Part shown: positions 1 through 64,000 of the stretch, piece by piece
How positions within the stretch are numbered: position 1 is the stretch's first letter
How the letters are laid out: the number at the start of each line of letters is the position of its first letter
Sequence record: NC_019406.1
Strand: one strand, 5' to 3'
DNA: 64,000 bases
Notes under the pieces: model-generated
What the model was told of the DNA's origin: nothing
Databases searched by the model: none
Seen by the model: the letters and a program-made list of their open reading frames with translations, nothing else
Made by a program: the position numbers and the translations under genes

Positions 1-18
1 CACGATCCTCCAAAACAT

Positions 19-108
19 GGGTGAGTTCTCCGAGCGGTCGAAGGGGAGTGACTCTTAATCACTTGGACGAAAGTCCCACCGTGGGTTCGAATCCCACCTC
101 ACCCTCCA
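19..108 (+). tRNA. tRNA-Lys(CTT) with long class II variable arm
   Basis: Acceptor GGGTGAG/CTCACCC, U73, CCA; anticodon arm AGTGA-CTCTTAA-TCACT; T-arm GTGGG-TTCGAAT-CCCAC; long V-arm. Confidence 0.85.
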
Positions 109-114
109 ATTTAT

Positions 115-202
115 CCCGGTGTGACGAAGTTTGGTAGACGTGCGAGTTTCAGATACTCGTGTCCGAGAGGGCGGGGAGGTTCGAATCCTCTCACCGGGAC
201 CA
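115..202 (+). tRNA. tRNA-Leu(CAG)
   Basis: CCCGGTG/CACCGGG, A73, CCA; loop TTCAGAT; long V-arm. Confidence 0.92.
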
Positions 203-209
203 AATTAAT

Positions 210-296
210 GCCCAACTGGTCGGAATGGCAGACGCAGGATACTCAAAATATCCGGACCGCAAGGTCGTCCCGGTTCAAGTCCGGGGTTGGGCACCA
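210..296 (+). tRNA. tRNA-Leu(CAA)
   Basis: GCCCAAC/GTTGGGC, A73, CCA; GGATA-CTCAAAA-TATCC. Confidence 0.93.
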
Positions 297-303
297 AGTT
301 TAA

Positions 304-391
304 CGCAGCGTGGCGGAGTCTGGTAGACGCGCCATCTTGAGAGGGTGGTGTCCGAAAGGGCGGGGAGGTTCGAATCCTCTCGCTGCGACCA
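304..391 (+). tRNA. tRNA-Leu(GAG)
   Basis: CGCAGCG/CGCTGCG, A73, CCA; loop TTGAGAG; long V-arm. Confidence 0.92.
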
Positions 392-399
392 AGTTCTGA

Positions 400-474
400 T
401 CTGGTGTAGTCGAGTGGTTAAGACGCCGCATTGTGGATGCGGAGGCTCTGGTTCAATCCCAGGCACCAGTACCA
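400..474 (+). tRNA. tRNA-His(GTG), no G-1, U72/A73
   Basis: CCGCA-TTGTGGA-TGCGG; 3' end CACCAGT-A-CCA; base -1 is A. Confidence 0.88.
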
Positions 475-478
475 ATAC

Positions 479-553
479 GGGGATGTAGCTCAGGGGTAGA
501 GCGGCTGTTTTGCAAGCAGCGGGTCGGGGGTTCGAATCCCTCCATCTCCACCA
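479..553 (+). tRNA. tRNA-Ala(TGC), canonical
   Basis: G3:U70 pair, TAGCTCAG D-arm, TGC anticodon, CCA. Confidence 0.95.
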
Positions 554-558
554 ACAAC

Positions 559-631
559 GGGGTATGCGCAGGGTCCGCAGGCATCCTTTGCAAGGAAGCT
601 GAGGTGGGTTCGAGTCCCACATACTCCACCA
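559..631 (+). tRNA. tRNA-Ala(TGC), atypical D-arm
   Basis: G3:U70, TGC loop, canonical T-loop and CCA; lacks U8 and normal D-loop. Confidence 0.7.
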
Positions 632-632
632 C

Positions 633-722
633 GGATGGTGAACCGGTCAGGCGCGCCGGGGCGGTTTCGAAAGCCGAGCGGACCTTCACGGGTTTGGGGA
701 TCATGCCCTCCGCCATCCGCCA
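633..722 (+). tRNA. (8/4) tRNA-Ser(CGA)
   Basis: 8-bp acceptor GGATGGTG/CGCCATCC, 4-bp T-stem GGGG/CCTC, G73, CCA, long V-arm. Confidence 0.8.
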
Positions 723-726
723 ACAT

Positions 727-816
727 GGAGAGCGAACCGGACAGCCGCGCCGGGACCGATTGGAAATCGCGTCGGACCTTCACGGGTCTGGGGATGGTGT
801 CCTCCGTTCTCCGCCA
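727..816 (+). tRNA. (8/4) tRNA-Ser(GGA)
   Basis: 8-bp acceptor GGAGAGCG/CGTTCTCC, 4-bp T-stem, loop TTGGAAA, G73, CCA. Confidence 0.8.
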
Positions 817-820
817 ACAA

Positions 821-908
821 GGATGTATGGCTGAGAGGCTGAAAGCGCCCGTCTTGAAAACGGGTCGACCGCAAGGTCGCGGGAGTTCGAATCTCTCTAC
901 ATCCGCCA
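821..908 (+). tRNA. tRNA-Ser(TGA), canonical
   Basis: GGATGTA/TACATCC, G73, CCA; CCCGT-CTTGAAA-ACGGG; long V-arm. Confidence 0.95.
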
Positions 909-979
909 AATGAGGGTCACGACCTCTCTCGCCTGTCGTGAGCAAATTCAGGGAGGATCGCCCTGGAGCCCGTGTAATT

Positions 980-1067
980 GGAGAACAAATCGGCCGGCGG
1001 CCGAGACCGATTGCTAATCGAGTCGGACCTTCACGGGTCTGGGGATGGTGCCCTCTGTTCTCCGCCA
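980..1067 (+). tRNA. (8/4) tRNA-Ser(GCT)
   Basis: 8-bp acceptor GGAGAACA/TGTTCTCC, 4-bp T-stem, loop TTGCTAA, G73, CCA. Confidence 0.8.
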
Positions 1068-1096
1068 TATTCAACCGCGAGCAAGGGAGCCGCAAC

Positions 1097-1318
1097 ATGA
1101 CGACGATGACGCAATGCCGACTGGAACGCAATGGCGCGGTCCAAGTCGCCTGGATCGAGTCGAAGTTCGCTAAGCCGACGAAGGTCGTCAAGATCAAGGT
1201 CGACGGCGAATGGGAAGACGGGTGGGTGGTCGCCAAGACCGGCACGACCCTACCGGCCGAAACGGTCCAGAAGCGCGAGCGGGACTTCAAGTCACACCGC
1301 CGCGCCACCGACGTGTAA
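1097..1318 (+). CDS. hypothetical protein (73 aa)
   Basis: ATG after AAGGGAG RBS; typical codon usage; followed by terminator. Confidence 0.7.
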   Translation: MTTMTQCRLERNGAVQVAWIESKFAKPTKVVKIKVDGEWEDGWVVAKTGTTLPAETVQKRERDFKSHRRATDV

Positions 1319-1321
1319 GGG

Positions 1322-1355
1322 AAACGCCCCGGTTGCGAGACCGGGGCGTTCTTTT
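1322..1355 (+). terminator. intrinsic terminator between convergent genes
   Basis: AACGCCCCGGT-TGCGAG-ACCGGGGCGTT then CTTTT. Confidence 0.85.
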
Positions 1356-1356
1356 G

Positions 1357-1809
1357 TTAGGCCGTCACGCCGTCAGTAGCGGCGATGACCAGCCATTGAG
1401 TACCGGTCCAGCGCAGGATCACCATCGTGGGCGGCGTAGGCACATGCGCGCCCACCACTCCGAGCGGATTGAATGGTAGGAAAGTCAATTCCTGGTACTG
1501 CTGCGCGTTCCATTGGAACGGCTTGCCCGGCGCCGTCTCCGCCAGATTGAGCGTTTCTGAAAGCGCTCGCAACTTGAACGTGGCTCGATTGGCGGTGTTC
1601 GTGCCAGATTCGAACTGAGACGGCAGCGGCAGTAGACGGACGACAATCTCGTCACCGGGCGATTCGCCCGGCGCGAGCCAGCCGTACAGCGTGACGTCGC
1701 TGTTATGCTCCAGGCGGATATCCACCTGACGCTCGTCGTTGCGGTTGATCACCGGGGCCACGGCGTAATTGGTCGCGGCCTGCGGAATTGAGATCAAGGT
1801 AGCAGACAT
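1357..1809 (-). CDS. hypothetical beta-rich protein (150 aa)
   Basis: ATG at 1809 after AAGGAA; the longer 364-aa ORF extension is antisense to the methyltransferase. Confidence 0.65.
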   Translation of the reverse strand: MSATLISIPQAATNYAVAPVINRNDERQVDIRLEHNSDVTLYGWLAPGESPGDEIVVRLLPLPSQFESGTNTANRATFKLRALSETLNLAETAPGKPFQWNAQQYQELTFLPFNPLGVVGAHVPTPPTMVILRWTGTQWLVIAATDGVTA

Positions 1810-1929
1810 ATGGTATTCCTTGGTTTGATGGAACCAGACAACGTCGTCCGGCTCAGCTTGTGTAGCGAACATAACCGGAACATGCAAGACCAGAATGGAC
1901 AGAAATTCTGGCGACGCTAAACTGCGCCC

Positions 1930-2565
1930 ATGACTTACCCGATCGCGCCGACCGCCTTTCCTGAGAACCCGTTCAACCCGGCATGGGTAGCTCGCGATTT
2001 CTTCTACTCCCAGGATGGGATTGGCGAGCATCCTGAACACGCTTGCAAGCGCACCTTCGAGAAGTCCGCGCCGTTCATCTCCGGCGTCCGCAACGCCATC
2101 GACATTGGCTGCCGTGACGGCGAATACAGCCGTTACTTGCAGACTCGGTTCACGCACGTTTATGGCTTCGATCCGCGCCGGCGCGAGTACCTGCCGTTCA
2201 ACGTCGATCTCGGGCGCATGACGCACTTCCTCTGTGCGCTGGGCGATGAGCCCGGTACGATCAAGATGTCTGGAGGTACGCACAATCCGCATGGCCGGAA
2301 GCAGCACTACGCCCCGTGCTTCACCCTCGACAGCTTCAATCTCCAGGATATCGACTACGTCAAGATCGACGTCGAAGGATTCGAGAAGAAGGTACTGATT
2401 GGCGGTTGGGTAACGATTGAGCGTTGCCGGCCGATGATCGTCATCGAGCAAAACGATGTCGTGCTACCGGGGGCCTCGCGCTACGAGGCGCGCGATTGGC
2501 TGGAGCAGCGGGGCTATAGCGTCGCCGCGATCAGCAAGGATGACCTGATCATGGTTCCGCAATAA
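1930..2565 (+). CDS. FkbM-family SAM-dependent methyltransferase
   Basis: IDIGCRDG SAM motif; YVKIDVEGFE...RPMIVIE signature. Confidence 0.85.
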   Translation: MTYPIAPTAFPENPFNPAWVARDFFYSQDGIGEHPEHACKRTFEKSAPFISGVRNAIDIGCRDGEYSRYLQTRFTHVYGFDPRRREYLPFNVDLGRMTHFLCALGDEPGTIKMSGGTHNPHGRKQHYAPCFTLDSFNLQDIDYVKIDVEGFEKKVLIGGWVTIERCRPMIVIEQNDVVLPGASRYEARDWLEQRGYSVAAISKDDLIMVPQ

Positions 2566-2578
2566 CGAGGAGACTTAC

Positions 2579-2809
2579 ATGACCGACGACCAAATCAAGC
2601 ACATGACCGACCGCTTTCTAGGCTGGAAGCTGCCGGCCAACTTCCAACCCGACGCCGGGATCAGCTTCCAGCCCGAGTACAATGTCGAGTTCATGGCGAG
2701 CCAGGGCAAGCCGCCCATGCGTCATGAGCCGGTCGGCACCAACCTGTTCAGCGCCGAGCAGGCCCAGGCGATGATCCGCCACATGCTGGAAGGCCTGCCG
2801 GCCTATTAA
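2579..2809 (+). CDS. hypothetical protein (76 aa)
   Basis: GAGGAG RBS; phage-like small ORF. Confidence 0.7.
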   Translation: MTDDQIKHMTDRFLGWKLPANFQPDAGISFQPEYNVEFMASQGKPPMRHEPVGTNLFSAEQAQAMIRHMLEGLPAY

Positions 2810-2814
2810 CAGTG

Positions 2815-2844
2815 TTGACAGGGCTGGCGCCACATGCCAGTAAT
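2815..2844 (+). promoter_or_regulatory. sigma70-like promoter
   Basis: TTGACA, 17-18 nt spacer, AGTAAT. Confidence 0.6.
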
Positions 2845-2850
2845 CCTGTC

Positions 2851-3060
2851 AGCCAATAGACCCCCTGACGGCGTTCGAGCGATGCGAAGCTCCCGGCATG
2901 CACCGGGCTCCCACAGCATCGTCCCGCCCTCCTGGGGATGCGGCTTCGAGCAGTTTCGTCTGGCCCATCTCACAAAAAGGTGCCCGACGGGGTTGGTGGA
3001 TCACCCGATGCGTACGCGCATCTGAAAACCACCACGAGTTCGCCGGTTCGCCGGCCTTAT
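2851..3060 (+). ncRNA. candidate structured RNA or long leader upstream of the tRNA-Asn-like gene
   Basis: No credible ORF; hairpins CCCGG/CCGGG, GATGCG-TACG-CGCATC, GCCGG-TTCG-CCGGC, GGTGG/CCACC. Confidence 0.5.
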
Positions 3061-3186
3061 ACGGGTGAAGCTCTAGGGTTGTCTCGGTGTAGCGCTGCAC
3101 CGGGCCTTAGGTGGGGAGCGCTTCCCATCATGGAGTGCCGGGTCGTTAACCCGGAGGCGGGGGTTCGAGTCCCTCCACCCGTTCCA
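3061..3186 (+). tRNA. tRNA-Asn(GTT)-like RNA with large D-loop insertion
   Basis: ACGGGTG/CACCCGT, U73, CCA; D-stem GCTC/GAGT; CCGGG-TCGTTAA-CCCGG; canonical T-arm; 126 nt. Confidence 0.75.
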
Positions 3187-3310
3187 ATCATAGGTGGGCC
3201 AGCGGAGAATTTCATCCGTTCGCTGGATCAAGAAAAGGGACGCCGGGGTCTTGCCGGCTACCGAGGGCGCGGCAACTGAACCGCCTACCCCACCGCCTCC
3301 CGGAGCTTCC

Positions 3311-4072
3311 ATGCGCATCCTGGTCTTGAGCGATCTGCACCTCGAATTTGGAGCCATGGATCGCAATTGGGAGCCGCCCGAATGCGACGCGGTGATCCTG
3401 GCCGGCGACATCGCCACCGGCGTCGTCGGCGTCATGTGGGCCAAGACGATTCGGGCTCCCGTCTTCTACGTGCCGGGCAACCACGAATTCTACGGCAAGC
3501 GGCGCTATCATCGCCACATGGAGAAGCTGCACGCCAAGGCGGAGGACTCCAATGTCGCCGTCATGCAGAACCGCATCATCCAGGGCGAGATCGCCGGCGA
3601 GAAGGTCCGTATCCTGGGCGCCACTATGTGGACCGACTTTGGGCTGCACGGGACCGAGCATCTTTCCCAGGTCGCCGCCCAGCGCGAGATGAACGACTAC
3701 AAGCAGATCAGGCTCGATCACAGCAAGATGCTGACGGCCGACGACACGCGCAGCCTGCATCTGGAATCTCGTTATTGGCTGAGCGAGCAACTGCGCCAGC
3801 CGTTCGACGGCAAGACGATCGTCATCACCCACCACGCCCCGTCGGAGCAGTCAATCCCTCCGCGTTATCGTGGCGATGCGCTGTCGCCGGCCTATGCCGC
3901 GCGCCTGGAGAACCTGATCTGCAACTACGAGCCCACGCTGTGGGTTCACGGGCACATTCACGACAGCCTGGACTACCGCATCTGCGGGACGCGCATCGTC
4001 TGCAACCCACGCGGCTATAAGGGCCACGAACTCAACAAGAACTTCGATCCGCATCTGGTGGTGGAGATTTAA
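3311..4072 (+). CDS. calcineurin-like metallophosphoesterase
   Basis: SDLH, AGD, GNHE, THH, HGHIH motifs; ATG at 3311 after GGAG. Confidence 0.9.
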   Translation: MRILVLSDLHLEFGAMDRNWEPPECDAVILAGDIATGVVGVMWAKTIRAPVFYVPGNHEFYGKRRYHRHMEKLHAKAEDSNVAVMQNRIIQGEIAGEKVRILGATMWTDFGLHGTEHLSQVAAQREMNDYKQIRLDHSKMLTADDTRSLHLESRYWLSEQLRQPFDGKTIVITHHAPSEQSIPPRYRGDALSPAYAARLENLICNYEPTLWVHGHIHDSLDYRICGTRIVCNPRGYKGHELNKNFDPHLVVEI

Positions 4073-4074
4073 CG

Positions 4075-4347
4075 ATGAAGGTATGGCGCGTGCTGGGCGG
4101 CGAGGTCAAAGACCTCCAGGCTCCTCAGCCCAAGACGGTCAACGAGTGCGTCGCGCTCTTTCGCGATCAGGCGACCGTTGAGTGGACGGGCGACTACGAG
4201 GATGCGAAGGCGGCCAAGGACGCCTGGAAGGCCCGCGCCCAGCAGACCGTAGACAACGCCCTCATGCGTTTCTTCATCATCGAGATGGACGTCGAGGTTA
4301 TGACGCCGCCGGAGTACGTCGCGCGCCTCCAGGAGCAGCACGCCTAA
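4075..4347 (+). CDS. hypothetical protein (90 aa)
   Basis: Operon-spaced ORF with typical codon usage. Confidence 0.7.
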   Translation: MKVWRVLGGEVKDLQAPQPKTVNECVALFRDQATVEWTGDYEDAKAAKDAWKARAQQTVDNALMRFFIIEMDVEVMTPPEYVARLQEQHA

Positions 4348-4868
4348 TGGCTTACCGCCAAATCATCCCCATCACCGATCCTCTCCTGAGCAAACCTTCC
4401 GTCCCGATCGAACTGATCGACGGTGAAGTACCGCAAGCGATCCTCGATCTCGCCGGCGACATGCTGGAGACCTGCCGGGCCATCAACGGCGCCGGGCTCG
4501 CCGCAGTCCAGGTGGGCGAGCCGGTCCGCATGTTCGTGATGGACCTCGCCCAGATCAACGGCCCGACCATGATCTTCATCAACCCCGAGATCATCTTGCG
4601 CTCGGGCGAGACGATCGAGATGCTTGAGGGTTGCCTGTCGATGCCCGGCATCGGATTCACCCTGGAACGCGCCGCGTCCGTAACGGTCCGCTATACCGCG
4701 ATCGACGGCGAGGAGAAGACCTACGACGCCGGCGGCTACGCGGCGATCTGCTGTCAGCATGAAATCGACCACCTGGACGGCGTTAGGCATATTGACCACT
4801 TGTCGAAGCTGAAGCGTTCGCGCTACATGTCCAAGTTCAAGAGCATGCTGAAAGCACGCTCTGGTTAA
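4347..4868 (+). CDS. def: peptide deformylase
   Basis: GAGLAAVQ, EGCLS and QHEIDHLDG motifs; start overlaps upstream stop (TAATG). Confidence 0.95.
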   Translation: MAYRQIIPITDPLLSKPSVPIELIDGEVPQAILDLAGDMLETCRAINGAGLAAVQVGEPVRMFVMDLAQINGPTMIFINPEIILRSGETIEMLEGCLSMPGIGFTLERAASVTVRYTAIDGEEKTYDAGGYAAICCQHEIDHLDGVRHIDHLSKLKRSRYMSKFKSMLKARSG

Positions 4869-4892
4869 TTTAACTCTCTGCCTGGAGTCCAC

Positions 4893-6092
4893 ATGTCCCA
4901 CTTCGCCCTCGTGGTCGTGACGACCACCAACTCGAAAGATCAACTCAAAGAGGTGCTTCAGCCCTTCCACGAGTTCGAGTGTACCGGCATCAGCGATCAA
5001 TATGTTGTCGAGGTCGATGACACCGACGAGAAGCGCGCGTCGTACGAGACCGCGAAACGTCGCCGTTACCGTTCGCCGGACGGAGCCCTGCACGATCCGT
5101 ACGACAACATCTACTTCCGCGATCTCACGGCTGATGAACTCAAGCAGGCCGGTACCGAGAAATTCGCCCGCATCCCAGGCCTGTTCATCCACGACCAGGA
5201 CTGGAATGACGGGCGTGGATATCGCTCGAAGGTTCACTTCGTGCCGACGGGCTGGGAAGATGTCGAAGTTCCCGTCAAGGAGTTCTCCTCGCTCCGCGAC
5301 TACATCGCCGACGAAACGGATCGCAAGGTCATCGTTCAAGGCGGGCTGCCTGACTACGACGATCAGCACAAGCATGGTTACACGATCGTCGACGCCAAGG
5401 GTGAGGTCGTGAAGACGGTGCGTCGCACCAACCCGAACGCCAAGTGGGATTGGTGGGAGATCGGCGGTCGGTATCGCGGGCGTCTTCTGTCCAAGGGCGT
5501 CTTCGGTTACCAAGGTCGGCCGGGCACCTTCAATAACGACACCTACCACCAGGGCGGCAGCGACGGCCTGCTCAAGGGCGAGATCGACTTCGAGCGCATG
5601 CGCAGGCTGAACGTCGAGAAGCACCTGGGTTTGGTGGAGGAGGCGTACGCCAAGATGGGCGACGTGTCCCGCGAAGAAGTCAAGGCGCTCTGCATCGAAT
5701 ACGCTGACCTTTTCAACAAGGTCATGCGGCCGAAGTTCGCCGCGATCGACGCCGGCACCTGGAAGGACGGCAACGTCTGGGAAAAGGCGAACGCCGAAAG
5801 TCCGCGCTTCGAGGAACTCGGCAAGCTCCTCGACCCCTTCTACGACTACTTCAACGGCGCCGGCTTCGATCGTGACATCGGCGATCCCTGGGCCTGGGCG
5901 GAGGCCATCCCGCCGCTGACCGCTTACGCCTACCTGGGTACCGATGGTGTCTGGCGCGCCTCGGGCGAGATGGGCTGGTTTGGCATTTCGTCCAAGGAAA
6001 AGGACTCGGGCGAATGGAATCGCGAGTTCGCCAAGGCCCTCGCTGCCGTGCCGGATCACCACATGATCTGGGTGGTCGACTGCCACATCTGA
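4893..6092 (+). CDS. conserved hypothetical phage protein (399 aa)
   Basis: GGAG RBS; NPNAKWDWW and GEMGWFG motifs seen in phage hypotheticals. Confidence 0.8.
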   Translation: MSHFALVVVTTTNSKDQLKEVLQPFHEFECTGISDQYVVEVDDTDEKRASYETAKRRRYRSPDGALHDPYDNIYFRDLTADELKQAGTEKFARIPGLFIHDQDWNDGRGYRSKVHFVPTGWEDVEVPVKEFSSLRDYIADETDRKVIVQGGLPDYDDQHKHGYTIVDAKGEVVKTVRRTNPNAKWDWWEIGGRYRGRLLSKGVFGYQGRPGTFNNDTYHQGGSDGLLKGEIDFERMRRLNVEKHLGLVEEAYAKMGDVSREEVKALCIEYADLFNKVMRPKFAAIDAGTWKDGNVWEKANAESPRFEELGKLLDPFYDYFNGAGFDRDIGDPWAWAEAIPPLTAYAYLGTDGVWRASGEMGWFGISSKEKDSGEWNREFAKALAAVPDHHMIWVVDCHI

Positions 6093-6111
6093 AAAAAGTT
6101 TGCCGGAATAG

Positions 6112-6140
6112 TTGACACGTTTCGGCAAGTGTGAGACACA
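6112..6140 (+). promoter_or_regulatory. promoter of tRNA operon 2
   Basis: TTGACA at 6112; weak -10; predicted start coincides with leader ATG at 6148. Confidence 0.55.
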
Positions 6141-6147
6141 CAATCCC

Positions 6148-6243
6148 ATGATGACCTATCGCAACAACGTGCGCCAAATTCGAGTTCGCCAGTTTAACTT
6201 GGCGGGCCGTTCGCACGTGGGCGATGGAGGCAGCGAGGGTTAA
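6148..6243 (+). CDS. leader peptide MMTYRNNVRQIRVRQFNLAGRSHVGDGGSEG
   Basis: Leaderless ORF 36 nt from the -35 start; codons 4-17 only Y,R,N,V,Q,I,F. Confidence 0.75.
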   Translation: MMTYRNNVRQIRVRQFNLAGRSHVGDGGSEG

Positions 6244-6311
6244 GCCCTCAGGCACCATCAAACAGATCGAGCGAAGGCCCGCCAGGAACCCCTGGCGGGC
6301 CTTTTCTTTTT
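6169..6311 (+). promoter_or_regulatory. transcription attenuator (1:2, 2:3 antiterminator, 3:4 terminator)
   Basis: Terminator AAGGCCCGCCAGG-AACC-CCTGGCGGGCCTT plus U-tract (6274-6311); 6198-6214 pairs with 6271-6286 (16 bp, one bulge); CGCCAA/CGCCAG can sequester TTGGCG. Confidence 0.8.
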
Positions 6312-6364
6312 CCACTTTCCGATCCGAGGAGATCGTCATGAACAACGGCGGGTAACCGCCTTCT

Positions 6365-6450
6365 GGGTAGGCATCGGGCACGAGTGAGCCCAACCGACTG
6401 TAAATCGGCCGCGAAAGCTGTGAGGGTGCGAATTCCCTCCCTGCCCTCCA
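6365..6450 (+). tRNA. tRNA-Tyr(GTA), atypical T-loop, U73
   Basis: GGGTAGG/CCTGCCC, CCA; loop CTGTAAA; V-arm; T-loop TGCGAATT. Confidence 0.75.
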
Positions 6451-6451
6451 T

Positions 6452-6526
6452 CCCCATGTAGCTGAGACAGAGTAGCGCCAGAGTGAAATCCTGGAGACGG
6501 AGGTGCGAGCACTCTCGTGGGGGCCA
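6452..6526 (+). tRNA. tRNA-Phe(GAA), atypical
   Basis: CCCCATG/CGTGGGG, CCA; loop GTGAAAT; imperfect T-arm. Confidence 0.7.
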
Positions 6527-6534
6527 TTTTCAGT

Positions 6535-6609
6535 GGCAGGTTAGTTCAGAGGTAGAACGCCGCTATGACATGGCGGATGTCGGGGGTTCAATTCCCTCAC
6601 CTGCTACCA
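6535..6609 (+). tRNA. tRNA-Val(GAC)
   Basis: Cloverleaf, loop ATGACAT, A73, CCA. Confidence 0.88.
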
Positions 6610-6610
6610 T

Positions 6611-6686
6611 CCTAGTGTAGCTCAGTTGGTAGAGCAGCGGATCGATAATCCGCCGGTCGCCGGTTCGATCCCGGCCGCTAGGTCCA
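6611..6686 (+). tRNA. tRNA-Ile(GAT), U73
   Basis: GCGGA-TCGATAA-TCCGC; canonical D/T arms; CCA. Confidence 0.92.
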
Positions 6687-6694
6687 GTTTCTGA

Positions 6695-6770
6695 TGGGGC
6701 ATAGCTCAGGGGTTAGAGCGCGCGCTTGATAAGCGTGAGGCCGTTGGTTCGAGACCAACTGTCCCTACCA
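6695..6770 (+). tRNA. tRNA-Ile(GAT), second copy
   Basis: CGCGC-TTGATAA-GCGTG; A73, CCA; 1:72 mismatch. Confidence 0.9.
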
Positions 6771-6804
6771 AACAAAGGCCGGCGCGGAGATGCGCGCCGC
6801 CTAA

Positions 6805-6880
6805 CGCGAACGGGCCAGATGGGACGGCAGGGGTGTCACATACCTCGATTGACTGTGTTCGATTCACAGGTTCGCGACCA
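6805..6880 (+). tRNA. tRNA-Val(CAC), atypical
   Basis: CGCGAAC/GTTCGCG, A73, CCA; loop GTCACAT. Confidence 0.8.
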
Positions 6881-6887
6881 AGTTTCT

Positions 6888-6961
6888 TGGGGGATCGTCT
6901 AATGGTAGGACGGTAGAGTCTGGTTCTACAGATATAGGTTCGAGTCCTATTCCCCCATCCA
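6888..6961 (+). tRNA. tRNA-Gln(CTG)
   Basis: GTAGA-GTCTGGT-TCTAC; U73, CCA. Confidence 0.88.
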
Positions 6962-6967
6962 AGTTGT

Positions 6968-7041
6968 TCTCGGGTGGTCTAATGGTAGGACATCTGGTTT
7001 TGGTCCAGAGGGTTGGGGTTCGATTCCTTGGCCGAGAGCCA
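6968..7041 (+). tRNA. tRNA-Gln(TTG)
   Basis: TCTGG-TTTTGGT-CCAGA; G73, CCA. Confidence 0.9.
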
Positions 7042-7053
7042 ACTTGTTCTTGA

Positions 7054-7142
7054 TCTCATGTGGCGGAACTGGTAAACGCACCGGACTGTTAATCCGGCGT
7101 CTCGCAAGAGACTTGGGGGTTCGAAGCCCTCCGTGAGAGCCA
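7054..7142 (+). tRNA. tRNA-Asn(GTT) with long class II variable arm
   Basis: TCTCATG/CGTGAGA, G73, CCA; CCGGA-CTGTTAA-TCCGG; V-arm GTCTC-GCAA-GAGAC. Confidence 0.85.
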
Positions 7143-7171
7143 ATATGTCGCAGCTTCGGCTGCGGCGAAAT

Positions 7172-7255
7172 GCCCTGGTAACCCGGCGCGCACTACGAAT
7201 GCGCGAGCCGTAGCTGGAGTTGAAAAGGCTGGTTCGAATCCAGCCCAGGGCGCCA
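7172..7255 (+). tRNA. D-armless tRNA-Arg(ACG)-like RNA
   Basis: GCCCTGG/CCAGGGC, G73, CCA; GCGCA-CTACGAA-TGCGC; canonical T-arm; only about 9 nt at the D position. Confidence 0.7.
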
Positions 7256-7259
7256 ACAT

Positions 7260-7337
7260 AGCGATGTAGCTCAGTGGATTTAGAGCGTTCCCCTACGAAG
7301 GGAAGGGTCGGGGGTTCGAGTCCCTCCATCGCTGCCA
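7260..7337 (+). tRNA. tRNA-Arg(ACG), canonical
   Basis: Cloverleaf, TTCCC-CTACGAA-GGGAA, CCA. Confidence 0.93.
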
Positions 7338-7343
7338 ACCTCA

Positions 7344-7425
7344 GCGTACAGGCCGAGCAGGATTATCGTCAGGCGCCGCCCTCCGAAGGCGGAGAGGCCC
7401 GGTTCGAGTCCGGGGTACGCTGCCA
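7344..7425 (+). tRNA. tRNA-Arg(CCG), enlarged D-loop
   Basis: AGCGTAC/GTACGCT, CCA; CCGCC-CTCCGAA-GGCGG. Confidence 0.85.
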
Positions 7426-7436
7426 GACATTGAGAG

Positions 7437-7465
7437 TTGACAGGCATTTTTAGGCAGCCTATATC
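7437..7465 (+). promoter_or_regulatory. sigma70-like promoter
   Basis: TTGACA-17 nt-TATATC. Confidence 0.7.
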
Positions 7466-7472
7466 CTCTCAA

Positions 7473-7511
7473 GTGAATTCCAAGCCCGCACCGGGATCGC
7501 TCAGGCGATAA
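7473..7511 (+). CDS. possible 12-aa leaderless peptide (MNSKPAPGSLRR)
   Basis: GTG 36 nt from the -35 start, same geometry as the 6148 leader; followed by a terminator. Confidence 0.4.
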   Translation: MNSKPAPGSLRR

Positions 7512-7542
7512 GGCGGGCCTGGGCCTCCTGATCGTCAAGCAG

Positions 7543-7580
7543 AGCCCCCGCGTGGTCCCGGTCCGCGCGGGGGCTTTGTG
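7543..7580 (+). terminator. intrinsic terminator-like hairpin
   Basis: AGCCCCCGCG...CGCGGGGGCT then TTGTG (weak U-tract). Confidence 0.6.
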
Positions 7581-7626
7581 ATTCGGGCTTATCCTGAGTC
7601 AAGGTATTTATAGTTGACAGACAAGT

Positions 7627-7665
7627 GCCAGGAATCTTGACTCTCCAGGTCGATTCTACTACCGT
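7627..7665 (+). promoter_or_regulatory. GCCAGGAATCTTGAC-type promoter
   Basis: Recurrent 15-mer containing the -35 TTGAC; TACCGT at 17 nt. Confidence 0.6.
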
Positions 7666-7708
7666 GCGCTGCATCAACAACGCGTAGCTACCGTCGGGGA
7701 CGAAGGCT

Positions 7709-7873
7709 GTGTCGGATAACGACAAGGGCCAAACGGTGACCCCCGAGGCCCAAGCTGAAAACCAGGGACAGCAGCGTTTCTACGCGCTGCTTAACGAACT
7801 TCGGGCAGCACTGCGCCGTCCGTCGACGGAGGCTCATACACCCAACCTGGATGTCGAGACCGATCATGGCTAA
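7709..7873 (+). CDS. small hypothetical protein (54 aa)
   Basis: GTG after GAAGG; overlaps next gene start; not in ORF track. Confidence 0.45.
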   Translation: MSDNDKGQTVTPEAQAENQGQQRFYALLNELRAALRRPSTEAHTPNLDVETDHG

Positions 7874-8345
7874 CCAACCGAATGGAGCAGCGCAGGCCGA
7901 TCGCGTGCGGGAGATCGAGATGCGTCTTTGGGAAGAGGTGGGCACCCAACTCAAGGGTGTCACGGAAGCTATGAAGGAACTCGCGCTCGAAATGCGCGAT
8001 GTTCGTGAACGCCTCATTCGTATCGAGGCCCAGGATCAGCCCAAGAAGCTGGCGAGCCTGGAAGAAGACCTGCGCGAGACGCAAGACGAGATTGCGCGCG
8101 TCGAAAAGGACGCAGCGGACGATCTGGCCCGCGCCACGGCGGTCCATCATCAGGAAATCGGCCTGATCAAGTCCCAGGCCACGGCCGACATTGCCCGCGT
8201 CGAGAAGACTGCGGCCGACGACAAGCTTGCGCTCGAAAAGCGCCTTACCCGCATGGAGATGATCATCGCGCCGCTGACCTGCGCCGGCGGCGCCCTGCTG
8301 GCGACGATCATCACGATCTTGGTTCAGAAGTTCACGGGAAGCTAA
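7866..8345 (+). CDS. coiled-coil protein with C-terminal membrane anchor
   Basis: Heptad-rich body; hydrophobic C-terminus; ATG after GGA/GAG-rich RBS. Confidence 0.75.
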   Translation: MANQPNGAAQADRVREIEMRLWEEVGTQLKGVTEAMKELALEMRDVRERLIRIEAQDQPKKLASLEEDLRETQDEIARVEKDAADDLARATAVHHQEIGLIKSQATADIARVEKTAADDKLALEKRLTRMEMIIAPLTCAGGALLATIITILVQKFTGS

Positions 8346-8454
8346 ACTACCTGCGGTCGTTTGCCGCAGCAGCTTCACAATAGGAAGTAGCTTGTGGCTT
8401 CACCAGGGCAAGGGTAGCTTAAACGCTATACCAACGCGCCCTCGGAGGGGACAC

Positions 8455-8691
8455 ATGATTAGCGCCGCTGCCGTTCTGGAATTTCAGGACGACCAAGAAC
8501 AAGAAACGGCGCACACCGCCGACGACTACCAAACGAATCTGATCCGACTGAGTTCCGAGTTTTTCTCACTCATTCAGGACGATGTGACGGAAGAGGGTAA
8601 GCGCCGCCTGGGCGATCTCCACCGAGCGATCGGGGTCGATCTCCAAAAATTCCGTAAGGCTTCCGTCATGGAGGGTCTTGCGGCCATCTAG
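8455..8691 (+). CDS. hypothetical protein (78 aa)
   Basis: GGAGGGG RBS before ATG 8455. Confidence 0.65.
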   Translation: MISAAAVLEFQDDQEQETAHTADDYQTNLIRLSSEFFSLIQDDVTEEGKRRLGDLHRAIGVDLQKFRKASVMEGLAAI

Positions 8692-8717
8692 TTCCTTACG
8701 CCGCAAGGGAGCGACGT

Positions 8718-9542
8718 TTGTCCGAAGCTTTTGAGTCTCACTCGTTCGACGATTCCACGTTCGAGCGTCCTCCCACCAAGTCTAAGGCGCAGGCGCGCGC
8801 TGAACGCCGCGCCGAACGAGCGTCAAAGCAGGCGGAGCATCGCGCTCCGCCGCTGGTGCCCAAGACTGAGAACCAGCGCGAGTACATCGAAATTCTCCGC
8901 GACGCCAATAGCTGCATCGCGCTCGGCCCCGCCGGCACCGGCAAGACCTATATCGCCGCCCGCATCGCGGCGCAGCGCAAGATGGCGGGCCATGTCGACA
9001 AGATCATCATCACTCGCGTGAACGTCTCCAAGCGCGAGCACGCCCTGGGCTTTCTGCCGGGCAACATCGACGCCAAGATGAAGCCCTGGATGACTCCGGT
9101 TGTCGAAGGCCTGCGTGCCGAGGTGTCGGCCAAGGTCATGGACACCTGGAAGGCCGCCGGCGAGTTCGAGATCGTGCCCTTCGAGTTCATGCGCGGGCGC
9201 ACCTTCGACAACGCCTTCGTGATCCTCGACGAGGCTCAGAACGCGTCGTTCGACGACCTGGAACTGTTCGTGACCCGTACCGGTCAGGGTTCGCAAGTCG
9301 TGATCTGCGGCGATCCCGGCCAGATCGACATCCCGAACTCCGGGCTGGAGATCATCACCGACATCGCCGAGGAAAACGGAATCGTCGACACGATCGAGTT
9401 CACCGAGGAAGACGTCGTTCGCTCGGCCGAGGCGAAGGCCTGGGTCAAGGGCATCGCGAAGTACAAGCGCGCCAAGGCTGCGGCCGGTGGCGATGCACGG
9501 AATCTTGACGGTGTCAACCGTTTCATCCATTCTGGGAATTAA
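8718..9542 (+). CDS. phoH: PhoH-like ATPase
   Basis: GPAGTGKT Walker A; FMRGRTF; ILDEAQN; GDPGQID. Confidence 0.95.
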   Translation: MSEAFESHSFDDSTFERPPTKSKAQARAERRAERASKQAEHRAPPLVPKTENQREYIEILRDANSCIALGPAGTGKTYIAARIAAQRKMAGHVDKIIITRVNVSKREHALGFLPGNIDAKMKPWMTPVVEGLRAEVSAKVMDTWKAAGEFEIVPFEFMRGRTFDNAFVILDEAQNASFDDLELFVTRTGQGSQVVICGDPGQIDIPNSGLEIITDIAEENGIVDTIEFTEEDVVRSAEAKAWVKGIAKYKRAKAAAGGDARNLDGVNRFIHSGN

Positions 9543-9571
9543 GGAGTCACGTTTCGGAGGAAACGTGACTC
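9543..9571. repeat. inverted repeat GAGTCACGTTTC-GGAG-GAAACGTGACTC
   Basis: Perfect 12-bp arms; motif recurs near 13497, 30979, 54000, 62541. Confidence 0.75.
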
Positions 9572-9592
9572 AGTCATAGGGTAGAACGGTCG

Positions 9593-10114
9593 ATGGCGTT
9601 TCAATTTGTGGTCGAGACGGGTGAGGGTGATCCCGACGCCAACTCCTACTGCACGGTGGAGTTCGCCGACGACTATTCGGAGATGAACATCCAGCGTTCC
9701 TCGGAGTGGCTCGCTCTGGAGGAAGAGGACAAGCAGCGCATCTTGGCGCGCGCGTCCAAGACGCTGGATGTCCGCTTCAAGTGGAACGGCACGCGCGTCG
9801 ATGGGGACTCCGGTCTGAAGTGGCCACGTGCCGGCGTCTACGACGAGGACGGCTTCATCATCGCTGACGATGTCATCCCCGGCATCCTTCAGGAAGCGAC
9901 CGCCGAGTTCGCCCTGTATCTGATGTCGGATGACTGGACCGCGCCGCGCGACGAAGACCAGTTCAAGGAACTGAAGGTCGACGTGATCGACATCAAGTTC
10001 GACACCACCTATCGCCGCTCCTACATCCCGCCGACGATCGTGGCGATGCTGGAGGGCCTGGGCTCCTCTAACTCGGGCAATCGCCCGGCCTTCAAGAAGA
10101 TCGTCCGGTCGTAA
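9593..10114 (+). CDS. head-tail adaptor (DnaT-like family)
   Basis: ETGEG..DANSY N-terminus, LKWPR motif; first gene of neck module. Confidence 0.75.
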   Translation: MAFQFVVETGEGDPDANSYCTVEFADDYSEMNIQRSSEWLALEEEDKQRILARASKTLDVRFKWNGTRVDGDSGLKWPRAGVYDEDGFIIADDVIPGILQEATAEFALYLMSDDWTAPRDEDQFKELKVDVIDIKFDTTYRRSYIPPTIVAMLEGLGSSNSGNRPAFKKIVRS

Positions 10115-10117
10115 TCC

Positions 10118-10492
10118 ATGGGCCTGAAGAACACGCTCCGTAAGGGGGTCAAGAAGGCGTTCGAGGCGCTCGACGACATCCCCAAGAAGGTCACGTATCA
10201 GAGCGTGTCCGGCGCGCCGGTGCGTGATCTGGATGCGGGGACTTTCACGCGGCCGTCGACCAACTACACGCTGCCTATGGTCGTGTTCACCAGCTTCACC
10301 ACGCGTGAACGGGACAAGGACCCAGCGATCGAGACGAACGACGTCAAGGTGCTCTTCCCCAGCATGGACCTGCCGGTGAAGGCCAAGACGCAGGACACCA
10401 TCATCGACGATGAAGGCGTGCTCTGGGAAGTGATCGACAAGAAGACGGACCCCGCTTCGGTCGTGACCATTCTCCAGATGCGTGCGGCCTAA
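10118..10492 (+). CDS. head closure / stopper protein
   Basis: Size and synteny between adaptor and neck protein. Confidence 0.6.
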   Translation: MGLKNTLRKGVKKAFEALDDIPKKVTYQSVSGAPVRDLDAGTFTRPSTNYTLPMVVFTSFTTRERDKDPAIETNDVKVLFPSMDLPVKAKTQDTIIDDEGVLWEVIDKKTDPASVVTILQMRAA

Positions 10493-10493
10493 C

Positions 10494-10991
10494 GTGGCGT
10501 ACAAGCGCAGCGGGAGCAAGCTCGCTGTTCAAGTCGACAACCCATTCTCTCACGCGTTCGAGCGTTTCTTCGAACAGGCCCAGGATAGCTTCGAGCGCCG
10601 CGAGAACGCGCTGCTGATCAAGCTGAACGAGAAGATTCTAGAGAATACGCCGGTCTGGGAAGGCGACACGATCCTCAATTGGCGGTGGTCGACCCGCGCG
10701 CCGGACATGAGTCACGAAGAGCCGCGCGGAGCCGGCATTGATCCCGGCCCGACGAATTCGATGCCGATCGGGTCTGAACCGCGTCGTAAGGCCAACGAGG
10801 CGCGCCCACGTCGTTCGCTGGCCGGCGCCCTGCGCGCCAAGAAGCCGGTCGACATCTACCTGACCAACACGTCGGACAGCGCCGTCGCCCTGGAGTACGG
10901 GCTGCTGCCCACGCCCCAGCGGTCACGCGTCGACAGTTCAAAGGGGATTGTCCGTCTGGCGATCGCCGAAGCTATGGCAGGTGTCCTGTGA
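10494..10991 (+). CDS. neck / tail completion protein (HK97 gp10-like)
   Basis: TPVWEG...NW and IYLTN...ALEYG motifs; synteny. Confidence 0.65.
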   Translation: MAYKRSGSKLAVQVDNPFSHAFERFFEQAQDSFERRENALLIKLNEKILENTPVWEGDTILNWRWSTRAPDMSHEEPRGAGIDPGPTNSMPIGSEPRRKANEARPRRSLAGALRAKKPVDIYLTNTSDSAVALEYGLLPTPQRSRVDSSKGIVRLAIAEAMAGVL

Positions 10992-11058
10992 TCTGGTTCG
11001 CCGCCTTCCACATCTTGCCCTGGCTGCCGTTCTGGTGGCTCTCTGAGGAGACCTGACC

Positions 11059-11514
11059 GTGTCGATCTTTAACGCCCTCCGTCGTGTCCTGGACACGAAG
11101 GCGCTGGCGGCGGCCACGGAAGCAGGCCTCGCCGGCAAGATTCAGTTGATGAACGAAGAGACCGTCAAGGACAAGCGTGCGGTTCACGCCGAGTTCTGGT
11201 TCCGCACCGGCGGTTCCAAGCAGTGCGAGCTTGGCCCGAATACGTCCCTTGAAATGACCGTGGGCATCTTCCAGTTCACCGTCTACTCACCCGAAAACGT
11301 GGGCAGCGGAAGCGGGACTGCGGCGGCCGATATTCTGCGCGCGCGGTTTAACCGCAAGCAATGGATGGTGGACCCCTACGGCTACGTCAACACCCAGGTC
11401 GCCAACGTCAAGACCCCGATGAGTGGTCCGGTGAACGGCCAGTTCGTGACGATCGTCGACGGCACCTTCTACTACTACCACCGCGATCCCGACGCTGGGG
11501 ACTTCCGGGAATAA
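11059..11514 (+). CDS. tail terminator protein
   Basis: GIFQFTVYSP..GSG motif; directly upstream of tail tube. Confidence 0.65.
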   Translation: MSIFNALRRVLDTKALAAATEAGLAGKIQLMNEETVKDKRAVHAEFWFRTGGSKQCELGPNTSLEMTVGIFQFTVYSPENVGSGSGTAAADILRARFNRKQWMVDPYGYVNTQVANVKTPMSGPVNGQFVTIVDGTFYYYHRDPDAGDFRE

Positions 11515-11545
11515 CGCTTGACGTCAGCTTGACTGGCTGCTATCT

Positions 11546-11584
11546 GCCAGGATTCTTGACACTCTCAGGCTTTTCGAGTAGGGT
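11546..11584 (+). promoter_or_regulatory. GCCAGGATTCTTGAC-type promoter of tail tube gene
   Basis: TTGACA-17 nt-TAGGGT with upstream GCCAGGATTC. Confidence 0.65.
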
Positions 11585-11655
11585 CCACCACATCGGCGCG
11601 CAGACCGGGGCGGTCGCCAGCCAACCCCCTGTTTTGCAACTTTTGGTGGGCAGAA

Positions 11656-13491
11656 ATGGTCCAAATCTTCGCCGACTCCAACCGCGCGGGTCTTCGCTAC
11701 ATCAAGGAAGACCCGAACGCCTGGGGCACCACGCCGGTCGATGGTGTGTCGCGCGCGCTGCGCTACACCGGTTCGACGATCAACGCCAACAAGGAAACGG
11801 CGGTCTCGGAAGAAATCCGTGAAGACCGCATGACGGCCGACTACATCGAGACGGGCGCGCGCTCGGCCGGTGACTTCAACGTCGAATTCTCGGCCGGCTC
11901 GCACGACGACTTCCTGGAATCCTTCGTGTTCGGCGCGTGGACGCGCCCGATGACCTTTGACTCCGTCAAGGGCACCAGCCTGGAATGGGCGAACTCGACG
12001 ACCCTGTACATCAAGGGCCAGGACGTCACCGACTACTTCTTCCCCGGTCGCCGCGTGAAGACGCTGGGCTTCCTGGAGACCGCCAACAACAACTACTGGC
12101 AGATCAGCACGATCACCTGGAACGCGGGCGCCAACCGCACCGAGATCGTCGTGACCGATTCGACCGCCGTGGCCGAGTTGGGCTCGTTCTACACGTCGAT
12201 GATCGACGCCAACGACGTCATCGTCCTGAAGAACGACACGATCCGTGCCGGTACCGGCGGCGAGGCTGCCTTCGACTCGAACGGTTCGAATGCGTTCGCT
12301 GCCGCGATCGCGGCGGGCCAACTGAGCGCGGGTCAGAAGATTTTCGTCGACGGCCTGGGCATCGAAACCGGCACCGTCACGTTCTCGGATCAGCCGGCGG
12401 TGGGCTCGAAGGTCACCGTGTCGGATGGCGACAAGACCCTGGTCTTCCAATTCGGCGGCACCGTGCCTCCCGGTACCGAATCTGTCGACCTGGGCTCGGG
12501 CGCTGACGCGACCGCCGAGAATTTCGCTGCGGCGCTGAACGGCTTCAATCGCGATGGTTCGCTCCTCGTTTCGGCCACCGCTGCTGGCGGCGTCGTGACG
12601 CTGAAGAACCTGCGCCGCACCAACGGCTCGATCCTGGAAACGACCGACACGGGCAACGTGATCACGGTCGCTCAGTTCTCGGGCGGCTCGGCCTCGCTGC
12701 ACGGCGTGTTCAAGATCGAATCGGTCTCGGACGACAAGATCACCGTTTCGCCGGCGCCGGCGACCTTCGCCAACGGCGCAGGCCTGCCCGTGACGATCAA
12801 GGGCTCGATGCTGCGCAACCCGTCGGAAACCGCCGACATCATCCCGCAGTCGTTCACGATCGAAACCGGCTTCGGCGACGTCAGCCAATACTGGATCACC
12901 GATGGCCTGCGCGTCGGCACGTTCACCTACAACATCGCCTCGAACGCGATCCTGACCGGCTCGTTCGGCTTCAACGGCCGCCAGACCAAGCGTCAAGGCG
13001 TGACCAAGCTGGGCGCGGCGCCGTACACGGTCCTGGACTCGACGGCGACGCCGGTCGCGAACGCAACGACCAACGTCGGCGCGATCAAGATCAACGGTGA
13101 AGAACTGTCGACCGCGATCCAGTCGATCACGATCTCGGGCAACAACAACCTGCGTGACCAGAACGCCGTCAGCTACAAGTTCCCCGCCGGCATCGGCGCG
13201 GGCCGCCTGGAAGTGACCGGCAACCTCGTCGCCTACTTCGCCGACGGCAGCCTGTGGGACAAGTTCATCGAGCACGACACCGTTTCGGTGGAATTCTCGA
13301 TCGAGGACGTCCTGAGCAACCACTACGAGTTCACGGTCCCCGCCGTCAACTTCACCACGGACACGGTCAACCCTCCGGGCGGCAACCAGGACGTGATGGA
13401 GAACATGGAATACGGCGCCAAGCGCGACCCGATCACGAAGTGCGAACTCCAGATCGACCGCTTCTCGGCCATCTCCGCCGTCACCGCCTAA
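11656..13491 (+). CDS. major tail tube protein
   Basis: Tail tube-type N- and C-termini with inserted domain; high-expression codon bias; upstream of chaperone and TMP. Confidence 0.85.
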   Translation: MVQIFADSNRAGLRYIKEDPNAWGTTPVDGVSRALRYTGSTINANKETAVSEEIREDRMTADYIETGARSAGDFNVEFSAGSHDDFLESFVFGAWTRPMTFDSVKGTSLEWANSTTLYIKGQDVTDYFFPGRRVKTLGFLETANNNYWQISTITWNAGANRTEIVVTDSTAVAELGSFYTSMIDANDVIVLKNDTIRAGTGGEAAFDSNGSNAFAAAIAAGQLSAGQKIFVDGLGIETGTVTFSDQPAVGSKVTVSDGDKTLVFQFGGTVPPGTESVDLGSGADATAENFAAALNGFNRDGSLLVSATAAGGVVTLKNLRRTNGSILETTDTGNVITVAQFSGGSASLHGVFKIESVSDDKITVSPAPATFANGAGLPVTIKGSMLRNPSETADIIPQSFTIETGFGDVSQYWITDGLRVGTFTYNIASNAILTGSFGFNGRQTKRQGVTKLGAAPYTVLDSTATPVANATTNVGAIKINGEELSTAIQSITISGNNNLRDQNAVSYKFPAGIGAGRLEVTGNLVAYFADGSLWDKFIEHDTVSVEFSIEDVLSNHYEFTVPAVNFTTDTVNPPGGNQDVMENMEYGAKRDPITKCELQIDRFSAISAVTA

Positions 13492-13649
13492 TTGGAGAGT
13501 CACGTTTTCCCCGAAACGTGACTGCTCCTCCTTCTTTTCCCCGACAGACGCCAGTTTAGCCCTCGGGCTTACGGAGTCTCAGCGCTGAGCAGGGCGTCCC
13601 GGAGTCGGGGCCGGGACGCCCACCCTTCCCCTGACAAGGTAACCCGAAA

Positions 13650-14063
13650 ATGAGCGAAGCTCTCGACCTGTTTGAACTGTTCTCGTCCAACAAGGAATCC
13701 GAAGAAGCCGGCCGCTGGGTCGAACTCGGTTCCGGCACCAGCTTCAAGATTCGTGCGTTCGGCGCCAAGGCCGTTTCCGACCTGCGCGACAATCTGACCA
13801 AGCCCTACGCGCAACTGCTGCGCGTCGGCTCGAAGATTCCGGACGACAAGAACGAAGAGATCGGCCTGAAGGTTCTGGCCGGCGCCGTCATCGCCGACTG
13901 GAAGAACGTCAAGAACGCCGCCGGCGAGATCGTCCCCTACTCCGCCGACGAGGCCTACGCCATCCTGAAGGCTCTGCCGAAGCTCGCCAGCTTCATCGTG
14001 CAGTACAGCCTGGAAGGCCAGAACTACCGCGACGAGGCCAAGGAAGACGGCCTGGGAAACTGA
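13650..14063 (+). CDS. tail assembly chaperone (G-like)
   Basis: Between tube and TMP; ends in slippery GGGAAAC-TGA. Confidence 0.85.
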   Translation: MSEALDLFELFSSNKESEEAGRWVELGSGTSFKIRAFGAKAVSDLRDNLTKPYAQLLRVGSKIPDDKNEEIGLKVLAGAVIADWKNVKNAAGEIVPYSADEAYAILKALPKLASFIVQYSLEGQNYRDEAKEDGLGN

Positions 14064-14455
14064 TCAGCGCGCTCGATCAGGCCCTAGAAAATCCTCCCGA
14101 TGCAAATTGGGAGTTCAAGAATACGGCTCGTGTGGCGAAGGGGCTTCCGCCCCTTCCGCCACCACCGCCCCCGATCGAGGTCTATCAAGACCTCCAGTGG
14201 GCATATGCCGGCTTCTGGCGCCTGTCGAACGCGCGCCCCATCGGCATGGCCGGACCACTCCGAATTCCCTTCTCCGAAATCGCCGGCTACTGCCAACTAC
14301 ACGGCTACGATATCGGGAAGCGACTAGACTTCCTCTACTACATCGAACGGCTCGATGACAAGTTCATGGAGTACGTGAAGAAGAAGCAGGACGAGGAAGA
14401 ACAAAAGAAGGCTCAGAATAATGGCGCGCCGCGACCGAATCCTTCGCGGCGCTGA
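14054..14455 (+). CDS. -1 frameshift extension of chaperone (GT-like)
   Basis: -1 frame open from GGG at 14054 to stop at 14455, in frame with track ORF 14132-14455. Confidence 0.8.
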   Translation, partial: GKLISALDQALENPPDANWEFKNTARVAKGLPPLPPPPPPIEVYQDLQWAYAGFWRLSNARPIGMAGPLRIPFSEIAGYCQLHGYDIGKRLDFLYYIERLDDKFMEYVKKKQDEEEQKKAQNNGAPRPNPSRR

Positions 14456-14462
14456 GGGATAG

Positions 14463-17400
14463 ATGGACACCCAACCGCTCAAGCTTAAGGTAGACTCAGG
14501 GCAAGCGCAGGCCGACTTGGCGGCGCTGGCCCGTTCGCTTGACTCGGCGGGTGTCGCGGCCCTCAAGACCGCGAAGAATTTCGAGACCGGCATGGCCGGC
14601 GTGTCCAAGGCCATCAATGGCTCCTTGGGCTCCATGGAGAAGTTCGCGAAGGTCGCGGGCCTCCTCTCCAAGATCAAGATGGACGGTTCGGGCGTCTCGG
14701 CGATCGGTGAGTTCGCCAAGGCGCTGAACCAAGTCGCGCGCGTCCGCGAGATCGAACAGTCGAAGCTGAACAGCTATCGCAAGTTCATCGAAGTCGGCGC
14801 TCAGGTCTCGAAGCTGCGCTTCGACGGCCAAGCCACCAACAGCATCCTCAAGTTCTCCCAGGCCCTGGACGCGGCGTCCAAGGCCCGCGCGATCACGCCC
14901 GCCAAGATGCAGTCGTGGGTCAAGTTTATCGAGATCGCCGCCCGCGCCAGCCAACTGCGCTTCTCGGGTAACGCGACCAGCAGCATCAAGCAGTTCGCCG
15001 AGGCTATGGACTCCATCGCCAAGGTGCGTGCGATCACGCCGGCGCGCGTGCAGTCGATCAAGAGCCTGTTCGAGGTGCTGGGCTCCGCGAAGGGTCTGGG
15101 CAACGCCGGCAAGCTGGCGGGTGACCTGAACAAGATCGCCGAGGCCGCCGGCCGGGCGTCGACCGCGCTGAATTCGATGCCGTCGAAGGTCCGCGCCGTT
15201 TCTCCGGGCTTCCAGGCTGCAACGAAGAACGCAGAGTCGCTCCACAAGGAAATCGCCAAGACGCCGGGTCATGCCGGCCGAGCCAGTAAGGGCTTGGGTG
15301 GTTTGATCGGTCGCCTGGGCGATCTGGGCGAGCGCTTCAAGCTGTCCTATCAGGCCGGCACGGCGTTCAGCGCCTTCTTCTCGGCCTTCACCTTCGGTCA
15401 GTTCCTGAAGAGCACCTACGACACCAACATCGCCCTGGCTAAGCTCCAGAAGGCGCTGCTGTTCTCGACCGGCACCTTTAAGGGCGCCCACGAAGCGATG
15501 GATCGCTTCGTCGGCACGTCGCTGGAACTCGGCCTGAATATCGAGAAGACGGCAGAAGCCTACGGCCGCTTCACTCTGTCGGCTAAGGCTTCGGGCATTG
15601 GCATCACGGACTCGGAAAAGATTTTCAAGTCCGTTGCAGGTACTCTTCAAGTCGTTGGCGCTAATTCTGAGCAAACTGAACTCGCGTTCTACGGGTTGAC
15701 TCAGATGATTCAAAAGGGGAAGGTCAGCGCCGAAGAGTTCAACCGCCAGATCGGCGAGCAAATTCCTGGTAATGCTGTTATTGGTGCTCGCGCGCTGAGC
15801 AAGCTCGAAGGTCGAGTTGTCTCTGTTGCTGAGTTCTTCAAGCGCATGTCTCTTGGTCAGATTATGTCGACCAAGTTTGTGCCGGCATATGCTGAGGCTC
15901 TGCAAGAAGAGTTTGGCGATCTATTGAAGGTTGCTCAACGACGTCCTGACGTTGCGCTGAATAAGCTGACCTCGGCCTTCACGATCTTCAAGAAGAGCGT
16001 GGGTGAAGCCGGCTTCATGGCTTCGCTGGGCCGCGAGTTTGGCCGCCTTACCGACAAGATCATCGTCACGAAGGATGGCCAGACGTCACTGACGCCGGCC
16101 GCGCAGCGTCTCGCCGATACCCTGGGCAAGAACCTCGCCAGCATGGTGCGCCTGCTGGGTAAGGGTCTGGAGTTCCTGGTCGAGAACCTGGATAGCGTCG
16201 TTGCCGCGATCAAGGGCCTCGCCGCTCTGAAGATCGGTGCGACCTTCATGGATTGGACCAAGAAGGCCAACGGCTTTGCAGGTAGCCTGATCCCGGTCAA
16301 GAATAACGTCGCCGAAGTCGCCAAGACCGAAGCGGCGATCGCCGGGGCCGGCGCAAATGCCGCGACGGCTGCTGCCGCTACTCAGGGCTCGACCATGGGC
16401 GGCCCGACTCTGTTCGCCTCGAAGGGCTCGAAGACCCAGACCTACGACAACCTGCGCAAGCAGGGCTACTCGCACGAGGATGCGACCTTCTATGGCTCGC
16501 TGCCCACCCGTGACAACGAGAAGTTCACGGCCCAGAGCGGCACGCTCATGGGGAATCCTGGGCAGCGCACGCAGCGCCAGTTTGGTCGCCGCGTCCAGAC
16601 CTACAACAACACCACCAATGGCCTGAGCGGTAATGCCGTGGCCTTCGGCATGCGCAACAACGCCGCAGCCGCAGCAGCTACCCAGACGGCCACTAAGGGT
16701 GCTGGAGCGATGGCGGCTGCCGCCAAGGGCGCGACTATGGCGTTCACGGGTCTGCGCGGCATTCTCAATGCTCTGCCCGGCATCGCCGTGGCCGCTGGCA
16801 TTGCCCTGGCGGTTTTCAGTGACAAGATCACCGGTGTGAAGACCGCCGCTGGCAACGATGTCCAGGTGGGTGATATCGCGAGCGGTGCGCTGGGCGCCGC
16901 TGGCAAGGACATCGGTAAGTGGTTCAACGATGCTGCGGTCGGCATCGGTGCATTGTTCGGAGTCTCCAAGGAAAAGGCAGGCGGCAAGTCGCTGGGCGAG
17001 TGGCTTGCCTGGATCGCAGCCAGCCTCATCACTTTGGGTAAGGTTCTGTTCTCGCTGGCGGATTCGCTGGGCAAGGTCATCGGCACGACGTTGGCGAGCA
17101 TCATCGGCGATGTGATTACTTTCGCACGGGTCACGGGTCGAGTGTTCAAGGGCGACTTCGCGGGCGCCAAGCAAATCGGTTCCGACTGGCAAAAGCAGAA
17201 GGAGACCAACGCCCAAAATACCGCCAACGATATCGTGGCTGGCACGCGCAACGCATTCAATGTGCAGGGCGTCTACAACGACATCATGTCCGGGGCCAAG
17301 GCGGCGGCTGATAACCGGAACGCCCAGGCCCAGACCGATGCTGCTGTCCAGGCTGAAAACGCTGACATCGAGCGCCAGATGGCCGCGCGTCAGCAGGCCT

Positions 17401-20400
17401 TCAAGGACCAGGAGGCGGCTGCTGAACTGGAAGCTCTGCGCAATCGCGCCAACCTCGGCAACCTGAGCGCACCTTCGTGGGACAGCGTCTTCCAGAAGTT
17501 CGCCGACGCCGGCAAGACCACGGCAGAAGCCGCTAAGACGTCTGCGGATGCGGCGTCGACGACGGCTGCCGCCGCGACGGTAGCGGCGAACGGCGTGACG
17601 ACGGCGGCTAAGGGTACGGCACCTACGCCTAAGAACCAGAACGTCGCCGGCGCCATTACGGACGCTGCGCGCGTCACGGGCGTTAGCGAAGAAGTTTTGA
17701 AGGCGATCGCTTACCGCGAGTCGGGCTTCAACCCCACGGCGGCGGCCAAGACTTCGTCGGCGCGTGGACTGTTCCAGTTCACCTACGACACCGCGCGCCA
17801 ATACGGCCTGACCAAGGCCAAGTCGGTTGCGGAGTACAAGGCTAACCCCGGCGACGCCTTCAATGCGCAGGCGTCTTCGCTGGCTGCGGGCCGTTACGCC
17901 CAAGCTAATGCGGCGGAAATTAAGAAGGCTTTCGGTCGCGATGCGACGGGCGGCGAAATCTACGCCTCGCACTTCATGGGCTCGGGCGGAGTGGTCGACC
18001 TGATCAAGGCTGTCCAGAAGACCCCGAACGCCAGCTTTGAAAAGCTCTTCCCGGCGGCGGCTAAGGCGAACGGATTCACGCAGGGTAAGACGGTTTCGCA
18101 GGTCTACAAGAACCTGACCGACACCGTCGGCGGTTCGGCCGGCACGAGCGCAGCCATCAATCCCCGCGCGGCGCTGGACGGTATTACCGAGGTCGAAGGC
18201 GAAACGCTGACGGCGAAGTACGAGAATCTGAACAAGCAGCTTGCGGCGATCACGTCGCAGGTCGACCCGGCGGCCGACGCGATCGGCGGCATGCAGGAAA
18301 TCCTGGTGCGCCTGTCTAAGCTGGGCGACGCGAACGCCAAGCTGGTCGAGCAGGGTGTGGCGAGCCAGTTCACGCCGGAAGTCCAGGCCTCCTTGCAGCG
18401 CCTGAAGGACAAGCTGACGCGCGACATCACGGATGCCGTCAATCCGTTCATTAAGGACGAGCGCACCGCCACGCAGGCGAACGAGATCACGAAGCTGCGC
18501 CTGAAGGGCATGCAGGACGAAGCTGAGTTCAAGGAGAAGCTGAACGGTCTCTACGAACAAGGCTACGACATCAGCAAGCTCGACACGCAGGAGAACCGCA
18601 ACCGCATGAAGGCGACCCGTCAGCAGACGGACGCCCTGGCTGCGCAACTCGAAGTCGTCAACGCCCTGAATGATGCTCAGCAAAAGCGCATCGAGCGTAC
18701 TGGCTCGGCCGCAGATATCGCCTTCGCGCGTGGCGTCAAGCTGCGTGATGGTCAGTCGCTCAACGACGCGATCAGCCAGATGTCGCCGGAAGAACTGGCG
18801 GCTCGCCGCAAGGCCGCGAACATCGCCGTGCAGACGCAGCGTGATGATGCCCTCTACAACGCTCAGGGCCAAATCCAGGAGATGGTGGCGACGGCAGGCC
18901 TGAAGGGTCGCGGCAAGTCGTTGCGCGACGACTATAAGTCCTTCCTGGAAGACATCAGCGGCCTGACTGACACCTCGCTGTCGCGTCTGGAGCAGCGTGC
19001 TGGACCGGAACTGGCGACCCTCGCCAAGAAGGCTGCCGAGATCAAGGACACCCTGGAAAACCCGCCGGGCTTCCAGCGTTGGGCTGACGGCCTGACGCCG
19101 CTGAAGGAGCGCCTGGAGGAAATTAAGGCTGGTTTCGCGGATGATCTGTCGAGCGCGATCACCGATGCCCTGTCGGGTGAAGACGTCGACTGGCGCGAAC
19201 TGGTTCATAACGCCTCGAAGCAAATGCTGAAGGCGCAGGTCGACAACCAGCTTGGCGGCTTGATCAACATGTTCACGGGCGGCCCGCAGGCGCAGGCCCA
19301 GCAAGTTGCCGGCGGCTTCCCTGGCATGCAAGGTGCGTCGGGCATGCAGCCGCAGCAGCAGCCGAACATTTTCCAACGGCTGTTTGGTACGCGTCCGGCG
19401 AATGGGCAGGTCAACACGGGCGTGGGCGCTGGAGTAGGCGGTGCCCAGGGCAACGCTGGCCCGAGTACGGGCGGCGGTTTCTTCGGCGGCCTGTTCCGTG
19501 GTCTCTTCGGCGGCGGCACTCCGCCCGCTTCTAGCCTTGCGCAGGCCCCTGGCCAGAACACGGGCTTCAGCAGCAGCATGCCCAGCATCTACGACTTCAA
19601 CGGTTCGCCGAGCGTGGCGCAGGCCGGTTGGGCGAACGGCACGGACCTGCAAGTCGCCGGCCCGACCGTGGACACGTCGTCGGGTCTGGGTCAGGCTTTG
19701 TCGTTCTTCGGCCTCTCGAACGCCGGCATCAAGTCTGAGACCGCGATGAGCGGTGCGTCGGCGTTCGGCGGCAATACGGCCGTGACGACGGGCATCGGCT
19801 CGATCAATGGCCCGACGGGCGCAGCGGACGCTATGAATTCGGCCAACATTTCGGTGTCGAACGCCCAGGTGTCGGCCCAGAACATGACGGTTCAGGCTCA
19901 AACGGTCAACCTGAGCGGCAACGTCGCAGGTGGCGGCGGAGCCGGTGGCGCGCCCGGCGTTGGTCCGGCTGGCGCTGCGTCGGCTACGGGAGGCCTGGGT
20001 GGAGGCGCCGGCGCAGGCGGTGGTGGAGCTAATCCGTTCAGCAGCGTCTTCGGTGGCGGCGCGGACCTGAGCAACCTGAACACCAATACGGTGTCGGTGA
20101 ACGACGCCATGTTGACGCCGTACATGGTTGATCAGACTGGCGGCCCCGGTTTCGTGCCGGCGGGCATGGGCATGCCTGACCTGAGCGGCATGACGCCGGC
20201 AGGCGGCGGCGGCATCACGGGCTGGCTCAGCAATACGTTTGGTAACATGGGTCAAATGGGTCAGCAGGTCGGTCAGCAGGTCATGGCCCTTGCTCCGTTC
20301 CTGCTGGCGAACCTGACCCGTCGCAAGGACAAGAACAAGGAACCCAAGAAGAACATCAACGGGGTGATCGGTGAGGCGCGCCCGGTTGAGGTTTCAGGTA

Positions 20401-20930
20401 CCCAAGTTTCGGCGCACGGCAACATCGCCGCCGACCTGATCAACATGGGCCTGAACGCTTTCACCGGCAACTTCGGCGCCGGCGGAGGCTGGAGCGTGGG
20501 TCAGACGTTCGGCAACATGGGCGCCTCGATGTCCAACGGCCTCGGCAACATGGGTGCGGGCTTCTCGCGCATGTTCGGCGGCGGGTTCTCGGAAGGCGGC
20601 TACACCGATAAGCCGGTCCACAAGATGGCCCTGGGCGGGTTCTCGTTCGCGAACGCTCCCCATTACTCGGAAGGCACGCCGAACACCTCGGGCGGCATGC
20701 CCGCGATCCTGCACCCGAACGAAGCGGTCATCCCGCTGTCGCGCGGGCGCTCGATCCCGGTCGAACTGCCGCAGGATCACGCCGGCCCCGGCATGACGAA
20801 CAACATCACCTCGCGCATCACGGTCGTAGCTCCGAATCCGGACGCGTTCCGCAAGTCGTCCGGCGCGATCACCCGTCAGCAGAATCGCGATCTGAAGCGC
20901 GCGGCCCTGCGCAATCTGAGCAACCGGTAA
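14463..20930 (+). CDS. tape measure protein with lytic transglycosylase (SLT) domain
   Basis: 2155 aa, Ala-rich; tape-measure domain; AIAYRESGFNP/SSARGLFQF SLT motifs; LHPNEAVIPL C-terminal motif. Confidence 0.93.
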   Translation: MDTQPLKLKVDSGQAQADLAALARSLDSAGVAALKTAKNFETGMAGVSKAINGSLGSMEKFAKVAGLLSKIKMDGSGVSAIGEFAKALNQVARVREIEQSKLNSYRKFIEVGAQVSKLRFDGQATNSILKFSQALDAASKARAITPAKMQSWVKFIEIAARASQLRFSGNATSSIKQFAEAMDSIAKVRAITPARVQSIKSLFEVLGSAKGLGNAGKLAGDLNKIAEAAGRASTALNSMPSKVRAVSPGFQAATKNAESLHKEIAKTPGHAGRASKGLGGLIGRLGDLGERFKLSYQAGTAFSAFFSAFTFGQFLKSTYDTNIALAKLQKALLFSTGTFKGAHEAMDRFVGTSLELGLNIEKTAEAYGRFTLSAKASGIGITDSEKIFKSVAGTLQVVGANSEQTELAFYGLTQMIQKGKVSAEEFNRQIGEQIPGNAVIGARALSKLEGRVVSVAEFFKRMSLGQIMSTKFVPAYAEALQEEFGDLLKVAQRRPDVALNKLTSAFTIFKKSVGEAGFMASLGREFGRLTDKIIVTKDGQTSLTPAAQRLADTLGKNLASMVRLLGKGLEFLVENLDSVVAAIKGLAALKIGATFMDWTKKANGFAGSLIPVKNNVAEVAKTEAAIAGAGANAATAAAATQGSTMGGPTLFASKGSKTQTYDNLRKQGYSHEDATFYGSLPTRDNEKFTAQSGTLMGNPGQRTQRQFGRRVQTYNNTTNGLSGNAVAFGMRNNAAAAAATQTATKGAGAMAAAAKGATMAFTGLRGILNALPGIAVAAGIALAVFSDKITGVKTAAGNDVQVGDIASGALGAAGKDIGKWFNDAAVGIGALFGVSKEKAGGKSLGEWLAWIAASLITLGKVLFSLADSLGKVIGTTLASIIGDVITFARVTGRVFKGDFAGAKQIGSDWQKQKETNAQNTANDIVAGTRNAFNVQGVYNDIMSGAKAAADNRNAQAQTDAAVQAENADIERQMAARQQAFKDQEAAAELEALRNRANLGNLSAPSWDSVFQKFADAGKTTAEAAKTSADAASTTAAAATVAANGVTTAAKGTAPTPKNQNVAGAITDAARVTGVSEEVLKAIAYRESGFNPTAAAKTSSARGLFQFTYDTARQYGLTKAKSVAEYKANPGDAFNAQASSLAAGRYAQANAAEIKKAFGRDATGGEIYASHFMGSGGVVDLIKAVQKTPNASFEKLFPAAAKANGFTQGKTVSQVYKNLTDTVGGSAGTSAAINPRAALDGITEVEGETLTAKYENLNKQLAAITSQVDPAADAIGGMQEILVRLSKLGDANAKLVEQGVASQFTPEVQASLQRLKDKLTRDITDAVNPFIKDERTATQANEITKLRLKGMQDEAEFKEKLNGLYEQGYDISKLDTQENRNRMKATRQQTDALAAQLEVVNALNDAQQKRIERTGSAADIAFARGVKLRDGQSLNDAISQMSPEELAARRKAANIAVQTQRDDALYNAQGQIQEMVATAGLKGRGKSLRDDYKSFLEDISGLTDTSLSRLEQRAGPELATLAKKAAEIKDTLENPPGFQRWADGLTPLKERLEEIKAGFADDLSSAITDALSGEDVDWRELVHNASKQMLKAQVDNQLGGLINMFTGGPQAQAQQVAGGFPGMQGASGMQPQQQPNIFQRLFGTRPANGQVNTGVGAGVGGAQGNAGPSTGGGFFGGLFRGLFGGGTPPASSLAQAPGQNTGFSSSMPSIYDFNGSPSVAQAGWANGTDLQVAGPTVDTSSGLGQALSFFGLSNAGIKSETAMSGASAFGGNTAVTTGIGSINGPTGAADAMNSANISVSNAQVSAQNMTVQAQTVNLSGNVAGGGGAGGAPGVGPAGAASATGGLGGGAGAGGGGANPFSSVFGGGADLSNLNTNTVSVNDAMLTPYMVDQTGGPGFVPAGMGMPDLSGMTPAGGGGITGWLSNTFGNMGQMGQQVGQQVMALAPFLLANLTRRKDKNKEPKKNINGVIGEARPVEVSGTQVSAHGNIAADLINMGLNAFTGNFGAGGGWSVGQTFGNMGASMSNGLGNMGAGFSRMFGGGFSEGGYTDKPVHKMALGGFSFANAPHYSEGTPNTSGGMPAILHPNEAVIPLSRGRSIPVELPQDHAGPGMTNNITSRITVVAPNPDAFRKSSGAITRQQNRDLKRAALRNLSNR

Positions 20931-20955
20931 CAGCCAACAAGGCTGTCACCGGCGT

Positions 20956-20995
20956 GCCAGGAATCTTGACGCTCCAGGCGTTTCGTGACACTCAG
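20956..20995 (+). promoter_or_regulatory. GCCAGGAATCTTGAC-type promoter of tail tip operon
   Basis: Exact 15-mer match; -10 unclear. Confidence 0.5.
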
Positions 20996-21064
20996 ATAGT
21001 CCCCCGTTAACCACGTCGGCGAAAGCCGGCGCGCCCCTTCACGCACAACGAGTTAACCCCCAGC

Positions 21065-21712
21065 ATGCCCGCTTTCCACGAGGTTCTGTTCCCTACGGAC
21101 ATCTCCTATGGCAGCCAGGGCGGTCCGAAGTTCAAGACGACCGTCTTCATGGCAGACTCCGGCTATGAGCAGCGCAATATCGACTGGCGGTCGACGCGCG
21201 CCGAGTATGATGTCAGCCACGGCATCAAGCGTCTGGATCAGATGCACGAACTGACGGCGTTCTTCTACGCCCGCATGGGCCGCGCCTATGGCTTCCGGTT
21301 CAAGGATTTCAACGACTATCATCTCCAGGCTGAAACGATCGCGATCGGGGATGGAACGAAGAAGGCGTTCCAGATCGTCAAGACCTATACGAGCTTCCAG
21401 TCGGAATCCGGCGAGACCTACAGCCACACCCGCAACATCACCAAGATCGCCTGGGGGACGCTGACCCAGGTCACTGTCGGCCTCGCGGCGCAAACGCCGG
21501 ACGTCGACTATTCGGTCGACGAGAACACGGGCGTCATCACGTTCGTCGATCCTCCACCCGAAGGCGCGCCGATCAAGATCGGTTACTGCGAATTCCACGT
21601 GCCGGTCCGTTTCGATACCGACCATCTCGATTCCGTCCACGACTTCTGGAACACGCAATCATGGTCCTCGATCCCGCTGGTCGAGGTTCGTGATTGGGGG
21701 AACCTGTTCTAA
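21065..21712 (+). CDS. distal tail protein (DUF2460, GTA-like)
   Basis: FHEVLFP, GGP.FKT, FF.AR.GRA.GFRFKD, FHVPVRFDTD. Confidence 0.9.
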   Translation: MPAFHEVLFPTDISYGSQGGPKFKTTVFMADSGYEQRNIDWRSTRAEYDVSHGIKRLDQMHELTAFFYARMGRAYGFRFKDFNDYHLQAETIAIGDGTKKAFQIVKTYTSFQSESGETYSHTRNITKIAWGTLTQVTVGLAAQTPDVDYSVDENTGVITFVDPPPEGAPIKIGYCEFHVPVRFDTDHLDSVHDFWNTQSWSSIPLVEVRDWGNLF

Positions 21713-23340
21713 TGAAGAACCTGACCCCGGCCCTTCAACAGCATCTGCAAAGCGGCGTCACGACGATCTGCACCTGCATGGAGATCATCCGGCGCGACCA
21801 GAAGTCCTACCATTTCACCGACAACGATCAGGTCGTGCGTGTCGCCAACGTCGATTACGTGCCGTACGCCTCGTTCGCTCGAACCTCGATCTCCACTTCT
21901 CTCGATCTCGAAGTCGACGGCATGGAGATCAAGGGCATTTTGAATTCGAACTACATCTCCCGTGACGATGTCGCCGGCGGCGTGTTCGACTTCGCTGAGG
22001 TGCGTGTCTTCGTCGTCAACTACATGGACCCGGATGGCGGGCAGGCCGTGCTGCGTGTTGGCTGGCTCGGCGAAGTGACCATGAACGAGGACGGCACGTT
22101 CAACGCCGAGCTTCGCGGTCTTAGCCAAGTCTACGCTTACCGAATCGGCGAGGCCTACGCGCCCGAGTGCCGCGCGGACCTGGGCGATCGCCGCTGCAAG
22201 CTCGCCCTGGCGCCGCCGCGCTGGCTGCCGAACTACGCTTACAAGCGCGGCGACACCGTGCTGGGGGCGATCAATCCGGCGAACGCTTACGTCAACCTGT
22301 CGCTGGTCAATCCGTCGTTCGACGATGAAGCGGCGGTTACCCTGACCCGCAATGTCGAGGGCTGGACGACCTATGGTGACGCCAAGGGGCGTTGGACGAT
22401 CCGTCAGGACCCCTGGTACAACACCAAGGCCCAGGACAGCTACGCCATTTACAACACCGACAACGGCGACCGCGATACGTCGGACCTGGGGCTCTATCAG
22501 GACGTCAATATCGTCGAGCAAGGCGTTGACGCCTACGAGATCGATACGGGCCTCTGCCGGCTCTATGCGACGTTCAAGACGGCGTGCGTCAACGGGCGCG
22601 AGGCCGGCACGCGCGTACGCATCTACTGCTACGACGAAAACCACAACCCGATCGGACCGACGACGCTCTATGACACGGGCCTTCAGAAGACCGCTGAAGA
22701 TCGTTGGTTCACTCAGATTTGCGACAACGTCCTGATTCCGCCGGGCACCCGCATCCTGCGCTTCGATCTCTTCGCCCACAAGCGCGCGCGCTACGAGGAA
22801 GGCGCCGGCTTCGACACGGTTACGGCCGCGATCAATACGCCTGATGGCGACTTCGCGGGTTCGGATCAGTTCGGTGACGTGGCCTTCATGGCGATGAATC
22901 CGGGCCATACTGGCGATACCGAGCCGGCTTGGAGCAATCTGATCGGCAGTGAAGTCATCGACAACGAGATCACCTGGAAGGCGATCAAGCTGTGGCGCGT
23001 CACCACCTATGTCGACGGCGTCGTTTCTCCGAACAAGCTGCGTCCGACCTACGTGTTCGACGCGGACGGCTACTATGATGGCGGCTTGATCCGCTGGGAG
23101 ACCGGGAAGAACGCCGGCCGCGCCCAGGAGATCAAGTTCTGGAAGGACGGCGTCCTGACGCTGTTCCAGCGCCCCTATCACGTGCCTCAGGAAGGGGACC
23201 GGTTCGTCCTGCATCCCGGCTGCGACAAGCGCCGCGCGACCTGCAAGACGAAGTTCGGCAACATCCTGAACTTCCGAGGCGAGCCCGATGTGCCGGGCCA
23301 GGACTCCTACTACAGCGGACCGGACGCTCCGACCTCGTAA
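21712..23340 (+). CDS. baseplate hub protein (DUF2163/BR0599) with inserted carbohydrate-binding-like domain
   Basis: CRADLGD.RC and PGCDKR..TC..KFGNILNFRGEP motifs. Confidence 0.88.
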   Translation: MKNLTPALQQHLQSGVTTICTCMEIIRRDQKSYHFTDNDQVVRVANVDYVPYASFARTSISTSLDLEVDGMEIKGILNSNYISRDDVAGGVFDFAEVRVFVVNYMDPDGGQAVLRVGWLGEVTMNEDGTFNAELRGLSQVYAYRIGEAYAPECRADLGDRRCKLALAPPRWLPNYAYKRGDTVLGAINPANAYVNLSLVNPSFDDEAAVTLTRNVEGWTTYGDAKGRWTIRQDPWYNTKAQDSYAIYNTDNGDRDTSDLGLYQDVNIVEQGVDAYEIDTGLCRLYATFKTACVNGREAGTRVRIYCYDENHNPIGPTTLYDTGLQKTAEDRWFTQICDNVLIPPGTRILRFDLFAHKRARYEEGAGFDTVTAAINTPDGDFAGSDQFGDVAFMAMNPGHTGDTEPAWSNLIGSEVIDNEITWKAIKLWRVTTYVDGVVSPNKLRPTYVFDADGYYDGGLIRWETGKNAGRAQEIKFWKDGVLTLFQRPYHVPQEGDRFVLHPGCDKRRATCKTKFGNILNFRGEPDVPGQDSYYSGPDAPTS

Positions 23341-23762
23341 TGCTGCGCTCTGAAATCGTCTTCGAAGCTCGACGCTACCTTGAACGCCCCACGCGCTGGA
23401 CGCACATGGGGCGCACGATCACCGGTGTCGATTGCATCGGGTTGGTCTGCGGCGTTGCTGATCGTTTCCAGATTCAGTACGACGACATCAGCGGCTATTC
23501 GCGCAACCCGGATGGCCGTTTCGTTGACCACGTCAAGAAGTTCATGGTCTTGCGCGAGCCGCAGACCGTGGCGCCCGGCTGCGCGGTGATCTTCCGCGAC
23601 AATTACCAGCCTTGCCACATCGGGATCATCTCCGAGAAGTACGGTCGGCACTATCTCATCCACTCCTCTTTGGCGAAGCGCTGTGTCGTCGAGGAGGAAT
23701 ACGACCAATTCTGGCAAAAGCGCTTCCGCTGCGCTCTCGATTTCCCTGGCGTGGAGGACTAA
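23340..23762 (+). CDS. NlpC/P60 tail-associated peptidase
   Basis: H.GR...GVDCIGLV and HIGI...IHS motifs. Confidence 0.9.
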   Translation: MLRSEIVFEARRYLERPTRWTHMGRTITGVDCIGLVCGVADRFQIQYDDISGYSRNPDGRFVDHVKKFMVLREPQTVAPGCAVIFRDNYQPCHIGIISEKYGRHYLIHSSLAKRCVVEEEYDQFWQKRFRCALDFPGVED

Positions 23763-26700
23763 ATGGCCGATCCCGTTTCGTTCGTCGTCGCTCGGGTCGC
23801 GCAGGTCGGCGTCAGCTATCTCTTCCCCTCGGAAGGCCCTCGTCTCAAGGACTTGAAGGTCACGGCGTCGACCTATGGCGCGGCGATCCCCTGGGTCTTT
23901 GGCCTGACGCGCGTGCCCGGCAATATGATCTGGGCTAAGCCGATTCGGGAAAAGAAGAAGAAGAAGATGGCCGGCAAGGGTGGTTTCTACAACCAGTACA
24001 CCTACTACGGCACCTTCGCGATGGGTCTCTGCATGGGACCGGTCAAGTCGATCCTGCGTATCTGGGCCGACGGCAAGTTGATCTACGACTTGACCAACGG
24101 CTTCGACCGTAAGGACCAGGACGACATGACGATCAAGCAGACCCTCCAGTCTGCGATCAACAACCCCCAAACCGTCTCGCCCAAGTACCGAATCCGCATG
24201 TACATGGGGGATGAGGAGCAACTGCCTGACTCCGCCATGGAGCAATACTTGGGCGCTGGCAACGCGCCGGCGTTCCGGGGCATGTGCTACCTCATGTTCG
24301 ACGATGTCCCTCTGGCTGACTTCGGGAACCGCTTCCCGCAAATCACCGCTGAGGTGTTCGTCGGCTCCACCGAGAATAACGCCCAGGTCATTCCGCTGAC
24401 CCTGTTCGACGGCACCACGCCGATCGACACCGACTATGCGCCGGGCGAAGCCATCTTCGATTGGGAGCGTAGTTTCGCCTACCTGCGCTACGACGACACG
24501 ATGGCGCAGATCAACCTGCGCACCTCCAAGCAGAACCAGCTTTTCACCAACGAGAACTTCCGTTTCCCTGATGGCGGTGGTCTCGATAAGCTGCTTTGCG
24601 CCGGCCGCGACAGTTCACTCTACGTCAATTTCGACTCGGCGACTGGCGGAACGGGCCGGTTCGCGCGTCTTGATCCCTACTCGCTGCAATGCCTCGCGGT
24701 GAAGGACTACCCGTCCGAAGTCGTGGCCGCAACGACGGCCTACGACAACCAATCGATCGAGCACGTACTGACCGTCTCGGCCGATGGGACGACGAAGTGC
24801 TTGAAGAAGGCGGACCTGAGTGAAGAATGGTCGCTGACCCTGCCGGGCAGCATCTTCAAGGTGTGCGCTCGGGACGCGGACGCAACGGGCAAGCCGACCT
24901 TCTTCGTTTTTCATGGTGACGGCGGAACCAATCTCTATCTGGCGCGCGTCCGGGACGGCGCCTACGAGGACGTGTGGGCTGGCTGGGCGCCCGACACGAC
25001 GATGCCCAGCGCCATTCTCTGGGACAGCGCCGTTCCAGGCGTGATCATGTTCTGGCATGATGGCGCCGCGCCCAATTCGAGTGTCGCGAAGTGGTCGGAG
25101 GACTCCAACTCGGAGGTCTGGCACCACAGCATCGTCGGCTACCCTGACGTCTTTGACGGTCAGTCGCGTTTGCTCAATCAGGTTCTTGCGTGGCAGGTTG
25201 ACGGTCGCCTGTTCGTGATCGACACGAATACCGGCTACTATCGCGACGACATCGTCGATCCGGGCACTGGCGAAGTCAACGGCGACGTAGGTGAGATCGA
25301 CTGGCAGGACTACCTGGATCGGTATCCGGACGTCAACGCCGCCTATTACGCCGGCGGTTACGAGGTCGCGGCCTCGCCGACGGACTTCGCGCAATGGCAC
25401 TATCAGCACTACGGCGAGGATGAAGGTCGTACGGTCACCTATATCGGTGACAATCAAGGCCAAGGCTTTGCGCTTCCGCCGGAATACGCCGGCATTTCCA
25501 GCAAGCTGCAAGGCTACGATGGCTTGCGTGCCGCTCTGGTCTGCCTGGACGGTATCGAAGGCTCTGCCGGCATCACCACGACGGGCGTGGGTGTGAGCGT
25601 CGGCACGGTCATCCAGCGTATGTTGACTGAAGGCGGGCTGACGCCTGCGCAGATGGCGCTCGATCCTCTCTACAAGATCGGCCTGCGCGGGTACGGCTGG
25701 GCCTCGGGCACGGACATCAAGTCGATCGTGGAGGAGTTGAAGCGCCTCTATCTGTTCGATCTTGTCGAGAGTGAGGGCATCATCGTTGCGATCATGCGCG
25801 GCAATCCCGACAACGGCTTGGGCGAGCCCGACATCACGATCCCGCAGAACGTCCTGGGCTCTTCGAGCCCCGAGGCTATGGACTTCTGGCAGGAGACGCG
25901 TGCCCAGGAAGCCGACCTGCCGTTCAACGTCACTCTGGCCTACATGAATTGGGAACAGGACTATGAGACGGGCACGGCCCGCTCGCAACGGATCAGCAAT
26001 CCGTTCCCGACCATGTTCTCGCGCCAACAACTGGCGCTAGAGATGAACGTCGTGATGACGCCGACCGAAGCCAAGGTCCAGGCCAACAAGATTCTGTACG
26101 CCCAATGGTATGAACGCACGCAGCACGTGTCCCGTCTGCCTTGGGCGTATCTCGCCATTGACCCAGCGGACATCATTCAGGTTCACATGAATGATGGGCG
26201 TTCCTATATCGACCGGCTGCACCGAACCGAACTTGGCGCCGACTTCTCGATCGCGACCGAAAGCTACAGCCAGGACAGTGGCGCGTACGCCGAGTGGGAG
26301 GACTTCATCAATGGCGACGGCGGCGCGGGGACGGGCACGTCGATCGTCGACGATGCGCCGCAAGTCTCGTTGCCCTTTATCCTGAATACGCCCCTACTGC
26401 GTGACCAGGACGACACGGGCGGGTCCTTCTCGACCTACTACGTCGGTCTGGGCAACGGTTCGCCCGGTGTGTGGAAGGGCGCCTCGCTCTACCGCTCGAC
26501 CAACAATCTCGACTACGATCTGATTGACTCCGGGGCCAGCGATGTCGAATGGGGGACCGTGATTGGCAAGCTGCCGCCGCCGCCGGCCAGCGCCTTCGCG
26601 GTGGACTGGAAGACCAAGCTGACCATCCTGCCGGCGGTTAGCTGGTTCGACGTCGACTCGATCACGGACGATGATCTCTGGCTGGGCGCAAACGCCTGCA

Positions 26701-27359
26701 TGGTCGGCGACGAAGTGATCCAGTTCCGAGACGTCGTGGAAAATGAGGATGGGACCTGGACGCTGTCGACGCTTCTGCGCGGCCGGCGCGGGACCGAATA
26801 CGCCTGCGACAATCACGTAGCCGGTGAACGTTTCATCTTCCTCGACTCCAACACGATCGTCGAGCAAGGGGACCTGATCAATTCGCGTGGACAGGCTCGA
26901 TTCTTCAAGGGCGTCGGTAACGGCAAGTCGCTGCAAGACGCCACGACGATTCAGATCGCCTACGAACCTCGCGACCTGATGCCCTATGCGCCCAAGGATA
27001 TTCGACGGGAGTTCTCCACGGCCGGCATTGAAGTTTCATGGTCGCGACGCACCCGGTTTGGCGGGAACATGGTGGATGGCACGGGCGAAGTGCCCCTGGT
27101 TGAGAAGTCGGAGCGCTATGAGGCGTATGTGCTTTCGGGGCCGTTTGAGGGCGACCTGTCGCGTGGCGTGGCACCGACCAATTACCTCCACAAGTACGAG
27201 GTGACCGAGCCGCGCTTCACTTACAACCTCTTGTCTCAAGGGCTGGACAGTTTCAACCCCACGACGGACACCCTGTACGTTGTGATCTATCAGTTGTCGG
27301 ATGCCGTGGGTCGCGGCTTCCCCGGCGTTCGCGCCATCCCCCCGTACACCGAGTTCTAG
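23763..27359 (+). CDS. central tail fibre / tip protein, paralog 1 (GTA megatron-like)
   Basis: STYGAAIP..FG..RV.GN.IW, PAFRG.CY, DEVIQF, LLRGRRGT motifs. Confidence 0.88.
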   Translation: MADPVSFVVARVAQVGVSYLFPSEGPRLKDLKVTASTYGAAIPWVFGLTRVPGNMIWAKPIREKKKKKMAGKGGFYNQYTYYGTFAMGLCMGPVKSILRIWADGKLIYDLTNGFDRKDQDDMTIKQTLQSAINNPQTVSPKYRIRMYMGDEEQLPDSAMEQYLGAGNAPAFRGMCYLMFDDVPLADFGNRFPQITAEVFVGSTENNAQVIPLTLFDGTTPIDTDYAPGEAIFDWERSFAYLRYDDTMAQINLRTSKQNQLFTNENFRFPDGGGLDKLLCAGRDSSLYVNFDSATGGTGRFARLDPYSLQCLAVKDYPSEVVAATTAYDNQSIEHVLTVSADGTTKCLKKADLSEEWSLTLPGSIFKVCARDADATGKPTFFVFHGDGGTNLYLARVRDGAYEDVWAGWAPDTTMPSAILWDSAVPGVIMFWHDGAAPNSSVAKWSEDSNSEVWHHSIVGYPDVFDGQSRLLNQVLAWQVDGRLFVIDTNTGYYRDDIVDPGTGEVNGDVGEIDWQDYLDRYPDVNAAYYAGGYEVAASPTDFAQWHYQHYGEDEGRTVTYIGDNQGQGFALPPEYAGISSKLQGYDGLRAALVCLDGIEGSAGITTTGVGVSVGTVIQRMLTEGGLTPAQMALDPLYKIGLRGYGWASGTDIKSIVEELKRLYLFDLVESEGIIVAIMRGNPDNGLGEPDITIPQNVLGSSSPEAMDFWQETRAQEADLPFNVTLAYMNWEQDYETGTARSQRISNPFPTMFSRQQLALEMNVVMTPTEAKVQANKILYAQWYERTQHVSRLPWAYLAIDPADIIQVHMNDGRSYIDRLHRTELGADFSIATESYSQDSGAYAEWEDFINGDGGAGTGTSIVDDAPQVSLPFILNTPLLRDQDDTGGSFSTYYVGLGNGSPGVWKGASLYRSTNNLDYDLIDSGASDVEWGTVIGKLPPPPASAFAVDWKTKLTILPAVSWFDVDSITDDDLWLGANACMVGDEVIQFRDVVENEDGTWTLSTLLRGRRGTEYACDNHVAGERFIFLDSNTIVEQGDLINSRGQARFFKGVGNGKSLQDATTIQIAYEPRDLMPYAPKDIRREFSTAGIEVSWSRRTRFGGNMVDGTGEVPLVEKSERYEAYVLSGPFEGDLSRGVAPTNYLHKYEVTEPRFTYNLLSQGLDSFNPTTDTLYVVIYQLSDAVGRGFPGVRAIPPYTEF

Positions 27360-27360
27360 A

Positions 27361-30300
27361 ATGGCCGATCCTATTTCGTTTGCCGTCGGCACGGTCGCCA
27401 CCATGGGGGTGAGCTACCTGTTCCCGTCCGAAGGTCCGCGCATCAAGGACTTGAAGATCAGCGCCTCGACGTACGGAGCCCAGATTCCGAATGTCTTCGG
27501 GGTCACGCGCGTGCCCGGCAACATGATCTGGTCGAACAAGATTCGTGAAAAGAAGCGCAAGAAGATGGTTGGGAAGGGCGGCTTCTACAACCAATATCAA
27601 TATTTCTGCACGTTCGCGATGGGCTTTTGCTACGGGCCGATCACGATGCTTCGCAAGCTCTGGGCTGACGGCAAGCTCATCTTTGATGCGAGCGGAGAGT
27701 CTGAGCTTGAGACTAAGCATAACTATAAGCTGAACATCTACACGGGCAGCGAAGAGCAGTACCCCGATCCGATCATGGAGTCGATCGTCGGTGAGGGTAA
27801 CACGCCGGCATATCGCGGCCTGTGCTATGTCGTGTTCGACGACATGCCACTCGACGATTTTGGTAATCGTATTCCGCAGTTGACCGCCGAAGTCTTCAAT
27901 GGCGAAGGTGTCATTGTCGCGGACGGTCCTGATATTGTTTTCCAGAATCCGGAACCGGAAGAGAACACTGGCGACAATCGACCGCCTGTAAGCAGCACCT
28001 ATCAGATCAACCAGATCGGCGTCGACACTTTCGGCGGCTATTTCTACCTGATCGACAAGGATCACCCGCTGCCCATTATTCGTCAATTCCGAATTTCGGA
28101 TGGTCAAGAGTGCGGGCGATTCCAGTTTGTAACTCCGCGAACTGATTTCTGCTATGAGTTCAGCTACGACTCCCAGACGATTGATCAGATCGTCGGGGTT
28201 ACCCCTCGGGGCGAACTCTTGTGCTCGATCAGCCTGAACAACAACGTTGCTTACTGCATGATCGACCTGATCACCGGTGATCTAGGCGTACACGGGACCA
28301 CGGACCCTTTTGGCGGACGCAATTGCGGATACGGTACCGGCACGCCGCCGGGCAACGGCTCAAACTATCACGCAATCTCTGTCAGCAGTTCCGGCATGGC
28401 CGAGTTGGGGATCAGCGGCCTCTTCGGAGATGTCTCTATTTACGACTGCACCAGTATTTTGGCGTTTAATGCGAATCCTCAGCAGACGGCAACCACGCAC
28501 TATGGGCGTTCTTCAGTTATTGTGGGCGCGTACGGTGCGTCGACCTGCCATTTCTTCTTGCCGCACGTAGATTCCGAAAACTCGAACGTCATCACGATTA
28601 AGCGCGCTACGCGCAGCTACGACCAAATCGGCGTATCTGATGTGGGATTTATTCAACCCTTTGGACCTCAGGACCCCAATTACGGGTTCGGGCATATCAT
28701 CGTTTTCAACGCGGTCTACGACACCACGGACGGCGGCGTGCTCGTGATGTTCACGGCGCGTAAGGCGGACGGCACGAACGGCGAATACTTTGCAAAGTGG
28801 TCGGGTATCACTGGCCGGCAGCTTTGGGTCAAGGAAGTGCCGATCGAAGCGCCGGGCGTCTATCCGCGCGTCGGCACTGCGCACCAGGGGCAATATGCCT
28901 TCGTGCTGCCCCTGAATTCGCACGTACTGTATCCGACTGTCTGGATCATCGACACGATGACGGGTGATTGGAAGGCGATGTCGGTCTCCGAGCAGCCGTC
29001 CTTCGTGAGCTATACCGATGAAACGGAGAGCGAAGTGATCGTCGATCAGGCAGCCTACACGGGCTACCCGATCAAGGATACGGTGTTCATTGGCTACGAT
29101 ATGCAGTATTACGACCCGGTCCGGCAAGCGGTCATCACGCTCGGCTCCGGAGGTACTGACAAGATCGTCAAGATCGGTCCGGAGATTGGTTCGACGACTC
29201 TCGGCGCGATCGTGCGCAGCGTGCTCAAGCGGGGAGGCCTTACCAACCAGCACATGGACATGTCGCGCCTGGAGTCAACTCATGTCTGGGGGTACGGGTG
29301 GGCCGCCGCGACCGACATCAAGTCGGTCCTGGAAGAACTCCAACGCGTTTACCTCTTCGATATCGTCGAGAGCGAAGGCAAGCTGGTCGGCGTGATGCGG
29401 TCTACGGGTTCCGATGAGGATTTCCCTGGCTCGACGGTCGTGACCATCAAGCAGGGCGCCCTGGGCTCCACTAGCCCCGAACTCGCCGACTTCTGGCAAG
29501 AGACCCGCATCCAGGAAGCGGACCTGCCGGCGAAGATCAACTTCACCTACATGAACCTGGACGCGGACTACCAGCCCGCTACCGCCTACTCCAAGCGGAT
29601 CAGCGACCCGGCTCCGACGATGTTCTCCTCGCAGCAGGTGGCGATCGAGATCAACATCGTCATGAAGCCGTCCGAGGCCAAGACCCAGGCAAACCGTGCG
29701 CTCTACGCCCAATGGGCCGAGCGCACGATGCACAAGACGATCCTACCCTGGGCCTATCTGCGCCTGGACCCGGCGGACCTGATCACCGTCGAGATGGATG
29801 ACGGTCGTTCCTATCGGGAGCGCTTGCATCATACCGAGATCGGCGCCGACTTCTCCATCCAGTCCGAAACCTACGGGCAGGACAGTGGAGCCTATGACAT
29901 CGTCCGTGAAGGCGATGGCGGCGGCGTGCCTTCTCAGCCTATCAAGGCGCCCGGCACGATCACCGGCTTCATCATCAACACGCCCCTCTTGCGGGACCAG
30001 GACGATACCGGCGGGTCCTCCAGCCGCTATTACGCGGCGCTCGGCAACGCGAGCGGTGACGGGTGGCGCGGCGGGGAACTGTGGCGCGCAGAATCGCTTC
30101 CCAACTTCGATCAGATCGATACGCCGATCAACGAGGCTGAATGGGGTCATGTCGCGAGCATCTTGCCGCCGCCGCGTCACGGTCATTTCGCCTTGGATTG
30201 GGAAAACAAGCTCACGATCTGGCCCGGCGTAAAGTGGTTCGAACTCGATTCGATCACCGACGACGAACTGTGGGCCGGCGGAAATGCGGCGCTTGTTGGC

Positions 30301-30951
30301 GATGAGGTGATCCAATTCCGTGACGTGCGCGAGAATGACGACGGCTCCTGGACCGTCTGGAATCTGTTGCGCGGTCGGCGGGGGACGGAATACGCAACCC
30401 ACACCCATAAGCAGAGCGAAAAGTTCCTGTACTTGCTGAACGAGAATTCTATCGCTCCCGAAGGAGAAATGATCGACACGCGTGGACAGAAGCGCTACTA
30501 TAAGGCCGTCGCTTATGGTCGGACGATCGCGGAAACGCCGCTGATCACCGTCGACTACGAGCCTCGCGATCTGATGCCGTATGCTCCCAAGGACATCCGG
30601 CGCGAATTCACCTCTGACGGACGCATCGAAGTTTCCTGGGCGCGACGTACGCGCATGGGCGGCAACATGCAGGATTACGTGGGCGAGGTCCCTGTAAACG
30701 AGGCTGCCGAGAAGTACGAGGTCTATTTCTACAAGACCCCCTTCATTGGTGATCTGTCGCGCGGCGGGCAGGTTCAGCCTGACTATTTCCACTCGGCGGT
30801 GGTCACTGAACCGCACTACAGCTTCCTGCCCGATCCGACCCAATTTGCCAGTAATCTTGACACGTTGACGGTCGTGGTTTACCAAATTTCTGCGACGGTC
30901 GGTCGTGGATTCCCAGGCACTCGCGATATCGAACCCTGGCAGGACTTCTAG
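27361..30951 (+). CDS. central tail fibre / tip protein, paralog 2
   Basis: Same N- and C-terminal motifs as paralog 1, unrelated middle; ATG at 27361. Confidence 0.88.
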   Translation: MADPISFAVGTVATMGVSYLFPSEGPRIKDLKISASTYGAQIPNVFGVTRVPGNMIWSNKIREKKRKKMVGKGGFYNQYQYFCTFAMGFCYGPITMLRKLWADGKLIFDASGESELETKHNYKLNIYTGSEEQYPDPIMESIVGEGNTPAYRGLCYVVFDDMPLDDFGNRIPQLTAEVFNGEGVIVADGPDIVFQNPEPEENTGDNRPPVSSTYQINQIGVDTFGGYFYLIDKDHPLPIIRQFRISDGQECGRFQFVTPRTDFCYEFSYDSQTIDQIVGVTPRGELLCSISLNNNVAYCMIDLITGDLGVHGTTDPFGGRNCGYGTGTPPGNGSNYHAISVSSSGMAELGISGLFGDVSIYDCTSILAFNANPQQTATTHYGRSSVIVGAYGASTCHFFLPHVDSENSNVITIKRATRSYDQIGVSDVGFIQPFGPQDPNYGFGHIIVFNAVYDTTDGGVLVMFTARKADGTNGEYFAKWSGITGRQLWVKEVPIEAPGVYPRVGTAHQGQYAFVLPLNSHVLYPTVWIIDTMTGDWKAMSVSEQPSFVSYTDETESEVIVDQAAYTGYPIKDTVFIGYDMQYYDPVRQAVITLGSGGTDKIVKIGPEIGSTTLGAIVRSVLKRGGLTNQHMDMSRLESTHVWGYGWAAATDIKSVLEELQRVYLFDIVESEGKLVGVMRSTGSDEDFPGSTVVTIKQGALGSTSPELADFWQETRIQEADLPAKINFTYMNLDADYQPATAYSKRISDPAPTMFSSQQVAIEINIVMKPSEAKTQANRALYAQWAERTMHKTILPWAYLRLDPADLITVEMDDGRSYRERLHHTEIGADFSIQSETYGQDSGAYDIVREGDGGGVPSQPIKAPGTITGFIINTPLLRDQDDTGGSSSRYYAALGNASGDGWRGGELWRAESLPNFDQIDTPINEAEWGHVASILPPPRHGHFALDWENKLTIWPGVKWFELDSITDDELWAGGNAALVGDEVIQFRDVRENDDGSWTVWNLLRGRRGTEYATHTHKQSEKFLYLLNENSIAPEGEMIDTRGQKRYYKAVAYGRTIAETPLITVDYEPRDLMPYAPKDIRREFTSDGRIEVSWARRTRMGGNMQDYVGEVPVNEAAEKYEVYFYKTPFIGDLSRGGQVQPDYFHSAVVTEPHYSFLPDPTQFASNLDTLTVVVYQISATVGRGFPGTRDIEPWQDF

Positions 30952-30999
30952 TCCGCCGGCCCTTCCACCGTCTCTGAAGAGTCACGTTTCGGTCCAAAA

Positions 31000-31833
31000 A
31001 TGACTGACTATACCTCCATCCTTCACATGCCGATGGTGGCCCCCAATCAGAACCAGAAGGAGGCCACGATCAACACCGCCTTGGCGATCGTCGAGGCGGC
31101 GTGCAACGACACGCTGGTGTTGACCTTGAGTGGCAACCGCGCGCTGAACGCCGAGGAGTTTACGCGCTACTTCTTCTTCAAGTTCACGGGCAATTCCGTC
31201 ACCCGGAATGTTTCGGTCCCCAACACCCCGCGCTTCTTCACGGTCTCGAACGCGGGCACGGCCTCGATCAATCTGGACGTCATTGGCGGCAGTGACACGC
31301 CTGTGGTCATCGAAGCCGACAAGCGCGTCCTGGTCTATAGTGACGGCACGCAGATCGTGGCGGTCTCCTCGGGTGTGTCGGCCCTGGGCAACCTTTCGGA
31401 CGTGACCGGAGCCGGCGATGCGAGCGCGGGGCAAGTGCTCAGCTTCGACTCGGGTTCGGGAACCTGGACGCCGACCGACAACATCGCCGATCGCGAATTC
31501 TTCACCAACGGCAAGCCGACGGCTTCACAGCGCGTCTACGCCCACACTTTCGCGCGCAACTGCCGCCTCTTCAGTGACTTCAGTGGGTCGCAAGGCCGCG
31601 CCGGCACCGCCGCCTCAGCAAACGCCGTCTTCAACGTCTACAAGGGCGCTACCCTGGTCGGCACCATGACGGTCGCGGCCGGCTCCACGGTTTTCACCTT
31701 CTCGACCGACACCGGCGGCGGCTCGACCACCGTGACCTTCGCACCCGGCGATACGCTGACGATCCGGGCGCCGTCCTCGCAGGACGCCAACCTCGCCGAT
31801 ATCTCCGTCACCCTCAAGGGCGTCTACTTCTAA
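31000..31833 (+). CDS. DUF2793-like tail fibre-associated protein
   Basis: L.LP.VAPNQNQKEATIN.AL N-terminus. Confidence 0.75.
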   Translation: MTDYTSILHMPMVAPNQNQKEATINTALAIVEAACNDTLVLTLSGNRALNAEEFTRYFFFKFTGNSVTRNVSVPNTPRFFTVSNAGTASINLDVIGGSDTPVVIEADKRVLVYSDGTQIVAVSSGVSALGNLSDVTGAGDASAGQVLSFDSGSGTWTPTDNIADREFFTNGKPTASQRVYAHTFARNCRLFSDFSGSQGRAGTAASANAVFNVYKGATLVGTMTVAAGSTVFTFSTDTGGGSTTVTFAPGDTLTIRAPSSQDANLADISVTLKGVYF

Positions 31834-31834
31834 A

Positions 31835-34800
31835 ATGACCGACTACACGCCGGACCTCCACCTTCCTCTGGTCGCGCCGAACCAGAATCAGAAGGAAGCC
31901 ACGATCAACACCGCGCTGGCCATTCTGGAGTCGGCGGCGAACGATTCGGTCACGATTTCGCTGATCTCGGGCAACCTGACGCTCAACGACGATCAGTACA
32001 CGAAGTATTTCCACCACCAGTTTGTCGACCACGCCTCGTCGCGCATCGTTTCGCTGCCGGCGACGCGTCGCTGGTTCGCTGTCGAGAACCTCGGCGGAGG
32101 CCCGATCACCTTCAAGGTGACCGGGTCTACGGGCCTGTCTGCCGAACTGCCGTCCGGCAAGATCGGATTGGTGGTCTCCGATGGAGTCGATGTGCGTTTC
32201 GTGGTTCCCGATCCGACCGGCGGGCTGGGCCTCCTGCGAGACCTGTCTGACGTCGATGGCATCCCCACGGATGGACAACTGCTGCGCTGGTATGCGGCCG
32301 ACAGCCTGTGGAAGCCCTGGACTCTGACGCTGCCCTTCAAGGGCCTGAGCGACGTCCCGAGCACCTACGTTGGCGAAGGTGGGAAGCTCCTTGCCGTCCG
32401 CATGGATGGCACCGGCATCGAGTTCGTGTCCTCGGCTGCCAACATCAATTCGTTCGTCGATCTGGACGATACGCCCAACAGCTACTCGGGCTCCGCCAAC
32501 TTCACCGTCAAGGTCAACTCCGCCGGCACGGGCCTGACCTTCGCGCTACCGCGCCTGACCGAAGCCGCCGACTTCCCCTCGAATTATACGGGCGCCGCCG
32601 GCAAGCTGCTGCGCGTCAACTCGACCGCGAACGGAGTCATGTTTGACGTCCTCAAGGTTGTCGACCTGAGCGACGGTCCTGGGGCGCCGTCTGCGCCTAA
32701 TGCCCTGCGCTACATCCGCGTCAACGCTGCGGGTAACGGCTGGGAATACGCAACGGGAACCGGTGGCCCGGATCACTTCACGCAACTCGAAGACACGCCT
32801 GACAACTACACGGGTAAGGCCAAGCAATTCCCGCGTGTCAACGACGCCGAAGATGGCCTGATCTTCTCGACCGTCAAGTTCACCGATCTCGCGGACGGGC
32901 CGGGCGCGTTCACGGGCTCGGGCAAGAAGTTCCTGCGTATCAATACGGCAGCGAACGCGATCATCTACGACGCACCGAAGGTTGAAGACCTCGCGGATGG
33001 TCCCGGTGCGCCGGCGGTGGCACACGCCAAGAAGGTGCTGCGTGTCAACACGGCTGGTAACGCGGTCGAGTACATCACGCTCAAGATTACCGACCTGGGC
33101 GGTTTCCCCTCGTCGTTTACGGGTCAGGGCGGCAAGTATCTGATCGTCAAGGGTGACGAATCGGGCATCCAGTTCACGACGGCCTCTTATACGACGAGCT
33201 TCCTGAATCTGACTGACGTACCTGCGGAATCCTATGCAGGTCTCGCCGGCCGGGCCTTCGTTGTCGACCCCACGGCCACGGGCCTCATTCCGGGTCCGAT
33301 CATCCCGACCCGCCTGGGTCAACTGGCGGATGTCGAGGACGGCACGGGCACCCCGCAGCAGGGCGACTTCCTGCGCTGGATCGACGGGGTCTGGCAAGCC
33401 GATCCGTTCCCGGTCACGGGTGGCGGAGGCGGCGGCGCGACCGAACTGGCTGAACTGACGGACGTCGAGATTGCTGCATCGGACCCGCCGCAGGATGGTC
33501 AGGTTCTGGGCTTCAGCGCCGCGACCGGTAAGTGGACGCCGACGACCGTGCAGACGACGGTCGTCTCAGACCTGGATGATCTGGCGGACGTTACGATCAC
33601 CTCGCCGGTCAATGGGCAGATCATGGTCTACCGTGATGGCGAGTGGGTCAACGAGGACCCCGCCAGCCAGGGCGTGCCTTCGAATGGCTCGCATATCTAC
33701 TGGCGGTTGCTGCTGCACGCTACCGACGGCTCGACCGTTCAATACGGCATCCAGGAAATCCAGTTCAAGCAGTCCAAGTTTGGGCCGGATTTGGCGAATG
33801 GCGGCACGGCCTCGGCGAGCACGGACGAATTCGGCACCGCGAGCGGCGCCTTCGATAACGTGATCAGCGGGGCTTGGTTCTCGACCACGGCCGCCGACGG
33901 CCAATGGATCAAGTATCAGTTCCCGACGCCGGCTGAAGTGCGATACATGACGATCCAGGGATCGCAGTCGCAGCCGAACACGTCGCCGTCGGCCTTCTCG
34001 GTCCAATGGTCGGATAACGACGCTGATTGGACGACCGCCTGGGAAGTCACCGGGCAAACGGGCTGGGCGCCGGGCCAGACGCGCGAGTTTCACGCGCCGA
34101 TCGACCTCTACTTCACCGATCTGGCTGACGCGCCGCAATCCTACATCGGACAGGCCGCCAAGTTGCTGCGCGTCAAGGGCGACAGCAGCGGCCTGGAATT
34201 CTTCACGCTGTTCGTGCCGACGACGCTTGGCCAACTGGCAGACGTGGAAGACGCCACGGGTACGCCGCAGGACGGCTATGTCCTGACTTACAAGGATGGG
34301 GTTTGGCAAGCTGAGCCGCCGGCTGGAGGCTCCGGAGGCGGTGGCGGTGCGTCCGCCTTCATCGACCTGACTGACGCTCCTTCAAGCTACGCCGGCGAGG
34401 GTGGCAACGCCGTGCGGGTCAAGATGACCGAAGACGGCCTGGAGTTCTACTCCCCAGGTACGGGAGGAGGAGGCGGAGGTGGCTGGCGAGGAGGTTGGGC
34501 GGCGGGAGCCGAGCAAGTCTTCATCACCTTCGATGACGGCATGCTCAATCCGGCCTTCAGCTATGACGCCAGTGGGTTCTCGGTCGTCAACCAACCGGAC
34601 TCTGTGGCTGGGACGACCTACGCTCTGAAGTTCCGCCCGATCGGCAATGGAGCCTCCTGTTACTGCGAACTCCCGATCGAGGACGTGGTCAACGCCGCCA
34701 ACCTCAAGGTCCGCTATAAGGTCTCCTCCGAAGGTCCGGATTATTTCCGTATCCTCCAGGACGGCTCTCAGGTTCTCCAGGACAGTGGTAACACGGGGCT

Positions 34801-36832
34801 CTATGAGGAGTTCTCGCTGGCGACCACGGGCGATCACACCCTTCGCTTCACGTACAGCAAGGACGGCTCGCTGGCGGTCGGAGACGATACGGTCTACATT
34901 TCGCAGATCACGTACTACAAGACGCTGACCAACCCCTATGTCTATGGGGACACGGTCACCTATCAGGGGGCTTACTGGTTCTGTCGGCAGGCAGGCACCA
35001 GCGAGGCGCCCGGTGATGGCGACGATTGGATCAAGCTGCCCGAGAGCTTGGCCAATCTCAAGGACATCGACTTCTCGACGCCTCCGACGTCAGGCCAAAC
35101 CCTGGTCTACGATTCGTTGACCTCCAAGTTCAAGCCGGGCGCAGCGTCGGGCGGTGGCTCTTCCACCACCTATAACATCGGCTTGCCGCCGCGCACGCGC
35201 GTCCACCGCGCGGCGGTTCAGGCGATCGCCACCGCGACCTGGACGGCCGTACAATGGGACACCGAAGCCGAGGACGCCGTCAACGCCTTCGTCAGCGGGT
35301 CCAATACGCGGATTACTGTACCGGCAGGGGTGAGTAAGGCTCGCGCCACGGCCTACGTGAATTGGGGCTCCAACATGAACGGCGCCACCATCATTGGCGC
35401 CGCCCTGCGTCGTAATGGCGTCGAGACCGGTAGCACCGGCGGGAGCCGGATCGTTGCTTCGCGTAGCGGCCAGTACGAGTCTCATCTCAATTTCACGTCG
35501 GAATGGTTCCCGGTCACGGCGGGCGATTACTACGAACTGTTCGTGCTTCAGCAGTCGGGGATCACCGCCAACCTCAACGGGCCAGTCACGAACTTCGGCG
35601 AAAACACCTATCTCCAGTTCGAATGGGATGACGGCACGCCGATCACTGCGATCGAAGCTGGTGACACCCACGGCGCGCACCAGGGTTGGCGTGTCATCCT
35701 GACCGATAGTCAGACGGGAACTTTCGCCACGATTTCGGAACTGAAGTTCTACGATCGATCTGGCGTACAGATTCCGACTACCGGTGGCAAGCTCTTCGAC
35801 ACCAATTCCTCGCCTAGCTATCCAGTTCAGCAGGCTTTCGACGGAAACACTACCACTTATTGGTCTTCGTCTCAGGTGGCGTCTTCCGGAGTCTATGGCG
35901 GGCCGGGCTACATTTTCGCCTCACCGGTCGATGTTGGCTCGATCAAGATCACCTCGACGGGTACCGATTTCAACACCACGAACTCGCCCCAGAGCTTCGT
36001 CATCCAGTACACCGATGACGGCGGAGTGTCCTGGCTAACTTACCACACTGTTTCAGGACAGACCGGATGGGGCGACCACGAGGAACGTACCTTCGTCCTG
36101 CCACTGGTTGGCGTTGCGCGCGTCGCGGGCGCTCGCATGCTCGACGAACTTCGTGATGTCACCCTGGGGACGCCGAAGAATGGCGATCTTCTGACTTACG
36201 ATAGCCTCTCTGGGGTCTGGAAGCAGAAGAGCCCGCTGGGATGGGCACCGCCTCTGGCAGCCCACTTCCCCACGGCCGTGGGTTCCGTAGCCCTGACCTT
36301 GGCGGACGACGCCGACGTGGGACTGACGATCGATTGCGGCGCTGCCGCATCGGGCGATGTTCAGCGCGGCGTCTTCAAGAGCCTCCCTACTTCGGGCGAT
36401 TGGTCGGTTACCGCCAAGATCATCGACCATCTGGCGCCGGTCTACTACAACGCCGTGGGCCTCATGCTGCGCGAATCTACGACCGGCAAGCTGGTGCTGT
36501 TGGGCTGTGAGGTCGCCGGATCGAGCTTCTCGGTGCCGATGCGACAGGTGCGTTATTCGCGCCTCCCAGGTCTCACGGGGTTCACGGCCAATGACTACGG
36601 ACGCCCCTCGCCATCCTTGCCGCAATGGTATCGCCTCTCATACACTGCTGCGACGACCACGCTCAAGGCGGAGGTCTCCTCCGATGGCAAGTTCTGGCGC
36701 ACGATCGTTTCCCAGCCCGTGACCACGGGCTTTACGACTAAGCCAGATCAGGTCGGACTTGGTTGCTCGCTGAACTACTCCGACACGCAATCGGCGATGT
36801 TCTCGGTTCCTTATTGGGCACAGAGCTTCTAA
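31835..36832 (+). CDS. long tail fibre / receptor-binding protein
   Basis: DUF2793-like N-terminus; about 40-aa F.DL.D.P..Y.G...K.LRVN repeats; two discoidin-like (AFD...T.W) modules; lectin-like C-terminus. Confidence 0.85.
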   Translation: MTDYTPDLHLPLVAPNQNQKEATINTALAILESAANDSVTISLISGNLTLNDDQYTKYFHHQFVDHASSRIVSLPATRRWFAVENLGGGPITFKVTGSTGLSAELPSGKIGLVVSDGVDVRFVVPDPTGGLGLLRDLSDVDGIPTDGQLLRWYAADSLWKPWTLTLPFKGLSDVPSTYVGEGGKLLAVRMDGTGIEFVSSAANINSFVDLDDTPNSYSGSANFTVKVNSAGTGLTFALPRLTEAADFPSNYTGAAGKLLRVNSTANGVMFDVLKVVDLSDGPGAPSAPNALRYIRVNAAGNGWEYATGTGGPDHFTQLEDTPDNYTGKAKQFPRVNDAEDGLIFSTVKFTDLADGPGAFTGSGKKFLRINTAANAIIYDAPKVEDLADGPGAPAVAHAKKVLRVNTAGNAVEYITLKITDLGGFPSSFTGQGGKYLIVKGDESGIQFTTASYTTSFLNLTDVPAESYAGLAGRAFVVDPTATGLIPGPIIPTRLGQLADVEDGTGTPQQGDFLRWIDGVWQADPFPVTGGGGGGATELAELTDVEIAASDPPQDGQVLGFSAATGKWTPTTVQTTVVSDLDDLADVTITSPVNGQIMVYRDGEWVNEDPASQGVPSNGSHIYWRLLLHATDGSTVQYGIQEIQFKQSKFGPDLANGGTASASTDEFGTASGAFDNVISGAWFSTTAADGQWIKYQFPTPAEVRYMTIQGSQSQPNTSPSAFSVQWSDNDADWTTAWEVTGQTGWAPGQTREFHAPIDLYFTDLADAPQSYIGQAAKLLRVKGDSSGLEFFTLFVPTTLGQLADVEDATGTPQDGYVLTYKDGVWQAEPPAGGSGGGGGASAFIDLTDAPSSYAGEGGNAVRVKMTEDGLEFYSPGTGGGGGGGWRGGWAAGAEQVFITFDDGMLNPAFSYDASGFSVVNQPDSVAGTTYALKFRPIGNGASCYCELPIEDVVNAANLKVRYKVSSEGPDYFRILQDGSQVLQDSGNTGLYEEFSLATTGDHTLRFTYSKDGSLAVGDDTVYISQITYYKTLTNPYVYGDTVTYQGAYWFCRQAGTSEAPGDGDDWIKLPESLANLKDIDFSTPPTSGQTLVYDSLTSKFKPGAASGGGSSTTYNIGLPPRTRVHRAAVQAIATATWTAVQWDTEAEDAVNAFVSGSNTRITVPAGVSKARATAYVNWGSNMNGATIIGAALRRNGVETGSTGGSRIVASRSGQYESHLNFTSEWFPVTAGDYYELFVLQQSGITANLNGPVTNFGENTYLQFEWDDGTPITAIEAGDTHGAHQGWRVILTDSQTGTFATISELKFYDRSGVQIPTTGGKLFDTNSSPSYPVQQAFDGNTTTYWSSSQVASSGVYGGPGYIFASPVDVGSIKITSTGTDFNTTNSPQSFVIQYTDDGGVSWLTYHTVSGQTGWGDHEERTFVLPLVGVARVAGARMLDELRDVTLGTPKNGDLLTYDSLSGVWKQKSPLGWAPPLAAHFPTAVGSVALTLADDADVGLTIDCGAAASGDVQRGVFKSLPTSGDWSVTAKIIDHLAPVYYNAVGLMLRESTTGKLVLLGCEVAGSSFSVPMRQVRYSRLPGLTGFTANDYGRPSPSLPQWYRLSYTAATTTLKAEVSSDGKFWRTIVSQPVTTGFTTKPDQVGLGCSLNYSDTQSAMFSVPYWAQSF

Positions 36833-37482
36833 TGAGCCGCTTCTGGAAGGCCCAGAAGTGGCATCCGAACAAGACCTGCTTCATCGTCGGAGGCGGTCCA
36901 AGCCTGAAGGGCATGGACCTCTCCGGCCTTGACGGGCGACTGGTCATCACCGCGAACAACGCCTACCAGTTGGTGAAGGAACCTGACACCATCTTCTTCG
37001 CGGACACGCGATGGTGGCGCTGGCACCGCGAGCGCATCGGTGAGTTCCGAGGCCGGATTGTGACGGCTGCCTCGTCACGTGATTTCGGCGACGGACGCGT
37101 CTGCCGCATGGGGCGTGATTACAGCTATACCAAGGATGAGGGACCGGCCCTATCGCGGGACCCTTCGATGCTGTGCGGCGCGGACAGCGGATACATGGCG
37201 ATCAACCTCGCCTACCACTATGGAGTCAGCCGCATCGTGCTCCTGGGCTTTGACATGGGCTTTGTAGGCGGCGAGGCCCACTGGCATCCGGACCATCCGA
37301 TCGCCACGCCAGAGTCACATTACGTGGATCGTTTTGGCCCGACCTATCCTGCCTTGGTGCAAGCGCTCAAGAAGGAGAATGTCGAGGTGCTGCGCTGCAC
37401 GCCCTCGCGATTGGATTTCATTCCCGAAGTCCCTCTGGCCGACGCACTGGCGCTTCCGGACCGATTCCACGGCCGGCTTTAG
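36832..37482 (+). CDS. DUF115/Maf-like (MptE-like) glycosyltransferase-associated protein
   Basis: CFIVGGGPSL, SG..AINLAY..G..RIVLLGFDM. Confidence 0.75.
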   Translation: MSRFWKAQKWHPNKTCFIVGGGPSLKGMDLSGLDGRLVITANNAYQLVKEPDTIFFADTRWWRWHRERIGEFRGRIVTAASSRDFGDGRVCRMGRDYSYTKDEGPALSRDPSMLCGADSGYMAINLAYHYGVSRIVLLGFDMGFVGGEAHWHPDHPIATPESHYVDRFGPTYPALVQALKKENVEVLRCTPSRLDFIPEVPLADALALPDRFHGRL

Positions 37483-37485
37483 GGC

Positions 37486-37525
37486 GCCAGTATTCTTGAC
37501 ACGTTAACCCTCTTCGCCTTAAGAC
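37486..37525 (+). promoter_or_regulatory. GCCAGTATTCTTGAC promoter variant
   Basis: TTGACA with motif variant upstream of the GT cluster. Confidence 0.5.
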
Positions 37526-37531
37526 CTAGGG

Positions 37532-38368
37532 ATGCCCAAGGCTTACGTCCATCTCCTGGATGCGGTTCACTACCGCCGCGATGCGTTCGTCAACGGCTTC
37601 GCGCGCCTGGGTTATATCGTAGAGCGAGGCACGCCGGCGGTTCCATTGGCGCCCGACGACGTCGTGGTGATCTGGAACAAGACACCGCGTTCGGCCCAGG
37701 CGCTGCGAATGGCGCGCAAGAACGGAGCGGCCGTCCTGGTCGCCGAAAACGGCTACTTCGGTAAGGACGTCAATGGTCACCAACCTTACGCCTTGGCGCT
37801 CGATGGGCACAACGGCTCGGGGCGCTGGTTCGCGCCTGACTCCTCGCGTCTCGATCGTTTGAGCGTTCCGTTTGAGCCCGTGCGTGCTCCGGGGATGCTG
37901 GGTAAGGTCCTGATCGCCGACCAGCGCGGTATCGGCAGTCAAAAGATGCGCTCACCGCCCAAGTTCGGCGTCCAGATGCTGGAGCGCCTGACGCATCATC
38001 AGCCGTTTCGCCAAATCGAGCTACGCGCGCATCCCGGACGTCATAAGGCCGACGTGTCGCTGGAACGCGATCTAGAGGATTGCGACGCGCTCGTGGTTTG
38101 GTCTTCGAACTGTGCAACCCTGGCCCTTCAAAAGGGCATCCCTGTCCATTACTGCGCACCAGCGATCGCGTCGGCGGGCGCTGCCAAGCCTTTCATGCCG
38201 AGCTTGCGCGCCACCTTCACCGAGGAGGAGCGCCGCGAGGCCTTTGCACGCATGGCCTGGGCGCAGTGGTTCCTCGATGAGATCGCCAGCGGCGAGGCGA
38301 TGCGCACTCTGCTCGACGTCTACGCGGGCACGCTTCCATCCGTCTCTCCGGGCATTGACCTCGCATGA
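37532..38368 (+). CDS. GT-B glycosyltransferase-like (KpsS/KpsC-like)
   Basis: ENGY, R.HP, SSN....ALQKGIP motifs. Confidence 0.6.
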   Translation: MPKAYVHLLDAVHYRRDAFVNGFARLGYIVERGTPAVPLAPDDVVVIWNKTPRSAQALRMARKNGAAVLVAENGYFGKDVNGHQPYALALDGHNGSGRWFAPDSSRLDRLSVPFEPVRAPGMLGKVLIADQRGIGSQKMRSPPKFGVQMLERLTHHQPFRQIELRAHPGRHKADVSLERDLEDCDALVVWSSNCATLALQKGIPVHYCAPAIASAGAAKPFMPSLRATFTEEERREAFARMAWAQWFLDEIASGEAMRTLLDVYAGTLPSVSPGIDLA

Positions 38369-39210
38369 TCCGACCGCCTCTCAATCCCCTTTTTCAGCCG
38401 CCGGTCTGCGTCATCCAGCGCGGTAAGCCCAAGTCCCAGATGCTCGCGGAAGCGATCGTCAAGGGTGCCCGAGGTGGCAAGATCATGGTAACGCCGCATG
38501 TCAGCGAATTGCCGGCCGGGCATATTCCGGTCGTGATCGGGGCGCATCCCACGACCATCGAGACGCTGCGCGCGCTCCACGATAACGGCCATCCCTATGT
38601 CTACGTGGATAATGGCTATTTCCATCCGTACAAGAGCGGCGGCTACTTCCGCGCCACCTGTAACGCGCTCCAGTGGGTCGATCGTTGGCCGTACGATCGC
38701 GCCGAGGCTCGCAACCGCTGGGAAAGCCATAGGCTGAAGGTCGCGCCCTGGCGGGACGAAGGCGGCCACGTGTTGATCGCTCTTCAGACGTCGACTTGGT
38801 ACCAAATGATGGGCGTCGACCAGGATGCCTGGGTGCGCGATGTCCTGGAGCGTCTCACGCCGTGGACGAAGCGCAAGATCATCGTCCGGCAGAAGCCCCT
38901 GAAGGGCATCCAGGTTCCTCCTCTAGAGGAAGAACTGAAGAACGCTTGGGCGGTGGTCGCCTACTCTTCGAATGTCATGCTCGACGCATCTCTCCAGGGC
39001 ATCGCGGTCTTTCCGCAGCGGGCGTGCGCCGCCCAGCCCCTGGGTACCGGACAGCTATCGCGAATTGAAGAACCCCGCCGGGTCTTCGATCGCGAGCGCA
39101 TCTACGAAGAACTTGCCGCCGCGCAATGGACCGTTCCCGAGATGGAATCCGGGAAGATGTGGAACGACCTGCGCTGCCAGTACCAGCCTGAATTTGGACG
39201 CCTTGCATGA
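38365..39210 (+). CDS. GT-B glycosyltransferase-like, paralog
   Basis: DNGY, RQKP, SSNV..DASLQGI motifs; same layout as upstream gene. Confidence 0.6.
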   Translation: MIRPPLNPLFQPPVCVIQRGKPKSQMLAEAIVKGARGGKIMVTPHVSELPAGHIPVVIGAHPTTIETLRALHDNGHPYVYVDNGYFHPYKSGGYFRATCNALQWVDRWPYDRAEARNRWESHRLKVAPWRDEGGHVLIALQTSTWYQMMGVDQDAWVRDVLERLTPWTKRKIIVRQKPLKGIQVPPLEEELKNAWAVVAYSSNVMLDASLQGIAVFPQRACAAQPLGTGQLSRIEEPRRVFDRERIYEELAAAQWTVPEMESGKMWNDLRCQYQPEFGRLA

Positions 39211-39992
39211 CCCTTCACGTCTTCGTCGGCTACGACGTTCGCGAACACGCTGCCTGGATGGTGTGTCGCGACAGCCTCCTCAACCCCATCGCCTACGAGG
39301 GCGACGCGCCGTTGGATGTCCAGGTCCATCCCGTCTCGCACCGTGAACTGCGCCGCGCCGGCGTCTTCGATCGCCCCTGGCGCATCGACGAGAAGGGGCA
39401 GACCTGGGACGAGCGCGACGGCCGTCCATTCTCGACCGAGTTCAGCCACTCGCGTTTCCTGGTCCCGTCGTTGGCTCAGGCGATGGGGTTGACCGGGCAG
39501 GTCGTCTTCGTCGATTGCGATTTCATGTTCATGCACTCGGTGGTCGACATGGTCGACTCACTCGATCCGACCAAGCTGGTGTCGGTGGTCAAGCATGATT
39601 TCGAGCGGATCGCGGCCGGTACGAAGATGGACGGCATGTCGCAGAGCCGTTACTACCGCAAGCTGTGGTCGAGCCTGATGGTGTTCAATCTCGATCATGA
39701 AGACGCGCATCTCTTCCATCCGCATTACGCAAACACCTGGGATGGGTCCAGCCTTCACGGGTTCCAACCGCTGACCGATAGCGAAATCGGGGACATCCCC
39801 AGCGAGTGGAATCACATCCCAGGTCACTCCTCGGCGAACGAGGTTCCCTCAGCCATCCACTGGTCTTTCGGCGGTCCCTGGATGCCCGCGTACGAAAAGG
39901 CGGCCTGGGCTCCGCTGTGGCGCGCACGCTACGTCCAGGTGATGCAGGACGCGCTGATCGACGACATCTCCACCACTTTCCCGATCCTGTGA
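39207..39992 (+). CDS. GT-A glycosyltransferase (GT8-like)
   Basis: FVGYD, FS.SRFLVP, FVDCDFMF (DxD), WSSLMVFN, HWSFGGPW. Confidence 0.85.
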   Translation: MTLHVFVGYDVREHAAWMVCRDSLLNPIAYEGDAPLDVQVHPVSHRELRRAGVFDRPWRIDEKGQTWDERDGRPFSTEFSHSRFLVPSLAQAMGLTGQVVFVDCDFMFMHSVVDMVDSLDPTKLVSVVKHDFERIAAGTKMDGMSQSRYYRKLWSSLMVFNLDHEDAHLFHPHYANTWDGSSLHGFQPLTDSEIGDIPSEWNHIPGHSSANEVPSAIHWSFGGPWMPAYEKAAWAPLWRARYVQVMQDALIDDISTTFPIL

Positions 39993-39994
39993 CC

Positions 39995-40501
39995 ATGCTG
40001 ATCAGCACTCAATATCAAGCCCTGAACGCGCAGCTTCACTCAGACCTCGCTACCTATGGGGCCGGCGGCTGGCATTGGATTGGACCCGCGCTCTCCATGG
40101 CGCGTCTGGTCGGCACGCACACCATCCTCGACTATGGCGCTGGCAAGGGCTCGTTCGGCGCCTGGATGCCTCCGGAGTACGAGGTGGTCAACTACGATCC
40201 GGTGACCTATCCGGCGGAGCCGCCTGCCTGTGGATTGGTCGTCTGCCTGGACGTCATGGAGCACATCGAGCCCGACTGCCTGGAAGACGTCTTGCGCCAT
40301 ATCCGCTCGAAGGCCCAGCGCGCCGCCTTCTTCGTGATCTCGCTACGTCCGGCCCAGAAGACGCTGGCGGACGGCCGCAACGCTCACCTCATCGTCGAAG
40401 ATGCGCGCTTCTGGATCGGCAAGCTGCTTGAGCACTTCCGGACGACGGAAACCATCAATGTCGGTCGCGCCGACGAACTGGTCATTTTGGCTAAGGTCTG
40501 A
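39995..40501 (+). CDS. class I SAM-dependent methyltransferase
   Basis: ILDYGAGKG; VCLDVMEHI. Confidence 0.85.
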   Translation: MLISTQYQALNAQLHSDLATYGAGGWHWIGPALSMARLVGTHTILDYGAGKGSFGAWMPPEYEVVNYDPVTYPAEPPACGLVVCLDVMEHIEPDCLEDVLRHIRSKAQRAAFFVISLRPAQKTLADGRNAHLIVEDARFWIGKLLEHFRTTETINVGRADELVILAKV

Positions 40502-40509
40502 GTACGCGT

Positions 40510-41385
40510 ATGGGTTACGGCGACAAGCTTATGGCGATCGGAGACGCATGGGCAATGCACCAGCGCGATCCGATGAAGCGTAAGGTGGCGATCGGTGATG
40601 GTCGCAACATCGACAAGACGGACCTCAACCTGACCTGGGGACTGGAGCATTTCCTGGCGACGCAGGAAGAGGTCGACTCCGGCTACCCGATCAATTGGGT
40701 GATCAGCTACCCCGGCAACCGACCCTACATCGACTACGGCGCAGTGCGCTCGGCCCTGGTCCGACAGGGCATCCGGCTCATCAAGCCGCGCAAGATGATC
40801 GGGAAGCTGGGGCACTACATCTTCGATCTCTCCTATCGCCCGCGCCCAGCCCCGATCAAGCTGACGCCCGAGGAAGAAGCCATTGCCGAAGAGTGGGCCG
40901 CCAAGGGGCCGTTCGTGGTGATCGAGGGCTTCACCAAGGCGCGCGCCTCGCCGAACAAGCAGTGGCCCGTGGATCGGTTCCGTGAAGTCGCCCGGACGCT
41001 GAAGCGGGAAATTCCGGTCTATCAGATCGGGGCCGCCGGCACGATGCCGCTGCTGCCGAGCCTGCCGCAGATTCGACCCGAAAGCTTCCGCCAGTCCCTG
41101 GCCTATCTGAAGGCTGCGTCCCTCTACATTGGGCCTGAAGGTGGGCTTCATCACGGTTCTCGCGCGATGAACACGCGCGCAGTGGTGATCTACGGCGGGT
41201 TCACATCGCCGCTCATCACGGGCTACCCCGATCTGCACATCAACCTGACCGGGGACAACGAGGGCCGCGCCTGCGGCTCTAAGAATGAGTGCATGCACTG
41301 CACCAAGGCGCTCCAGAGCATCTCGCCTGGAGAAGTCCTGGCGCATGCTCGTCGGCAATTGGAGAAGGTCCATGCTGGACTCTAA
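40510..41385 (+). CDS. GT9-family (heptosyltransferase-like) glycosyltransferase
   Basis: G.GD.LM, NKQWP..RF, YIGPEGGLHH motifs. Confidence 0.8.
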   Translation: MGYGDKLMAIGDAWAMHQRDPMKRKVAIGDGRNIDKTDLNLTWGLEHFLATQEEVDSGYPINWVISYPGNRPYIDYGAVRSALVRQGIRLIKPRKMIGKLGHYIFDLSYRPRPAPIKLTPEEEAIAEEWAAKGPFVVIEGFTKARASPNKQWPVDRFREVARTLKREIPVYQIGAAGTMPLLPSLPQIRPESFRQSLAYLKAASLYIGPEGGLHHGSRAMNTRAVVIYGGFTSPLITGYPDLHINLTGDNEGRACGSKNECMHCTKALQSISPGEVLAHARRQLEKVHAGL

Positions 41386-41635
41386 GCCGGGCTATCACGT
41401 CGCGGAAATCCCGAAGGGCGTCCTTGGCGAACCGTCCAAGATCGCCGAGGAACACGCCGAGTTCCAGGACGCCGTCTCGCAGGGCATCAAGATCATGGCC
41501 CTGGTCGAACTGGCGGACCTCTACGGCGCCATCAAGAAGTACCTCGAAAAGCATCACCCCGGCGTCACCTTCGACGATCTGGACGCCATGAGTTTCGTCA
41601 CCGAAAGGGCATTCATCAATGGCCGCCGCACTTAA
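41372..41635 (+). CDS. small helical protein, MazG-like fold possible
   Basis: KIAEE.AEF.DA...VELADLYGA acidic helical pattern. Confidence 0.6.
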   Translation: MLDSKPGYHVAEIPKGVLGEPSKIAEEHAEFQDAVSQGIKIMALVELADLYGAIKKYLEKHHPGVTFDDLDAMSFVTERAFINGRRT

Positions 41636-42473
41636 TTGGCGGGACATTCCCGTCGCCGATTGCGAGTTCAGCGTCAAAGCTTTGAACGCGATCTGGAACG
41701 ATCACGGACCGAACGTCACCCTGGGCATGCTCGCCTCCAAGTCCGATGAGGAACTGGTGCGCTCCGCCCACATCGGTCGCAAGACCCTGAAGGAAATCCG
41801 CGCCATGATCGACGTCATCTCGCAGCAGCATCCCGGCCCGGCGCCGCAACGTCCGGTCTTCATCCCGCACGCCTCGATCGACTGGTCGCTGCTGGCGCGC
41901 GCCGTGGATTTCTATCAAGCCCATGGCTTCAAGTACGTCGAGTTGCCCTGGGCAGTCAGTCGCGAGAGCGTCGCCATCACCTGTCCCAAGCCGGAGTTCA
42001 CTGCGGAGGTCGAGGGCCTGGGCAGCCTCGTGGGATCGGCCGAGCAATCGTTTCTGCACATGGACCTCGCCGGCAAGCTCGGCAAGGGTCGCTTCTGCGC
42101 CCTGACGCCGTGTTTCCGTCTGGGCGATTACGAAGATGACCTGCACCATCCCTACTTCATGAAGGTGGAACTCTACGCCAACAATGCCGAGGGCATCTCG
42201 GTGATGATGAAGGACCAGGAGGTGGCGCCGCCCGAGGCTCGGGCCATGATGTCACTGCTGCACATGATGAGCATCGTCGGCCAGTTCAACCGTACGATCC
42301 TGGGTGACGAGGAGGTGGACAACCTTCGCGGCGTCCAGACGGCTGAGGGCTTCGATGTCGAACTGAATGGAATCGAGATCGGCAGCTATGGAGTTCGCCA
42401 GCACGGCGAACATGTCTGGGTCTATGGTACCGGCGTCGCCGAGCCGCGCTTTTCTCAAGCTCGGCGCGCCTAG
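41619..42473 (+). CDS. RNAP alpha-CTD-like domain fused to class II aminoacyl-tRNA synthetase-like catalytic domain
   Basis: N-term FSVKALNAI..TLG.L..KSDEEL....IGRKTLKEI; C-term GSAEQSF, PCFR, FMKVELY, D.ELNGIEIGSYG, GTG.AEPR. Confidence 0.75.
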   Translation: MAAALNWRDIPVADCEFSVKALNAIWNDHGPNVTLGMLASKSDEELVRSAHIGRKTLKEIRAMIDVISQQHPGPAPQRPVFIPHASIDWSLLARAVDFYQAHGFKYVELPWAVSRESVAITCPKPEFTAEVEGLGSLVGSAEQSFLHMDLAGKLGKGRFCALTPCFRLGDYEDDLHHPYFMKVELYANNAEGISVMMKDQEVAPPEARAMMSLLHMMSIVGQFNRTILGDEEVDNLRGVQTAEGFDVELNGIEIGSYGVRQHGEHVWVYGTGVAEPRFSQARRA

Positions 42474-42549
42474 CCGATTTCTTGACCGCTGTCAACAATG
42501 CTGGCAGGATGCCGTTAACCAAACTGGCATCTTGCTGAGCCTCTCTGAC

Positions 42550-43161
42550 ATGCAAATTTCCGCCGAGGGGCTGAAGATCATTCAGTCCGCCGAAAAGTTC
42601 GAGCCCAAGTTCTACTACGAGAACGCCCACATCGCCACGGTAGGCTGGGGGCACGCGCTCACGACGCCCGCCGGCCAACTGATCGACTACGACGTCTTCG
42701 GGCGGGCTAAGGCTGACCAACTGGCGCGCGAAGCCATGCAGCGCATGTTCGGAAAGCAAGAGATCACGGTCCCTGAAGCCGATGCGCTCCTGACGAAGGA
42801 CTTGGCGCGATTCGTCGCGGCCGTCAATGCGGTGGCGGACGACAAGACCTATCAGTGCGAATTCGACGCCATGGTCTCCATGGCCTTCAACATCGGCACC
42901 GCCGGCTTCGCGAGTTCGGCCGTCGCCCGCTTGCACAAGGCCGGTAACCGCAAGGTTGGTCAGGTCTCGATGAGCGCGTTGTCGGCCGCCGCGAAGAACA
43001 AGGCCTCACCGACGGACATCAAGATCGCCTTCGTGCGCTGGTCCAACGTCAACGGGGCCTATTCGTTGGGCCTTTTCCGCCGCCGCCTCGCCGAGATCAT
43101 GGTCTATGGCGGTATGAAGGCTGAAGATGCGCTGAAGACGGCTTGGAGTTTCAAGGGCTAA
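42550..43161 (+). CDS. endolysin (GH24 phage lysozyme)
   Basis: GL..I...E, TVGWGH, EFDAMVSMAFNIG, GL.RRR.AE motifs. Confidence 0.9.
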   Translation: MQISAEGLKIIQSAEKFEPKFYYENAHIATVGWGHALTTPAGQLIDYDVFGRAKADQLAREAMQRMFGKQEITVPEADALLTKDLARFVAAVNAVADDKTYQCEFDAMVSMAFNIGTAGFASSAVARLHKAGNRKVGQVSMSALSAAAKNKASPTDIKIAFVRWSNVNGAYSLGLFRRRLAEIMVYGGMKAEDALKTAWSFKG

Positions 43162-43634
43162 TGCAGATGCCGGCAATGCCCAACATGGCCCAGGCGCAAG
43201 GATACTTCCAGCGATTTTCTGGCTGGGTAGGGTCCACGGTCAAGACGCTCTGTGACCGTCCCGACCATCTTCAGCGCCTCGCCATCATCGGCGCCGGCAT
43301 GGTCGTCCAGTTGACCATGTGGGCCGTCATTCTCATCGTCTGGCTCGGCTACGACCGCACGCCCGAACTCCAGTCGCAGTCGCTCAACTTCATGGGTTGG
43401 GCATTGATGGGCTCCATGGCTCTTTGGGGTCTCGTCGTCGTCACGCTGCTGGGTACGATCAAGGGCCTATCGATCGCAGGTCCCGGAGGCTTCGGCATCA
43501 ACCTGCTGACCACGGCTGACGATCCGGACGTCGACCCCAGCACGCCACGCGGACATGACCATGGTGGCTGGCGCGGCGGCGGCGGAGGCGGTCCGCCGCC
43601 CGACGGTGGCAAGCAAATTCAGGTGACCGACTAG
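43161..43634 (+). CDS. putative holin
   Basis: Two hydrophobic segments; between endolysin and spanins. Confidence 0.6.
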   Translation: MQMPAMPNMAQAQGYFQRFSGWVGSTVKTLCDRPDHLQRLAIIGAGMVVQLTMWAVILIVWLGYDRTPELQSQSLNFMGWALMGSMALWGLVVVTLLGTIKGLSIAGPGGFGINLLTTADDPDVDPSTPRGHDHGGWRGGGGGGPPPDGGKQIQVTD

Positions 43635-44141
43635 ATGTTCTCGATCCTCCTCCACATGCTCATCTCGCCAGCGACCCTCTGGGGCGTCGGCGGCGTAGCG
43701 CTGATCGCGGTGGCTCTCTACTTCACCGCAGGCCCGGTCTTCCTGTGGAAGCTCGCTTCGGATATCCGCACGTGGTTTGCGATCGCGGCCGTGTTGGCGG
43801 TCCTGGCTTTCGCTCATAGCGAAAAGCAGAACAGTGATCTGAAGGCGCAGATCGCCCAGGCTGCTGAACAGAAGACCGCCGACAAGGACGCCCAGAAGAC
43901 CTCCGACCTGCGTGTCAAGCAGAAGACGGCTCGGGCATCGCAGACCCAGCGTTACCAAGCCGTCATCACCAACGCCACCCCCGGAACTGAAGTGGACACC
44001 CTTCTCGATGCAATCGCCGCTGATCAAGCCCACGCCCCTGTCGTCCGCGCTTCGCCGCCTGTCCAAGGCCCTGTTTCTGATCCCGCTCCTGGTGGTGGTC
44101 ACGGGCTGCTCAAGCGTCCCGACGTCACTGTTGTCCCCTGA
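43635..44141 (+). CDS. i-spanin (Rz-like)
   Basis: N-terminal TM segments, coiled-coil, Pro-rich tail. Confidence 0.7.
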   Translation: MFSILLHMLISPATLWGVGGVALIAVALYFTAGPVFLWKLASDIRTWFAIAAVLAVLAFAHSEKQNSDLKAQIAQAAEQKTADKDAQKTSDLRVKQKTARASQTQRYQAVITNATPGTEVDTLLDAIAADQAHAPVVRASPPVQGPVSDPAPGGGHGLLKRPDVTVVP

Positions 44142-44388
44142 CAGCCTCTACCCGGATTCGATCACGTCCTGCGCGCCTGAACCGGAAGTGCCAGCGCGCC
44201 CGGCGCCCAACGTCGCACGACCGGAGTCGGTGAAGGCGACCTACCTCAATGGCGTGCGCTGGGCCGGCGCGGACTGCCGCGACACGGTCGCCGCCACGGC
44301 CCAGCGCAAGATCGACTACAAGAAGCAGTACGACGCCGCCACGGCGCCGGCCTGGAAGAAGCTCTTCAAGTTCGGCAAGAAGGAATAG
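44008..44388 (+). CDS. o-spanin lipoprotein (Rz1-like), overlapping
   Basis: Hydrophobic signal ending in lipobox VTG-C; Pro-rich; overlaps i-spanin in another frame. Confidence 0.75.
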   Translation: MQSPLIKPTPLSSALRRLSKALFLIPLLVVVTGCSSVPTSLLSPDSLYPDSITSCAPEPEVPARPAPNVARPESVKATYLNGVRWAGADCRDTVAATAQRKIDYKKQYDAATAPAWKKLFKFGKKE

Positions 44389-44392
44389 CGCC

Positions 44393-44551
44393 ATGCGTGA
44401 AGGTTATCGCGAAATCGACACTGGCTGGATCGGTGACGGCGGTTCGGCCGGCGTCTCGCCCGGAGGTGGCGCGATGGAAGGGGACGGAGGCACGGGCTGC
44501 ATCGGGGATGGGGGCGGCGGCTGCGTCGACTTCGGAGACGGAGGCACCTAG
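44393..44551 (+). CDS. 52-aa Gly/Asp-rich peptide with GDGG repeats
   Basis: ATG after AAGGAA; MREGYREIDTGWIGDGG... Confidence 0.45.
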   Translation: MREGYREIDTGWIGDGGSAGVSPGGGAMEGDGGTGCIGDGGGGCVDFGDGGT

Positions 44552-44590
44552 ATTTAGTCCCCAAACTGAGTCGACTCCACGACGGTTTTC

Positions 44591-44619
44591 TTGACAGATC
44601 GCCGTTCGTTAATCATAAT
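44591..44619 (+). promoter_or_regulatory. strong sigma70-like promoter
   Basis: TTGACA-17 nt-CATAAT. Confidence 0.8.
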
Positions 44620-44630
44620 GCGCGTCTCTT

Positions 44631-44666
44631 GAAAAGCTCGCCTCTAATCGGGGCGGGCTTTCTTTT
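44631..44666 (+). terminator. terminator hairpin just downstream of promoter
   Basis: AAAGCTCGCCTC-TAATC-GGGGCGGGCTTT then CTTTT. Confidence 0.7.
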
Positions 44667-44675
44667 GCCTTAGAT

Positions 44676-44990
44676 GGCATGGCCCCGTGGAAACGGGCCA
44701 AAGCGGTAGGCGCCGGCCTGGGAAACCTTGCACGCGCCACACGCTGTTCCGGCTGGAAAGCCGGCTTATAGTAGGAGGGTCGCCTAGCGCCTCTCCACCC
44801 TGGGACGTCACAGCTACGGCTCTGGCGTCGTCATTGTGAGGTGAGAACGCCTTCCTCACGCACGCTGGGACGCCGGCGTAAAGTACGAGGGCAAAAGGGA
44901 CGTCCATGTTGGCGTCCACCCGTCGGAAGAGATGCGGGAGCCCGGTCGACTTGTCGGCCGGCTGAAAACCGAGGACCCCGCCGCAATGAC
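44676..44990 (+). ncRNA. candidate ~315-nt structured ncRNA, family unknown
   Basis: No credible ORF; GAAA/GGAA-capped hairpins; long-range helix 44830-44838/44982-44990; bounded by promoter and terminator. Confidence 0.55.
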
Positions 44991-45028
44991 AAAGGCCCGC
45001 CGGAGTGATCCGGCGGGCCTTCCTTTTA
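44991..45028. terminator. bidirectional intrinsic terminator
   Basis: AAGGCCCGCCGG-AGTGAT-CCGGCGGGCCTT, A-run 5' and T-run 3'. Confidence 0.85.
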
Positions 45029-45046
45029 TCGGCTTCCGGCGTCCGC

Positions 45047-46456
45047 TTAGTCGCGGACACCCTCTGGCAGGAGCGCCTCGCCGATCACGCCGGCGTTCTC
45101 GGCCTCGTGGATGAAGCGCAGGACCGACTCCGAGAAGCCGTCGATGTGCGTCCACTTGCCGTAGCCGATGCCGTTCTTCGCCGAAGCGACGTTGATCACG
45201 TACGAATGCTTGACCTTCGGAGCCGGCATGCTACCGCCGCCCAGCATGTGGTTGACGGTCTTGCCCGAGGCTTGCTCATCGGTGATGATGATCAGGCGAT
45301 CGAACTCGAACTTCGACTGGACGGTGGCGACCGCTTGCACGAGCGCCGTACCGATGTGCGGCTGCGAACGACGGATCGCGTCGACGCCGGCCATGCCCTT
45401 GCGGGCGGGCACTTCCACGATCTTGTTCGAGAAGCTGATCACGCGCAGGTCTTCGGCCGGGATGACCGAGGCTAGGGCGCTAGCCGCGTCGATACGCGTC
45501 AGATCGGACTTGCCCGAGAGCTTCTCGTCCATGGAGCCCGACACGTCCACCATGACCACGGTGCGGCCCGGCAGCTTCGGCATGTCGGCGATCGAGGCGA
45601 TCAGCGCTTCGTCCAGGGCCGGTTCGAACGTCGGCGCCGCACGAGCCGCCGCGATGTAGCGGAACGGCAGGACGCGGTGCGCGCCGCCCTTGCGGGCCTT
45701 GATCGCATCGATCACCAGCTTGCGGTCGACTCCGGCCTGCTCCATGTTGCGCAGGTTGCGCAGCAGGGCGAGGTAGCCGAGCTTTTTGTCTTCCAGCAGA
45801 CGGGTGAACTCCGCCTTCTTGTCGCCGCCGGCCGACAGCGCTACTTCCCAGGTGTCCGGCGACTCCAGCGTCTGATCGACCAGCCCCTTGTACAGGGACT
45901 GACGCTCGTCGTTGGCGGCCTTCGGGTGGCTCAGGAACAGCACGTCGCGCAGACGCACTTCCTTGGCGCGGTCGTACTTGGCGATCTGATACGCGTCGAA
46001 CTTGGCGAACGCCTTGGCGAGGCCGAGCTTCATCTGCTTGGACAGCGGCGCCTTGCGGGCGCCGTCGCGCGGTGGGTTGTACTTCCAGTACAGCGCCACC
46101 AGTTCCGACAGTTCGTCGGCGCGCTGGATCACGCGGGCGATCGTCTCCGAGACGAGGCCGTTGCCCGAGCCGCGCTTGGCCAGGGTGACGAGCAGCAGCA
46201 GGGGGACGTGCCGCAGGTTGGCGACTTCGCGCGCTTCGATGGCGATCTGGGCCAGGGTGTCGACCGGGACCTGCTCAGCGAGCTTGGCGATGCGGGTGCT
46301 GATCTCGACGCCGTCCTCGTAGGCCTCGTTCTCGAACAGCAGGCAGGACATCACCGACCGGCGCAGCGCCTGGACGGCCGTCATGCGGGCTGCGGGAGCG
46401 CCCTCGTGCGTCTTTTCGGTGAAGGTGTTCTTGGTCGAACGGTTGGTCGATGCCAT
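45047..46456 (-). CDS. rsr: Ro60/Rsr ortholog (TROVE + vWA domains)
   Basis: THEG N-terminus, LRRSVMSCLLFE, ALLRNLRN, LPFRY, vWA MIDAS motif DVSGSM, IITDEQ; AGAGGAG RBS. Confidence 0.92.
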   Translation of the reverse strand: MASTNRSTKNTFTEKTHEGAPAARMTAVQALRRSVMSCLLFENEAYEDGVEISTRIAKLAEQVPVDTLAQIAIEAREVANLRHVPLLLLVTLAKRGSGNGLVSETIARVIQRADELSELVALYWKYNPPRDGARKAPLSKQMKLGLAKAFAKFDAYQIAKYDRAKEVRLRDVLFLSHPKAANDERQSLYKGLVDQTLESPDTWEVALSAGGDKKAEFTRLLEDKKLGYLALLRNLRNMEQAGVDRKLVIDAIKARKGGAHRVLPFRYIAAARAAPTFEPALDEALIASIADMPKLPGRTVVMVDVSGSMDEKLSGKSDLTRIDAASALASVIPAEDLRVISFSNKIVEVPARKGMAGVDAIRRSQPHIGTALVQAVATVQSKFEFDRLIIITDEQASGKTVNHMLGGGSMPAPKVKHSYVINVASAKNGIGYGKWTHIDGFSESVLRFIHEAENAGVIGEALLPEGVRD

Positions 46457-46492
46457 GGTCGGGTCGGCTCCTCTACTGCGTCAAAGGGTTGA

Positions 46493-46634
46493 CCGCAAGG
46501 TTGAGGGGGAACAAGTCGTCCACGGGGTGCGTCTACCAATTCCGCCATCCCTTTCCGAAGATTGGGAGCAGGGCTTGAACCTGCATTTCGCTTTACCGAA
46601 GTATCCGTGTACTACGCCACCCTCAACCTTGCGG
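46493..46634 (-). ncRNA. Y RNA (YrlA-like) unit A
   Basis: 15-bp terminal stem; GUGGCGUAG..ACUUCG / GUUCCCC motif; T-arm, closed acceptor (UUCG), Leu-like D-arm. Confidence 0.8.
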
Positions 46635-46645
46635 CTGATGACTTG

Positions 46646-46807
46646 GAGAGGTTGAGGGGGAACTGGCGAGTACGGTTTCTTATTCCGGTGCGTTTGGCCA
46701 CTCCGCCACATGATCCTGTTGGGGATCAAGGTGGGACTCGAACCCACGTGCCCTTTCGGACGCCGGTTCCACGAAGTATCCGCACTCTGCGCCACCCTCA
46801 ACCTCTC
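46646..46807 (-). ncRNA. Y RNA (YrlA-like) unit B with class II variable arm
   Basis: Same motif; V-arm GUCC-GAAA-GGGC, T-arm, closed acceptor, D-arm. Confidence 0.8.
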
Positions 46808-46820
46808 GGTCGTTGGTGTC

Positions 46821-46964
46821 GAGGTAGAGGGGGAACAGGCGGCAACGCGTTTTTAGCGCTCTACCACTGAGCTACCTCGGGCTTTCGGCCCTCGGGTTGG
46901 ACTCGAACCAACGACCTCTCGATTAACAGTCGAAGAACTCGTCGCCTACGCCACCCTCTACCTC
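46821..46964 (-). ncRNA. Y RNA unit C retaining an Asn anticodon arm
   Basis: Same motif; UUCGA-CUGUUAA-UCGAG, T-arm, closed acceptor, UAGCUCAG D-arm. Confidence 0.8.
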
Positions 46965-46967
46965 AAT

Positions 46968-47105
46968 CGGCGTGTAGGTTGACACATGGGGAACTGGCGC
47001 CGTCGGTTTAGGGGGATCGAACCCCGTGGCGCGGATTTGCAGCCGCACCATTTCAACCAGCGAAGTAGCCGAAAGCTACGCCACCATGTGTCAGCCTACA
47101 CGCCG
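46968..47105 (-). ncRNA. Y RNA unit D with non-permuted Cys-like module
   Basis: Same motif; order D-like loop, GCA anticodon arm, T-arm; no acceptor stem. Confidence 0.72.
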
Positions 47106-47110
47106 ACACC

Positions 47111-47301
47111 CCGATCATAAGGCGGTGGGGGAACAAGCGATCCCACACACGTTTAGGCGCTCTAACCGCTGAGCTACACGCCCGTCATCAGTTCAGGCCG
47201 AAGCCTGGACTGGTGGTGGACGCGGCTGGATTCGAACCAGCGACCTCCCGCTCCAGATGCGAAGTAAGTGACATCTACGCCACCCACCGCCTCGTGATCG
47301 G
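47111..47301 (-). ncRNA. Y RNA unit E with internal CCA
   Basis: Same motif; T-arm, CGCGUCC-A-CCA, UUCG hairpin linker, GGGCGUG, D-arm. Confidence 0.8.
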
Positions 47302-47302
47302 T

Positions 47303-47479
47303 GTCGAGTGTGTTTGGGAGGTCCAGGGGATCAAACGAAAAGGCACTTTTTAATGCCGGTTGTTCTACCACTGAACTACATCCGAGTTGCCCCGGATGGC
47401 GGGATTCGAACCCGCGACCCACTGGTTGATGCGAAGAAATCCTCTTCTACGCCACCTGGACCTTCCAAACACACTCGAC
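47303..47479 (-). ncRNA. Y RNA (YrlA-like) unit F
   Basis: Long terminal stem; T-arm GCGGG-UUCGAAU-CCCGC; acceptor closed by GCAA; D-arm. Confidence 0.82.
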
Positions 47480-47508
47480 CTGCCTTTGACGACAGACCGA
47501 CCTGATCA

Positions 47509-47605
47509 GCGGTGGGGGAACGAGCGCCCCCAGGAAGACTAGACCCGAAGGTCCGGTCGCTTGGTTATGGAAAGCGAAGTACCCGAGGACTACGCCACCC
47601 ACCGC
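47509..47605 (-). ncRNA. minimal Y RNA unit G (no tRNA module)
   Basis: Same motif; internal GGACC-UUCG-GGUCU hairpin only. Confidence 0.7.
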
Positions 47606-47615
47606 AAATCTGGTC

Positions 47616-47694
47616 GTCCGGGAATTATCGAGGTCGGAAATGGGCCGAAGCCCGCTCTATGCAAAAGAAGTAACCGATCTCTGTCGCCACGGAC
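47616..47694 (-). ncRNA. minimal Y RNA-like unit H
   Basis: GUCCG/CGGAC stem; GUGGCG..UACUUC / AUUCCC motif variant; GGGC-UUCG-GCCC hairpin. Confidence 0.55.
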
Positions 47695-47699
47695 AGTGA

Positions 47700-47729
47700 C
47701 CTTGTCACATAGGCCGATTCCGATGTCAA
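47700..47729 (-). promoter_or_regulatory. promoter of Y RNA-Ro60 operon
   Basis: TTGACA at 47729-47724; predicted start near 5' end of unit H; GANTC in spacer; weak -10. Confidence 0.5.
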
Positions 47730-47778
47730 CAATGTTGGCAAACTTTTTTCGAGAAATGTGTGCCTGACTGTCAGACAT

Positions 47779-47816
47779 GAAAAAGGCCCGCGACGATCCG
47801 GATCGTCGCGGGCCTT
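47779..47816 (-). terminator. intrinsic terminator after repressor gene
   Basis: AAGGCCCGCGACGATCC/GGATCGTCGCGGGCCTT with minus-strand U-tract. Confidence 0.85.
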
Positions 47817-47837
47817 CCCCTGGTAGGAGATGACGAC

Positions 47838-48566
47838 CTAGAGGTCGCTCACCTTCCCTACCACCTTGCCGAGGAAGTGCAACTCCTCCGGATCGACCTC
47901 GTCGAATTTCTTGCGGTCGGCCGAGTAGACGCGGTACGGGCCGTTGCGATGCGGGCGCGTGATCGAGGCGACCGATGCGATACCGTTCTGGGCGTAGACG
48001 TACTCGGCATGGGAGGAGCCGGGTTCGGAGCCGCGACGCACGACCGCGACGTCGCCGGGCTTCAGGTTGGTGGAGAAGTCGTTGACCGTGTAGAGGGCCA
48101 GGGCCTGGGGCGAGACCTCGAATCTGGAGACGATCCAGTCTTCATCGAAGGTCCAGGGCTTGAGGGCGATCCAGACTTCACCGTCGGCGATGTAGTCGAC
48201 CTCTTCGATCATGCCGGGCATGTCGGTGGATTCTTCGCCGATGCCGAAGGCCAGCCACTGCGGGTCGCACTTCAGGACCGTGGCGAGCAGGACGATCTTG
48301 GACAGGTCGGGAACGACTTCGCCCGACTCGTACATGCAGTACGCCGAGCGGGAGAGCACTTTGTGTTCATGCTGCTTGTTGTTCCAGAAGATGATCTGGC
48401 GGGCGACGTCGAGTTGGCTCAGCCCGAGAGCGTCACGCTTCTCCTTCAGTCGGTCCTTCAGACCTTCGATCATTTCCAGAGGCGTCGGGGAAGAGCCACC
48501 GCGCGCCTTCGCTTGAGTGGGGCGTTCGGTGGTATTGACCGACTCCCGCATCATCGTCTGTTGCAT
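47838..48566 (-). CDS. XRE/CI-like HTH regulator with S24-like C-terminal domain
   Basis: LKEKRDALGLSQ.DVA, YESG...PD, WLAFGIG; beta-rich C-terminus. Confidence 0.8.
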   Translation of the reverse strand: MQQTMMRESVNTTERPTQAKARGGSSPTPLEMIEGLKDRLKEKRDALGLSQLDVARQIIFWNNKQHEHKVLSRSAYCMYESGEVVPDLSKIVLLATVLKCDPQWLAFGIGEESTDMPGMIEEVDYIADGEVWIALKPWTFDEDWIVSRFEVSPQALALYTVNDFSTNLKPGDVAVVRRGSEPGSSHAEYVYAQNGIASVASITRPHRNGPYRVYSADRKKFDEVDPEELHFLGKVVGKVSDL

Positions 48567-48906
48567 GCCTTCGTCCTTGTCGGTGCCCTAGGCGGGCGTA
48601 TTGGTTATCCCCTGCCAGCACGGTTAACACGCCATGTCAGCAGTAGTTGCATGTCGAACTTAGTCTTCGTCTGGCAACAAATCAACTCCAGACGATATAT
48701 AGCGGCCCTCATTTGTTAAGAACACAGCCTATAGTACGTGCGAAAGCACAGGCCGTAGTATAGAGCTAGGCAGTGAAAAACCCTTAGCCGAAAGGCAGTT
48801 GCCGTGAATCACGACAGCCGGACCAGCCTTTCGGCCAGCCCGGCTGTCATGGGATAGATTGTCCCAAGTGTGACGGCTAAGCCACACATAAATAGGTGAA
48901 AATAGT

Positions 48907-49554
48907 TTACGAAATTCCGGTCGAGCCGAAGCCGCCCGTGCCACGCTCGGTCTGGTCAAGCTCCGCAACGACGTCGAAACGGATGCGGACATAGGGCGCG
49001 AAGACGGCCTGGGCAATGCGGTCGCCGCGATTGATGACGAACGGATTGCGGCCGTGGTTGATCAGGATCACCTTGATCTCGCCGCGATAGTCGCTGTCGA
49101 CGGTACCGGGCGAATTCAGGACAGTGATAGACGACTTGGCGGCGAGGCCCGAGCGCGGCCGGACTTGCAGTTCCAGGCCCGCCGGCAGGGCGACCGTGAC
49201 GCCGGTCGGGATGATGCCGACTTCGCCCGCAGCGATAGTAAAGGGTTCATCCTCGGGGATCGCGGCACGCAAGTCCAGGCCGGCGGACCCACGGGTCTCG
49301 TAGGCTGGCAGCGGCAGGCCTTGGGCATGCTCCAGGGCGACGAATGCGACCGGGACGCTGTTGTGCTGATCCTGGACGTAGGCCAGAGCCGCCTCCCAGG
49401 TCAGAACCGTGTTGTCGTCCAGGTACACGGCTTCCTGATCATCCGTCGAGACGGTGGTGCGCCGGCCGAGGGCCTCGAACAGCTTCGCGAGTTCGTAGGC
49501 GCGCTCCGCACGGGCCGCGCGGGTATAGGTGATGATGACGGTCGGGGTCGCCAT
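48907..49554 (-). CDS. dut: dUTPase with N-terminal extension
   Basis: GSAGLDL, RPRSGLA, GTVDSDYRGE, RIAQ, RGTGGFGSTG. Confidence 0.95.
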   Translation of the reverse strand: MATPTVIITYTRAARAERAYELAKLFEALGRRTTVSTDDQEAVYLDDNTVLTWEAALAYVQDQHNSVPVAFVALEHAQGLPLPAYETRGSAGLDLRAAIPEDEPFTIAAGEVGIIPTGVTVALPAGLELQVRPRSGLAAKSSITVLNSPGTVDSDYRGEIKVILINHGRNPFVINRGDRIAQAVFAPYVRIRFDVVAELDQTERGTGGFGSTGIS

Positions 49555-49557
49555 GGG

Positions 49558-50961
49558 TTAGTCCTTCAGGTAGGTGCGGAGATCGGAGGCGCCGCCGATG
49601 AATTCGACTTCAGTGGTGCCGTTGAGGGTGAAGATCATGGGCGACGACTTCCACGTCGCGCCCCACTTCGAGTGGATTTCGGCGAACTTGGCTTGGCGTT
49701 GCTCGGCTTCCGGCAGTTCGATGGCTTCGAAGACGAGGCCCTTGGCCTTCAGCAGCGCCTTGGCGTCGTCGCAGTGCGGGCAGCCGGGCTTGGTATAGAC
49801 CCGGAACTCCGGCTCGATCTGCATGTCGATCGTGACCGAGCCGCCGTGGGGTAGCGGGACGACCGTCTCGATCGGGTGGATCACAGCTTCGGGCACCGCG
49901 CAGACGCCGTCGTCGGAGCAGCCCTCGACCACCTCGGCTGCGAGCATCTTGGCGATCTTGCCGGCGCCGCCCTCGATCAGCAGCGGCCCGCGCTTCAGGA
50001 AGTCGAAGGCGTTCGGCCAGCCAGGGGTTTCGCCCTTGCCGTACTCCGTCGAGCGCTGCTCGAAGAAGTTGGTGTGGGTCGGGGCGTTCATGATCCAGTC
50101 GAGCCAGTCGAACGGATTTGCCTTCACGCCATAGTTAGGCTTCAGCCCGAGTTGCAGCAGGCGGCGGTCCGCGATGTAGCGGATGTATTCCTTGGCCTCG
50201 GCGGCGGTGAAACCTTCGACTTCGCCCAGGTTGGTGCATTGGTCGATGAACGCATCTTCCAGCGTGACCATGGCGCGGCAGGCATCGTAGACACGCTTCT
50301 TGGTTTCGTCGTTCCAGGCGCGCGGGTGTTCCTTGATCAACTCGTGCAGGAGCTTGATCATCGATTCGACGTGCAGCGACTCGTCGCGGATCGACCACTC
50401 GACGATCGTGGTCATGCCCTTCATAAGGCCACGGCGTTGGAAGCTCATCAGCAGCGCGAAGCTGGAGAAGAGTTGCATGCCTTCGCCGAAGGCGCTGAAG
50501 ACGGCGATGTCGACCATCAGGTCGGCGATACCCTTGCCGGATTCGCGCGCGAACATGTACTCATGCTTCTCGCGCATCGCCTGATATTCTTGGAAGGCCT
50601 TGTACTCGACCTCCGGAAGACCCAGGGTTTCGATCAACGTCGAGTAGGCGTCGATATGATTGGCCTCGGCCGCGATGAACTGCCCGATCATCATGCGGAG
50701 TTCAGGCAGCTTGAAGCGCGGGGCGTACTTGTCGAAATAGCCAGAAGCGATGTCGATGTCGGCCTGGGTGAAGAAACGGAAGAGTTGGGTCAGAAGACCC
50801 TTCTCCTTGGGATTGAGCTTCGTGTTCCAGTCCAGGATGTCCTTGTCCATGGGAGCCTCGTGGGGTTCCCAGGACAGGGCGCGCATCAGCTTGTAGGCCT
50901 TGTACGCCCACGGATAAGTGAAGGGCTTGTAGTAGTCGCGAGTCGCGAAAAGGTCGGACAT
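49558..50961 (-). CDS. nrdB: ribonucleotide reductase class Ia beta subunit fused to glutaredoxin
   Basis: EANHIDAY, EG..LFSSF, RDESLH diiron motifs; NFFE; C-terminal YTKPGCPHC. Confidence 0.95.
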   Translation of the reverse strand: MSDLFATRDYYKPFTYPWAYKAYKLMRALSWEPHEAPMDKDILDWNTKLNPKEKGLLTQLFRFFTQADIDIASGYFDKYAPRFKLPELRMMIGQFIAAEANHIDAYSTLIETLGLPEVEYKAFQEYQAMREKHEYMFARESGKGIADLMVDIAVFSAFGEGMQLFSSFALLMSFQRRGLMKGMTTIVEWSIRDESLHVESMIKLLHELIKEHPRAWNDETKKRVYDACRAMVTLEDAFIDQCTNLGEVEGFTAAEAKEYIRYIADRRLLQLGLKPNYGVKANPFDWLDWIMNAPTHTNFFEQRSTEYGKGETPGWPNAFDFLKRGPLLIEGGAGKIAKMLAAEVVEGCSDDGVCAVPEAVIHPIETVVPLPHGGSVTIDMQIEPEFRVYTKPGCPHCDDAKALLKAKGLVFEAIELPEAEQRQAKFAEIHSKWGATWKSSPMIFTLNGTTEVEFIGGASDLRTYLKD

Positions 50962-51015
50962 TAAAGGCGCTCGAAAAAGAGGGGAGATGAAGGCGAGGCG
51001 GATAGGGCCGAAGCC

Positions 51016-53826
51016 CTATCCTTCACACGCGATGCAGGTGGAATCGTCGAGCGGGTTCGCCGACAGGCCGTTGGTAGGCGCCTCCACCTCGGCCGTCGCG
51101 GTCTTGGCGCGCTCGACCTTCTCGTTGGTGTTCTCGGCGCGCTTAGGCGTCGTCGAGCGGTAGTAGTAGAGGCTCTTGATCGGATCGCCGTCGGCTTCCG
51201 GGTCCCAGGCCAGATAGTGGACTTCCGACATGTAGCCGGCGTCCGCGTCGTGCGGGAACGCGGTGTTCACCGATTGCGCCTGATCGATGTCGCCCTGGCG
51301 ATCGCGCGCCAGTTGGACAACCCAGCGCATGTCGAGTTCCGTGAAGGTCTTGAAGACCTCCAGCAGGTTCTCCCAGACCTCGGCGTCAATCGTGACTCCT
51401 TCAACGTCGAGATCGTCGAAGACGTAGTAGGGGGCCTTGCCGAGTTCTTGGACGCGGGTGCCCAGACCCTGCACCGAGCCCTCGTTCGCAATGATCGCCT
51501 TCCAGACGCCCTGAGTGTCGAGGCCTAGCTTGGCCAGTTCGCGGACCAGGAAGGGGTTCTTCACGGGGAAGGAGCCCGACAGCGTCTTATGCAGATAGGC
51601 GTTGGCGCGCCACGGCTCGATCGACGGCGAGGTATTGCCGCAGAGGATAGACGACGACGCGTTGGGAGCGATCGCCATCTTGTGGGCGAAGCGCTCGCCC
51701 GTGCCGATCATGTCCGGCGCCTCGCCGCGTTCGGCGCCCAGCTTCAGAGAAGCGGCATCCGCCAGGGTGCGGATGTGCTTGAAGATCGCACGGTTCACGT
51801 TGCGAGCCTTATGCGACTCGAACCGGATCATATGCTTCTGAAGATAGGCGTGGAAGCCCAGCAGGCCCAGGCCGACCGAACGCTCCTGCGTAGCCGAGTA
51901 GATCGCGTAGGCCAACGCCGGCGGAGCGTTGTCGATGAACACCTGGAGGCAGTTGTCCAGCATACGCATCAGGTCTTCGATGAAGTGTGGGTCATCGACC
52001 CACTCGTCGAACTTCTCGGCGTTGACGCTCGACAGGCAGCAGACCGCCGTACGCTTCTTGCCTTGATCATCGCGCCCGGTCGCCAGCGTGATCTCGGTGC
52101 AGTTGCCAGTCAAGATGCCGTTGAACACGGCGCGGTGACGCAGCGGCTCGGTGACGCAGTACGTGTCGGTCTTGAAAGGCACGGGCACGACATCCGCAAC
52201 GACCGGGTTGGTCTTCTTGATCGTGGCGCGGCCCACGTTCTTCAGGAGCATGCCGCCCTGGTTCAGCCACCAGACGTCACCTTCTCCCAGCATGAAGGCG
52301 TGACCGGCATCGGTGATCCGGATGCGCGGCGTCAGGCCAGCTTCCAGGGCATCCAGGCGCAACTGGTTGACCAACGCGGCGTCGTTCAGGGCCACGGTGA
52401 GGAACTTACCTTCGGTGCCCAGGTCGACCCAGCTACCGCCGGCGTCCATGAGTCCCGCGAACCACGCCAGACGCGCCGTCTCCGACCAACCGGTCGGCGC
52501 CCGGCCAGAGGGGATCGACTTCGGCTCGTAACGGATCGTGAACCCGCCGGCGAGCGCGTCGGCCGAGGCATCGACCGAGTGTTGCATCAGACGCTTCGTC
52601 ACGGCGTCGCCAGGGATGTCCGGCGAGAACACCGTCAGGCGATTGGCGTCCTCGAAGCCGGCGAACGTCGCGTAGCCTGCCGTGTAGGCGACATCCACGC
52701 TATAGTCGTGTCCGCCTTCGATGATCGGATGGGACGACGATTCCAGAATCGTGCCGACCTTCAGGGCGCCGGCCCGGATTTCCGTGCCGTCCTTGTCGTA
52801 GAACTTGTGATAGGGCGTGACGTCGAGGTGGCTGCCGTCCTCGAACCAGACGCGGACCAGTTCCTGGGCCTTGCCGGTTTCCTCGACCGTGACCTTCGAC
52901 CACGCGTCGCCGTTCCACACTTCGACGTCCTGGCCGACCAGGGCGCCGATCGGCTTGTGGCCCTGCTTGGTCAGCAGTTCCGTGTACGGTGCGACGCACA
53001 GGTTCGATTGGTTGACGCGCAGGCCCTTCTTCTTCTGCGGCTCCGGCAGACCACGATTGGCCACGTCCACGAAGAACATGTAGGGCTCGCCGGTCTGCTT
53101 GCGCGTCTCCATGATCTGCTTCCACATCTCGCGGGCAGAGTGGGTCGCGACGACCTCCTTGGACTTCGGGTCCACGAGATCGAACGGCGCGTCATCGCGC
53201 ACCGCTTCCATGAACTTGTCGGTGATGCAGAGGGCGTTGTGCAGGTTGATGAACTTGCGGTTCTCATCACCGCCCGTCGGCTTGCGGCCGGTGATGAATT
53301 CCATCACTTCCGGGTGGTCGATATCCATGTAGGCCGCGTACGAGCCACGCCGGGTACCGCCTTGGCTGACCGACAGGATGATGCGGTCGACCGCCGCGAT
53401 GAATGGAATGACGCCGGTGGACGACGAGCCTTGCGAAGTCTTCGTGCCGTTGGAGCGCAGCGGCCAATAGCCGCCGACGCCGCCGCCGACGCTGGACAGC
53501 CAGCCGGTTTCGGTCCAGTGATCGAAGATGCCTTCACGGCTGTCTTCGGCGGTCGAGAGGAAGCAGGAAATAGGCAAGCCGCGCGACGTGCCACCGTTGC
53601 TGAGCAACGGAGTGGCGAACATGAACCAGCCCTTCGACACGGCGTCGTACAGACGCTGAGCATGATCAGCGTCGTCTGCGAACGCGGCCGAAGCGCGAGC
53701 GAAGGCATGCTGCGGCGAGGTTTCGCCGTCGATCAGGTAGCGATCTCGAAAGGTCTGGAGCGTGAATTCGTCGAACAGGCTGTCGCGGGAGAGGTCGATG
53801 GTAACGAGGTGCGGGTCGACGGCCAT
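51016..53826 (-). CDS. nrdA: ribonucleotide reductase class I alpha subunit containing an intein
   Basis: ATPLLSN, PISCFL, QGGTRRGS, SNLC/EI split by intein, IAPNASSS, DQAQS, C-terminal CIACEG. Confidence 0.95.
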   Translation of the reverse strand: MAVDPHLVTIDLSRDSLFDEFTLQTFRDRYLIDGETSPQHAFARASAAFADDADHAQRLYDAVSKGWFMFATPLLSNGGTSRGLPISCFLSTAEDSREGIFDHWTETGWLSSVGGGVGGYWPLRSNGTKTSQGSSSTGVIPFIAAVDRIILSVSQGGTRRGSYAAYMDIDHPEVMEFITGRKPTGGDENRKFINLHNALCITDKFMEAVRDDAPFDLVDPKSKEVVATHSAREMWKQIMETRKQTGEPYMFFVDVANRGLPEPQKKKGLRVNQSNLCVAPYTELLTKQGHKPIGALVGQDVEVWNGDAWSKVTVEETGKAQELVRVWFEDGSHLDVTPYHKFYDKDGTEIRAGALKVGTILESSSHPIIEGGHDYSVDVAYTAGYATFAGFEDANRLTVFSPDIPGDAVTKRLMQHSVDASADALAGGFTIRYEPKSIPSGRAPTGWSETARLAWFAGLMDAGGSWVDLGTEGKFLTVALNDAALVNQLRLDALEAGLTPRIRITDAGHAFMLGEGDVWWLNQGGMLLKNVGRATIKKTNPVVADVVPVPFKTDTYCVTEPLRHRAVFNGILTGNCTEITLATGRDDQGKKRTAVCCLSSVNAEKFDEWVDDPHFIEDLMRMLDNCLQVFIDNAPPALAYAIYSATQERSVGLGLLGFHAYLQKHMIRFESHKARNVNRAIFKHIRTLADAASLKLGAERGEAPDMIGTGERFAHKMAIAPNASSSILCGNTSPSIEPWRANAYLHKTLSGSFPVKNPFLVRELAKLGLDTQGVWKAIIANEGSVQGLGTRVQELGKAPYYVFDDLDVEGVTIDAEVWENLLEVFKTFTELDMRWVVQLARDRQGDIDQAQSVNTAFPHDADAGYMSEVHYLAWDPEADGDPIKSLYYYRSTTPKRAENTNEKVERAKTATAEVEAPTNGLSANPLDDSTCIACEG
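52102..52998 (-). mobile_element. intein (299 aa) in NrdA with LAGLIDADG-like remnant
   Basis: Begins CVAPYTELLT, block B VTPYHKF, FAGLMDAGG, ends HRAVFNGILTGN followed by C+1. Confidence 0.9.
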
Positions 53827-53906
53827 GTACGGTTCCGAAGAAAAAGGCCCTGCCCAGCAAAAAATGCTGTGAAATCAGGGCCTTACGTTTGTGACGAAAG
53901 GCGTTA

Positions 53907-53945
53907 ACGATACTTCTCCAGGGCTCTAAAGTCAAGATTCCTGGC
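53907..53945 (-). promoter_or_regulatory. GCCAGGAATCTTGAC-type promoter of RNR operon
   Basis: TTGACT-17 nt-TATCGT on minus strand. Confidence 0.75.
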
Positions 53946-54012
53946 AGTTCAAAAGGGTAAATTGATTCCTTGACTGGCTAAGTCTCAGAAGCCCTTTGGG
54001 AAACGTGACTCC

Positions 54013-54237
54013 TTAGGAGTCCTTGAACTTCAAACCGGCCGCCTTGAGCACCTTTTCGGTGTTAGCCGGCTTGCCGTCGAGCAGGAATCCCTGCTTGGTG
54101 ATCTTCAGGCGCTTGCCCAGGATGATCTCGGCAGTGTCGATCAGCGGGGGCGGGTCGTCGAACGGAACCGTGGGGAAGTTGTCTTCGCGCGGAAGGCGAA
54201 ACTGGAGCTTCGGGTTGGGGGTCTTGTCTTCGGACAT
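54013..54237 (-). CDS. hypothetical protein (74 aa)
   Basis: Operon-spaced ORF. Confidence 0.65.
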   Translation of the reverse strand: MSEDKTPNPKLQFRLPREDNFPTVPFDDPPPLIDTAEIILGKRLKITKQGFLLDGKPANTEKVLKAAGLKFKDS

Positions 54238-54255
54238 ACGCGTACGCTCTACTGA

Positions 54256-54666
54256 CTAGGTGCCGGACGCGCGGTCGCGATAGCCCGTCTCGATCGCCTC
54301 GGGGGCGATGATCTTGACCTTCTGGATGCGGTGCGGAGGGTAATGGACCAGGATGTTCGGTTGCTTTTCCTGGACCGAGCGGTAGCCCGTTGCGATGATC
54401 GCCGAGACATGCTCGCGGGCCGAGGACATGGAGTCGACGTCGTAGTTAAACGTGACTCCATCGTCCAGGTAGATCACGATCCGATAGCTCGCCGGCGCGG
54501 GCTGCGAAGCGATATCGAGCGGTAGCCCTTGACGCGCTTGATCTGCGAGACGAACGATCGGATTATACGCCGCGTCCCGCATTTCCCGCACCAGAAGGGG
54601 CGGGAAAGCGGTCGAGTTGAAGTCGCTCTCGTAGATGGGACCGCCGTCGAGATATTCGGTCGACAT
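54256..54666 (-). CDS. hypothetical protein (136 aa)
   Basis: ATG at 54666 after GGAATAAGG; typical codon usage. Confidence 0.7.
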   Translation of the reverse strand: MSTEYLDGGPIYESDFNSTAFPPLLVREMRDAAYNPIVRLADQARQGLPLDIASQPAPASYRIVIYLDDGVTFNYDVDSMSSAREHVSAIIATGYRSVQEKQPNILVHYPPHRIQKVKIIAPEAIETGYRDRASGT

Positions 54667-54670
54667 GACC

Positions 54671-55093
54671 TTATTCCTCCGAGGCGGGCTCTTGCGGCAG
54701 GTCGACATCGCCGATGGTGCCGTCCAGCGCCTTGTCGGCGGAAGCGAAAGCGTCTTCCACCGAGGCGCCTTCAGCGAGTTGCTTGTGGACGTTGCCAAGC
54801 GTCTGGGCGACGAGTCCGACGGCATCCTGGAGCGCCTGCGGACGCTGGCGAATGATGGTCGAGATGGCCAGCGCCATGATGTCGACGATCGACACCGGAT
54901 GCGACGTGTTCGGATACAGTTCTTCCATCCGGGCGCCGTGGAGGCCCAGGCCGACCGTGAACCCGCCGGTGCCGGGGATTTCGGTCAGGGTGATGACGGA
55001 CTTGGCGGCATCGCCCGGCTTGTAGGAGAGCTTGGAAGCCAGCGCCTTTTCGGCGGCGCGGCGTTGAACTCGGGACTTGGAGGCGGAGGTCAT
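54671..55093 (-). CDS. hypothetical protein (140 aa)
   Basis: AAGGA RBS; operon-spaced. Confidence 0.7.
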   Translation of the reverse strand: MTSASKSRVQRRAAEKALASKLSYKPGDAAKSVITLTEIPGTGGFTVGLGLHGARMEELYPNTSHPVSIVDIMALAISTIIRQRPQALQDAVGLVAQTLGNVHKQLAEGASVEDAFASADKALDGTIGDVDLPQEPASEE

Positions 55094-55101
55094 GGTGGTC
55101 C

Positions 55102-55392
55102 TTAGGCGGTGGTGAACTGAGCGATGCGATTGCAGGCATCGACTTCGTTGATGGGGCCGGCGTCCAGGAGTTCGTTCATGCGACGCTCGATCGTGCCGTC
55201 GTGGTCCAGCGAAAGGATCGCCAGACCGTAGAGAAGGGACAGCGAGGCCGGGCGACGAATGTTGGGCTTGGACGGGGTCGTGGTGATGATCTGGACGTCG
55301 CCCTCGGGTTCGTCGTACGCGGTCAGGCTGAAACGGGCTTCAGCTTCCTCGTGGGCGGCCTGGATCACGTCGAGAGCGGCGGCTTGGGGCAT
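55102..55392 (-). CDS. hypothetical protein (96 aa)
   Basis: Operon-spaced ORF. Confidence 0.6.
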   Translation of the reverse strand: MPQAAALDVIQAAHEEAEARFSLTAYDEPEGDVQIITTTPSKPNIRRPASLSLLYGLAILSLDHDGTIERRMNELLDAGPINEVDACNRIAQFTTA

Positions 55393-55409
55393 TTGGGAAC
55401 GAACTCATT

Positions 55410-55457
55410 GCCAGGAAAACTGACATCTTAGTAGCCAGGAATCCTGGCGCCGGTCAA
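55410..55457 (-). promoter_or_regulatory. promoter with palindromic GCCAGGAATCCTGGC site in spacer
   Basis: TTGACC at 55457-55452; palindrome 55434-55448; second half-site 55410-55424. Confidence 0.5.
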
Positions 55458-55477
55458 CGTAGTTAATGCGGTGAAGC

Positions 55478-55852
55478 TTAATTTTCCAGGGGCGTGAATA
55501 CGTCGCAGTCCACGGACAGTGCGCGTCGCCATCCGCCGTAGATCGGCTTGCCCCACATCTTCGCCCAGGCGATCTCACGGCGAGTGCTGAAGCCGATGTA
55601 ATGCGCGAAGGCGCTGATCTCGCTTTCGTGCATCGTCAGGCCGTCGCCGCCGACGACCAAGATCGCGTCGCTTTCCACGATCTTCCGGAAATGGACAAGA
55701 TCGAGGATGATCTTATCTTCGTCGGTCATGTCGTCTTCGTGGTGCCCGAAGCTGGCGACCGAGTAGACGATGTGCCCGGCCTTCGATAGGACACGGTTGG
55801 CGTGGTTGAAGGCGTCGCGGTACTTGGTCGAGCCGCAGAGGGTGATCTTCAT
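55478..55852 (-). CDS. nucleoside 2-deoxyribosyltransferase-like (DUF4406-like) protein
   Basis: ITLCGS, KIVESDAILV, STRREI..A...GKPI. Confidence 0.7.
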   Translation of the reverse strand: MKITLCGSTKYRDAFNHANRVLSKAGHIVYSVASFGHHEDDMTDEDKIILDLVHFRKIVESDAILVVGGDGLTMHESEISAFAHYIGFSTRREIAWAKMWGKPIYGGWRRALSVDCDVFTPLEN

Positions 55853-56012
55853 AGTGCGCTCTTTTGTTGGGGGCGGGCAGACGGCGCAGCATTCAACTGC
55901 TGCATCAGCGTCGCCCTGTTGGCTGGCGTGTCGTCGAGCCCCTGGTAGCGAAGCATGAACTTCATGCAGAACTCGACCGCCGCCCGCAGGAGGTTGAGCC
56001 GGATATTCACGG

Positions 56013-56984
56013 TTACAGGCGCTCGTTCGGAACGAACTTGCGGAACTGCGCGAAACCGCTGAAGTTACCCTGGACGTAGTCCGGATCGCTCATCAGCAGC
56101 GGGCGGGCCTGATGCTCCAGTGGCGAAGCGTGCTTCGGGTCGGAACCCGCGAGGCGCAGATAGAGGCTCAGGTCGGTTTCGATCTCCGGGCGCGCGCCAT
56201 CGTGCTTCGAGTAGGAGACGCGGCAGCAGCGGGCCGTCGAGATCGCCAGGAGCAGGGCATTGCGGGCCGAGATCGCGTGATGACCTTCCAGCCCCTTGAG
56301 GCCCATCAGGTCGTAGATCACCTTCGGCACCACCTCACCCGGCAGCGCACGCTGGCGAGCGATGTTGTCGGCATCGACGACGTCCTGTTGGGTGATGTAG
56401 GGCAGGTGCCATTCGCCATGCTTCAGCACCTTGGGCGTCGCCGCCTCGCGCGCCTCCAGCATCATCTCGGCCAGGACGCGGATTTCATCCTGGGCTTCGC
56501 CGTGGATACGCAGGCCATCGAAGTTCGACCAGTCGGTCGACGAGATCAGGACGTCGATGTAGCCGAACCATTCCAGCGGGCGGTTGACCCACTGCTTGTG
56601 GATGTTGAGGCCGTCCTTGGCCGACATCTGCCCGGTGCGCTTGATGCAGTACGCGGCCATGTCGCGCCAGATCGCTTCGGCTTCGAACTGTTCGTCCGGC
56701 GACAGGTACTCGCCCGGCTGCATGCCGGCCTTGTTCTTGCGGAACTGCGGGATGAAAATGTCCGCGTCTCGCACGGTCAGCGAAGCGTGCGGAATGGCGC
56801 GGCTGCTGCTGGCGTTACGCGAGAATACGCGGTGGGTCATCACCTCGCCGTGGATCGGACGCCAGTAGCGGACCTGGAGCGTATCGATGCGGGCGCCGGT
56901 GTCCTCGCTGACCGAGGCGGCGATCGACTTGACCGTGAAGAACTCGCGGATACGTTCGTCGGGCTCGTTGGTGAAGAGGCTCAT
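56013..56984 (-). CDS. thyX: FAD-dependent thymidylate synthase (ThyX-like)
   Basis: THRVFSRNASSSRAIP; ARCCRVSY; HASPLEHQA. Confidence 0.85.
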   Translation of the reverse strand: MSLFTNEPDERIREFFTVKSIAASVSEDTGARIDTLQVRYWRPIHGEVMTHRVFSRNASSSRAIPHASLTVRDADIFIPQFRKNKAGMQPGEYLSPDEQFEAEAIWRDMAAYCIKRTGQMSAKDGLNIHKQWVNRPLEWFGYIDVLISSTDWSNFDGLRIHGEAQDEIRVLAEMMLEAREAATPKVLKHGEWHLPYITQQDVVDADNIARQRALPGEVVPKVIYDLMGLKGLEGHHAISARNALLLAISTARCCRVSYSKHDGARPEIETDLSLYLRLAGSDPKHASPLEHQARPLLMSDPDYVQGNFSGFAQFRKFVPNERL

Positions 56985-57094
56985 GCGCGGCTTTCGTACT
57001 GGTTCTGGCCGCGACGCTGTTCGCGCAGGTAGGCCGAGGTGAGGGGGAGCGCGCCGCCCGAAAGCAGCACGAAGAGGATGAGGATGCTCAGCAT
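56981..57094 (-). CDS. small membrane peptide (37 aa)
   Basis: Hydrophobic MLSILILFVLL; fills gap with 4-nt overlap. Confidence 0.4.
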   Translation of the reverse strand: MLSILILFVLLSGGALPLTSAYLREQRRGQNQYESRA

Positions 57095-57104
57095 GGGCGA
57101 CTTC

Positions 57105-57689
57105 CTAGGCGTCGGCGAAGCAGGTCGCTGCGAGTTCCAGGTCGCGGATGCCGCGATCATTGGTGATCGTCCAGTTGACCTGAAGTTGATCGATTTCGAC
57201 TTCCGACTGGTGCAGCGAACGCTCATCGAGCTTGAGCTTCGCGCGCTTACGGGGGTCTTCGATCTTGATCAGAGTACCGCCCAGGCTGGCGATCATCGCG
57301 GCTTCATTGAGGAAGCGGCAGTCCGAGCAGACGACGCCGGCGGCTTCGCGAACGCCGCCGAAACCGTTCACCTTGCGGCCTTCGAGGATAGCGGTGACCT
57401 CGTTCTTCCAGGCCTGGACCCACGTGTCGTCGATGTAGGCGCGGAACATGTCGGTGCCGATCTGCTGAAGCAGTTCGCGCGGGCTCTTGTAGGGCCAACG
57501 GTCCAGAGCCTTTTCCTTCAGGACGGGGTCCAGCATCTCGTCAAACGTGACTCCGTAGACGAGATTGCAAACCTTGCGGAGCGGGTCGGCGAAGTTGACC
57601 TGCACGTAGCCGTAGTCGCGGACCAGCGCGCGCGCGGCGGTGTCCTTGCCGTGGCCACGCAGACCGGTGAAGGCGATGATCTTGCTCAT
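57105..57689 (-). CDS. deoxynucleoside monophosphate kinase
   Basis: G..GHGKDT, NFADPLR, PRELLQQIGTD, SDCRF.NE, H.SE. Confidence 0.9.
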   Translation of the reverse strand: MSKIIAFTGLRGHGKDTAARALVRDYGYVQVNFADPLRKVCNLVYGVTFDEMLDPVLKEKALDRWPYKSPRELLQQIGTDMFRAYIDDTWVQAWKNEVTAILEGRKVNGFGGVREAAGVVCSDCRFLNEAAMIASLGGTLIKIEDPRKRAKLKLDERSLHQSEVEIDQLQVNWTITNDRGIRDLELAATCFADA

Positions 57690-57698
57690 GGTGTTTCC

Positions 57699-59024
57699 TC
57701 AGACCAGGACGGTGATGGTCTCGGCCGCGCGGGTCAGACCGGTGTAGAGATGCTTGTCGGCGTCATCACGGAAGACGCTGGACTCATCGATCAGCACGAC
57801 GTCGTCGAACTGCGAGCCCTGGACGTTGTGGACGGTGAGCGCCCAGGCGTAGTCCAGATGGATCAGCTTCTGCTTCGCCTTGTAGGCAGATCGCGAGTCG
57901 GCCGAGAACCCGTTCTTGCGAGCCGAGTAATGCTCCTCGAACAGGCCTTGGAAGACGGCCTTGTCGATGTAGCGAGCGCCGTCCTCATCTTCGAACGACA
58001 TCATCGTGGAGACCTTGCCGGGTTCCAGGTGAACTTGTTCGGTCAGGCAGGTGCCGAGCGTGCCGTTCACCAGCGAGGGATGCTCCTTGCTGTTCTTGCG
58101 CACGATCAGCGGCTCGCCGGCGGTAGGGCCGGGCGGCAGGCCTTCGCGGTACATTCGCGTGATGCGGAAGCGGGTGCGGTTCGTACCGACCAGGATTTGC
58201 GGACCGTCTGTACCGGCCGCGATCGCCGGTTCCGGATCGTAGTCCTCGCGGTTCATGACGCGCGCGCAGACCTTGCCTTCGCCGTTGACGTGCTCTCCCT
58301 TGGGCAAGTCCTTACCCTGACGCGCCAGCGTAGCGAGGCGGATGATCGGGTTGTCGGCGGCTTGGCGGTGGATTTCGGTCAGGAAGAAGTCGGGATCGCC
58401 GGCCGTCAGCCCCGGCTTGTCGCCGACCGGCGGAAGCTGACCGGGATCGCCCATCGCCAGGATCGGCACGCCGAACGACATCAGGTCTTTCGCCATGTCG
58501 AAGCCGACCATCGACGCCTCGTCGACGACGATGCACTGCATGTCCTTGATCGGGCTGTCGATGTTCAATTGGAAATTGATCTTGTCCTCGTTGTAGAGGT
58601 TGTCCAGATCGCGCTCCAGCGAGCGGATTTCCGTAGTCAGCTTGTCGATCTCGTGCGCCGAGCCTTCGCCCGACTCGATCATCTTCTGGCGCTTGACTTG
58701 TCGCTCATAGAGTTCGGATTCGAGTTGGCTGACCGGCGCGGGCTTCGCGCGATAGATCGCCGAGTGAATTGTGGTGGCGTGCGGGTTGCCGTACTGCTGG
58801 GCAGCCAGCTTCTTGCGCATGATCTTCGCGGCCTTGCCGGTAGGCGCGCAGAAGGCGACGGAGTTGGGCTCGAAGCCCAGGTCCGTGAGAATGTGCGGAA
58901 GGATGGTCGACTTACCCGTACCGGCGTACCCACCGATGTAGGTCAGCGCCTCCGGATAGGCGCCCTTCAGGCGTGCGACCACAGTGCGAACCGCGTCGCC
59001 CTGGTGTTCAGTGAGCGTCGTCAT
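57699..59024 (-). CDS. SF1B helicase (RecD/Dda-like)
   Basis: GYAGTGKST, APTGKAA, VDEASMV, GDPGQLPPV, LTEIHRQ, YTGLTRA. Confidence 0.92.
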   Translation of the reverse strand: MTTLTEHQGDAVRTVVARLKGAYPEALTYIGGYAGTGKSTILPHILTDLGFEPNSVAFCAPTGKAAKIMRKKLAAQQYGNPHATTIHSAIYRAKPAPVSQLESELYERQVKRQKMIESGEGSAHEIDKLTTEIRSLERDLDNLYNEDKINFQLNIDSPIKDMQCIVVDEASMVGFDMAKDLMSFGVPILAMGDPGQLPPVGDKPGLTAGDPDFFLTEIHRQAADNPIIRLATLARQGKDLPKGEHVNGEGKVCARVMNREDYDPEPAIAAGTDGPQILVGTNRTRFRITRMYREGLPPGPTAGEPLIVRKNSKEHPSLVNGTLGTCLTEQVHLEPGKVSTMMSFEDEDGARYIDKAVFQGLFEEHYSARKNGFSADSRSAYKAKQKLIHLDYAWALTVHNVQGSQFDDVVLIDESSVFRDDADKHLYTGLTRAAETITVLV

Positions 59025-59093
59025 CGGGTATCGGGGAATAGGAGTTGAAGATGCCCCGCCGACCGAAGTCGGCGGGGTTCGCTTCAGGACCGC

Positions 59094-60101
59094 TTAGAAG
59101 CGACGACCGCGCGGCTCGCCGCCGCCGGCGGGCGCCGGAGCACGGGCGGGAGCAGCCGCCGGCGCGGGACGCGGGGCCGGAGCACGAGCAGCCGGGGCAG
59201 CGGCCGGACGGGCAGCGGGAGCAGCCGCCGGGGCAGGACGCGAAGCCGGGGCACGGGCCGGAGCGGCGGCCGGGGCTTCACGACGACCGCCACGCGGAGC
59301 CGGCGCCGGAGCGGGCTCGGGTTCCGGAGCGGCTTCTTCGACGTACTGGTCGTCGGCGCCCTGGTCGTCCGCGTACTGCTGGTCATCGTAGCCGGCGTCG
59401 CCCGGTTCGGCGTAGTCGTCCGCGCCGGCGTCGCCCTGGTCGTAATCTTCCGGAGCGCCTTCGGCCATGGCCAGGAGTTCCGATTCCGGCAGCCAGCCCA
59501 GAATCTTAAAGGACGGGGCGTACTTCTTGATCTTGCGGCCGTAGGGCTTGCCGTCGTCGTCACGCTCCTGGGTCTCGAACGAGGTCGAGCCGAACTCGAT
59601 CACCGGCAGGCAGCCGGGGTTGTTGCGGAAGTTGCGGCCGAAGTCCTTCAGGAACGCTTCCAGGGCGTTCATCTTGGACTTGTTGTTCGCCTGGAACAGC
59701 AGGTTCAGGAACTCGCCTTCGATCGTCTTGAACTCGATCGTCTTCTGCTCCACCCAGCCTTCGCCCTTGCGGTACGGGCCGTGGTCGGTCAGAGCGTGCT
59801 TCGGCGGAGGAGTGCCTTCCTCCAGCGACAGCATGATCTCTTCCTTGGGCTTGCCGTCGATCCAGCAAATCCAGCCGCGCTTCAGGCTGCGCGGGTTGAC
59901 GGCGGCCTGGGTGCCGACGTCCAGCGGGATGTCTTCGGCGCCGTAGCTGTAGTGGCCGTCGTTGCCGTTGAACTTCAGGAAGTTCACGCCATCGCTGCCA
60001 CCACGGTAGCCTTCGGCTTCAGCCGCCAGAGCGGCGTAGTAGTCGTCCGCCGACAGAGCCACGGCGGTGTTGTTGTTGCGCAGAGCGACTTGGTTGGTCA
60101 T
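59094..60101 (-). CDS. putative single-stranded DNA-binding protein with acidic and Ala/Pro-rich tail
   Basis: FLKF..G, GWICW, PVIEF...F..GW pattern; position between Cas4-like nuclease and helicase. Confidence 0.5.
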   Translation of the reverse strand: MTNQVALRNNNTAVALSADDYYAALAAEAEGYRGGSDGVNFLKFNGNDGHYSYGAEDIPLDVGTQAAVNPRSLKRGWICWIDGKPKEEIMLSLEEGTPPPKHALTDHGPYRKGEGWVEQKTIEFKTIEGEFLNLLFQANNKSKMNALEAFLKDFGRNFRNNPGCLPVIEFGSTSFETQERDDDGKPYGRKIKKYAPSFKILGWLPESELLAMAEGAPEDYDQGDAGADDYAEPGDAGYDDQQYADDQGADDQYVEEAAPEPEPAPAPAPRGGRREAPAAAPARAPASRPAPAAAPAARPAAAPAARAPAPRPAPAAAPARAPAPAGGGEPRGRRF

Positions 60102-60108
60102 CTGGTTT

Positions 60109-60224
60109 TCTACTTCTAAGTCTTTTCTGGTGGGATGCTGCCCGGTCGGGATGACCGGGCAGTTCTAGGACCTTCGTCTAAGTCCAAATCTAGGTGCTGT
60201 TACTGGTGCTGTTTCTAGTTCTAG
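60109..60224. repeat. seven TCTA (minus-strand TAGA) repeats around a hairpin
   Basis: TCTA at 60109, 60115, 60164, 60177, 60189, 60214, 60220; hairpin 60138-60162. Confidence 0.6.
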
Positions 60225-60232
60225 TTTAGCCG

Positions 60233-61330
60233 TTACTCTTCGTCGGCGTTACGAGGCCCCTTTTCGGAGATGGACAGACGGCTGTGCCCTTCGCCGACCT
60301 TCGTGAAGTCTTCGACAGGGATGCCTGCTGCGCGCATTGCTTCCACGTCATAGGTCTTGCGACCCTTCACCCAGGAGATCGAGACCTTGGCGACATCGGG
60401 TACCTCGACACGCCGAACCCCAACGTCGCTGAACCATTGCTTAAGCTTCTCTGAAGCCAGCTTGTGCTCAGCTTCCGCAGCCTTCTTCGCAGCGGACGCC
60501 GCCCGCTCATCGCGAATAAGGCTCTCGGCCTCTTCCATCAGCGCGAGCGAAGTGTTCTTCGCGTTCGCCTCCCCTTCCGTGGGGGTCGCGCGGCCGTTGG
60601 CCTTCGCGCACTCGGTGGTGAACGGGCAGTATTCGCAACCGCCGTCCACCTTGCCCTCGGAGAAGATTTCGCTGACGTTCTTGATCTCGTAGACCGACCG
60701 GGCGCGCGCCTTCGCGGCGTCGTAGGTCTTCTGGTCGAACGGGACGACGAAGATTTCGATATCGTCGAAGAAGCTGGCGTCGACGTAGACGATCACAGCA
60801 TAGTTCGGGCGATACTCCGTCGTCTCGCGGGTGATTCCCATTTGAACGATCGTTTGACCCCGGTGAATCGCCTTCTCCTCCTTCAAGTTCACGCGCGGGT
60901 CGATGGACTTGATTTCGAAGTTGAAGCAGCCGGTGCCGCCCAGGGACGGGATGCCGTAGAGTTCCAGGGCATCGTCGTCAGCATCGACCACCAGACCGTC
61001 GGGCGTCGCCGTCAGAGGCGCATCAGGAGCCTTGAGCGTCTTCTGGTCCTGGCCGCCCCAGATCAGGCGGGCGTCGTTGTAGTAGGTCTCCAGGAACCAC
61101 TTGATCGCGGGCTCGGCGAAGTGACCTTCGATCAGGTCCCCGCGTTGCAGCGCGCCCCACGACTCCTTATAGTCGGCGTTCTTGGGATAGTTGTTCTTCG
61201 AGAACCAGACCTTACGGAGGCAACCGAAGGCTTCCGAGGCGCCGACCGTCTTGGAACGATCGTGAGCCCAGACCTTCTGGTGGCTCTTCACGTAGGTGTC
61301 GTAGCCCTCGAAAAAGTCGATAGCGGCCAT
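60233..61330 (-). CDS. Cas4-like / PD-(D/E)XK exonuclease
   Basis: GASE..GC.RK, TPDG, FEIKS, Q...QM, C-terminal C..CP...C. Confidence 0.85.
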   Translation of the reverse strand: MAAIDFFEGYDTYVKSHQKVWAHDRSKTVGASEAFGCLRKVWFSKNNYPKNADYKESWGALQRGDLIEGHFAEPAIKWFLETYYNDARLIWGGQDQKTLKAPDAPLTATPDGLVVDADDDALELYGIPSLGGTGCFNFEIKSIDPRVNLKEEKAIHRGQTIVQMGITRETTEYRPNYAVIVYVDASFFDDIEIFVVPFDQKTYDAAKARARSVYEIKNVSEIFSEGKVDGGCEYCPFTTECAKANGRATPTEGEANAKNTSLALMEEAESLIRDERAASAAKKAAEAEHKLASEKLKQWFSDVGVRRVEVPDVAKVSISWVKGRKTYDVEAMRAAGIPVEDFTKVGEGHSRLSISEKGPRNADEE

Positions 61331-61342
61331 GAAAGGTGACTC

Positions 61343-61438
61343 CTAGGCGGGACGGAGATCGTCGTCGTCGTGGTCGAACAGCGACGCGAAGATGAGGAGG
61401 GCGAGCAGCAGCCCGGCGATCTGAAGGCCCCAGGTCAT
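61343..61438 (-). CDS. small membrane peptide (31 aa)
   Basis: MTWGLQIAGLLLALLIFASLFDHDDDDLRPA; 4-nt overlap with upstream gene. Confidence 0.45.
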   Translation of the reverse strand: MTWGLQIAGLLLALLIFASLFDHDDDDLRPA

Positions 61439-62043
61439 TCGGGAGCCGGCGAAGTCGCCGCCTGCTTGAGGTCGAAAAGGTGGAAGAAGAGGTCGCGGCA
61501 GTCGATCACGTCGCCGATGGCTTGGTGGGCGTCGGTCGGTTCACGGCCGAGCAGGTGGGGAATCGCTTGCTCCAGCTTGGGCCACGCGAACTCACCGCTA
61601 CGCTTCCACTTGCTCGGGAACTTGCAGACCGGCGTCGCCGCCAGCATGGTGCAGAAGGTCTTCTTTTCGGCGAAGACGTTCAGCACCGGGTTGCCCGAGA
61701 TCAGGCGCGCGGCGTTGTTGATGACGTTGATGTCGAACTCGATGTTGTGCGCGACTACCAGATCGGAGCCGAGGAGCATGTCGCAGAAGATGTCCAGCGC
61801 CGGGTCTTCGAAGACGCCGAACTTTTGAGACACTTCGGTGGACGTGCCGTGGACCTTCACCGAGGCCTCCGGAATCTCCTCCTTGCGATAGACGATCAGG
61901 TTGATGCTCTGGAGGACGCGGCGGGTAGCCGGGTCCACCTGCATCGCCGCAAGCTGGACGATGCGCGGCTGATCTTCGTGGCCGCAGGGCAGGTTCTTGT
62001 CCCAGAGGCCGGTGGTTTCGGTGTCGAAGAACAGGATCGCCAT
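61435..62043 (-). CDS. DnaQ-like DEDDh 3'-5' exonuclease
   Basis: FFDTETTG, VAHNIEFD, AH.A..D. Confidence 0.92.
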   Translation of the reverse strand: MAILFFDTETTGLWDKNLPCGHEDQPRIVQLAAMQVDPATRRVLQSINLIVYRKEEIPEASVKVHGTSTEVSQKFGVFEDPALDIFCDMLLGSDLVVAHNIEFDINVINNAARLISGNPVLNVFAEKKTFCTMLAATPVCKFPSKWKRSGEFAWPKLEQAIPHLLGREPTDAHQAIGDVIDCRDLFFHLFDLKQAATSPAPE

Positions 62044-62045
62044 GA

Positions 62046-62477
62046 TTAACGACCACCCTTCGGCGGATCGGTGCGATTCATGCGATCGCGCAGGTAGGTG
62101 ACAGCGGAGAGGTCAGCCACATCGATCTTGATGTTCGAGGTGACGCCGATGACCGGCTCCTCTTCGCTCTTGGCCTCTGCGCGGAACGGCGCGAGCGCAT
62201 AGGCGAAGAATTCCGCCCAGGCGCGGATCGTGGCGTAGACCGCGTAGTCGATCAGGATGGCGACGCCATAGAAGATCAGCCAGAAGAGGCCGAGAACGAT
62301 CGCGCTCTTGCGCAGGAAGGCGACGGTGTCGGCTGCGAACCAGTGCAGCCAAACATGACTGGTGTGGGCGCCGAAGTAGGCCAGAATGACGACGATCGCG
62401 GTAATCGTCAGCATGTTGGCATACCCGTCAGCCTCGCGCTTGAGGCTCGTGATGAAGGGGGTCGGGTCGGGGGTCAT
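62046..62477 (-). CDS. membrane protein (143 aa)
   Basis: Two to three hydrophobic segments; GGAG RBS. Confidence 0.65.
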   Translation of the reverse strand: MTPDPTPFITSLKREADGYANMLTITAIVVILAYFGAHTSHVWLHWFAADTVAFLRKSAIVLGLFWLIFYGVAILIDYAVYATIRAWAEFFAYALAPFRAEAKSEEEPVIGVTSNIKIDVADLSAVTYLRDRMNRTDPPKGGR

Positions 62478-62554
62478 GTCGTTCTCGGAGGAGGCCCTTG
62501 TTAACCATACTGGCGCCGGGGTGTCAATAATCCTGGCCGCGAAATGTGACTCGT

Positions 62555-64000
62555 TTAGTGCGTGTCAGACCACCGATTACCGAACTGCACATCCACGTCG
62601 ACGGGGCAGCGGAAACCGAACTGCATACCGGCGTCGTAGGCAGCCGTGGTGATGTTGCGCTTGCAGATTTCCATGATTTCTGGATCATCGCGGACCGCGA
62701 CCTGGAGTTCGTCGTGAATCCACGCCAGGATGGCGAAGTGCCCATCCCATCCGTGGATCAGCCCGTCCTCCAAGCAGTAGTCGTAGAAGTTCACGCACCA
62801 CTGCTTGGCGATGGTCGCGCCGGCGCCTTGCAGCAGCGTGTTCAATGCGGCGTGCTGGGCGCGGACGAACAACTTGCGACCGTCCAAGGCATCCAGCATG
62901 CCAGACTTGGCCTCGCGCTGGATGTTCTTGACGACCTGACCCAGAGCGGGAATGCGCGTCATCAGGCGGCGGCGCATTTCGGCCCCGACGCGCTTGGCTT
63001 CCTGCGGCTTCATCGCCAGCGCCGGGTCGATGACGGTGCCCAGCTTGAAGTCCTGGGCGCCGTAGATCAGCGCGTAGATGAAGGTCTTGGCGGTGTCGCG
63101 GCTCTGGAGTTCCAGCGCGGCCGTGTGCAGGTCGTGGGGGTCGGAGTCAACAACCAGCTTGGCATAGACGCCGTTATCGAACTCGGCCATGAAGTGGCCG
63201 AGCGCACGCAGTTCAATGCCCTTTTGGTCGGCGCCCATGAGCTTCCAGCCCTTGGGGACATAGAAGAGCTTCCGGCAGTCGTAACCATGATCGCCGATGC
63301 GTCCGGTCAGCTTCTGCTTCTTGGTCTCGACCTTACCCTCGGCGTCCAGCACGAACTCGCCATGCTCGTCACGCTTGGGCGTGCCGAACAGTTGCTTGCC
63401 GTCAGGACCGCACAGCGGCGTCAGGTTCTCATCGTAGCCGATTTCCTCGCCGGCCTCGTTGAGGATCGGGATGCCGTAGATGATCTTGCCCAAGCGGAAG
63501 CGCGGCACGACGCCTTCTTCCACCCACTGCGCCAGCTTCTTGAAGACGACGCGCGGGACCTGCGCGATATTGGGATCGCTATGCGATGCACGATTCGTGA
63601 CTGTTCCGCCCACGTTGAAACGCGGGTGGATGCAGCCGTCATTACGCTCCATCGCCTTGCCGATCCAGCCGTTCTTGCCATCAACAAGCTGCCCAAGGCG
63701 CTTGTTCAGGTAGAACAGTTCGGCCAGTTCGTCGCAGATCGGGATCGTATGCGCCAGATCGCGCAGGACTTCGTCGTTAACCGCCGGCTGGCCGGTTTCC
63801 GTGAAGTCCTGAGGTTCCCACTGGTAGTTGAACTTCAAGCGGTCGATGATCTGCGGACGGCTGCCGGGGTTGAAGTCGGTGAGTTCCACCGGGCAGTACG
63901 GGCAACCTTCGGTGCGGTCGCCGCCCTTAGACCAGTCCTTGAACTTGACCGACTTCTTAGGGACCGTGATGTCGGCCCAGGCTTCACGCGAGTTGTCTTC
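62555..64000 (-). CDS. polA: family A (T7-like) DNA polymerase, 5' part outside window
   Basis: Frame open to window edge; motif A GADQKGIELR, motif B RDTAKTFIYALIYG, motif C WIHDE. Confidence 0.95.
   Translation of the reverse strand, partial: EDNSREAWADITVPKKSVKFKDWSKGGDRTEGCPYCPVELTDFNPGSRPQIIDRLKFNYQWEPQDFTETGQPAVNDEVLRDLAHTIPICDELAELFYLNKRLGQLVDGKNGWIGKAMERNDGCIHPRFNVGGTVTNRASHSDPNIAQVPRVVFKKLAQWVEEGVVPRFRLGKIIYGIPILNEAGEEIGYDENLTPLCGPDGKQLFGTPKRDEHGEFVLDAEGKVETKKQKLTGRIGDHGYDCRKLFYVPKGWKLMGADQKGIELRALGHFMAEFDNGVYAKLVVDSDPHDLHTAALELQSRDTAKTFIYALIYGAQDFKLGTVIDPALAMKPQEAKRVGAEMRRRLMTRIPALGQVVKNIQREAKSGMLDALDGRKLFVRAQHAALNTLLQGAGATIAKQWCVNFYDYCLEDGLIHGWDGHFAILAWIHDELQVAVRDDPEIMEICKRNITTAAYDAGMQFGFRCPVDVDVQFGNRWSDTH

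Follow-up and report, generated by a model that had tools for sequence, protein, structure and literature searches.

We report a conserved, unannotated RNA gene in giant Caulobacter and Brevundimonas phages, the predicted product of which is shaped like a tRNA and carries two hairpins within its D-loop. Comparison of homologous sequences strongly supports the cloverleaf, the twin hairpins and a selected pairing between the loop of the first hairpin (loop 1) and that of the second (loop 2). The explanation that we favor as a whole, to which we would assign a probability of about one half, is that the gene encodes a tRNA-shaped non-coding RNA that is excised from its transcript, acts as a tRNA mimic and pairs between molecules.

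A tRNA-like element in the CcrColossus tRNA island

The window, i.e., the whole stretch of DNA that was analyzed, comprises 64,000 nucleotides of the genome of Caulobacter phage CcrColossus, and any position in it equals the NC_019406 record position minus 62,000. Inside the tRNA island of this phage, with a tRNA gene array on either side, positions 3061-3186 of the plus strand (126 nt) form a full tRNA cloverleaf that ends in an encoded CCA, and the MFE fold gives the same layout. Its parts are as follows.

3061-3067 (+): 5' strand of the acceptor stem, pairing with 3176-3182 (7 bp, A1:U72; 6 of 7 pairs compensatory across homologues)
3068-3078 (+): A8, A9, 5' strand of the D stem (3070-3073) and start of the D-loop, UAGGG, with U14 and a G18/G19-like GGG (GGG invariant; 8:14 covaries)
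3074-3132 (+): D-loop, 59 nt (sequence reading)
3083-3104 (+): insert hairpin 1, 9 bp, loop AGCGCU at 3091-3096 (MFE folds; a hairpin here in 13/13 homologues, with unrelated sequences)
3110-3129 (+): insert hairpin 2, 8 bp, loop AGCGCU at 3117-3122, complementary to loop 1 (MFE folds; 13/13 homologues)
3133-3136 (+): 3' strand of the D stem, pairing with 3070-3073 (100% of cells paired)
3138-3154 (+): anticodon-like arm, 5-bp stem, loop UCGUUAA at 3143-3149 with C33, G34 U35 U36 and A37 A38 (5 of 5 pairs covary)
3155-3175 (+): variable loop AGGC and T arm (3159-3175; stem 3159-3163 with 3171-3175, loop UUCGAGU; 4 of 5 T-stem pairs covary)
3176-3186 (+): 3' strand of the acceptor stem (3176-3182), discriminator U73 (3183) and encoded CCA (3184-3186), from sequence and homologue comparison

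The acceptor, anticodon (GUU) and T arms and the CCA that a preliminary description of this DNA had placed here were all found in the sequence, as were its two AGCGCU-capped hairpins, which also appear in the MFE folds; the D-loop that it had put at about 58 nt measures 59 nt. Both AGCGCU caps consist of a GCGC tetraloop and its closing A-U. The insert sits just after G18/G19 and so projects from the elbow region. Position 33 is C instead of the universal U, and the U73 and A1:U72 that had been pointed out as non-standard are indeed atypical for tRNA-Asn, in which a G discriminator is expected. The fold energy of the single CcrColossus sequence is unremarkable for its composition (z = -1.24), so that this one fold proves little and the comparison of homologues is decisive.

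The expectation that tRNA scanners would miss the gene proved correct. ARAGORN called 16 other tRNAs in the window, the element not among them, and the best that the Rfam tRNA model (RF00005) gave was an incorrect, truncated alignment scoring 25.4 bits, which is below the threshold of 29. When full-length homologues were submitted to ARAGORN, the element was called correctly in 0/10. No feature is annotated at the element in the GenBank records of CcrColossus and CcrPW, and in the original genome paper only tRNAs were found as functional RNAs by means of Rfam (PMC3556154). A covariance model, by comparison, separated the family from its surroundings. Family members scored 88-121 bits and the divergent L026 scored 41, while ordinary tRNAs in the same loci reached 58.6 bits at most, the best-scoring of them being tRNA-Ile(GAU) at less than half of the family score. 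The model found exactly one copy of the element per genome.

The element lies just 5' of a block of genes for a metallophosphoesterase (MPE), a DUF4170 protein and a peptide deformylase, of which the first is its usual neighbor and is given for context only.

3311-4072 (+): MPE gene (gp102; Pfam Metallophos, phrog_1649)

FkbM-type methyltransferase genes are also found close to the element, and the phage tRNA islands around it contain several further aberrant tRNA-like genes.

Altogether, 13 distinct homologous sequences were assembled in about 12 lineages, from CcrPW, seven Brevundimonas jumbo phages and metagenomic relatives. Over 401 bases around the element, the window is 100% identical to CcrColossus and 94.5% identical to CcrPW. 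By BLAST, the element was located 5' of the MPE gene in the seven Brevundimonas phages, in two sequence types (the Kikimora and Kabachok groups). Pattern scans contributed the metagenome contig L013 and the IMG/VR contig L016, and walking from metagenomic MPE homologues contributed L018, L022, L023, L024, L026, L028 and L031. In the exact-pattern scan of IMG/VR only CcrColossus, CcrPW and L016 were genuine; a further match, L017, was rejected as a chance match inside another sequence. A pattern scan of a genome collection returned only chance matches, in Nostoc, and a search of a plasmid collection returned none.

In an alignment of ten sequences, 98.1% of the 210 stem cells of the cloverleaf are in standard pairs, and 17 of the 21 pairs show changes on both sides; these tool-based counts refer to the cloverleaf only, a MAFFT alignment of the D-loop insert being structurally meaningless. 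When the 3' partners were slid by one to three columns, pairing dropped to 38-54%. None of 500 shuffles matched the cloverleaf on any measure, although shuffle statistics overstate independence because the lineages are related (there are still at least 8 different loop sequences). In L024, for example, the D stem reads GUCC/GGAC instead of GCUC/GAGU. Eleven homologues have A:U as the tertiary 8:14 pair, an inversion of the usual U8:A14, and L024 and L026 have U:A, so that this pair covaries as well. No variation is seen among the 12 core members in the T-loop UUCRAGU or in the GGG that corresponds to G18/G19. Of the 13 homologues, 11 have an encoded CCA, and position 73 is U in 11, A in one and G in one. 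All elements of the tRNA L-shape are kept, i.e., the four stems, the D-loop GG, the T-loop and the covarying 8:14 pair. A recent origin of the body by duplication of a tRNA gene of the same phage was considered and rejected, as global identities are 0.63-0.76 and there is no clear parent.

Co-varying loops of the twin hairpins

The D-loop insert of every member is 52-59 nt long and consists of two hairpins, with nothing else conserved. Across the 13 homologues, hairpin 1 (HP1) has 8-14 bp and is often bulged or interrupted by internal loops, while hairpin 2 (HP2) has 5-8 bp. The two are joined by a linker of 0-3 nt (6 nt in L026), a tail of 1-4 nt leads from hairpin 2 to the D stem, and the spacing of the loop centers is 23-26 nt. 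Hairpin stem sequences are unrelated among lineages, and the stem changes that distinguish CcrPW from CcrColossus are compensatory, two of them in hairpin 1. These two observations indicate that the hairpins themselves are selected. The loops were analyzed sequence by sequence from the MFE hairpins in Python, and are given here as loop 1 / loop 2.

Colossus, PW: AGCGCU / AGCGCU
Kikimora group: CGGCCG / CGGCCG
Kabachok group: CACGCGAA / UUCGCGUG
L013: CGAUCA / UGAUCG
L016, L028: UGCGCA / UGCGCA
L018: GGACGU / ACGUCC
L022: ACGCG / CGCGU
L023: CGCGC / GCGCG
L024: UCGCACG / CGUGCGA
L026: UGUGCG / CGCACA
L031: GACCU / AGGUC

In all 13 sequences, loop 1 can form 5-8 contiguous Watson-Crick pairs with its own loop 2 (duplex energies of -5 to -14 kcal/mol), versus a mean of 3.3 pairs when loop 1 and loop 2 are taken from different lineages. 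When loop 2 was reassigned among the lineages, none of 100,000 permutations reached the observed summed score of 74. The homologue search that had been proposed as a check on the twin loops thus returned twin hairpins with complementary loops in 13/13 cases. Since the complementarity is kept while the sequence turns over, a kissing helix between loop 1 and loop 2 is under selection.

The preliminary description had suggested kissing loops on the grounds that AGCGCU is self-complementary. Kissing as such is borne out by the covariation of loop 1 with loop 2 in 12 lineages, but self-complementarity is not the property that has been conserved. In the Kabachok group, L013, L024, L026 and L031, the complement is either longer than any palindrome or non-palindromic, and three lineages have non-palindromic cores; what is conserved is thus the pairing between the two loops. 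There is nevertheless an excess of palindromic 4-nt cores, which are present in 9/12 lineages (P about 4e-4 even with a null model that is generous). This excess could be due to an added benefit of self-pairing between molecules, or to a mutational bias of the hairpins towards perfect palindromes.

Palindromes also raise the question of a signal at the level of the DNA, with the loops serving as an inverted repeat for a dimeric protein or methyltransferase, or taking part in cruciform or replication structures. Many of the loop cores are indeed palindromes of 4-6 bp (GCGC, GGCC, CGCG, GATC, ACGT), and the FkbM-type methyltransferase genes are nearby. Even so, we consider this extremely improbable, as the stems stay paired by means of G-U wobbles, which are relevant only in RNA, and the hairpins are placed precisely inside a covarying tRNA fold. 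Moreover, the sequence of the site differs in nearly every lineage, so that a co-evolving protein would be needed each time, and in three lineages the cores are non-palindromic.

It had also been proposed that the insert might be an intron-like, removable segment, and a standard tRNA is in fact what remains without it: upon deletion of the insert in silico, ARAGORN called 10/10 bodies as 75-nt tRNAs. Archaeal tRNAs do carry introns at D-loop positions, where, as here, extra sequence interrupts the D-loop of a tRNA gene. Those introns need a bulge-helix-bulge and a splicing endonuclease, however, neither of which is evident for the element; its folds consist of two plain hairpins, neither a bulge-helix-bulge nor particular nucleotides at the boundaries are conserved, and machinery that could carry out splicing of this type is not known from bacteria or phages. 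Group I and group II introns are much larger than the 52-59 nt of the insert (a group I core exceeds 200 nt), which excludes a tRNA bearing a group I intron. The loop complementarity, selected across 12 lineages, points instead to a role in the finished RNA, and even after splicing the anticodon would be variable and U33 not fixed. A mobile segment is likewise difficult to reconcile with a single copy per genome. The proposal thus found no support, and removal of an intron-like or mobile insert to leave a normal 75-nt tRNA seems to us very unlikely.

Whether the two loops would kiss within one molecule or between molecules was considered on structural grounds. When two loops pair over 6-8 bp, the resulting helix is normally stacked between the stems that carry them. 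A kiss stacked in this way would hold the bases of HP1 and HP2 about 50-60 Å apart, which a linker of 0-3 nt could span only under strain, and the short loops would be almost wholly consumed by pairing, leaving little slack. This steric argument is qualitative, and some natural RNAs, such as the lysine riboswitch, form 6-bp kisses inside one molecule; the bulges and internal loops of HP1 could also act as hinges for a bent within-molecule kiss. On balance we lean towards pairing between molecules, at roughly even odds. Closed dimers (head-to-tail, antiparallel) or rings would then arise as loop 1 of each RNA engages loop 2 of its neighbor, as in phi29 pRNA. A constant stacked length of two helical turns, considered for a closed dimer, was dropped because the sums of stem and kiss range over 17-26 bp.

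Probable processing from an mRNA leader and the question of decoding

Three further features precede the element in CcrColossus.

2815-2846 (+): promoter-like motif, TTGACA and TGCCAGTAATC separated by about 16-17 nt; from its sequence, the probable start of the transcription unit
2986-3036 (+): structured leader motif with invariant GGGGUU, GCCC and AAAA, a P1 helix and a variable hairpin (RNAalifold)
3042-3060 (+): UUCG-capped hairpin (3042-3055) and 5' leader CUUAU ending at U(-1) (sequence)

The promoter-like motif, which lies about 215 nt 5' of the 5' end of the element in CcrColossus, also occurs upstream in CcrPW, Kabachok, L018, L019/L020, L022 and L023, in the last of these directly 5' of the tRNA-like gene. 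L013 has its own TTGACA box directly 5' of the element, with a different second element. The conserved upstream motif was not called in a generic sigma-70 scan. In the leader motif, RNAalifold identified 14 pairs, eight of them compensatory, across 10 lineages, and an Rfam search with this motif returned no match. As it occurs without the tRNA-like element in L019-L021 and is absent from L013 and L023, it is a separate module.

The MPE gene is found 0-600 nt 3' of the element in CcrColossus, CcrPW, 7/7 Brevundimonas phages, L016, L018, L022-L024, L026, L028 and L031, an association that is biased in that most homologues were located via the adjoining phosphoesterase gene. In L013 the element is kept and the MPE gene is absent. 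The converse holds in L019-L021, close MPE relatives in which a small ORF takes the place of the element in the same operon. The MPE protein gave no sequence match to solved structures, so that its substrate offers no clue.

An ORF starts 9-25 nt after the CCA in most members (range 9-125 nt). On the 5' side, 9 of 12 homologues have U at position -1, and six have a (Y)UUAU leader; U(-1) is the context preferred by bacterial RNase P. We suggest that the RNA is probably excised from an mRNA leader, RNase P cutting the MPE operon transcript at the U(-1) site and 3' tRNA processing freeing the other end. The same arrangement might instead have a function in cis, with a tRNA-shaped punctuation mark recruiting RNase P and 3' processing, or shielding a 5' end, and the released RNA having no job of its own. 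The phosphoesterase message on its 3' side would in this way have its 5' end, its stability or its translation determined. The position of the element between conserved promoter-like and leader motifs and a gene, the ORF start just after the CCA and the conserved association with the phosphoesterase operon would all fit. Processing would not require the UAA of the anticodon loop, the encoded CCA or the co-evolving loop hairpins, however. L019-L021 run the same operon without the element, and L013 has the element and its own promoter-like box but no phosphoesterase. We thus regard a purely cis-acting leader signal as quite unlikely.

The Asn-like identity given in the preliminary description is not conserved among the orthologues. 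Nine of the 12 core members have the anticodon GUU, two have GCU and one has AAU, and at position 33 five have C, four U, two G and one A. Over the whole anticodon loop the consensus is Y32-N33-R34-N35-U36-A37-A38, in which U36-A37-A38 is invariant in the core members. The GCU forms have a 4-nt variable loop without a long arm, which bacterial SerRS needs. Furthermore, CcrColossus, CcrPW, L013 and L016 already possess a separate tRNA-Asn(GUU) gene. The changing anticodon and the free position 33 argue for a non-decoding mimic rather than for tRNA-Asn.

A working elongator tRNA, specific for Asn in the Caulobacter phages and reassigned elsewhere, has nevertheless to be weighed against this; its appendage and altered loop would then shield it from host defenses or mark it for phage enzymes. 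Much of the body would be in keeping with such a role, given that the full cloverleaf, T-loop, GG and encoded CCA are under strong purifying selection within a phage tRNA island, that GUU is present in 9/12 core members and that U36-A37-A38 suits an ANN-decoding tRNA. Four of the 12 core members keep U33, and C33 does not wholly prevent a tRNA from decoding; escape from anticodon nucleases is known for phage tRNAs in which the anticodon loop is altered. We nonetheless judge this possibility unlikely. In clear orthologues the anticodon shifts to GCU or AAU without identity changes, the GCU forms lacking the arm that SerRS requires, and U33 is unconstrained. The discriminator is U and not the G of the Asn type, four of the genomes have a tRNA-Asn(GUU) besides, and it is not apparent what the selected pairing of the two loops would contribute to decoding.

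Our best guess, as far as the sequences allow, is therefore that the RNA has a decoy or scaffold role. As a tRNA mimic, decoy or scaffold for some tRNA-binding factor, it would have to resemble a tRNA, and in particular one with an ANN-reading anticodon loop, but would have no need to decode. A more specific version can be put forward only tentatively and as an unlikely one: self-assembly into closed dimers or rings through pairing between molecules would yield a multivalent tRNA mimic with several tRNA-shaped domains on display, and a host factor directed at tRNAs would be baited by the fixed U36-A37-A38 together with the free position 33. An anti-phage anticodon nuclease or a tRNA-modifying enzyme could be such a target, with the bait being uncleavable or unusable.

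Relation to known RNAs and implications

The element shares with canonical phage tRNAs (RF00005) the full cloverleaf, the T-loop, the D-loop GG, the encoded CCA and the position in a tRNA island. It differs from them in having a D-loop of 52-59 nt in place of 7-11 nt, an unconserved U33 and anticodon and, in most members, an inverted 8:14 pair. Like the tRNA-like domain of tmRNA and the tRNA-like structures at viral 3' ends, which bear CCA ends and are handled by tRNA enzymes, it imitates a tRNA; those RNAs, however, have no normal anticodon arm or owe their fold to pseudoknots, and none has a twin-hairpin module in the D-loop. A tmRNA was rejected as the identity of the element, since ARAGORN reports no tmRNA and a full anticodon arm is present.

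CcrColossus has been cited as encoding Ro60 and Y RNA-like RNAs (PMC12135203), and we located Ro60 at 45047-46456 and three YrlA-like matches at 46836-47447. YrlA and other Y RNAs resemble the element in being tRNA-like, non-decoding RNAs encoded by phages and bacteria. In YrlA, the 5' and 3' ends form a Ro60-binding stem at the place of the tRNA anticodon arm, and a closed stem-loop replaces the acceptor stem (PMC4201824). In the element, by contrast, the acceptor end is open and bears CCA, the anticodon arm is a genuine one, and the Rfam search gave no match to YrlA (RF02553). That it might be the known CcrColossus Y RNA was thus rejected, as it is built differently and lies 42 kb from Ro60.

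The loops of pRNAs differ between related phages yet stay complementary, and the element similarly shows two mutually complementary, covarying loops in 13/13 sequences. According to one study, the CE-loop and D-loop of phi29 pRNA are believed to mediate multimerization, and fragments bearing them form a heterodimer (PMC2241910). In contrast to pRNA, the element is built on a tRNA scaffold and lies in a tRNA island rather than beside packaging genes, and its mode of pairing is one that we infer here. With regard to homology with pRNA, there was no Rfam match and no sequence or structural homology, so that the element could at most function in the manner of pRNA and does not belong to its family.

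In retroviruses, the HIV-1 DIS and the twin GACG-tetraloop hairpins of MoMuLV have GC-rich, often palindromic loops that kiss between molecules. Palindromic loop cores are likewise enriched in the element (9/12 lineages). The retroviral hairpins pair a loop with itself, however, whereas the complementarity common to all members of the present family is that between loop 1 and loop 2; they also belong to another biological setting.

Our literature searches did not turn up any tRNA, or mimic of one, that bears kissing hairpins or a structured insert in the D-loop. A two-hairpin D-loop module with co-evolving loops would thus be a new feature among tRNA-like RNAs, in that we did not find it described. 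Its presence means that a conserved RNA gene in well-studied phages escapes both the standard tRNA finders and Rfam, and the covariance model provides a clean route to further members.

Earlier tRNA mimics, i.e., tmRNA, Y RNAs and viral tRNA-like ends, each revealed new biology. If pairing between molecules is true, the element would be the second natural phage RNA multimer to be joined hand in hand, after phi29 pRNA, and would be so on a tRNA scaffold. If the pairing is within one molecule, it would represent a new remodeling of the tRNA elbow, a surface that is read by RNase P, the ribosome and T-boxes. Given their aberrant tRNA-like genes, these phages may manipulate host tRNA biology in ways that go beyond the usual explanation of codon supply.

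A structured leader before the metallophosphoesterase operon

Upstream of the operon encoding the metallophosphoesterase (MPE), DUF4170 and peptide deformylase, we found a conserved structured leader motif, copies of which also occur in homologous loci.

Copies of the leader motif
CcrColossus window, 2986-3036 (+)
L003 (homologous locus), 1377-1436
L004 (Kabachok-group Brevundimonas phage), 1367-1434
L016 (IMG/VR contig), 716-778
Metagenomic relatives: L018, 1169-1232; L022, 1262-1325; L024, 1288-1353; L031, 626-686
Close MPE relatives: L019, 1178-1240; L021, 1082-1147

In the motif, a P1 helix is accompanied by a variable hairpin; GGGGUU, GCCC and AAAA are all invariant, and compensatory changes occur at 8 of its 14 pairs. 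A GGGU/GCCC pseudoknot is possible. No match to it was returned by Rfam. Given that it is found both with and without the tRNA-like element, the leader may be an independent cis-regulatory RNA.

In the Kabachok-group phages, the annotated 888-nt MPE reading frame (L004, 1577-2464; L007-L010, 790-1677) starts only ~20 nt past the CCA end of the tRNA-like RNA and ~110 nt upstream of the point where homology to other MPEs begins; this start codon is probably mis-assigned. Caulobacter phage Cr30 (L012) carries an MPE homologue (40% identity) two genes away from an annotated RNA ligase (MPE homologue and RNA ligase locus, 892-1701 and 1906-2598), a proximity that hints weakly at a role for the MPE family in RNA end-healing or repair.

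Ro60 and YrlA-like RNAs

CcrColossus has been said to encode Ro60 and Y RNA-like RNAs (PMC12135203), and the following adjoining loci agree with this.

45047-46456 (-), Ro60 gene (TROVE and vWA)
46836-47447 (-), three tandem YrlA-like tRNA-mimic RNAs, below the Rfam threshold (30-42 bits versus 69 for the family)

The presence of three tandem copies is striking.

Unusual tRNA genes

Several aberrant tRNA-like genes in the window were overlooked or inconsistently called by annotation (557-632, 635-722, 725-815, 6452-6526 and 7159-7255). Two are Ser-like RNAs with an abnormal T-loop and a long variable arm, one is a weak Rfam tRNA match (30.8 bits), and a 97-nt 'tRNA-Arg(ACG)' apparently has no D arm. 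Similar elements are carried by L013, a metagenome contig, and by L023, a metagenomic relative. Among the tRNA-Leu genes of the L023 array, ARAGORN called a suppressor-type tRNA (200-284) with anticodon UUA, which reads the UAA stop codon; this slot is unmatched in the Colossus array, and the gene is a hint that stop codons may be suppressed or recoded in this uncultured phage.

In bacteria, a long variable arm is normally confined to Leu, Ser and Tyr tRNAs. Here, genes for tRNA-Lys (CUU or UUU) and tRNA-Asn (GUU), 86-93 nt long, also have such an arm.

Long-arm tRNA-Lys and tRNA-Asn genes
CcrColossus window, 19-108 and 7054-7142
L013, 1019-1104
L016, 4928-5013
L023, 7-99

This shape is kept across these phages, and it poses the question of which synthetase charges these tRNAs.

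Follow-up and report, generated by a model that had tools for sequence, protein, structure and literature searches.

In attenuation of the trp, his and ilv operons, a ribosome that stalls on control codons frees segment 2 of the leader transcript, which allows read-through. The enterobacterial trp, his, leu, thr, pheA and ilv attenuators share a short ORF rich in control codons and the same four segments. These pair as 1:2, as the 2:3 antiterminator or as the 3:4 intrinsic terminator, and a stall on segment 1 frees segment 2. The regulated genes encode biosynthetic enzymes and the leaders use long runs of control codons; the multivalent ilvGMEDA and thr leaders cover two to three amino acids. 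In the pheST attenuator of E. coli (pheM leader), a component of the translation machinery is placed under leader-peptide feedback on aminoacyl-tRNA supply. T-box riboswitches, which typically control synthetase and amino-acid genes, are likewise leader RNAs that report the state of a specific tRNA through the choice between terminator and antiterminator. They bind the uncharged tRNA directly by means of a specifier codon and the T-box sequence, with one tRNA per element and without a ribosome or an ORF. The ribosome-dependent mechanism also operates in alphaproteobacteria, as is known from trpL (rnTrpL/peTrpL) of Sinorhizobium meliloti. This attenuator responds to a single amino acid, governs a biosynthetic operon and yields a leader RNA and a peptide that are active in trans.

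The locus described here lies in Caulobacter phage CcrColossus, in the 64 kb stretch of record JX100810 that was analysed (the window; window position = record position − 62000). All coordinates below are window positions, and all features are on the + strand. The leader in front of the Tyr/Phe/Val/Ile/Gln/Asn/Arg tRNA block (6112-6311, leader B) is very likely a ribosome-mediated, trp-type transcription attenuator that would control a phage tRNA operon by sampling the codons of the operon's own tRNAs. It has the short ORF and the four segments of the enterobacterial attenuators. In contrast to these, it precedes tRNA genes, its mRNA is leaderless, and it addresses seven amino acids (sister leaders six to eight), mostly with one to four codons each. 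With pheST it shares the feedback on aminoacyl-tRNA supply through a leader peptide; there, however, a synthetase is controlled, one amino acid is sensed and the sensed tRNA is not a product of the operon. It differs from a T-box in being built around a conserved ORF, and from the S. meliloti trpL in the number of amino acids sensed.

Every structural element named in the original prediction (promoter, leaderless 31-codon ORF, terminator and tRNAs) was recovered at the coordinates given there. The −35 hexamer of the leader promoter, TTGACA (6112-6117), is kept in relatives. The leader ATG lies 36 nt after the start of this hexamer, which matches the spacing expected of a leaderless mRNA. In 13/13 relatives examined, TTGAC(A/C/G) is found exactly 36 nt 5' of the leader ATG (37 in CcrSC). 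The putative −10 region, GACACA (6135-6140, with TGTGA just before), is placed by a 17-nt spacer. It is poor in CcrColossus and weak in the relative PW, which counts against the attenuator reading; in relatives the site reads TAGGGT, TAGTTT, TAAAAG, TATAAG or TAAACG, i.e. TAnnnn. Because of this weak −10 element, a generic sigma-70 scan missed the promoter, and the call is based on the conserved −35 hexamer and its conserved spacing to the ATG.

The leader ORF (6148-6243; 31 codons and a stop, MMTYRNNVRQIRVRQFNLAGRSHVGDGGSEG) begins at the predicted transcription start and has no Shine-Dalgarno sequence ahead of it. In every relative the ATG coincides with the predicted 5' end, the reading frame is intact in the 12 aligned relatives, both indels are multiples of 3, and synonymous changes are present; this lends indirect support to translation of the leader. 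As is typical of attenuators, the regulated genes are separated from their promoter by a short ORF with an excess of the sensed codons. Its stop codon UAA (6241-6243) forms the triloop of a small hairpin (6235-6249, −7.7 kcal/mol) that is seen again in folds of the relatives' leaders. The stop codon lies well 3' of segment 2, so that a ribosome terminating there would leave segment 2 uncovered, unlike in trp. From a reading of the sequences, the stop-codon hairpin also recurs in the ORFs of leader A, the leader of another tRNA cluster of these phages (see below).

The control codons 4-17 (6157-6198) encode Y R N N V R Q I R V R Q F N, identical to the earlier listing, and contain all seven amino acids of the downstream tRNAs and no others. 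In the six-frame translation of the window (127,996 residues), no other run within {Y,F,V,I,Q,N,R} reaches these 14 residues; the runner-up has 9 and consists largely of poly-Arg. Given the amino-acid frequencies of the phage itself, such a run has a probability of 0.335^14 = 2e-7; the naive estimate made before was about 4e-7. The match between leader and tRNAs in the window is real and well beyond chance. Several of the control codons are minority codons in the long ORFs of the phage, namely TTT (0.10 of synonymous use), CGA (0.14), GTT (0.16) and ATT (0.17). Sampling at the codon level is incomplete, which counts against the attenuator reading: the CcrColossus leader contains no CGG codon for Arg-CCG, as had been noted, and the leader of the phiCbK group lacks AGA/AGG codons for Arg-UCU/CCU.

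The operon behind the leader (6367-7425) encodes tRNAs for Tyr, Phe, Val-GAC, Ile, Ile, Val-CAC, Gln-CUG, Gln-UUG, Asn, Arg-ACG (with a long variable arm), Arg-ACG and Arg-CCG. They were identified by ARAGORN, relaxed thresholds, Rfam and comparison. With default settings ARAGORN reports nine (Val-GAC, two Ile, Val-CAC, Gln-CUG, Gln-UUG, Asn and two Arg-ACG). The Tyr-GUA (6367-6446) and Phe-GAA (6452-6526) genes are detected only with relaxed thresholds; the former is 87% identical to its counterpart in phage Lacusarx, and the tRNA-Phe scores 30.8 bits against Rfam. The Arg-CCG gene (approximately 7343-7425) is a pseudo-tRNA in GenBank. The predicted count of 12 tRNAs therefore stands, but 4/12 are non-canonical or low-scoring, and the non-canonical character of these four is a point against the attenuator reading. 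No separate tRNA promoter is apparent past 6311: from 6312 to 7430 the + strand has a single TTGAC, which is located inside a tRNA-Val (6849). A terminator (7544-7574; GenBank annotation and terminator scan) closes the operon. Up to this point the genes downstream of the leader are tRNAs only, without the biosynthesis or aminoacylation gene that is classically expected behind an attenuator.

The leader RNA can form three mutually exclusive helices in the arrangement of the trp attenuator. Segment 1 (6156-6192), the 5' strand of the anti-antiterminator, lies beneath the control codons and pairs with segment 2 (6198-6227) in a 1:2 hairpin (6156-6227, −33.3 kcal/mol), so that segment 1 can indeed sequester segment 2. 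This overlap of an anti-antiterminator with control codons is an attenuator hallmark. The core of segment 2 (6198-6214, CUUGGCGGGCCGUUCGC) has segment 3 (6271-6286) as its alternative partner. The resulting 2:3 duplex has the foreseen 16 bp with one bulge (−30.5 kcal/mol), and RNA that stops short of segment 4 folds into it. Segment 3 is at the same time the 5' arm of the intrinsic terminator (6273-6311), so that antiterminator and terminator exclude each other, as known attenuators require. The 3:4 stem (6273-6304; 14 bp, 10 of them G-C, −29.6 kcal/mol) is trailed by TCTTTTT, is annotated in GenBank and is the best terminator-like site within the first 12 kb of the window. Again as in attenuators, it separates the leader ORF from the genes under control. 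The full leader folds as 1:2 plus 3:4 (−81.3 kcal/mol, z = −6.1). The terminator is followed by a conserved motif, GATC..GGAGATC, and in some of the phages also by a mini-ORF.

From these elements the following mechanism can be proposed. Host RNA polymerase would begin the transcript with the A of the start codon (6148), and the leaderless 5' end would be bound by a 70S ribosome. When the seven aminoacyl-tRNAs are plentiful, the translating ribosome would pass codons 4-17 and be located on or beyond segment 2 as segments 3 and 4 emerge. With segment 2 masked or passed, the 3:4 terminator (6273-6304 and the U-run) would form and the transcript would stop ahead of the tRNAs. When translation is absent, the 1:2 hairpin would form first, which would likewise lead to termination. 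A shortage of any one of the tRNAs for Tyr, Arg, Asn, Val, Gln or Ile (perhaps Phe) would stall the ribosome on segment 1; segment 2 would then be free to pair with segment 3, no terminator would form and transcription would read through into the 12 tRNA genes. The fresh tRNAs would relieve the stall. This negative feedback would supply tRNAs on demand, with an OR logic over seven amino acids. The natural trigger may be anticodon nucleases, host shut-off or plain demand.

The central step, in which stalling on the control codons frees segment 2, stands in a mask model for most of these codons. A ribosome whose A site is at codons 2-14 would still permit the 2:3 helix (12-16 bp), whereas one at codons 16-25 would block it. 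When the ribosome is treated as a simple footprint, stalls at the last two or three control codons (15-17: Gln, the sole Phe codon and Asn) would hide part of segment 2 instead of freeing it, a point against the attenuator reading. Likewise, at equilibrium a ribosome-free RNA that ends before segment 4 is predicted to favor 2:3 over 1:2. This also speaks against the reading, and termination by default would depend on the kinetic order of folding.

Conservation was examined in 12 aligned relatives and in two others with the same or a near-identical ORF; all of them share the spacing of promoter and ATG, an unbroken frame and the three helices, with compensatory changes. The truncated RNA forms the 2:3 helix in 12/12 aligned relatives, and the full-length RNA forms 1:2 and the terminator in 11/12, CcrSC folding differently. 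Across the 12 phages, 97.7% of the cells of the 2:3 core are paired, with 3 covarying pairs; 4/500 shuffles were as good, and slid controls reached at most 55%. Compensatory changes are also found in 1:2 (the upper stem being conserved) and in 3:4, and in the alignment one site of CcrSC is altered in step across segments 2, 3 and 4. In PW, two mismatches weaken 2:3, which weighs against the attenuator reading. A scan of IMG/VR with the segment-2/segment-3 pattern returned 56 loci, of which 7 have a leader-like ORF and downstream tRNAs. These correspond to the sequenced phages CcrBL10, CcrRogue, CcrBL9, CcrSC, CcrColossus, Karma and CcrPW, and the pattern scan revealed no new environmental relatives.

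Equivalent leaders precede other tRNA clusters. Leader A, in front of the Pro/Thr/Lys/Leu/His/Ala/Ser cluster of the same phages, has 35/38 to 41/44 residues within the set of its cluster (P from 1e-8 to 1e-13), and leaders of different clusters within one phage match their own cluster only. In Bertelyvirus (RB23, CcrSC, BL9) the tRNA-Trp has been relocated to cluster A; there, and in no other leader A, the leader contains a Trp codon. In Sphingobium phage Lacusarx and Erythrobacter phage L02 the tRNAs are grouped differently, as {K,G,D,E,R,F}, {S,Y,L,T,H,Q,C,W} and {P,M,V,I,A,N}, and the leaders RFGKRDRREGERGF, TQTTLLTQCHYWQLLSSSSL and NVIAMNNPAPAIMVPVAMA match these groupings of their own. 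Upstream of cluster 1 of Lacusarx no convincing leader was found. The TTGAC-to-ATG geometry of leader B is also present ahead of leader 3 in both Lacusarx and L02. In T5, an unrelated tRNA-rich phage taken as negative control, the small ORFs of the tRNA region do not match the neighboring tRNAs. The expectation that leader composition would track tRNA content in relatives and at other clusters was thus borne out, and the comparative sequence evidence can be regarded as decisive for the link between leader and tRNAs.

Two further ORFs were seen near tRNA genes of these phages. One, a conserved candidate (leader C, MTYLMSLYEREARLGRDTTAA and homologues), precedes the Glu/Asp tRNAs; since its amino-acid composition does not stand out statistically, it is not claimed. 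An ORF of approximately 90 amino acids that precedes the Trp-Gly-Gly tRNAs is not claimed as a leader either.

The same device might have another read-out (Rho loading, RNA processing or RNA stability), or it might respond to another signal, i.e. general amino-acid starvation or translation capacity; this alternative is unlikely. No canonical U-tract terminator follows leader A of CcrColossus or leader 3 of Lacusarx, although both leaders match their tRNAs. This counts against the attenuator reading and means that the read-out may differ between leaders. The conserved motif and mini-ORF past the terminator of leader B would also suit a different read-out. Leader B itself, in contrast, has a complete set of terminator, antiterminator and anti-antiterminator, all of them strong and with covariation. 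As to the signal, an attenuator-type device cannot separate a shortage of tRNA from amino-acid starvation, since a ribosomal sensor reads aminoacyl-tRNA and is blind to the cause; this too is a point against the attenuator reading. The sensed codons are, however, tied to the controlled tRNA genes, which makes regulatory sense only if tRNA supply is the variable that is corrected. It may be added that leader A has a more complex set of putative attenuator helices.

Alternatively, the leader ORF could encode a functional micro-protein whose likeness to the tRNA set is incidental. The peptide is recognizably homologous across phages (T-Y-R..V.QI.V....GRS), and leader peptides that act in trans do exist, such as peTrpL of Sinorhizobium. 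The pattern of change in the leader makes this explanation highly improbable. All seven amino acids occur in every leader B examined, with Phe, Asn, Arg, Gln and Val swapping positions. Substitutions in the control region are physico-chemically radical (N/F, R/V, F/N, N/I), yet all but one stay within the set, the exception being a Ser in BL9, which counts against the attenuator reading. The pattern points to selection on leader composition rather than on sequence and supports the attenuator reading. The conserved AGRS stretch coincides with segment 2 of the RNA switch. Leaders that are not related to one another, both in these phages and in distant ones, each fit the differing tRNA set of their cluster, down to the rare Cys, His, Trp, Tyr and Met, and the Trp codon of leader A accompanies the arrival of tRNA-Trp in its cluster.

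It can hardly be credited that the hairpin 6273-6304 merely terminates the upstream block gp100-gp105, with a chance ORF as spacer and the tRNAs transcribed by read-through or from another start: gp105 ends at 6092, 20 nt before the promoter, without a terminator of its own (so that the hairpin must stop upstream transcription too), GenBank annotates only a terminator at the site and the −10 element of CcrColossus is weak, but the ORF, its frame, the fixed 36-nt distance to the ATG and the seven-amino-acid composition are kept across genera with differing upstream genes, the in-set run is unique within the window, the antiterminator and anti-antiterminator helices covary, and equivalent leaders stand before other tRNA clusters.

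The ribosome-mediated attenuator, in which the leader ORF would be translated and stalling would decide on read-through, has no counterpart among the Rfam leader, riboswitch and T-box families (cmscan of window 1-12000, E up to 1). Rfam matches to ctRNA and Hrs10 on the terminator hairpin are sub-threshold (22-28 bits, against gathering scores of 45-108) and were set aside as chance. The literature searched, a collection that lacks most subscription-journal papers, contained no earlier description of tRNA genes under such leader control or, in agreement with the original prediction, of an attenuator that samples its own tRNA products. If true, this would be, to our knowledge, the first time that leader-peptide attenuation is seen to govern tRNA genes and that an attenuator is seen to sample the RNAs made by its own operon. 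Attenuation would then extend beyond metabolic operons to RNA genes, would cover six to eight sensed amino acids instead of one to three, and would include leaderless mRNAs. Such leaders would also offer natural multi-input parts for the simultaneous reporting of many aminoacyl-tRNAs.

The presence of tRNA genes in phages is usually explained by codon-usage matching and, lately, by the replacement of host tRNAs destroyed by defence nucleases. We know of essentially nothing on how the expression of these genes is regulated. If the attenuator reading is true, phages measure tRNA sufficiency through the speed of translation on the codons served by the operon, and correct it. The hypothetical proteins phiCbK gp083, Swift gp079, RB23 gp135, CcrSC gp144 and Kabachok_04190 would then be leader peptides. 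Leader composition could also predict unannotated, non-canonical tRNAs, for example those for Tyr and Thr, which were reported absent in the original genome paper (PMC3556154). For the CbK-like phages of alphaproteobacteria (Caulobacter, Brevundimonas, Sphingobium, Erythrobacter) it seems reasonably likely that each tRNA operon is a closed loop with its own multi-input ribosomal sensor. Each sensor would sample six to eight specificities and switch its operon on when any of them becomes limiting, e.g. after host shut-off or an attack by anticodon nucleases. When and why phages need their own tRNAs would thereby become directly testable in a non-pathogenic model, Caulobacter crescentus with phiCbK.

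The region 6112-6311 of Caulobacter phage CcrColossus (JX100810; record positions minus 62000 give window positions) is best supported as a trp-type ribosome-mediated attenuator, in which the regulated genes are tRNAs and the control codons are those served by the same tRNAs. The promoter, leaderless ORF and terminator of the original prediction were all found in place. The -35 hexamer TTGACA occupies 6112-6117, and the ATG of the leader ORF (leader B, 6148-6243, encoding MMTYRNNVRQIRVRQFNLAGRSHVGDGGSEG before the stop) is located 36 nt past the start of this hexamer, i.e. at the expected transcription start, without a Shine-Dalgarno sequence. The terminator hairpin (6273-6304; 14 bp, G+C-rich, followed by a U-run) was detected by a scan and is annotated in GenBank; it is the top terminator-like site within the first 12 kb of the window. 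The upstream gene gp105 has no terminator of its own, and transcription arriving from there would run into the same hairpin. A separate tRNA promoter beyond 6311, named in the prediction as an objection, was also looked for and not found: the sole TTGAC on the + strand of 6312-7430 lies inside tRNA-Val.

The control codons (codons 4-17; control region YRNNVRQIRVRQFN) exclusively specify Tyr, Arg, Asn, Val, Gln, Ile and Phe (set B), and each of the seven is used. No longer in-set run than this one of 14 residues occurs when the 64 kb window is translated in all six frames (127,996 residues); the runner-up reaches 9 residues and is mainly poly-Arg. The chance of such a run is 2e-7 with the phage's own amino-acid frequencies, in line with the non-random composition claimed earlier. 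The control codons include minority codons, namely TTT, CGA, GTT and ATT (0.10, 0.14, 0.16 and 0.17 of synonymous use in the long ORFs of the phage). A plain terminator adjoining a chance ORF can, in practice, be excluded.

Downstream, the predicted count of 12 tRNAs is correct, with four of these genes being non-canonical. Nine are detected by ARAGORN at default settings (Val-GAC, two Ile, Val-CAC, Gln-CUG, Gln-UUG, Asn and two Arg-ACG). Tyr-GUA (6367-6446) is only detected at relaxed thresholds and shows 87% identity to the corresponding gene of the Sphingobium phage Lacusarx, Phe-GAA (6452-6526) is detected at relaxed thresholds and lies above the Rfam tRNA threshold, and Arg-CCG (about 7343-7425) was found as well. 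Long variable arms are normally confined to Leu, Ser and Tyr tRNAs; here they appear to be present in Lys (90 nt, 19-108), Asn (89 nt, 7054-7142) and one Arg-ACG (about 84-97 nt, 7159-7255). The Tyr and Phe tRNAs that open the operon (6367-6526) have low scores and apparently UGCGA instead of UUCGA T-loops, and are absent from the GenBank annotation. According to the original genome paper, these phages contain no Tyr or Thr tRNA (PMC3556154). Directly 3' of the last tRNA (7437-7574), a promoter rated good (TTGACA-N17-TATATC) is followed by ~100 nt with a possible 12-codon ORF and an annotated terminator, beyond which a further TTGACA occurs at 7614. The region 7437-7574 may specify a small RNA or act as a further leader, serving gp106 onward.

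The transcript 6148-6312 is predicted to fold at -81.3 kcal/mol (z = -6.1 versus shuffles) into three elements: a long hairpin pairing 6156-6192, which contains the control codons, to 6199-6227 (1:2, the anti-antiterminator), a small hairpin (6235-6249) with the stop codon as its three-base loop, and the terminator (3:4). When the RNA is cut at 6290, i.e. without the terminator 3' arm, the predicted fold instead pairs 6198-6214 with 6271-6286 (2:3, the antiterminator) in a helix of 16 bp with one bulge. Both proposed partners of segment 2, the terminator 5' arm and the control-codon segment that sequesters it, are thereby recovered. The helix energies are alike (1:2, -33.3; 2:3 duplex, -30.5; 3:4, -29.6 kcal/mol). 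The ribosome-free equilibrium slightly favors 2:3, so that default termination would rely on 1:2 folding first. Classical attenuators likewise depend on this order.

The ribosome was modelled as a block from -15 nt to +14 nt of the first base of the A-site codon. An A site within codons 2-14 leaves the 2:3 helix possible (12-16 bp), and a stall across most of the control region would therefore free the antiterminator. An A site within codons 16-25 blocks 2:3; an advanced ribosome would thus cover segment 2 while the terminator is made. A stall at Gln15, Phe16 or Asn17 would cover segment 2 in part.

The same element precedes the same tRNA cluster in CcrPW, the phiCbK group (Swift, Magneto, phiCbK, Ccr10), Rogue, BL10, Bertelyvirus (RB23, CcrSC, BL9) and the Brevundimonas phages Kikimora, Bajun, Kabachok and Bambus. 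These relatives keep TTGAC(A/C/G) 36 nt ahead of the ATG (37 nt in CcrSC); a 17-nt spacer, a -10 element of the form TAnnnn and 7 nt come next, and the intervening sequences have diverged. The start codon is ATG in all relatives examined, as expected for leaderless initiation, and the ORF alignment contains two indels of 3 nt each. The 2:3 helix appears in the predicted truncated RNA of 12/12 aligned relatives, and 1:2 plus terminator in the predicted full-length RNA of 11/12 (CcrSC folds otherwise). Compensatory changes were found in the upper 1:2 stem and the terminator (RNAalifold). In the 2:3 core, 97.7% of cells are paired and three pairs are altered on both sides; only 4/500 shuffles match this pairing, which falls to ≤55% once the partner is shifted by one to three columns. 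PW is the weakest 2:3 case (two mismatches). In CcrSC, the alignment reveals a coordinated change of one position across segments 2 (G to A), 3 (C to U) and 4 (G to A), which fits alternate pairing of segment 3 with 2 and 4.

All seven set-B amino acids are present in the control region of Colossus and in those of PW (YRNNVQQIRVRQFN), Kikimora (YRQNVQNIRVVRFY), Bajun (YRQNVQNIRVVRFN), Kabachok (YRNNVQQIQVVRFN), the phiCbK group (YRQFVRQIQVVRNI), Rogue and BL10 (YRQFVQIQVVRNF) and RB23 (YRQFVRQIQFVRVN). Phe and Asn exchange positions between lineages, radical replacements (N/F, R/V, F/N, N/I) remain within the set, and the sole out-of-set residue found is a Ser in BL9. In these regions, selection acts on the composition of leader B rather than on its sequence, a pattern that a functional micropeptide does not explain. 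The conserved A/T-G-R-S following the control region coincides with segment 2, so that its conservation is at the RNA level.

The composition also tracks the tRNA content, as the original prediction had asked. The operon is preceded by cluster A (Pro, Thr, Lys, Leu, His, Ala, Ser; tail at 19-1067), which has its own promoter and leader ORF: MTFSTHKPSTLKPATGAASLAHASLLTPATSKPSLSRSL in Colossus (4265-4384 of stretch L004, just upstream of the window; record 61264-61383), MFALSHNSLSTKAASPASLSLALLATATKPSTKPTTSASHSTDHL in Swift (gp079) and GTG-initiated versions in the Brevundimonas phages. Leader A covers the whole of set A with 33/38 to 41/44 in-set residues (P from 1e-8 to 1e-13) and almost no set-B residues; leader B avoids set A. 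The Colossus version has codons for nearly every cluster anticodon, among them the rare TTG for Leu-CAA. The three Bertelyvirus genomes have tRNA-Trp relocated to the end of cluster A, and their leader A (MTRIHTTLTTAKPASTGALTLASWPASSKPLLRHSAVLA) carries a Trp codon seen in no other leader A. Lacusarx, of a different genus, groups its tRNAs differently: the ORF preceding Lys, Lys, Gly, Asp, Glu, Glu, Gly, Arg, Phe ends in RFGKRDRREGERGF, and the leaderless MFTQTTLLTQCHYWQLLSSSSL, which shares the 36-nt promoter geometry, precedes Ser, Tyr, Leu, Leu, Thr, His, Gln, Ser, Cys, Trp with 20/21 residues in set and all eight amino acids covered. Erythrobacter phage vB_EliS-L02 has a matched leader for each of three clusters: MFNVIAMNNPAPAIMVPVAMA... 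for Pro, Met, Val, Ile, Ala, Asn, MTFGRTKRDRREGDERGFTS for Lys, Gly, Asp, Glu, Arg, Phe, and MFTQTALHLLTQTTLCWQCQYSSLSPF for Ser, Tyr, Leu, Thr, His, Gln, Cys, Trp. In a leader-by-cluster matrix, enrichment and full coverage occur on the diagonal only, for all Lacusarx and L02 leaders as for leaders A and B. In the T5 control, small ORFs across the tRNA region do not match the neighboring tRNAs. The 42-aa ORF T5.070 (14628-14756 of the T5 stretch L076), which lies directly 5' of tRNA-Cys, contains six Cys in CxxC pairs and resembles a zinc-ribbon micro-protein more than it does a leader.

A conserved 20-21-codon ORF directly before tRNA-Glu and tRNA-Asp (MTYLMSLYEREARLGRDTTAA; L004 2958-3023; homologues in stretches L006, L007, L010, L012-L015) is a possible third leader. 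Its Glu and Asp codons are conserved and, from a reading of the sequence, a small terminator-like hairpin has the stop codon in its loop; in the matrix, the composition of this ORF does not stand out statistically. Short G+C-rich hairpins with the stop codon in their loop recur in leaders A (stretches L003, L006, L010, L011, L012; from reading of the sequences) and B (6235-6249) and in a mini-ORF 3' of the leader B terminator. There (6321-6360), the GATCCGAGGAGATC motif, a small hairpin with a GGAG Shine-Dalgarno sequence that is conserved in PW, BL10, Rogue, Swift and Kabachok, is followed by ATG AAC AAC GGC GGG TAA (MNNGG, 6338-6355), with its stop in GGCGG-GTAA-CCGCC. PW, BL10 and Rogue also carry the mini-ORF; Kikimora has MTGGD plus stop, Kabachok and Bambus have an ATG at this position, and the phiCbK group has none. 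The stop-codon hairpin could be a polymerase pause or ribosome-release feature.

The element shares every defining structural feature of leader-peptide attenuators, the nearest analogues being the multivalent ilv and thr leaders and pheM-pheST. Classical examples control amino-acid biosynthesis and the pheST synthetase operon, and a tRNA operon falls outside this scope. No Rfam leader family or T-box matched in an Rfam search. Attenuated tRNA operons or leaders sampling their own products were not found in the full-text literature covered, which makes the element a variant of leader-peptide attenuation without an earlier description there; most subscription journals lie outside this coverage and an older report is possible.

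Downstream of leader A, the Colossus RNA has several rival hairpins and no clear U-tract. Another read-out (through Rho or processing) or another signal (amino-acid starvation) is improbable, if more plausible for sister leaders without a U-tract. For attenuation by a translating ribosome, we infer that the leader is translated and that a natural trigger stalls ribosomes on it. Termination at 6311 would follow from fast translation, or from none. When a ribosome slows at any sampled codon, 2:3 would be able to form and the polymerase to enter the operon, an OR logic across seven amino acids. As the tRNA products of the operon would relieve the stall, the circuit would amount to a negative feedback on tRNA supply.

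Between the two tRNA operons (3311-4868), metallophosphoesterase and peptide deformylase genes are followed by a PhoH-like gene, an order that is syntenic across the Dolichocephalovirinae phages examined, so that the region reads as a translation-support module.

What the first reader, a model, noticed from the sequence alone, without database searches (positions are those of the whole stretch)
45047..47729. Phage Ro60 preceded by eight tandem Y RNA-like genes with different effector domains
Seen: eight minus-strand units (79-190 nt, short spacers) upstream of a TROVE-vWA gene. Each has its own terminal stem and shares a fixed-length block (plus strand GAAG-N10-CT(A/G)CGCCAC, 23 nt; 24 in unit H) and GGG(G)A(A/T)(C/T). 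Interiors differ: permuted tRNA mimics (A, B, C, E, F), a non-permuted mimic (D) and simple hairpins (G, H). Established: Ro60/Rsr binds Y RNAs, YrlA RNAs are permuted tRNA mimics with a closed acceptor, Y RNA tethers Rsr to PNPase, and such operons respond to tRNA damage; bacteria usually have one or two. Inference: a modular RNP toolkit, one protein with eight adaptors, used as tRNase decoys or to recruit different enzymes. It complements the tRNA attenuator.
Basis: partly seen in the sequence, partly recalled or inferred. Interest (0 to 1): 0.87.

Follow-up and report, generated by a model that had tools for sequence, protein, structure and literature searches.

The report
Eight Y RNA genes before phage Ro60
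Caulobacter phage CcrColossus carries one operon with eight different small Y RNA-like genes, five of them tRNA look-alikes, in front of its Ro60 RNA-binding protein gene; this is the largest such array found here, but arrays of three to seven proved common in related phages and bacteria.

Summary
The window is Caulobacter phage CcrColossus. On the minus strand, 47701-46493, eight adjacent units precede the TROVE-vWA (Ro60) gene gp139 (45047-46456). Each unit has its own terminal stem, a conserved U-GGCG(U/C)AG-N10-CUUC block (GGCGACAG in U1) and a 3' (U/A)UCC(C) motif.

A covariance model built only from units of other phages and bacteria ranks all eight as the top eight hits in the 64 kb window (41-111 bits; the next hit scores 33 bits). 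Five units (U3, U4, U6, U7, U8) are full YrlA-type permuted tRNA mimics. U5 has a hairpin plus a T arm. U1 and U2 are short hairpin types. Covariation supports the folds.

Each unit type is closer to its counterpart in Brevundimonas or Xanthomonas phages than to its neighbours, so the diversity is old and maintained.

The premise that relatives have one or two Y RNAs fails for this Ro60 clade: related phages carry up to 5 units at E<=1e-4, and bacterial loci up to 7.

Y RNA-like RNAs in CcrColossus were already reported in the literature. The number of units, their heterogeneity and the conserved order were not found described.

The decoy or toolkit function is untested. Verdict: a real multi-Y-RNA/Ro60 operon and a new variant of a known kind.

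The parts
47783..47816 (-). Terminator of the upstream HTH gene (gp140); it marks the 5' boundary of the operon
   Evidence: Perfect 17+17 nt inverted repeat followed by a T run (I5). Annotated as a terminator in the record.
47724..47729 (-). Probable -35 hexamer TTGACA of the array/Ro60 promoter. The -10 is weak (GACAAG at 17 nt spacing).
   Evidence: TTGACA is invariant at the same place in six phages, including a Xanthomonas phage (alignment A6). The strict E. coli-type scan found no full promoter, so the assignment is inferred.
47612..47701 (-). Block is GGCGACAG-N10-CUUC; interior has a GGGCUUCGGCCC hairpin.
   Evidence: R1 44.2 bits, E 3e-9. R2 41.3 bits, module only. Orthologues are the first unit in the Brevundimonas phages, 0.71-0.74 identity. 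The same interior occurs in contig L073.
47498..47616 (-). U2 (G): short-type unit with two small interior hairpins
   Evidence: R1 53.1 bits, E 1.7e-11. R2 43.5 bits. Fold z -4.8.
47303..47479 (-). U3 (F): YrlA-type permuted tRNA mimic with a 24-bp terminal stem, a T arm, a 7-8 bp acceptor closed by GCAA, a D arm and an extra hairpin after the D arm
   Evidence: R2 100.5 bits. Rfam YrlA 42.3 bits, E 1.2e-7, below the gathering score of 69. 20 pairs with compensatory changes among 5 phages.
47108..47304 (-). U4 (E): YrlA-type permuted tRNA mimic. Its 7-bp acceptor is followed by an encoded A-CCA and an insert of about 30 nt that holds a stable hairpin. The insert is absent from the Brevundimonas-phage orthologues.
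   Evidence: R2 110.6 bits. Rfam YrlA 30.5 bits and tmRNA_permuted 23 bits, both subthreshold. 17 compensatory pairs. Sequence read directly. GenBank calls part of it tRNA-Gln.
46967..47106 (-). U5 (D): binding module plus an anticodon-arm-like hairpin and a T arm; no D arm and no acceptor stem
   Evidence: R1 36.7 bits and R2 49.6 bits, module only. 17 compensatory pairs, including the interior hairpin and the T arm.
46821..46964 (-). U6 (C): YrlA-type permuted tRNA mimic. Its V hairpin carries the loop CUGUUAA, identical to the anticodon loop of the phage tRNA-Asn(GUU).
   Evidence: R2 107.5 bits. Rfam YrlA 29.9 bits. GACUGUUAAUC matches the phage tRNA. Closest relative is Xanthomonas phage Tenjo unit T5, 0.76 identity.
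46646..46807 (-). U7 (B): YrlA-type mimic of a class II tRNA, with a long variable arm and a Leu-type D arm. The acceptor 3' strand is followed by C-CCA.
   Evidence: R2 77.8 bits. Its 12-nt variable arm and 10-nt D-arm segment are identical to the phage tRNA-Leu(GAG).
46493..46634 (-). U8 (A): YrlA-type mimic with a Leu-like D arm (GGCGGAAUUGGUAGACGC). The acceptor is closed through a UUCG hairpin. Its terminal stem is shared with U7, which suggests tandem duplication.
   Evidence: R2 62.3 bits. Repeat family D1, 82% identity between the U7 and U8 5' ends. D arm 91% identical to a phage tRNA.
46468..46473 (-). Ribosome-binding site GAGGAG of the Ro60 gene
   Evidence: Read directly; it ends 11 nt upstream of the ATG at 46456.
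45047..46456 (-). Ro60/Rsr orthologue (gp139): TROVE ring plus a vWA domain with the MIDAS-type motif DVSGS
   Evidence: Pfam TROVE 1.2e-17; vWA_Ro60 and VWA_2 just under their cutoffs. PDB 9KOP/9L5Y (phiLo Ro60) E 2e-20 over residues 14-450.
44992..45021 (-). Terminator at the end of the operon
   Evidence: 13-bp G+C-rich stem with a T run. Annotated as a terminator in the record.

Best explanation
This is one transcription unit: a conserved TTGACA promoter, eight Y RNA-like genes, the Ro60 gene and a terminator.

The likely sequence of events is as follows. The long transcript is cut into individual RNAs. The 18-25 bp terminal stems of U3-U5 would suit RNase III, and RNase P could cut at the tRNA-like acceptors of U4 and U7. 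Each RNA then binds one phage Ro60 ring through the shared module. That module is a terminal helix with a bulged U and a GG:CC step, then an internal loop holding GGCGUAG and UGUUCC, then a second helix.

The distal domains differ between units:
- three class I tRNA mimics (U3, U4, U6);
- two class II-like tRNA mimics (U7, U8);
- one hairpin plus T arm (U5);
- two plain hairpin types (U1, U2).

These domains would present different surfaces to partners, as Y RNA effector modules do for PNPase in Deinococcus radiodurans and for Thermus phage phiLo.

Shown here: the anatomy, the folds, the linkage to Ro60, and the age and maintenance of the unit types. Inferred: transcription as one RNA, processing, Ro60 binding, and what each distal domain recruits or blocks.
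For: Identity of the units:
- All eight are the top hits of an independently built YrlA-type model. Three also reach E<=5e-4 with Rfam YrlA.
- The 5' block aligns with the YrlA consensus 5' region (the GNCGAA and YUAY motifs described in PMC4201824). The 3' GUUCCCC aligns with its 3' strand.

Folds:
- On 57 independent short units, 94% of cells are paired.
- Helix 2 was not used to find the units. It is 90% paired, and 6 of its 8 pairs change on both sides. Slid controls give 43-54%.
- Orthologue alignments give 17-20 compensatory pairs per unit.

Link to Ro60:
- 249 of 249 model hits in 80 bacterial Ro60 loci lie upstream of Ro60 on its strand.
- 49 of 80 viral contigs found through the 22-nt block alone carry a Ro60 gene next to it.
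- No unit occurs elsewhere in the 64 kb window.

Maintained diversity:
- Paralogues within CcrColossus are at most 0.66 identical. Counterparts in other phages reach 0.64-0.76 (U4's counterpart in Kikimora, K4, is the exception), and the order is collinear.
- CcrPW keeps all eight units.

Operon:
- TTGACA is invariant in six phages. Terminators flank the unit.

Precedents:
- M. smegmatis YrlA and YrlB are processed from one precursor, and YrlA is cut by RNase P and gains CCA (PMC4201824).
- phiLo Ro60 binds two upstream Yrl RNAs and host PNPase (PMC12135203).
Against: - There are no expression, processing or binding data for this phage.
- No unit reaches the Rfam YrlA gathering score (best 42.3 against 69).
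- The 5' motif is GGCGUAG rather than the published GNCGAAN0-1G.
- The -10 element is weak and the E. coli-type promoter scan was negative.
- A weak terminator-like hairpin lies inside U3 (47357-47342). Its T run is not kept in CcrPW.
- Conserved diversity shows selection on each unit type but does not say what any type binds.
Confidence: 0.7

Rival explanations
1. Redundant copies for dosage. The eight units are interchangeable Ro60 partners, multiplied only to supply enough RNA for the protein. Interior differences are neutral drift.
For: U7 and U8 share their terminal stem and look like a recent tandem duplicate (families D1, D4, D9). Array size varies freely between relatives, from 1 to 8.
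Against: Most unit types are closer to counterparts in other phage genera (0.64-0.76) than to any neighbour (at most 0.66), and their order is conserved. Interior helices show compensatory changes, which indicates selection on each interior.
Confidence: 0.1
2. A cis-acting leader. The units act mainly while still part of the Ro60 mRNA. Ro60 would bind its own 5' leader to regulate its translation or stability, rather than the units acting as free RNAs.
For: There is no strong terminator between the array and the gene, and only 36 nt separate U8 from the start codon.
Against: In some contigs the units lie downstream of Ro60 (L071, L048, L054). In Acidobacteriota they are separated from Ro60 by an AAA ATPase gene. 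Known bacterial Y RNAs are released from precursors (PMC4201824). The two roles are not mutually exclusive.
Confidence: 0.1
3. tRNA-mimic decoys that act without Ro60. The tRNA-like domains would soak up host tRNA-cleaving or tRNA-modifying enzymes by themselves. The shared module would serve only stability or processing.
For: Five units copy the tRNA elbow. U6 carries a true Asn anticodon loop, and U7 carries a Leu-type variable arm and D arm. A competitive-inhibitor role was proposed for YrlA in PMC7790460.
Against: The shared module is found next to Ro60 genes across phages and bacteria. Three units have no full tRNA-like domain yet keep the module.
Confidence: 0.1
4. A decayed tRNA gene cluster, meaning remnants of tandem tRNA genes with no present function.
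For: GenBank annotates part of U4 as tRNA-Gln, and part of a Kikimora unit as tRNA-Ser. Tandem tRNAs give weak hits with the model (33 bits).
Against: ARAGORN and Rfam tRNA (at its gathering score) call no tRNA here. The non-tRNA module is invariant, and the folds covary over large evolutionary distances.
Confidence: 0.02

Closest known systems
YrlA and YrlB of Salmonella Typhimurium (rsr-yrlBA-rtcBA operon; Rfam RF02553)
   Same: Both have a two-module design: a Ro60-binding stem with a GNCGAA-like 5' motif, plus a permuted tRNA-like domain (T arm, closed acceptor, D arm). A shorter companion RNA without the full tRNA domain accompanies it. The genes sit beside Ro60 on the same strand.
   Different: There are eight RNAs instead of two, and they lie upstream rather than downstream of the gene. 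No RtcB, RtcA or RtcR is adjacent. The motif is GGCGUAG. Scores fall below the Rfam gathering threshold.
Mycobacterium smegmatis YrlA and YrlB (PMC4201824)
   Same: The RNAs lie upstream of rsr and are processed from one precursor. A 7-bp acceptor is cut by RNase P and the fragment ends in CCA. U4 (7-bp acceptor plus encoded ACCA plus insert) and U7 (C-CCA) look built for the same treatment.
   Different: In CcrColossus the CCA is encoded rather than added. Cleavage has not been shown here.
Thermus phage phiLo Ro60 with Yrl1 and Yrl2 (PMC12135203; PDB 9KOP, 9L5Y)
   Same: It is a phage Ro60, the closest solved relative of gp139, with Y RNA-like genes directly upstream. Binding to Ro60 and to host PNPase has been shown for it.
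   Different: It has two hairpin-type RNAs found through a CGAA motif. No tRNA mimics or array of differentiated types are described.
Deinococcus radiodurans Yrn1 and Yrn2 with Rsr and PNPase (RYPER)
   Same: It supplies the working model: one RNA module binds the ring and the other tethers an effector.
   Different: The sequence family and the order of the tRNA-like elements differ. The partner of the CcrColossus RNAs is unknown.
Two-piece (circularly permuted) tmRNA of alpha-proteobacteria
   Same: U4 has a T arm, an acceptor 3' strand, CCA, an intervening hairpin and then the acceptor 5' strand. It gives a weak tmRNA_permuted hit (23 bits against a gathering score of 47).
   Different: U4 has no tag reading frame and no pseudoknots. 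It is embedded in a Y RNA module.

Membership tests
Ro60/Rsr (TROVE-vWA) protein | TROVE (HEAT-repeat ring) domain | tested here: met
   Pfam PF05731, 64.7 bits against a cutoff of 23. Full-length alignment to phiLo Ro60 9KOP, E 2e-20.
Ro60/Rsr (TROVE-vWA) protein | C-terminal vWA domain with a MIDAS motif | tested here: inconclusive
   vWA_Ro60 scores 24.2 against 27.7 and VWA_2 scores 25.6 against 27, both just below cutoff. DVSGS aligns with the same motif of 9L5Y.
Bacterial Y RNA, YrlA type (RF02553) | Encoded next to a Ro60 orthologue on the same strand | tested here: met
   All eight units lie within 1.25 kb upstream of gp139 on its strand. The same holds for 249 of 249 hits in bacterial loci.
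Bacterial Y RNA, YrlA type (RF02553) | Stem formed by the 5' and 3' ends, carrying the GNCGAAN0-1G motif near the 5' end | tested here: inconclusive
   The stem is present and covaries. The motif is GGCGUAG (GGCGCAG in U7, GGCGACAG in U1), one base off the published pattern. Relatives often have GG(C/U)GAAG, which fits it.
Bacterial Y RNA, YrlA type (RF02553) | Permuted tRNA-like domain: T arm, closed acceptor stem, D arm | tested here: met
   Met for U3, U4, U6, U7 and U8 (full-length R2 alignments; covariation). Not met for U5, U2 and U1, which resemble YrlB-type companions.
Bacterial Y RNA, YrlA type (RF02553) | Score at or above the Rfam gathering threshold (69 bits) | tested here: not met
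   Best scores are 42.3, 30.5 and 29.9 bits. A clade-specific model gives 62-111 bits.
Bacterial Y RNA (any type) | Stable RNA physically bound by Ro60 in cells | not testable with these tools
   This needs RNA immunoprecipitation or a gel-shift assay.
Bacterial Y RNA, YrlA type | tRNA-type modifications (pseudouridine 55, dihydrouridine), or RNase P and CCA processing | not testable with these tools
   Only the sequence prerequisites are seen: UUCGA T loops, and a 7-bp acceptor followed by NCCA in U4 and U7.

The most novel reading that the evidence does not exclude
The array is a set of class-specific tRNA look-alikes held on Ro60, including Asn-type, Leu/class II-type and CCA-ended forms. 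The phage would use them to block or divert particular host tRNA-cleaving defence nucleases or tRNA-processing enzymes. U4 and U7 would be split by RNase P into two-piece, CCA-ended RNAs that might even be charged with an amino acid. Arrays of Y RNAs in phages and soil bacteria would then be an unrecognised, diversifying layer in conflicts over tRNA.
Probability: 0.15. Interest if true: 0.85.

Novelty: new variant of a known kind. Interest (0 to 1): 0.55.

Why it matters
The effector partners of bacterial and phage Y RNAs are largely unknown, and most work has looked at one or two RNAs per species. Here one protein sits with eight conserved, distinct RNA partners in a phage that grows on a standard laboratory bacterium. 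That gives a direct handle: pull down each RNA, delete each unit, and ask what each tRNA-like or hairpin domain binds.

The wider result may matter more than the single locus. Arrays of up to 7 such units are common next to this Ro60 clade in phages and in Acidobacteriota and alpha-proteobacteria. It also corrects database annotation, because parts of these units are filed as tRNA genes and terminators.

Tried and rejected
- Rfam at gathering thresholds found nothing in the array. Only the permissive search gave subthreshold YrlA hits.
- ARAGORN calls no tRNA in the array, so the GenBank tRNA-Gln is rejected.
- The E. coli-type promoter scan was negative. The promoter call rests on conservation of TTGACA.
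- My first regular-expression descriptor gave 9 false hits in the window. All lacked the (A/U)UCC motif, so it was tightened. It still misses units with 3-4 bp terminal stems (2 of 5 in phage Tenjo), so its counts are lower bounds.
- Model R1, built from short units, cannot span the long units. It mis-aligned U4 and U7, so R2 was built.
- The supplementary table of Chen et al. 2014, which would say how many CcrColossus YrlAs were reported, is not held. The 2020 Annual Review is not held either.
- gp154 'nucleotidyltransferase' was checked as a possible CCA-adding enzyme and has no Pfam hit.
- The weak model hit at 41419-41471 (+) lies inside a coding region and was set aside as chance.
Full report
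SOURCE AND CONTEXT

The window is 100% identical to Caulobacter phage CcrColossus (NC_019406/JX100810). Window position 45047 corresponds to record position 107047. The region lies at the end of a minus-strand block of nucleotide-metabolism and replication genes: DNA polymerase, helicase, thymidylate synthase, ribonucleotide reductase, dUTPase and an HTH protein. It faces the lysis cassette.

The gene at 45047-46456 (-) is gp139, annotated 'RNA-binding protein'. It has a TROVE domain (Pfam 1.2e-17) and a vWA domain just under the Pfam cutoffs. Over its whole length it aligns with the Ro60 of Thermus phage phiLo (PDB 9KOP/9L5Y, E 2e-20), including the DVSGS metal-site motif. It is a Ro60/Rsr orthologue.

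Reading the minus strand from 47701 to 46493 gives eight back-to-back units. Each has:
- its own terminal stem, 6 to 25 bp;
- a bulged U;
- GGCG(U/C)AG, ten bases, then CUUC (GGCGACAG in the first unit);
- a variable interior;
- (U/A)UCC(C) followed by the 3' strand of the stem.

I call them U1 to U8 in order of transcription.

Rfam at curated thresholds sees nothing here. At permissive thresholds three units hit YrlA (42.3, 30.5 and 29.9 bits; gathering score 69). In those alignments the conserved 5' block lines up with the YrlA consensus GGCGAAUGC...CUAC, and the 3' GUUCCCC lines up with its 3' strand.

INDEPENDENT STATISTICAL TEST

I collected relatives in three ways:
- by DNA similarity;
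- by the Ro60 protein in viral contigs (35 loci) and in genomes (80 loci);
- by the 22-nt block alone in viral contigs (at least 120 contigs).

A simple descriptor found 451 units outside CcrColossus and CcrPW. Their lengths are bimodal, around 60-80 nt and around 120-150 nt.

I built two covariance models from these units. R1 used 57 short units (A4). R2 used 32 long units (A5). Neither contained any CcrColossus, CcrPW or Brevundimonas-phage sequence.

R2 was searched over the whole window with filters off. Its eight best hits are exactly the eight units:

| Unit | Bits | What matched |
|---|---|---|
| U4 | 110.6 | full tRNA-like model |
| U6 | 107.5 | full tRNA-like model |
| U3 | 100.5 | full tRNA-like model |
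| U7 | 77.8 | full tRNA-like model |
| U8 | 62.3 | full tRNA-like model |
| U5 | 49.6 | shared module only |
| U2 | 43.5 | shared module only |
| U1 | 41.3 | shared module only |

The ninth hit (33 bits) is a tandem tRNA pair, a false positive of the kind Chen et al. already warned about (PMC4201824). R1 independently gives U2 53.1, U1 44.2 and U5 36.7 bits.

STRUCTURE

On the 57 independent short units, I tested this fold: a terminal helix, a bulged U, a GG:CC step, an internal loop holding CG(U/A)AG and CGCUUGUU, and a second helix.
- It is 94% paired, against 43-54% when the partner columns are slid.
- The second helix played no part in finding the units. It is 90% paired, and six of its eight pairs change on both sides.

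Orthologous units from CcrColossus, CcrPW and three Brevundimonas phages give 17-20 pairs with compensatory changes per unit. These fall in the terminal stems, helix 2, the T arms, the acceptor stems, the D arms and the U5 interior hairpin.

ANATOMY OF THE INTERIORS

- U3: T arm, a 7-8 bp acceptor closed by a GCAA loop, a D arm and one extra hairpin.
- U4: a V hairpin with loop AUCUGGA, a T arm and a 7-bp acceptor. The 3' strand of the acceptor is followed by A-CCA, then an insert of about 30 nt that holds a stable hairpin, then the acceptor 5' strand and the D arm. The Brevundimonas-phage orthologues lack the insert and close the acceptor with three bases.
- U6: a V hairpin whose loop CUGUUAA is identical to the anticodon loop of the phage tRNA-Asn(GUU). 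The acceptor contains tandem G-A mismatches.
- U7: a long variable arm and a D-arm segment identical to those of the phage tRNA-Leu(GAG). The acceptor is followed by C-CCA. It is a class II tRNA mimic.
- U8: a Leu-type D arm, with the acceptor closed through a UUCG hairpin.
- U5: an anticodon-arm-like hairpin plus a T arm only. 'Non-permuted' is fair, but it is a partial mimic.
- U1 and U2: hairpins only.

Long variable loops, variable acceptor lengths, and RNase P cleavage with CCA on a 7-bp acceptor are all known among YrlA RNAs of different species (bioRxiv 10.1101/312249; PMC4201824). Here these variations sit together in one locus.

THE UNIT TYPES ARE OLD AND MAINTAINED

CcrPW (94% identical across the region) keeps all eight units. 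The Brevundimonas phages have five or six units in the same order: U1-type, U3-type, U4-type, U5-type, then a U6- or U7-type. The 43-kb Xanthomonas phage Tenjo has about five.

Pairwise identities show that most units are closer to a counterpart in another phage than to any neighbour in their own genome:
- U1 0.71-0.74
- U3 0.68-0.70
- U4 0.65 (to Papperlapapp P4; the Kikimora counterpart K4 does not follow this pattern)
- U5 0.64-0.66
- U6 0.73, and 0.76 to Tenjo
- U7 0.68
- any neighbour in the same genome: at most 0.66

The U1 interior recurs in an unrelated viral contig (L073). U7 and U8 share their terminal stem, which suggests growth of the array by tandem duplication.

ARRAYS ARE COMMON, WHICH CHANGES THE FRAMING

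With R2 at E<=1e-4, 80 bacterial loci encoding close Ro60 relatives gave 249 hits. These loci are mostly Acidobacteriota genomes, with some Asticcacaulis and other alpha-proteobacteria. Every hit is on the Ro60 strand and upstream of the gene. Up to seven fall in one locus (L203), and five or six in many. Several arrays run into the 3 kb flank limit, so they may be larger.

Among 56 viral loci, three to five units per locus is common. Only CcrColossus and CcrPW reach eight.

Of 80 viral contigs found through the 22-nt block alone, 49 have a Ro60 gene beside it. In a few of them the units follow the gene rather than precede it. So eight is the top of a continuous range, not a qualitative jump from 'one or two'.

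OPERON

- A perfect terminator of the HTH gene lies at 47783-47816.
- It is followed by a TTGACA (47729-47724) that is invariant in six phages. The -10 is weak and sits about 34-37 nt before U1. The strict E. coli-type scan found no promoter.
- No convincing terminator lies inside the array. The GenBank 'terminator' at 47342-47357 is the extra hairpin of U3, and its T run is lost in CcrPW.
- A GAGGAG ribosome-binding site precedes the Ro60 start codon, and a strong terminator follows the gene.

MOST LIKELY MECHANISM

The most likely reading is one transcript that yields eight Y RNAs and the Ro60 mRNA. Each RNA docks on Ro60 through the shared module and exposes a different distal domain. This follows the established two-module view of Y RNAs. 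It also follows the phiLo result that a phage Ro60, its upstream Yrl RNAs and host PNPase form complexes (PMC12135203).

Processing by RNase III at the long stems, and by RNase P at U4 and U7, is inference. A decoy role against tRNA-cleaving enzymes is plausible and was proposed before for YrlA (PMC7790460). Nothing here tests it.

NOVELTY

The Ro60/YrlA family is known. Y RNA-like RNAs in CcrColossus are cited as previously identified (PMC12135203, citing Chen et al. 2014). That study reported 355 YrlAs in 254 bacteria and 22 phages, and it listed multiple hits per locus where they were found.

I found no description of an eight-member array, of its differentiated and conserved unit types, or of the prevalence of arrays of up to 7 units in this clade. 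However, the supplementary table that would settle how many CcrColossus units were listed is not available to me. I therefore rate this a new variant of a known kind.

Noticed in passing
window 47217-47284 (-) and 47342-47357 (-); L005 4454-4528 (-): The GenBank/RefSeq record annotates a 'tRNA-Gln' that is really the 5' module, V hairpin, T arm and acceptor 3' strand of unit U4. It also annotates a 'terminator' that is the extra hairpin of U3. Brevundimonas phage Kikimora has a 'tRNA-Ser' inside its last unit. ARAGORN calls none of these in the window.
   Followed up: yes
window 19-108, 7054-7142, 7159-7255 (+): Several phage tRNAs have class II-like bodies, 89-97 nt long with long variable arms and Leu/Ser/Tyr-type D arms. 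Their anticodons, however, are for Lys (CUU), Asn (GUU) and Arg (ACG), which is unusual for bacterial-type tRNAs. The 'Asn' tRNA shares long exact stretches with units U7 and U8.
   Followed up: partly
L171 1026-2384 (+), and similar gaps in many of L171-L243: In Acidobacteriota loci a BCS1-like AAA ATPase gene sits between a block of Y RNA-like units and a last unit plus Ro60. This suggests a three-part Ro60/Y RNA/AAA ATPase system.
   Followed up: partly
L203 1108-2486 (+): A Candidatus Angelobacter contig carries seven model hits upstream of its Ro60 gene, nearly as many as CcrColossus. Several other bacterial arrays reach the edge of the fetched flank and may be larger.
   Followed up: partly
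L071, L048, L054: In a few viral contigs the Y RNA-like units lie downstream of the Ro60 gene instead of upstream, as in Salmonella.
   Followed up: no
window 41619-42473 (+): gp133 is annotated 'histidyl tRNA synthetase' but matches only the RNA polymerase alpha C-terminal domain in Pfam (3e-6). The annotation looks doubtful.
   Followed up: partly
window 41419-41471 (+): A weak hit of both models (17.9 and 14.1 bits, E 0.02-0.15) has a UGGCGAA...GUUCC stem-loop inside the gp132 coding region. It is probably chance.
   Followed up: no
window 47224-47288 (-): The short-unit model aligned the module's 3' motif CGCUUGUUCC to the T arm CGCUGGUUCgaaUCC of U4. The 5' block GGUGGCG-UA-G also reads like a tRNA acceptor strand plus U8-A9-G10. 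This hints that the Ro60-binding module itself descends from a tRNA.
   Followed up: no
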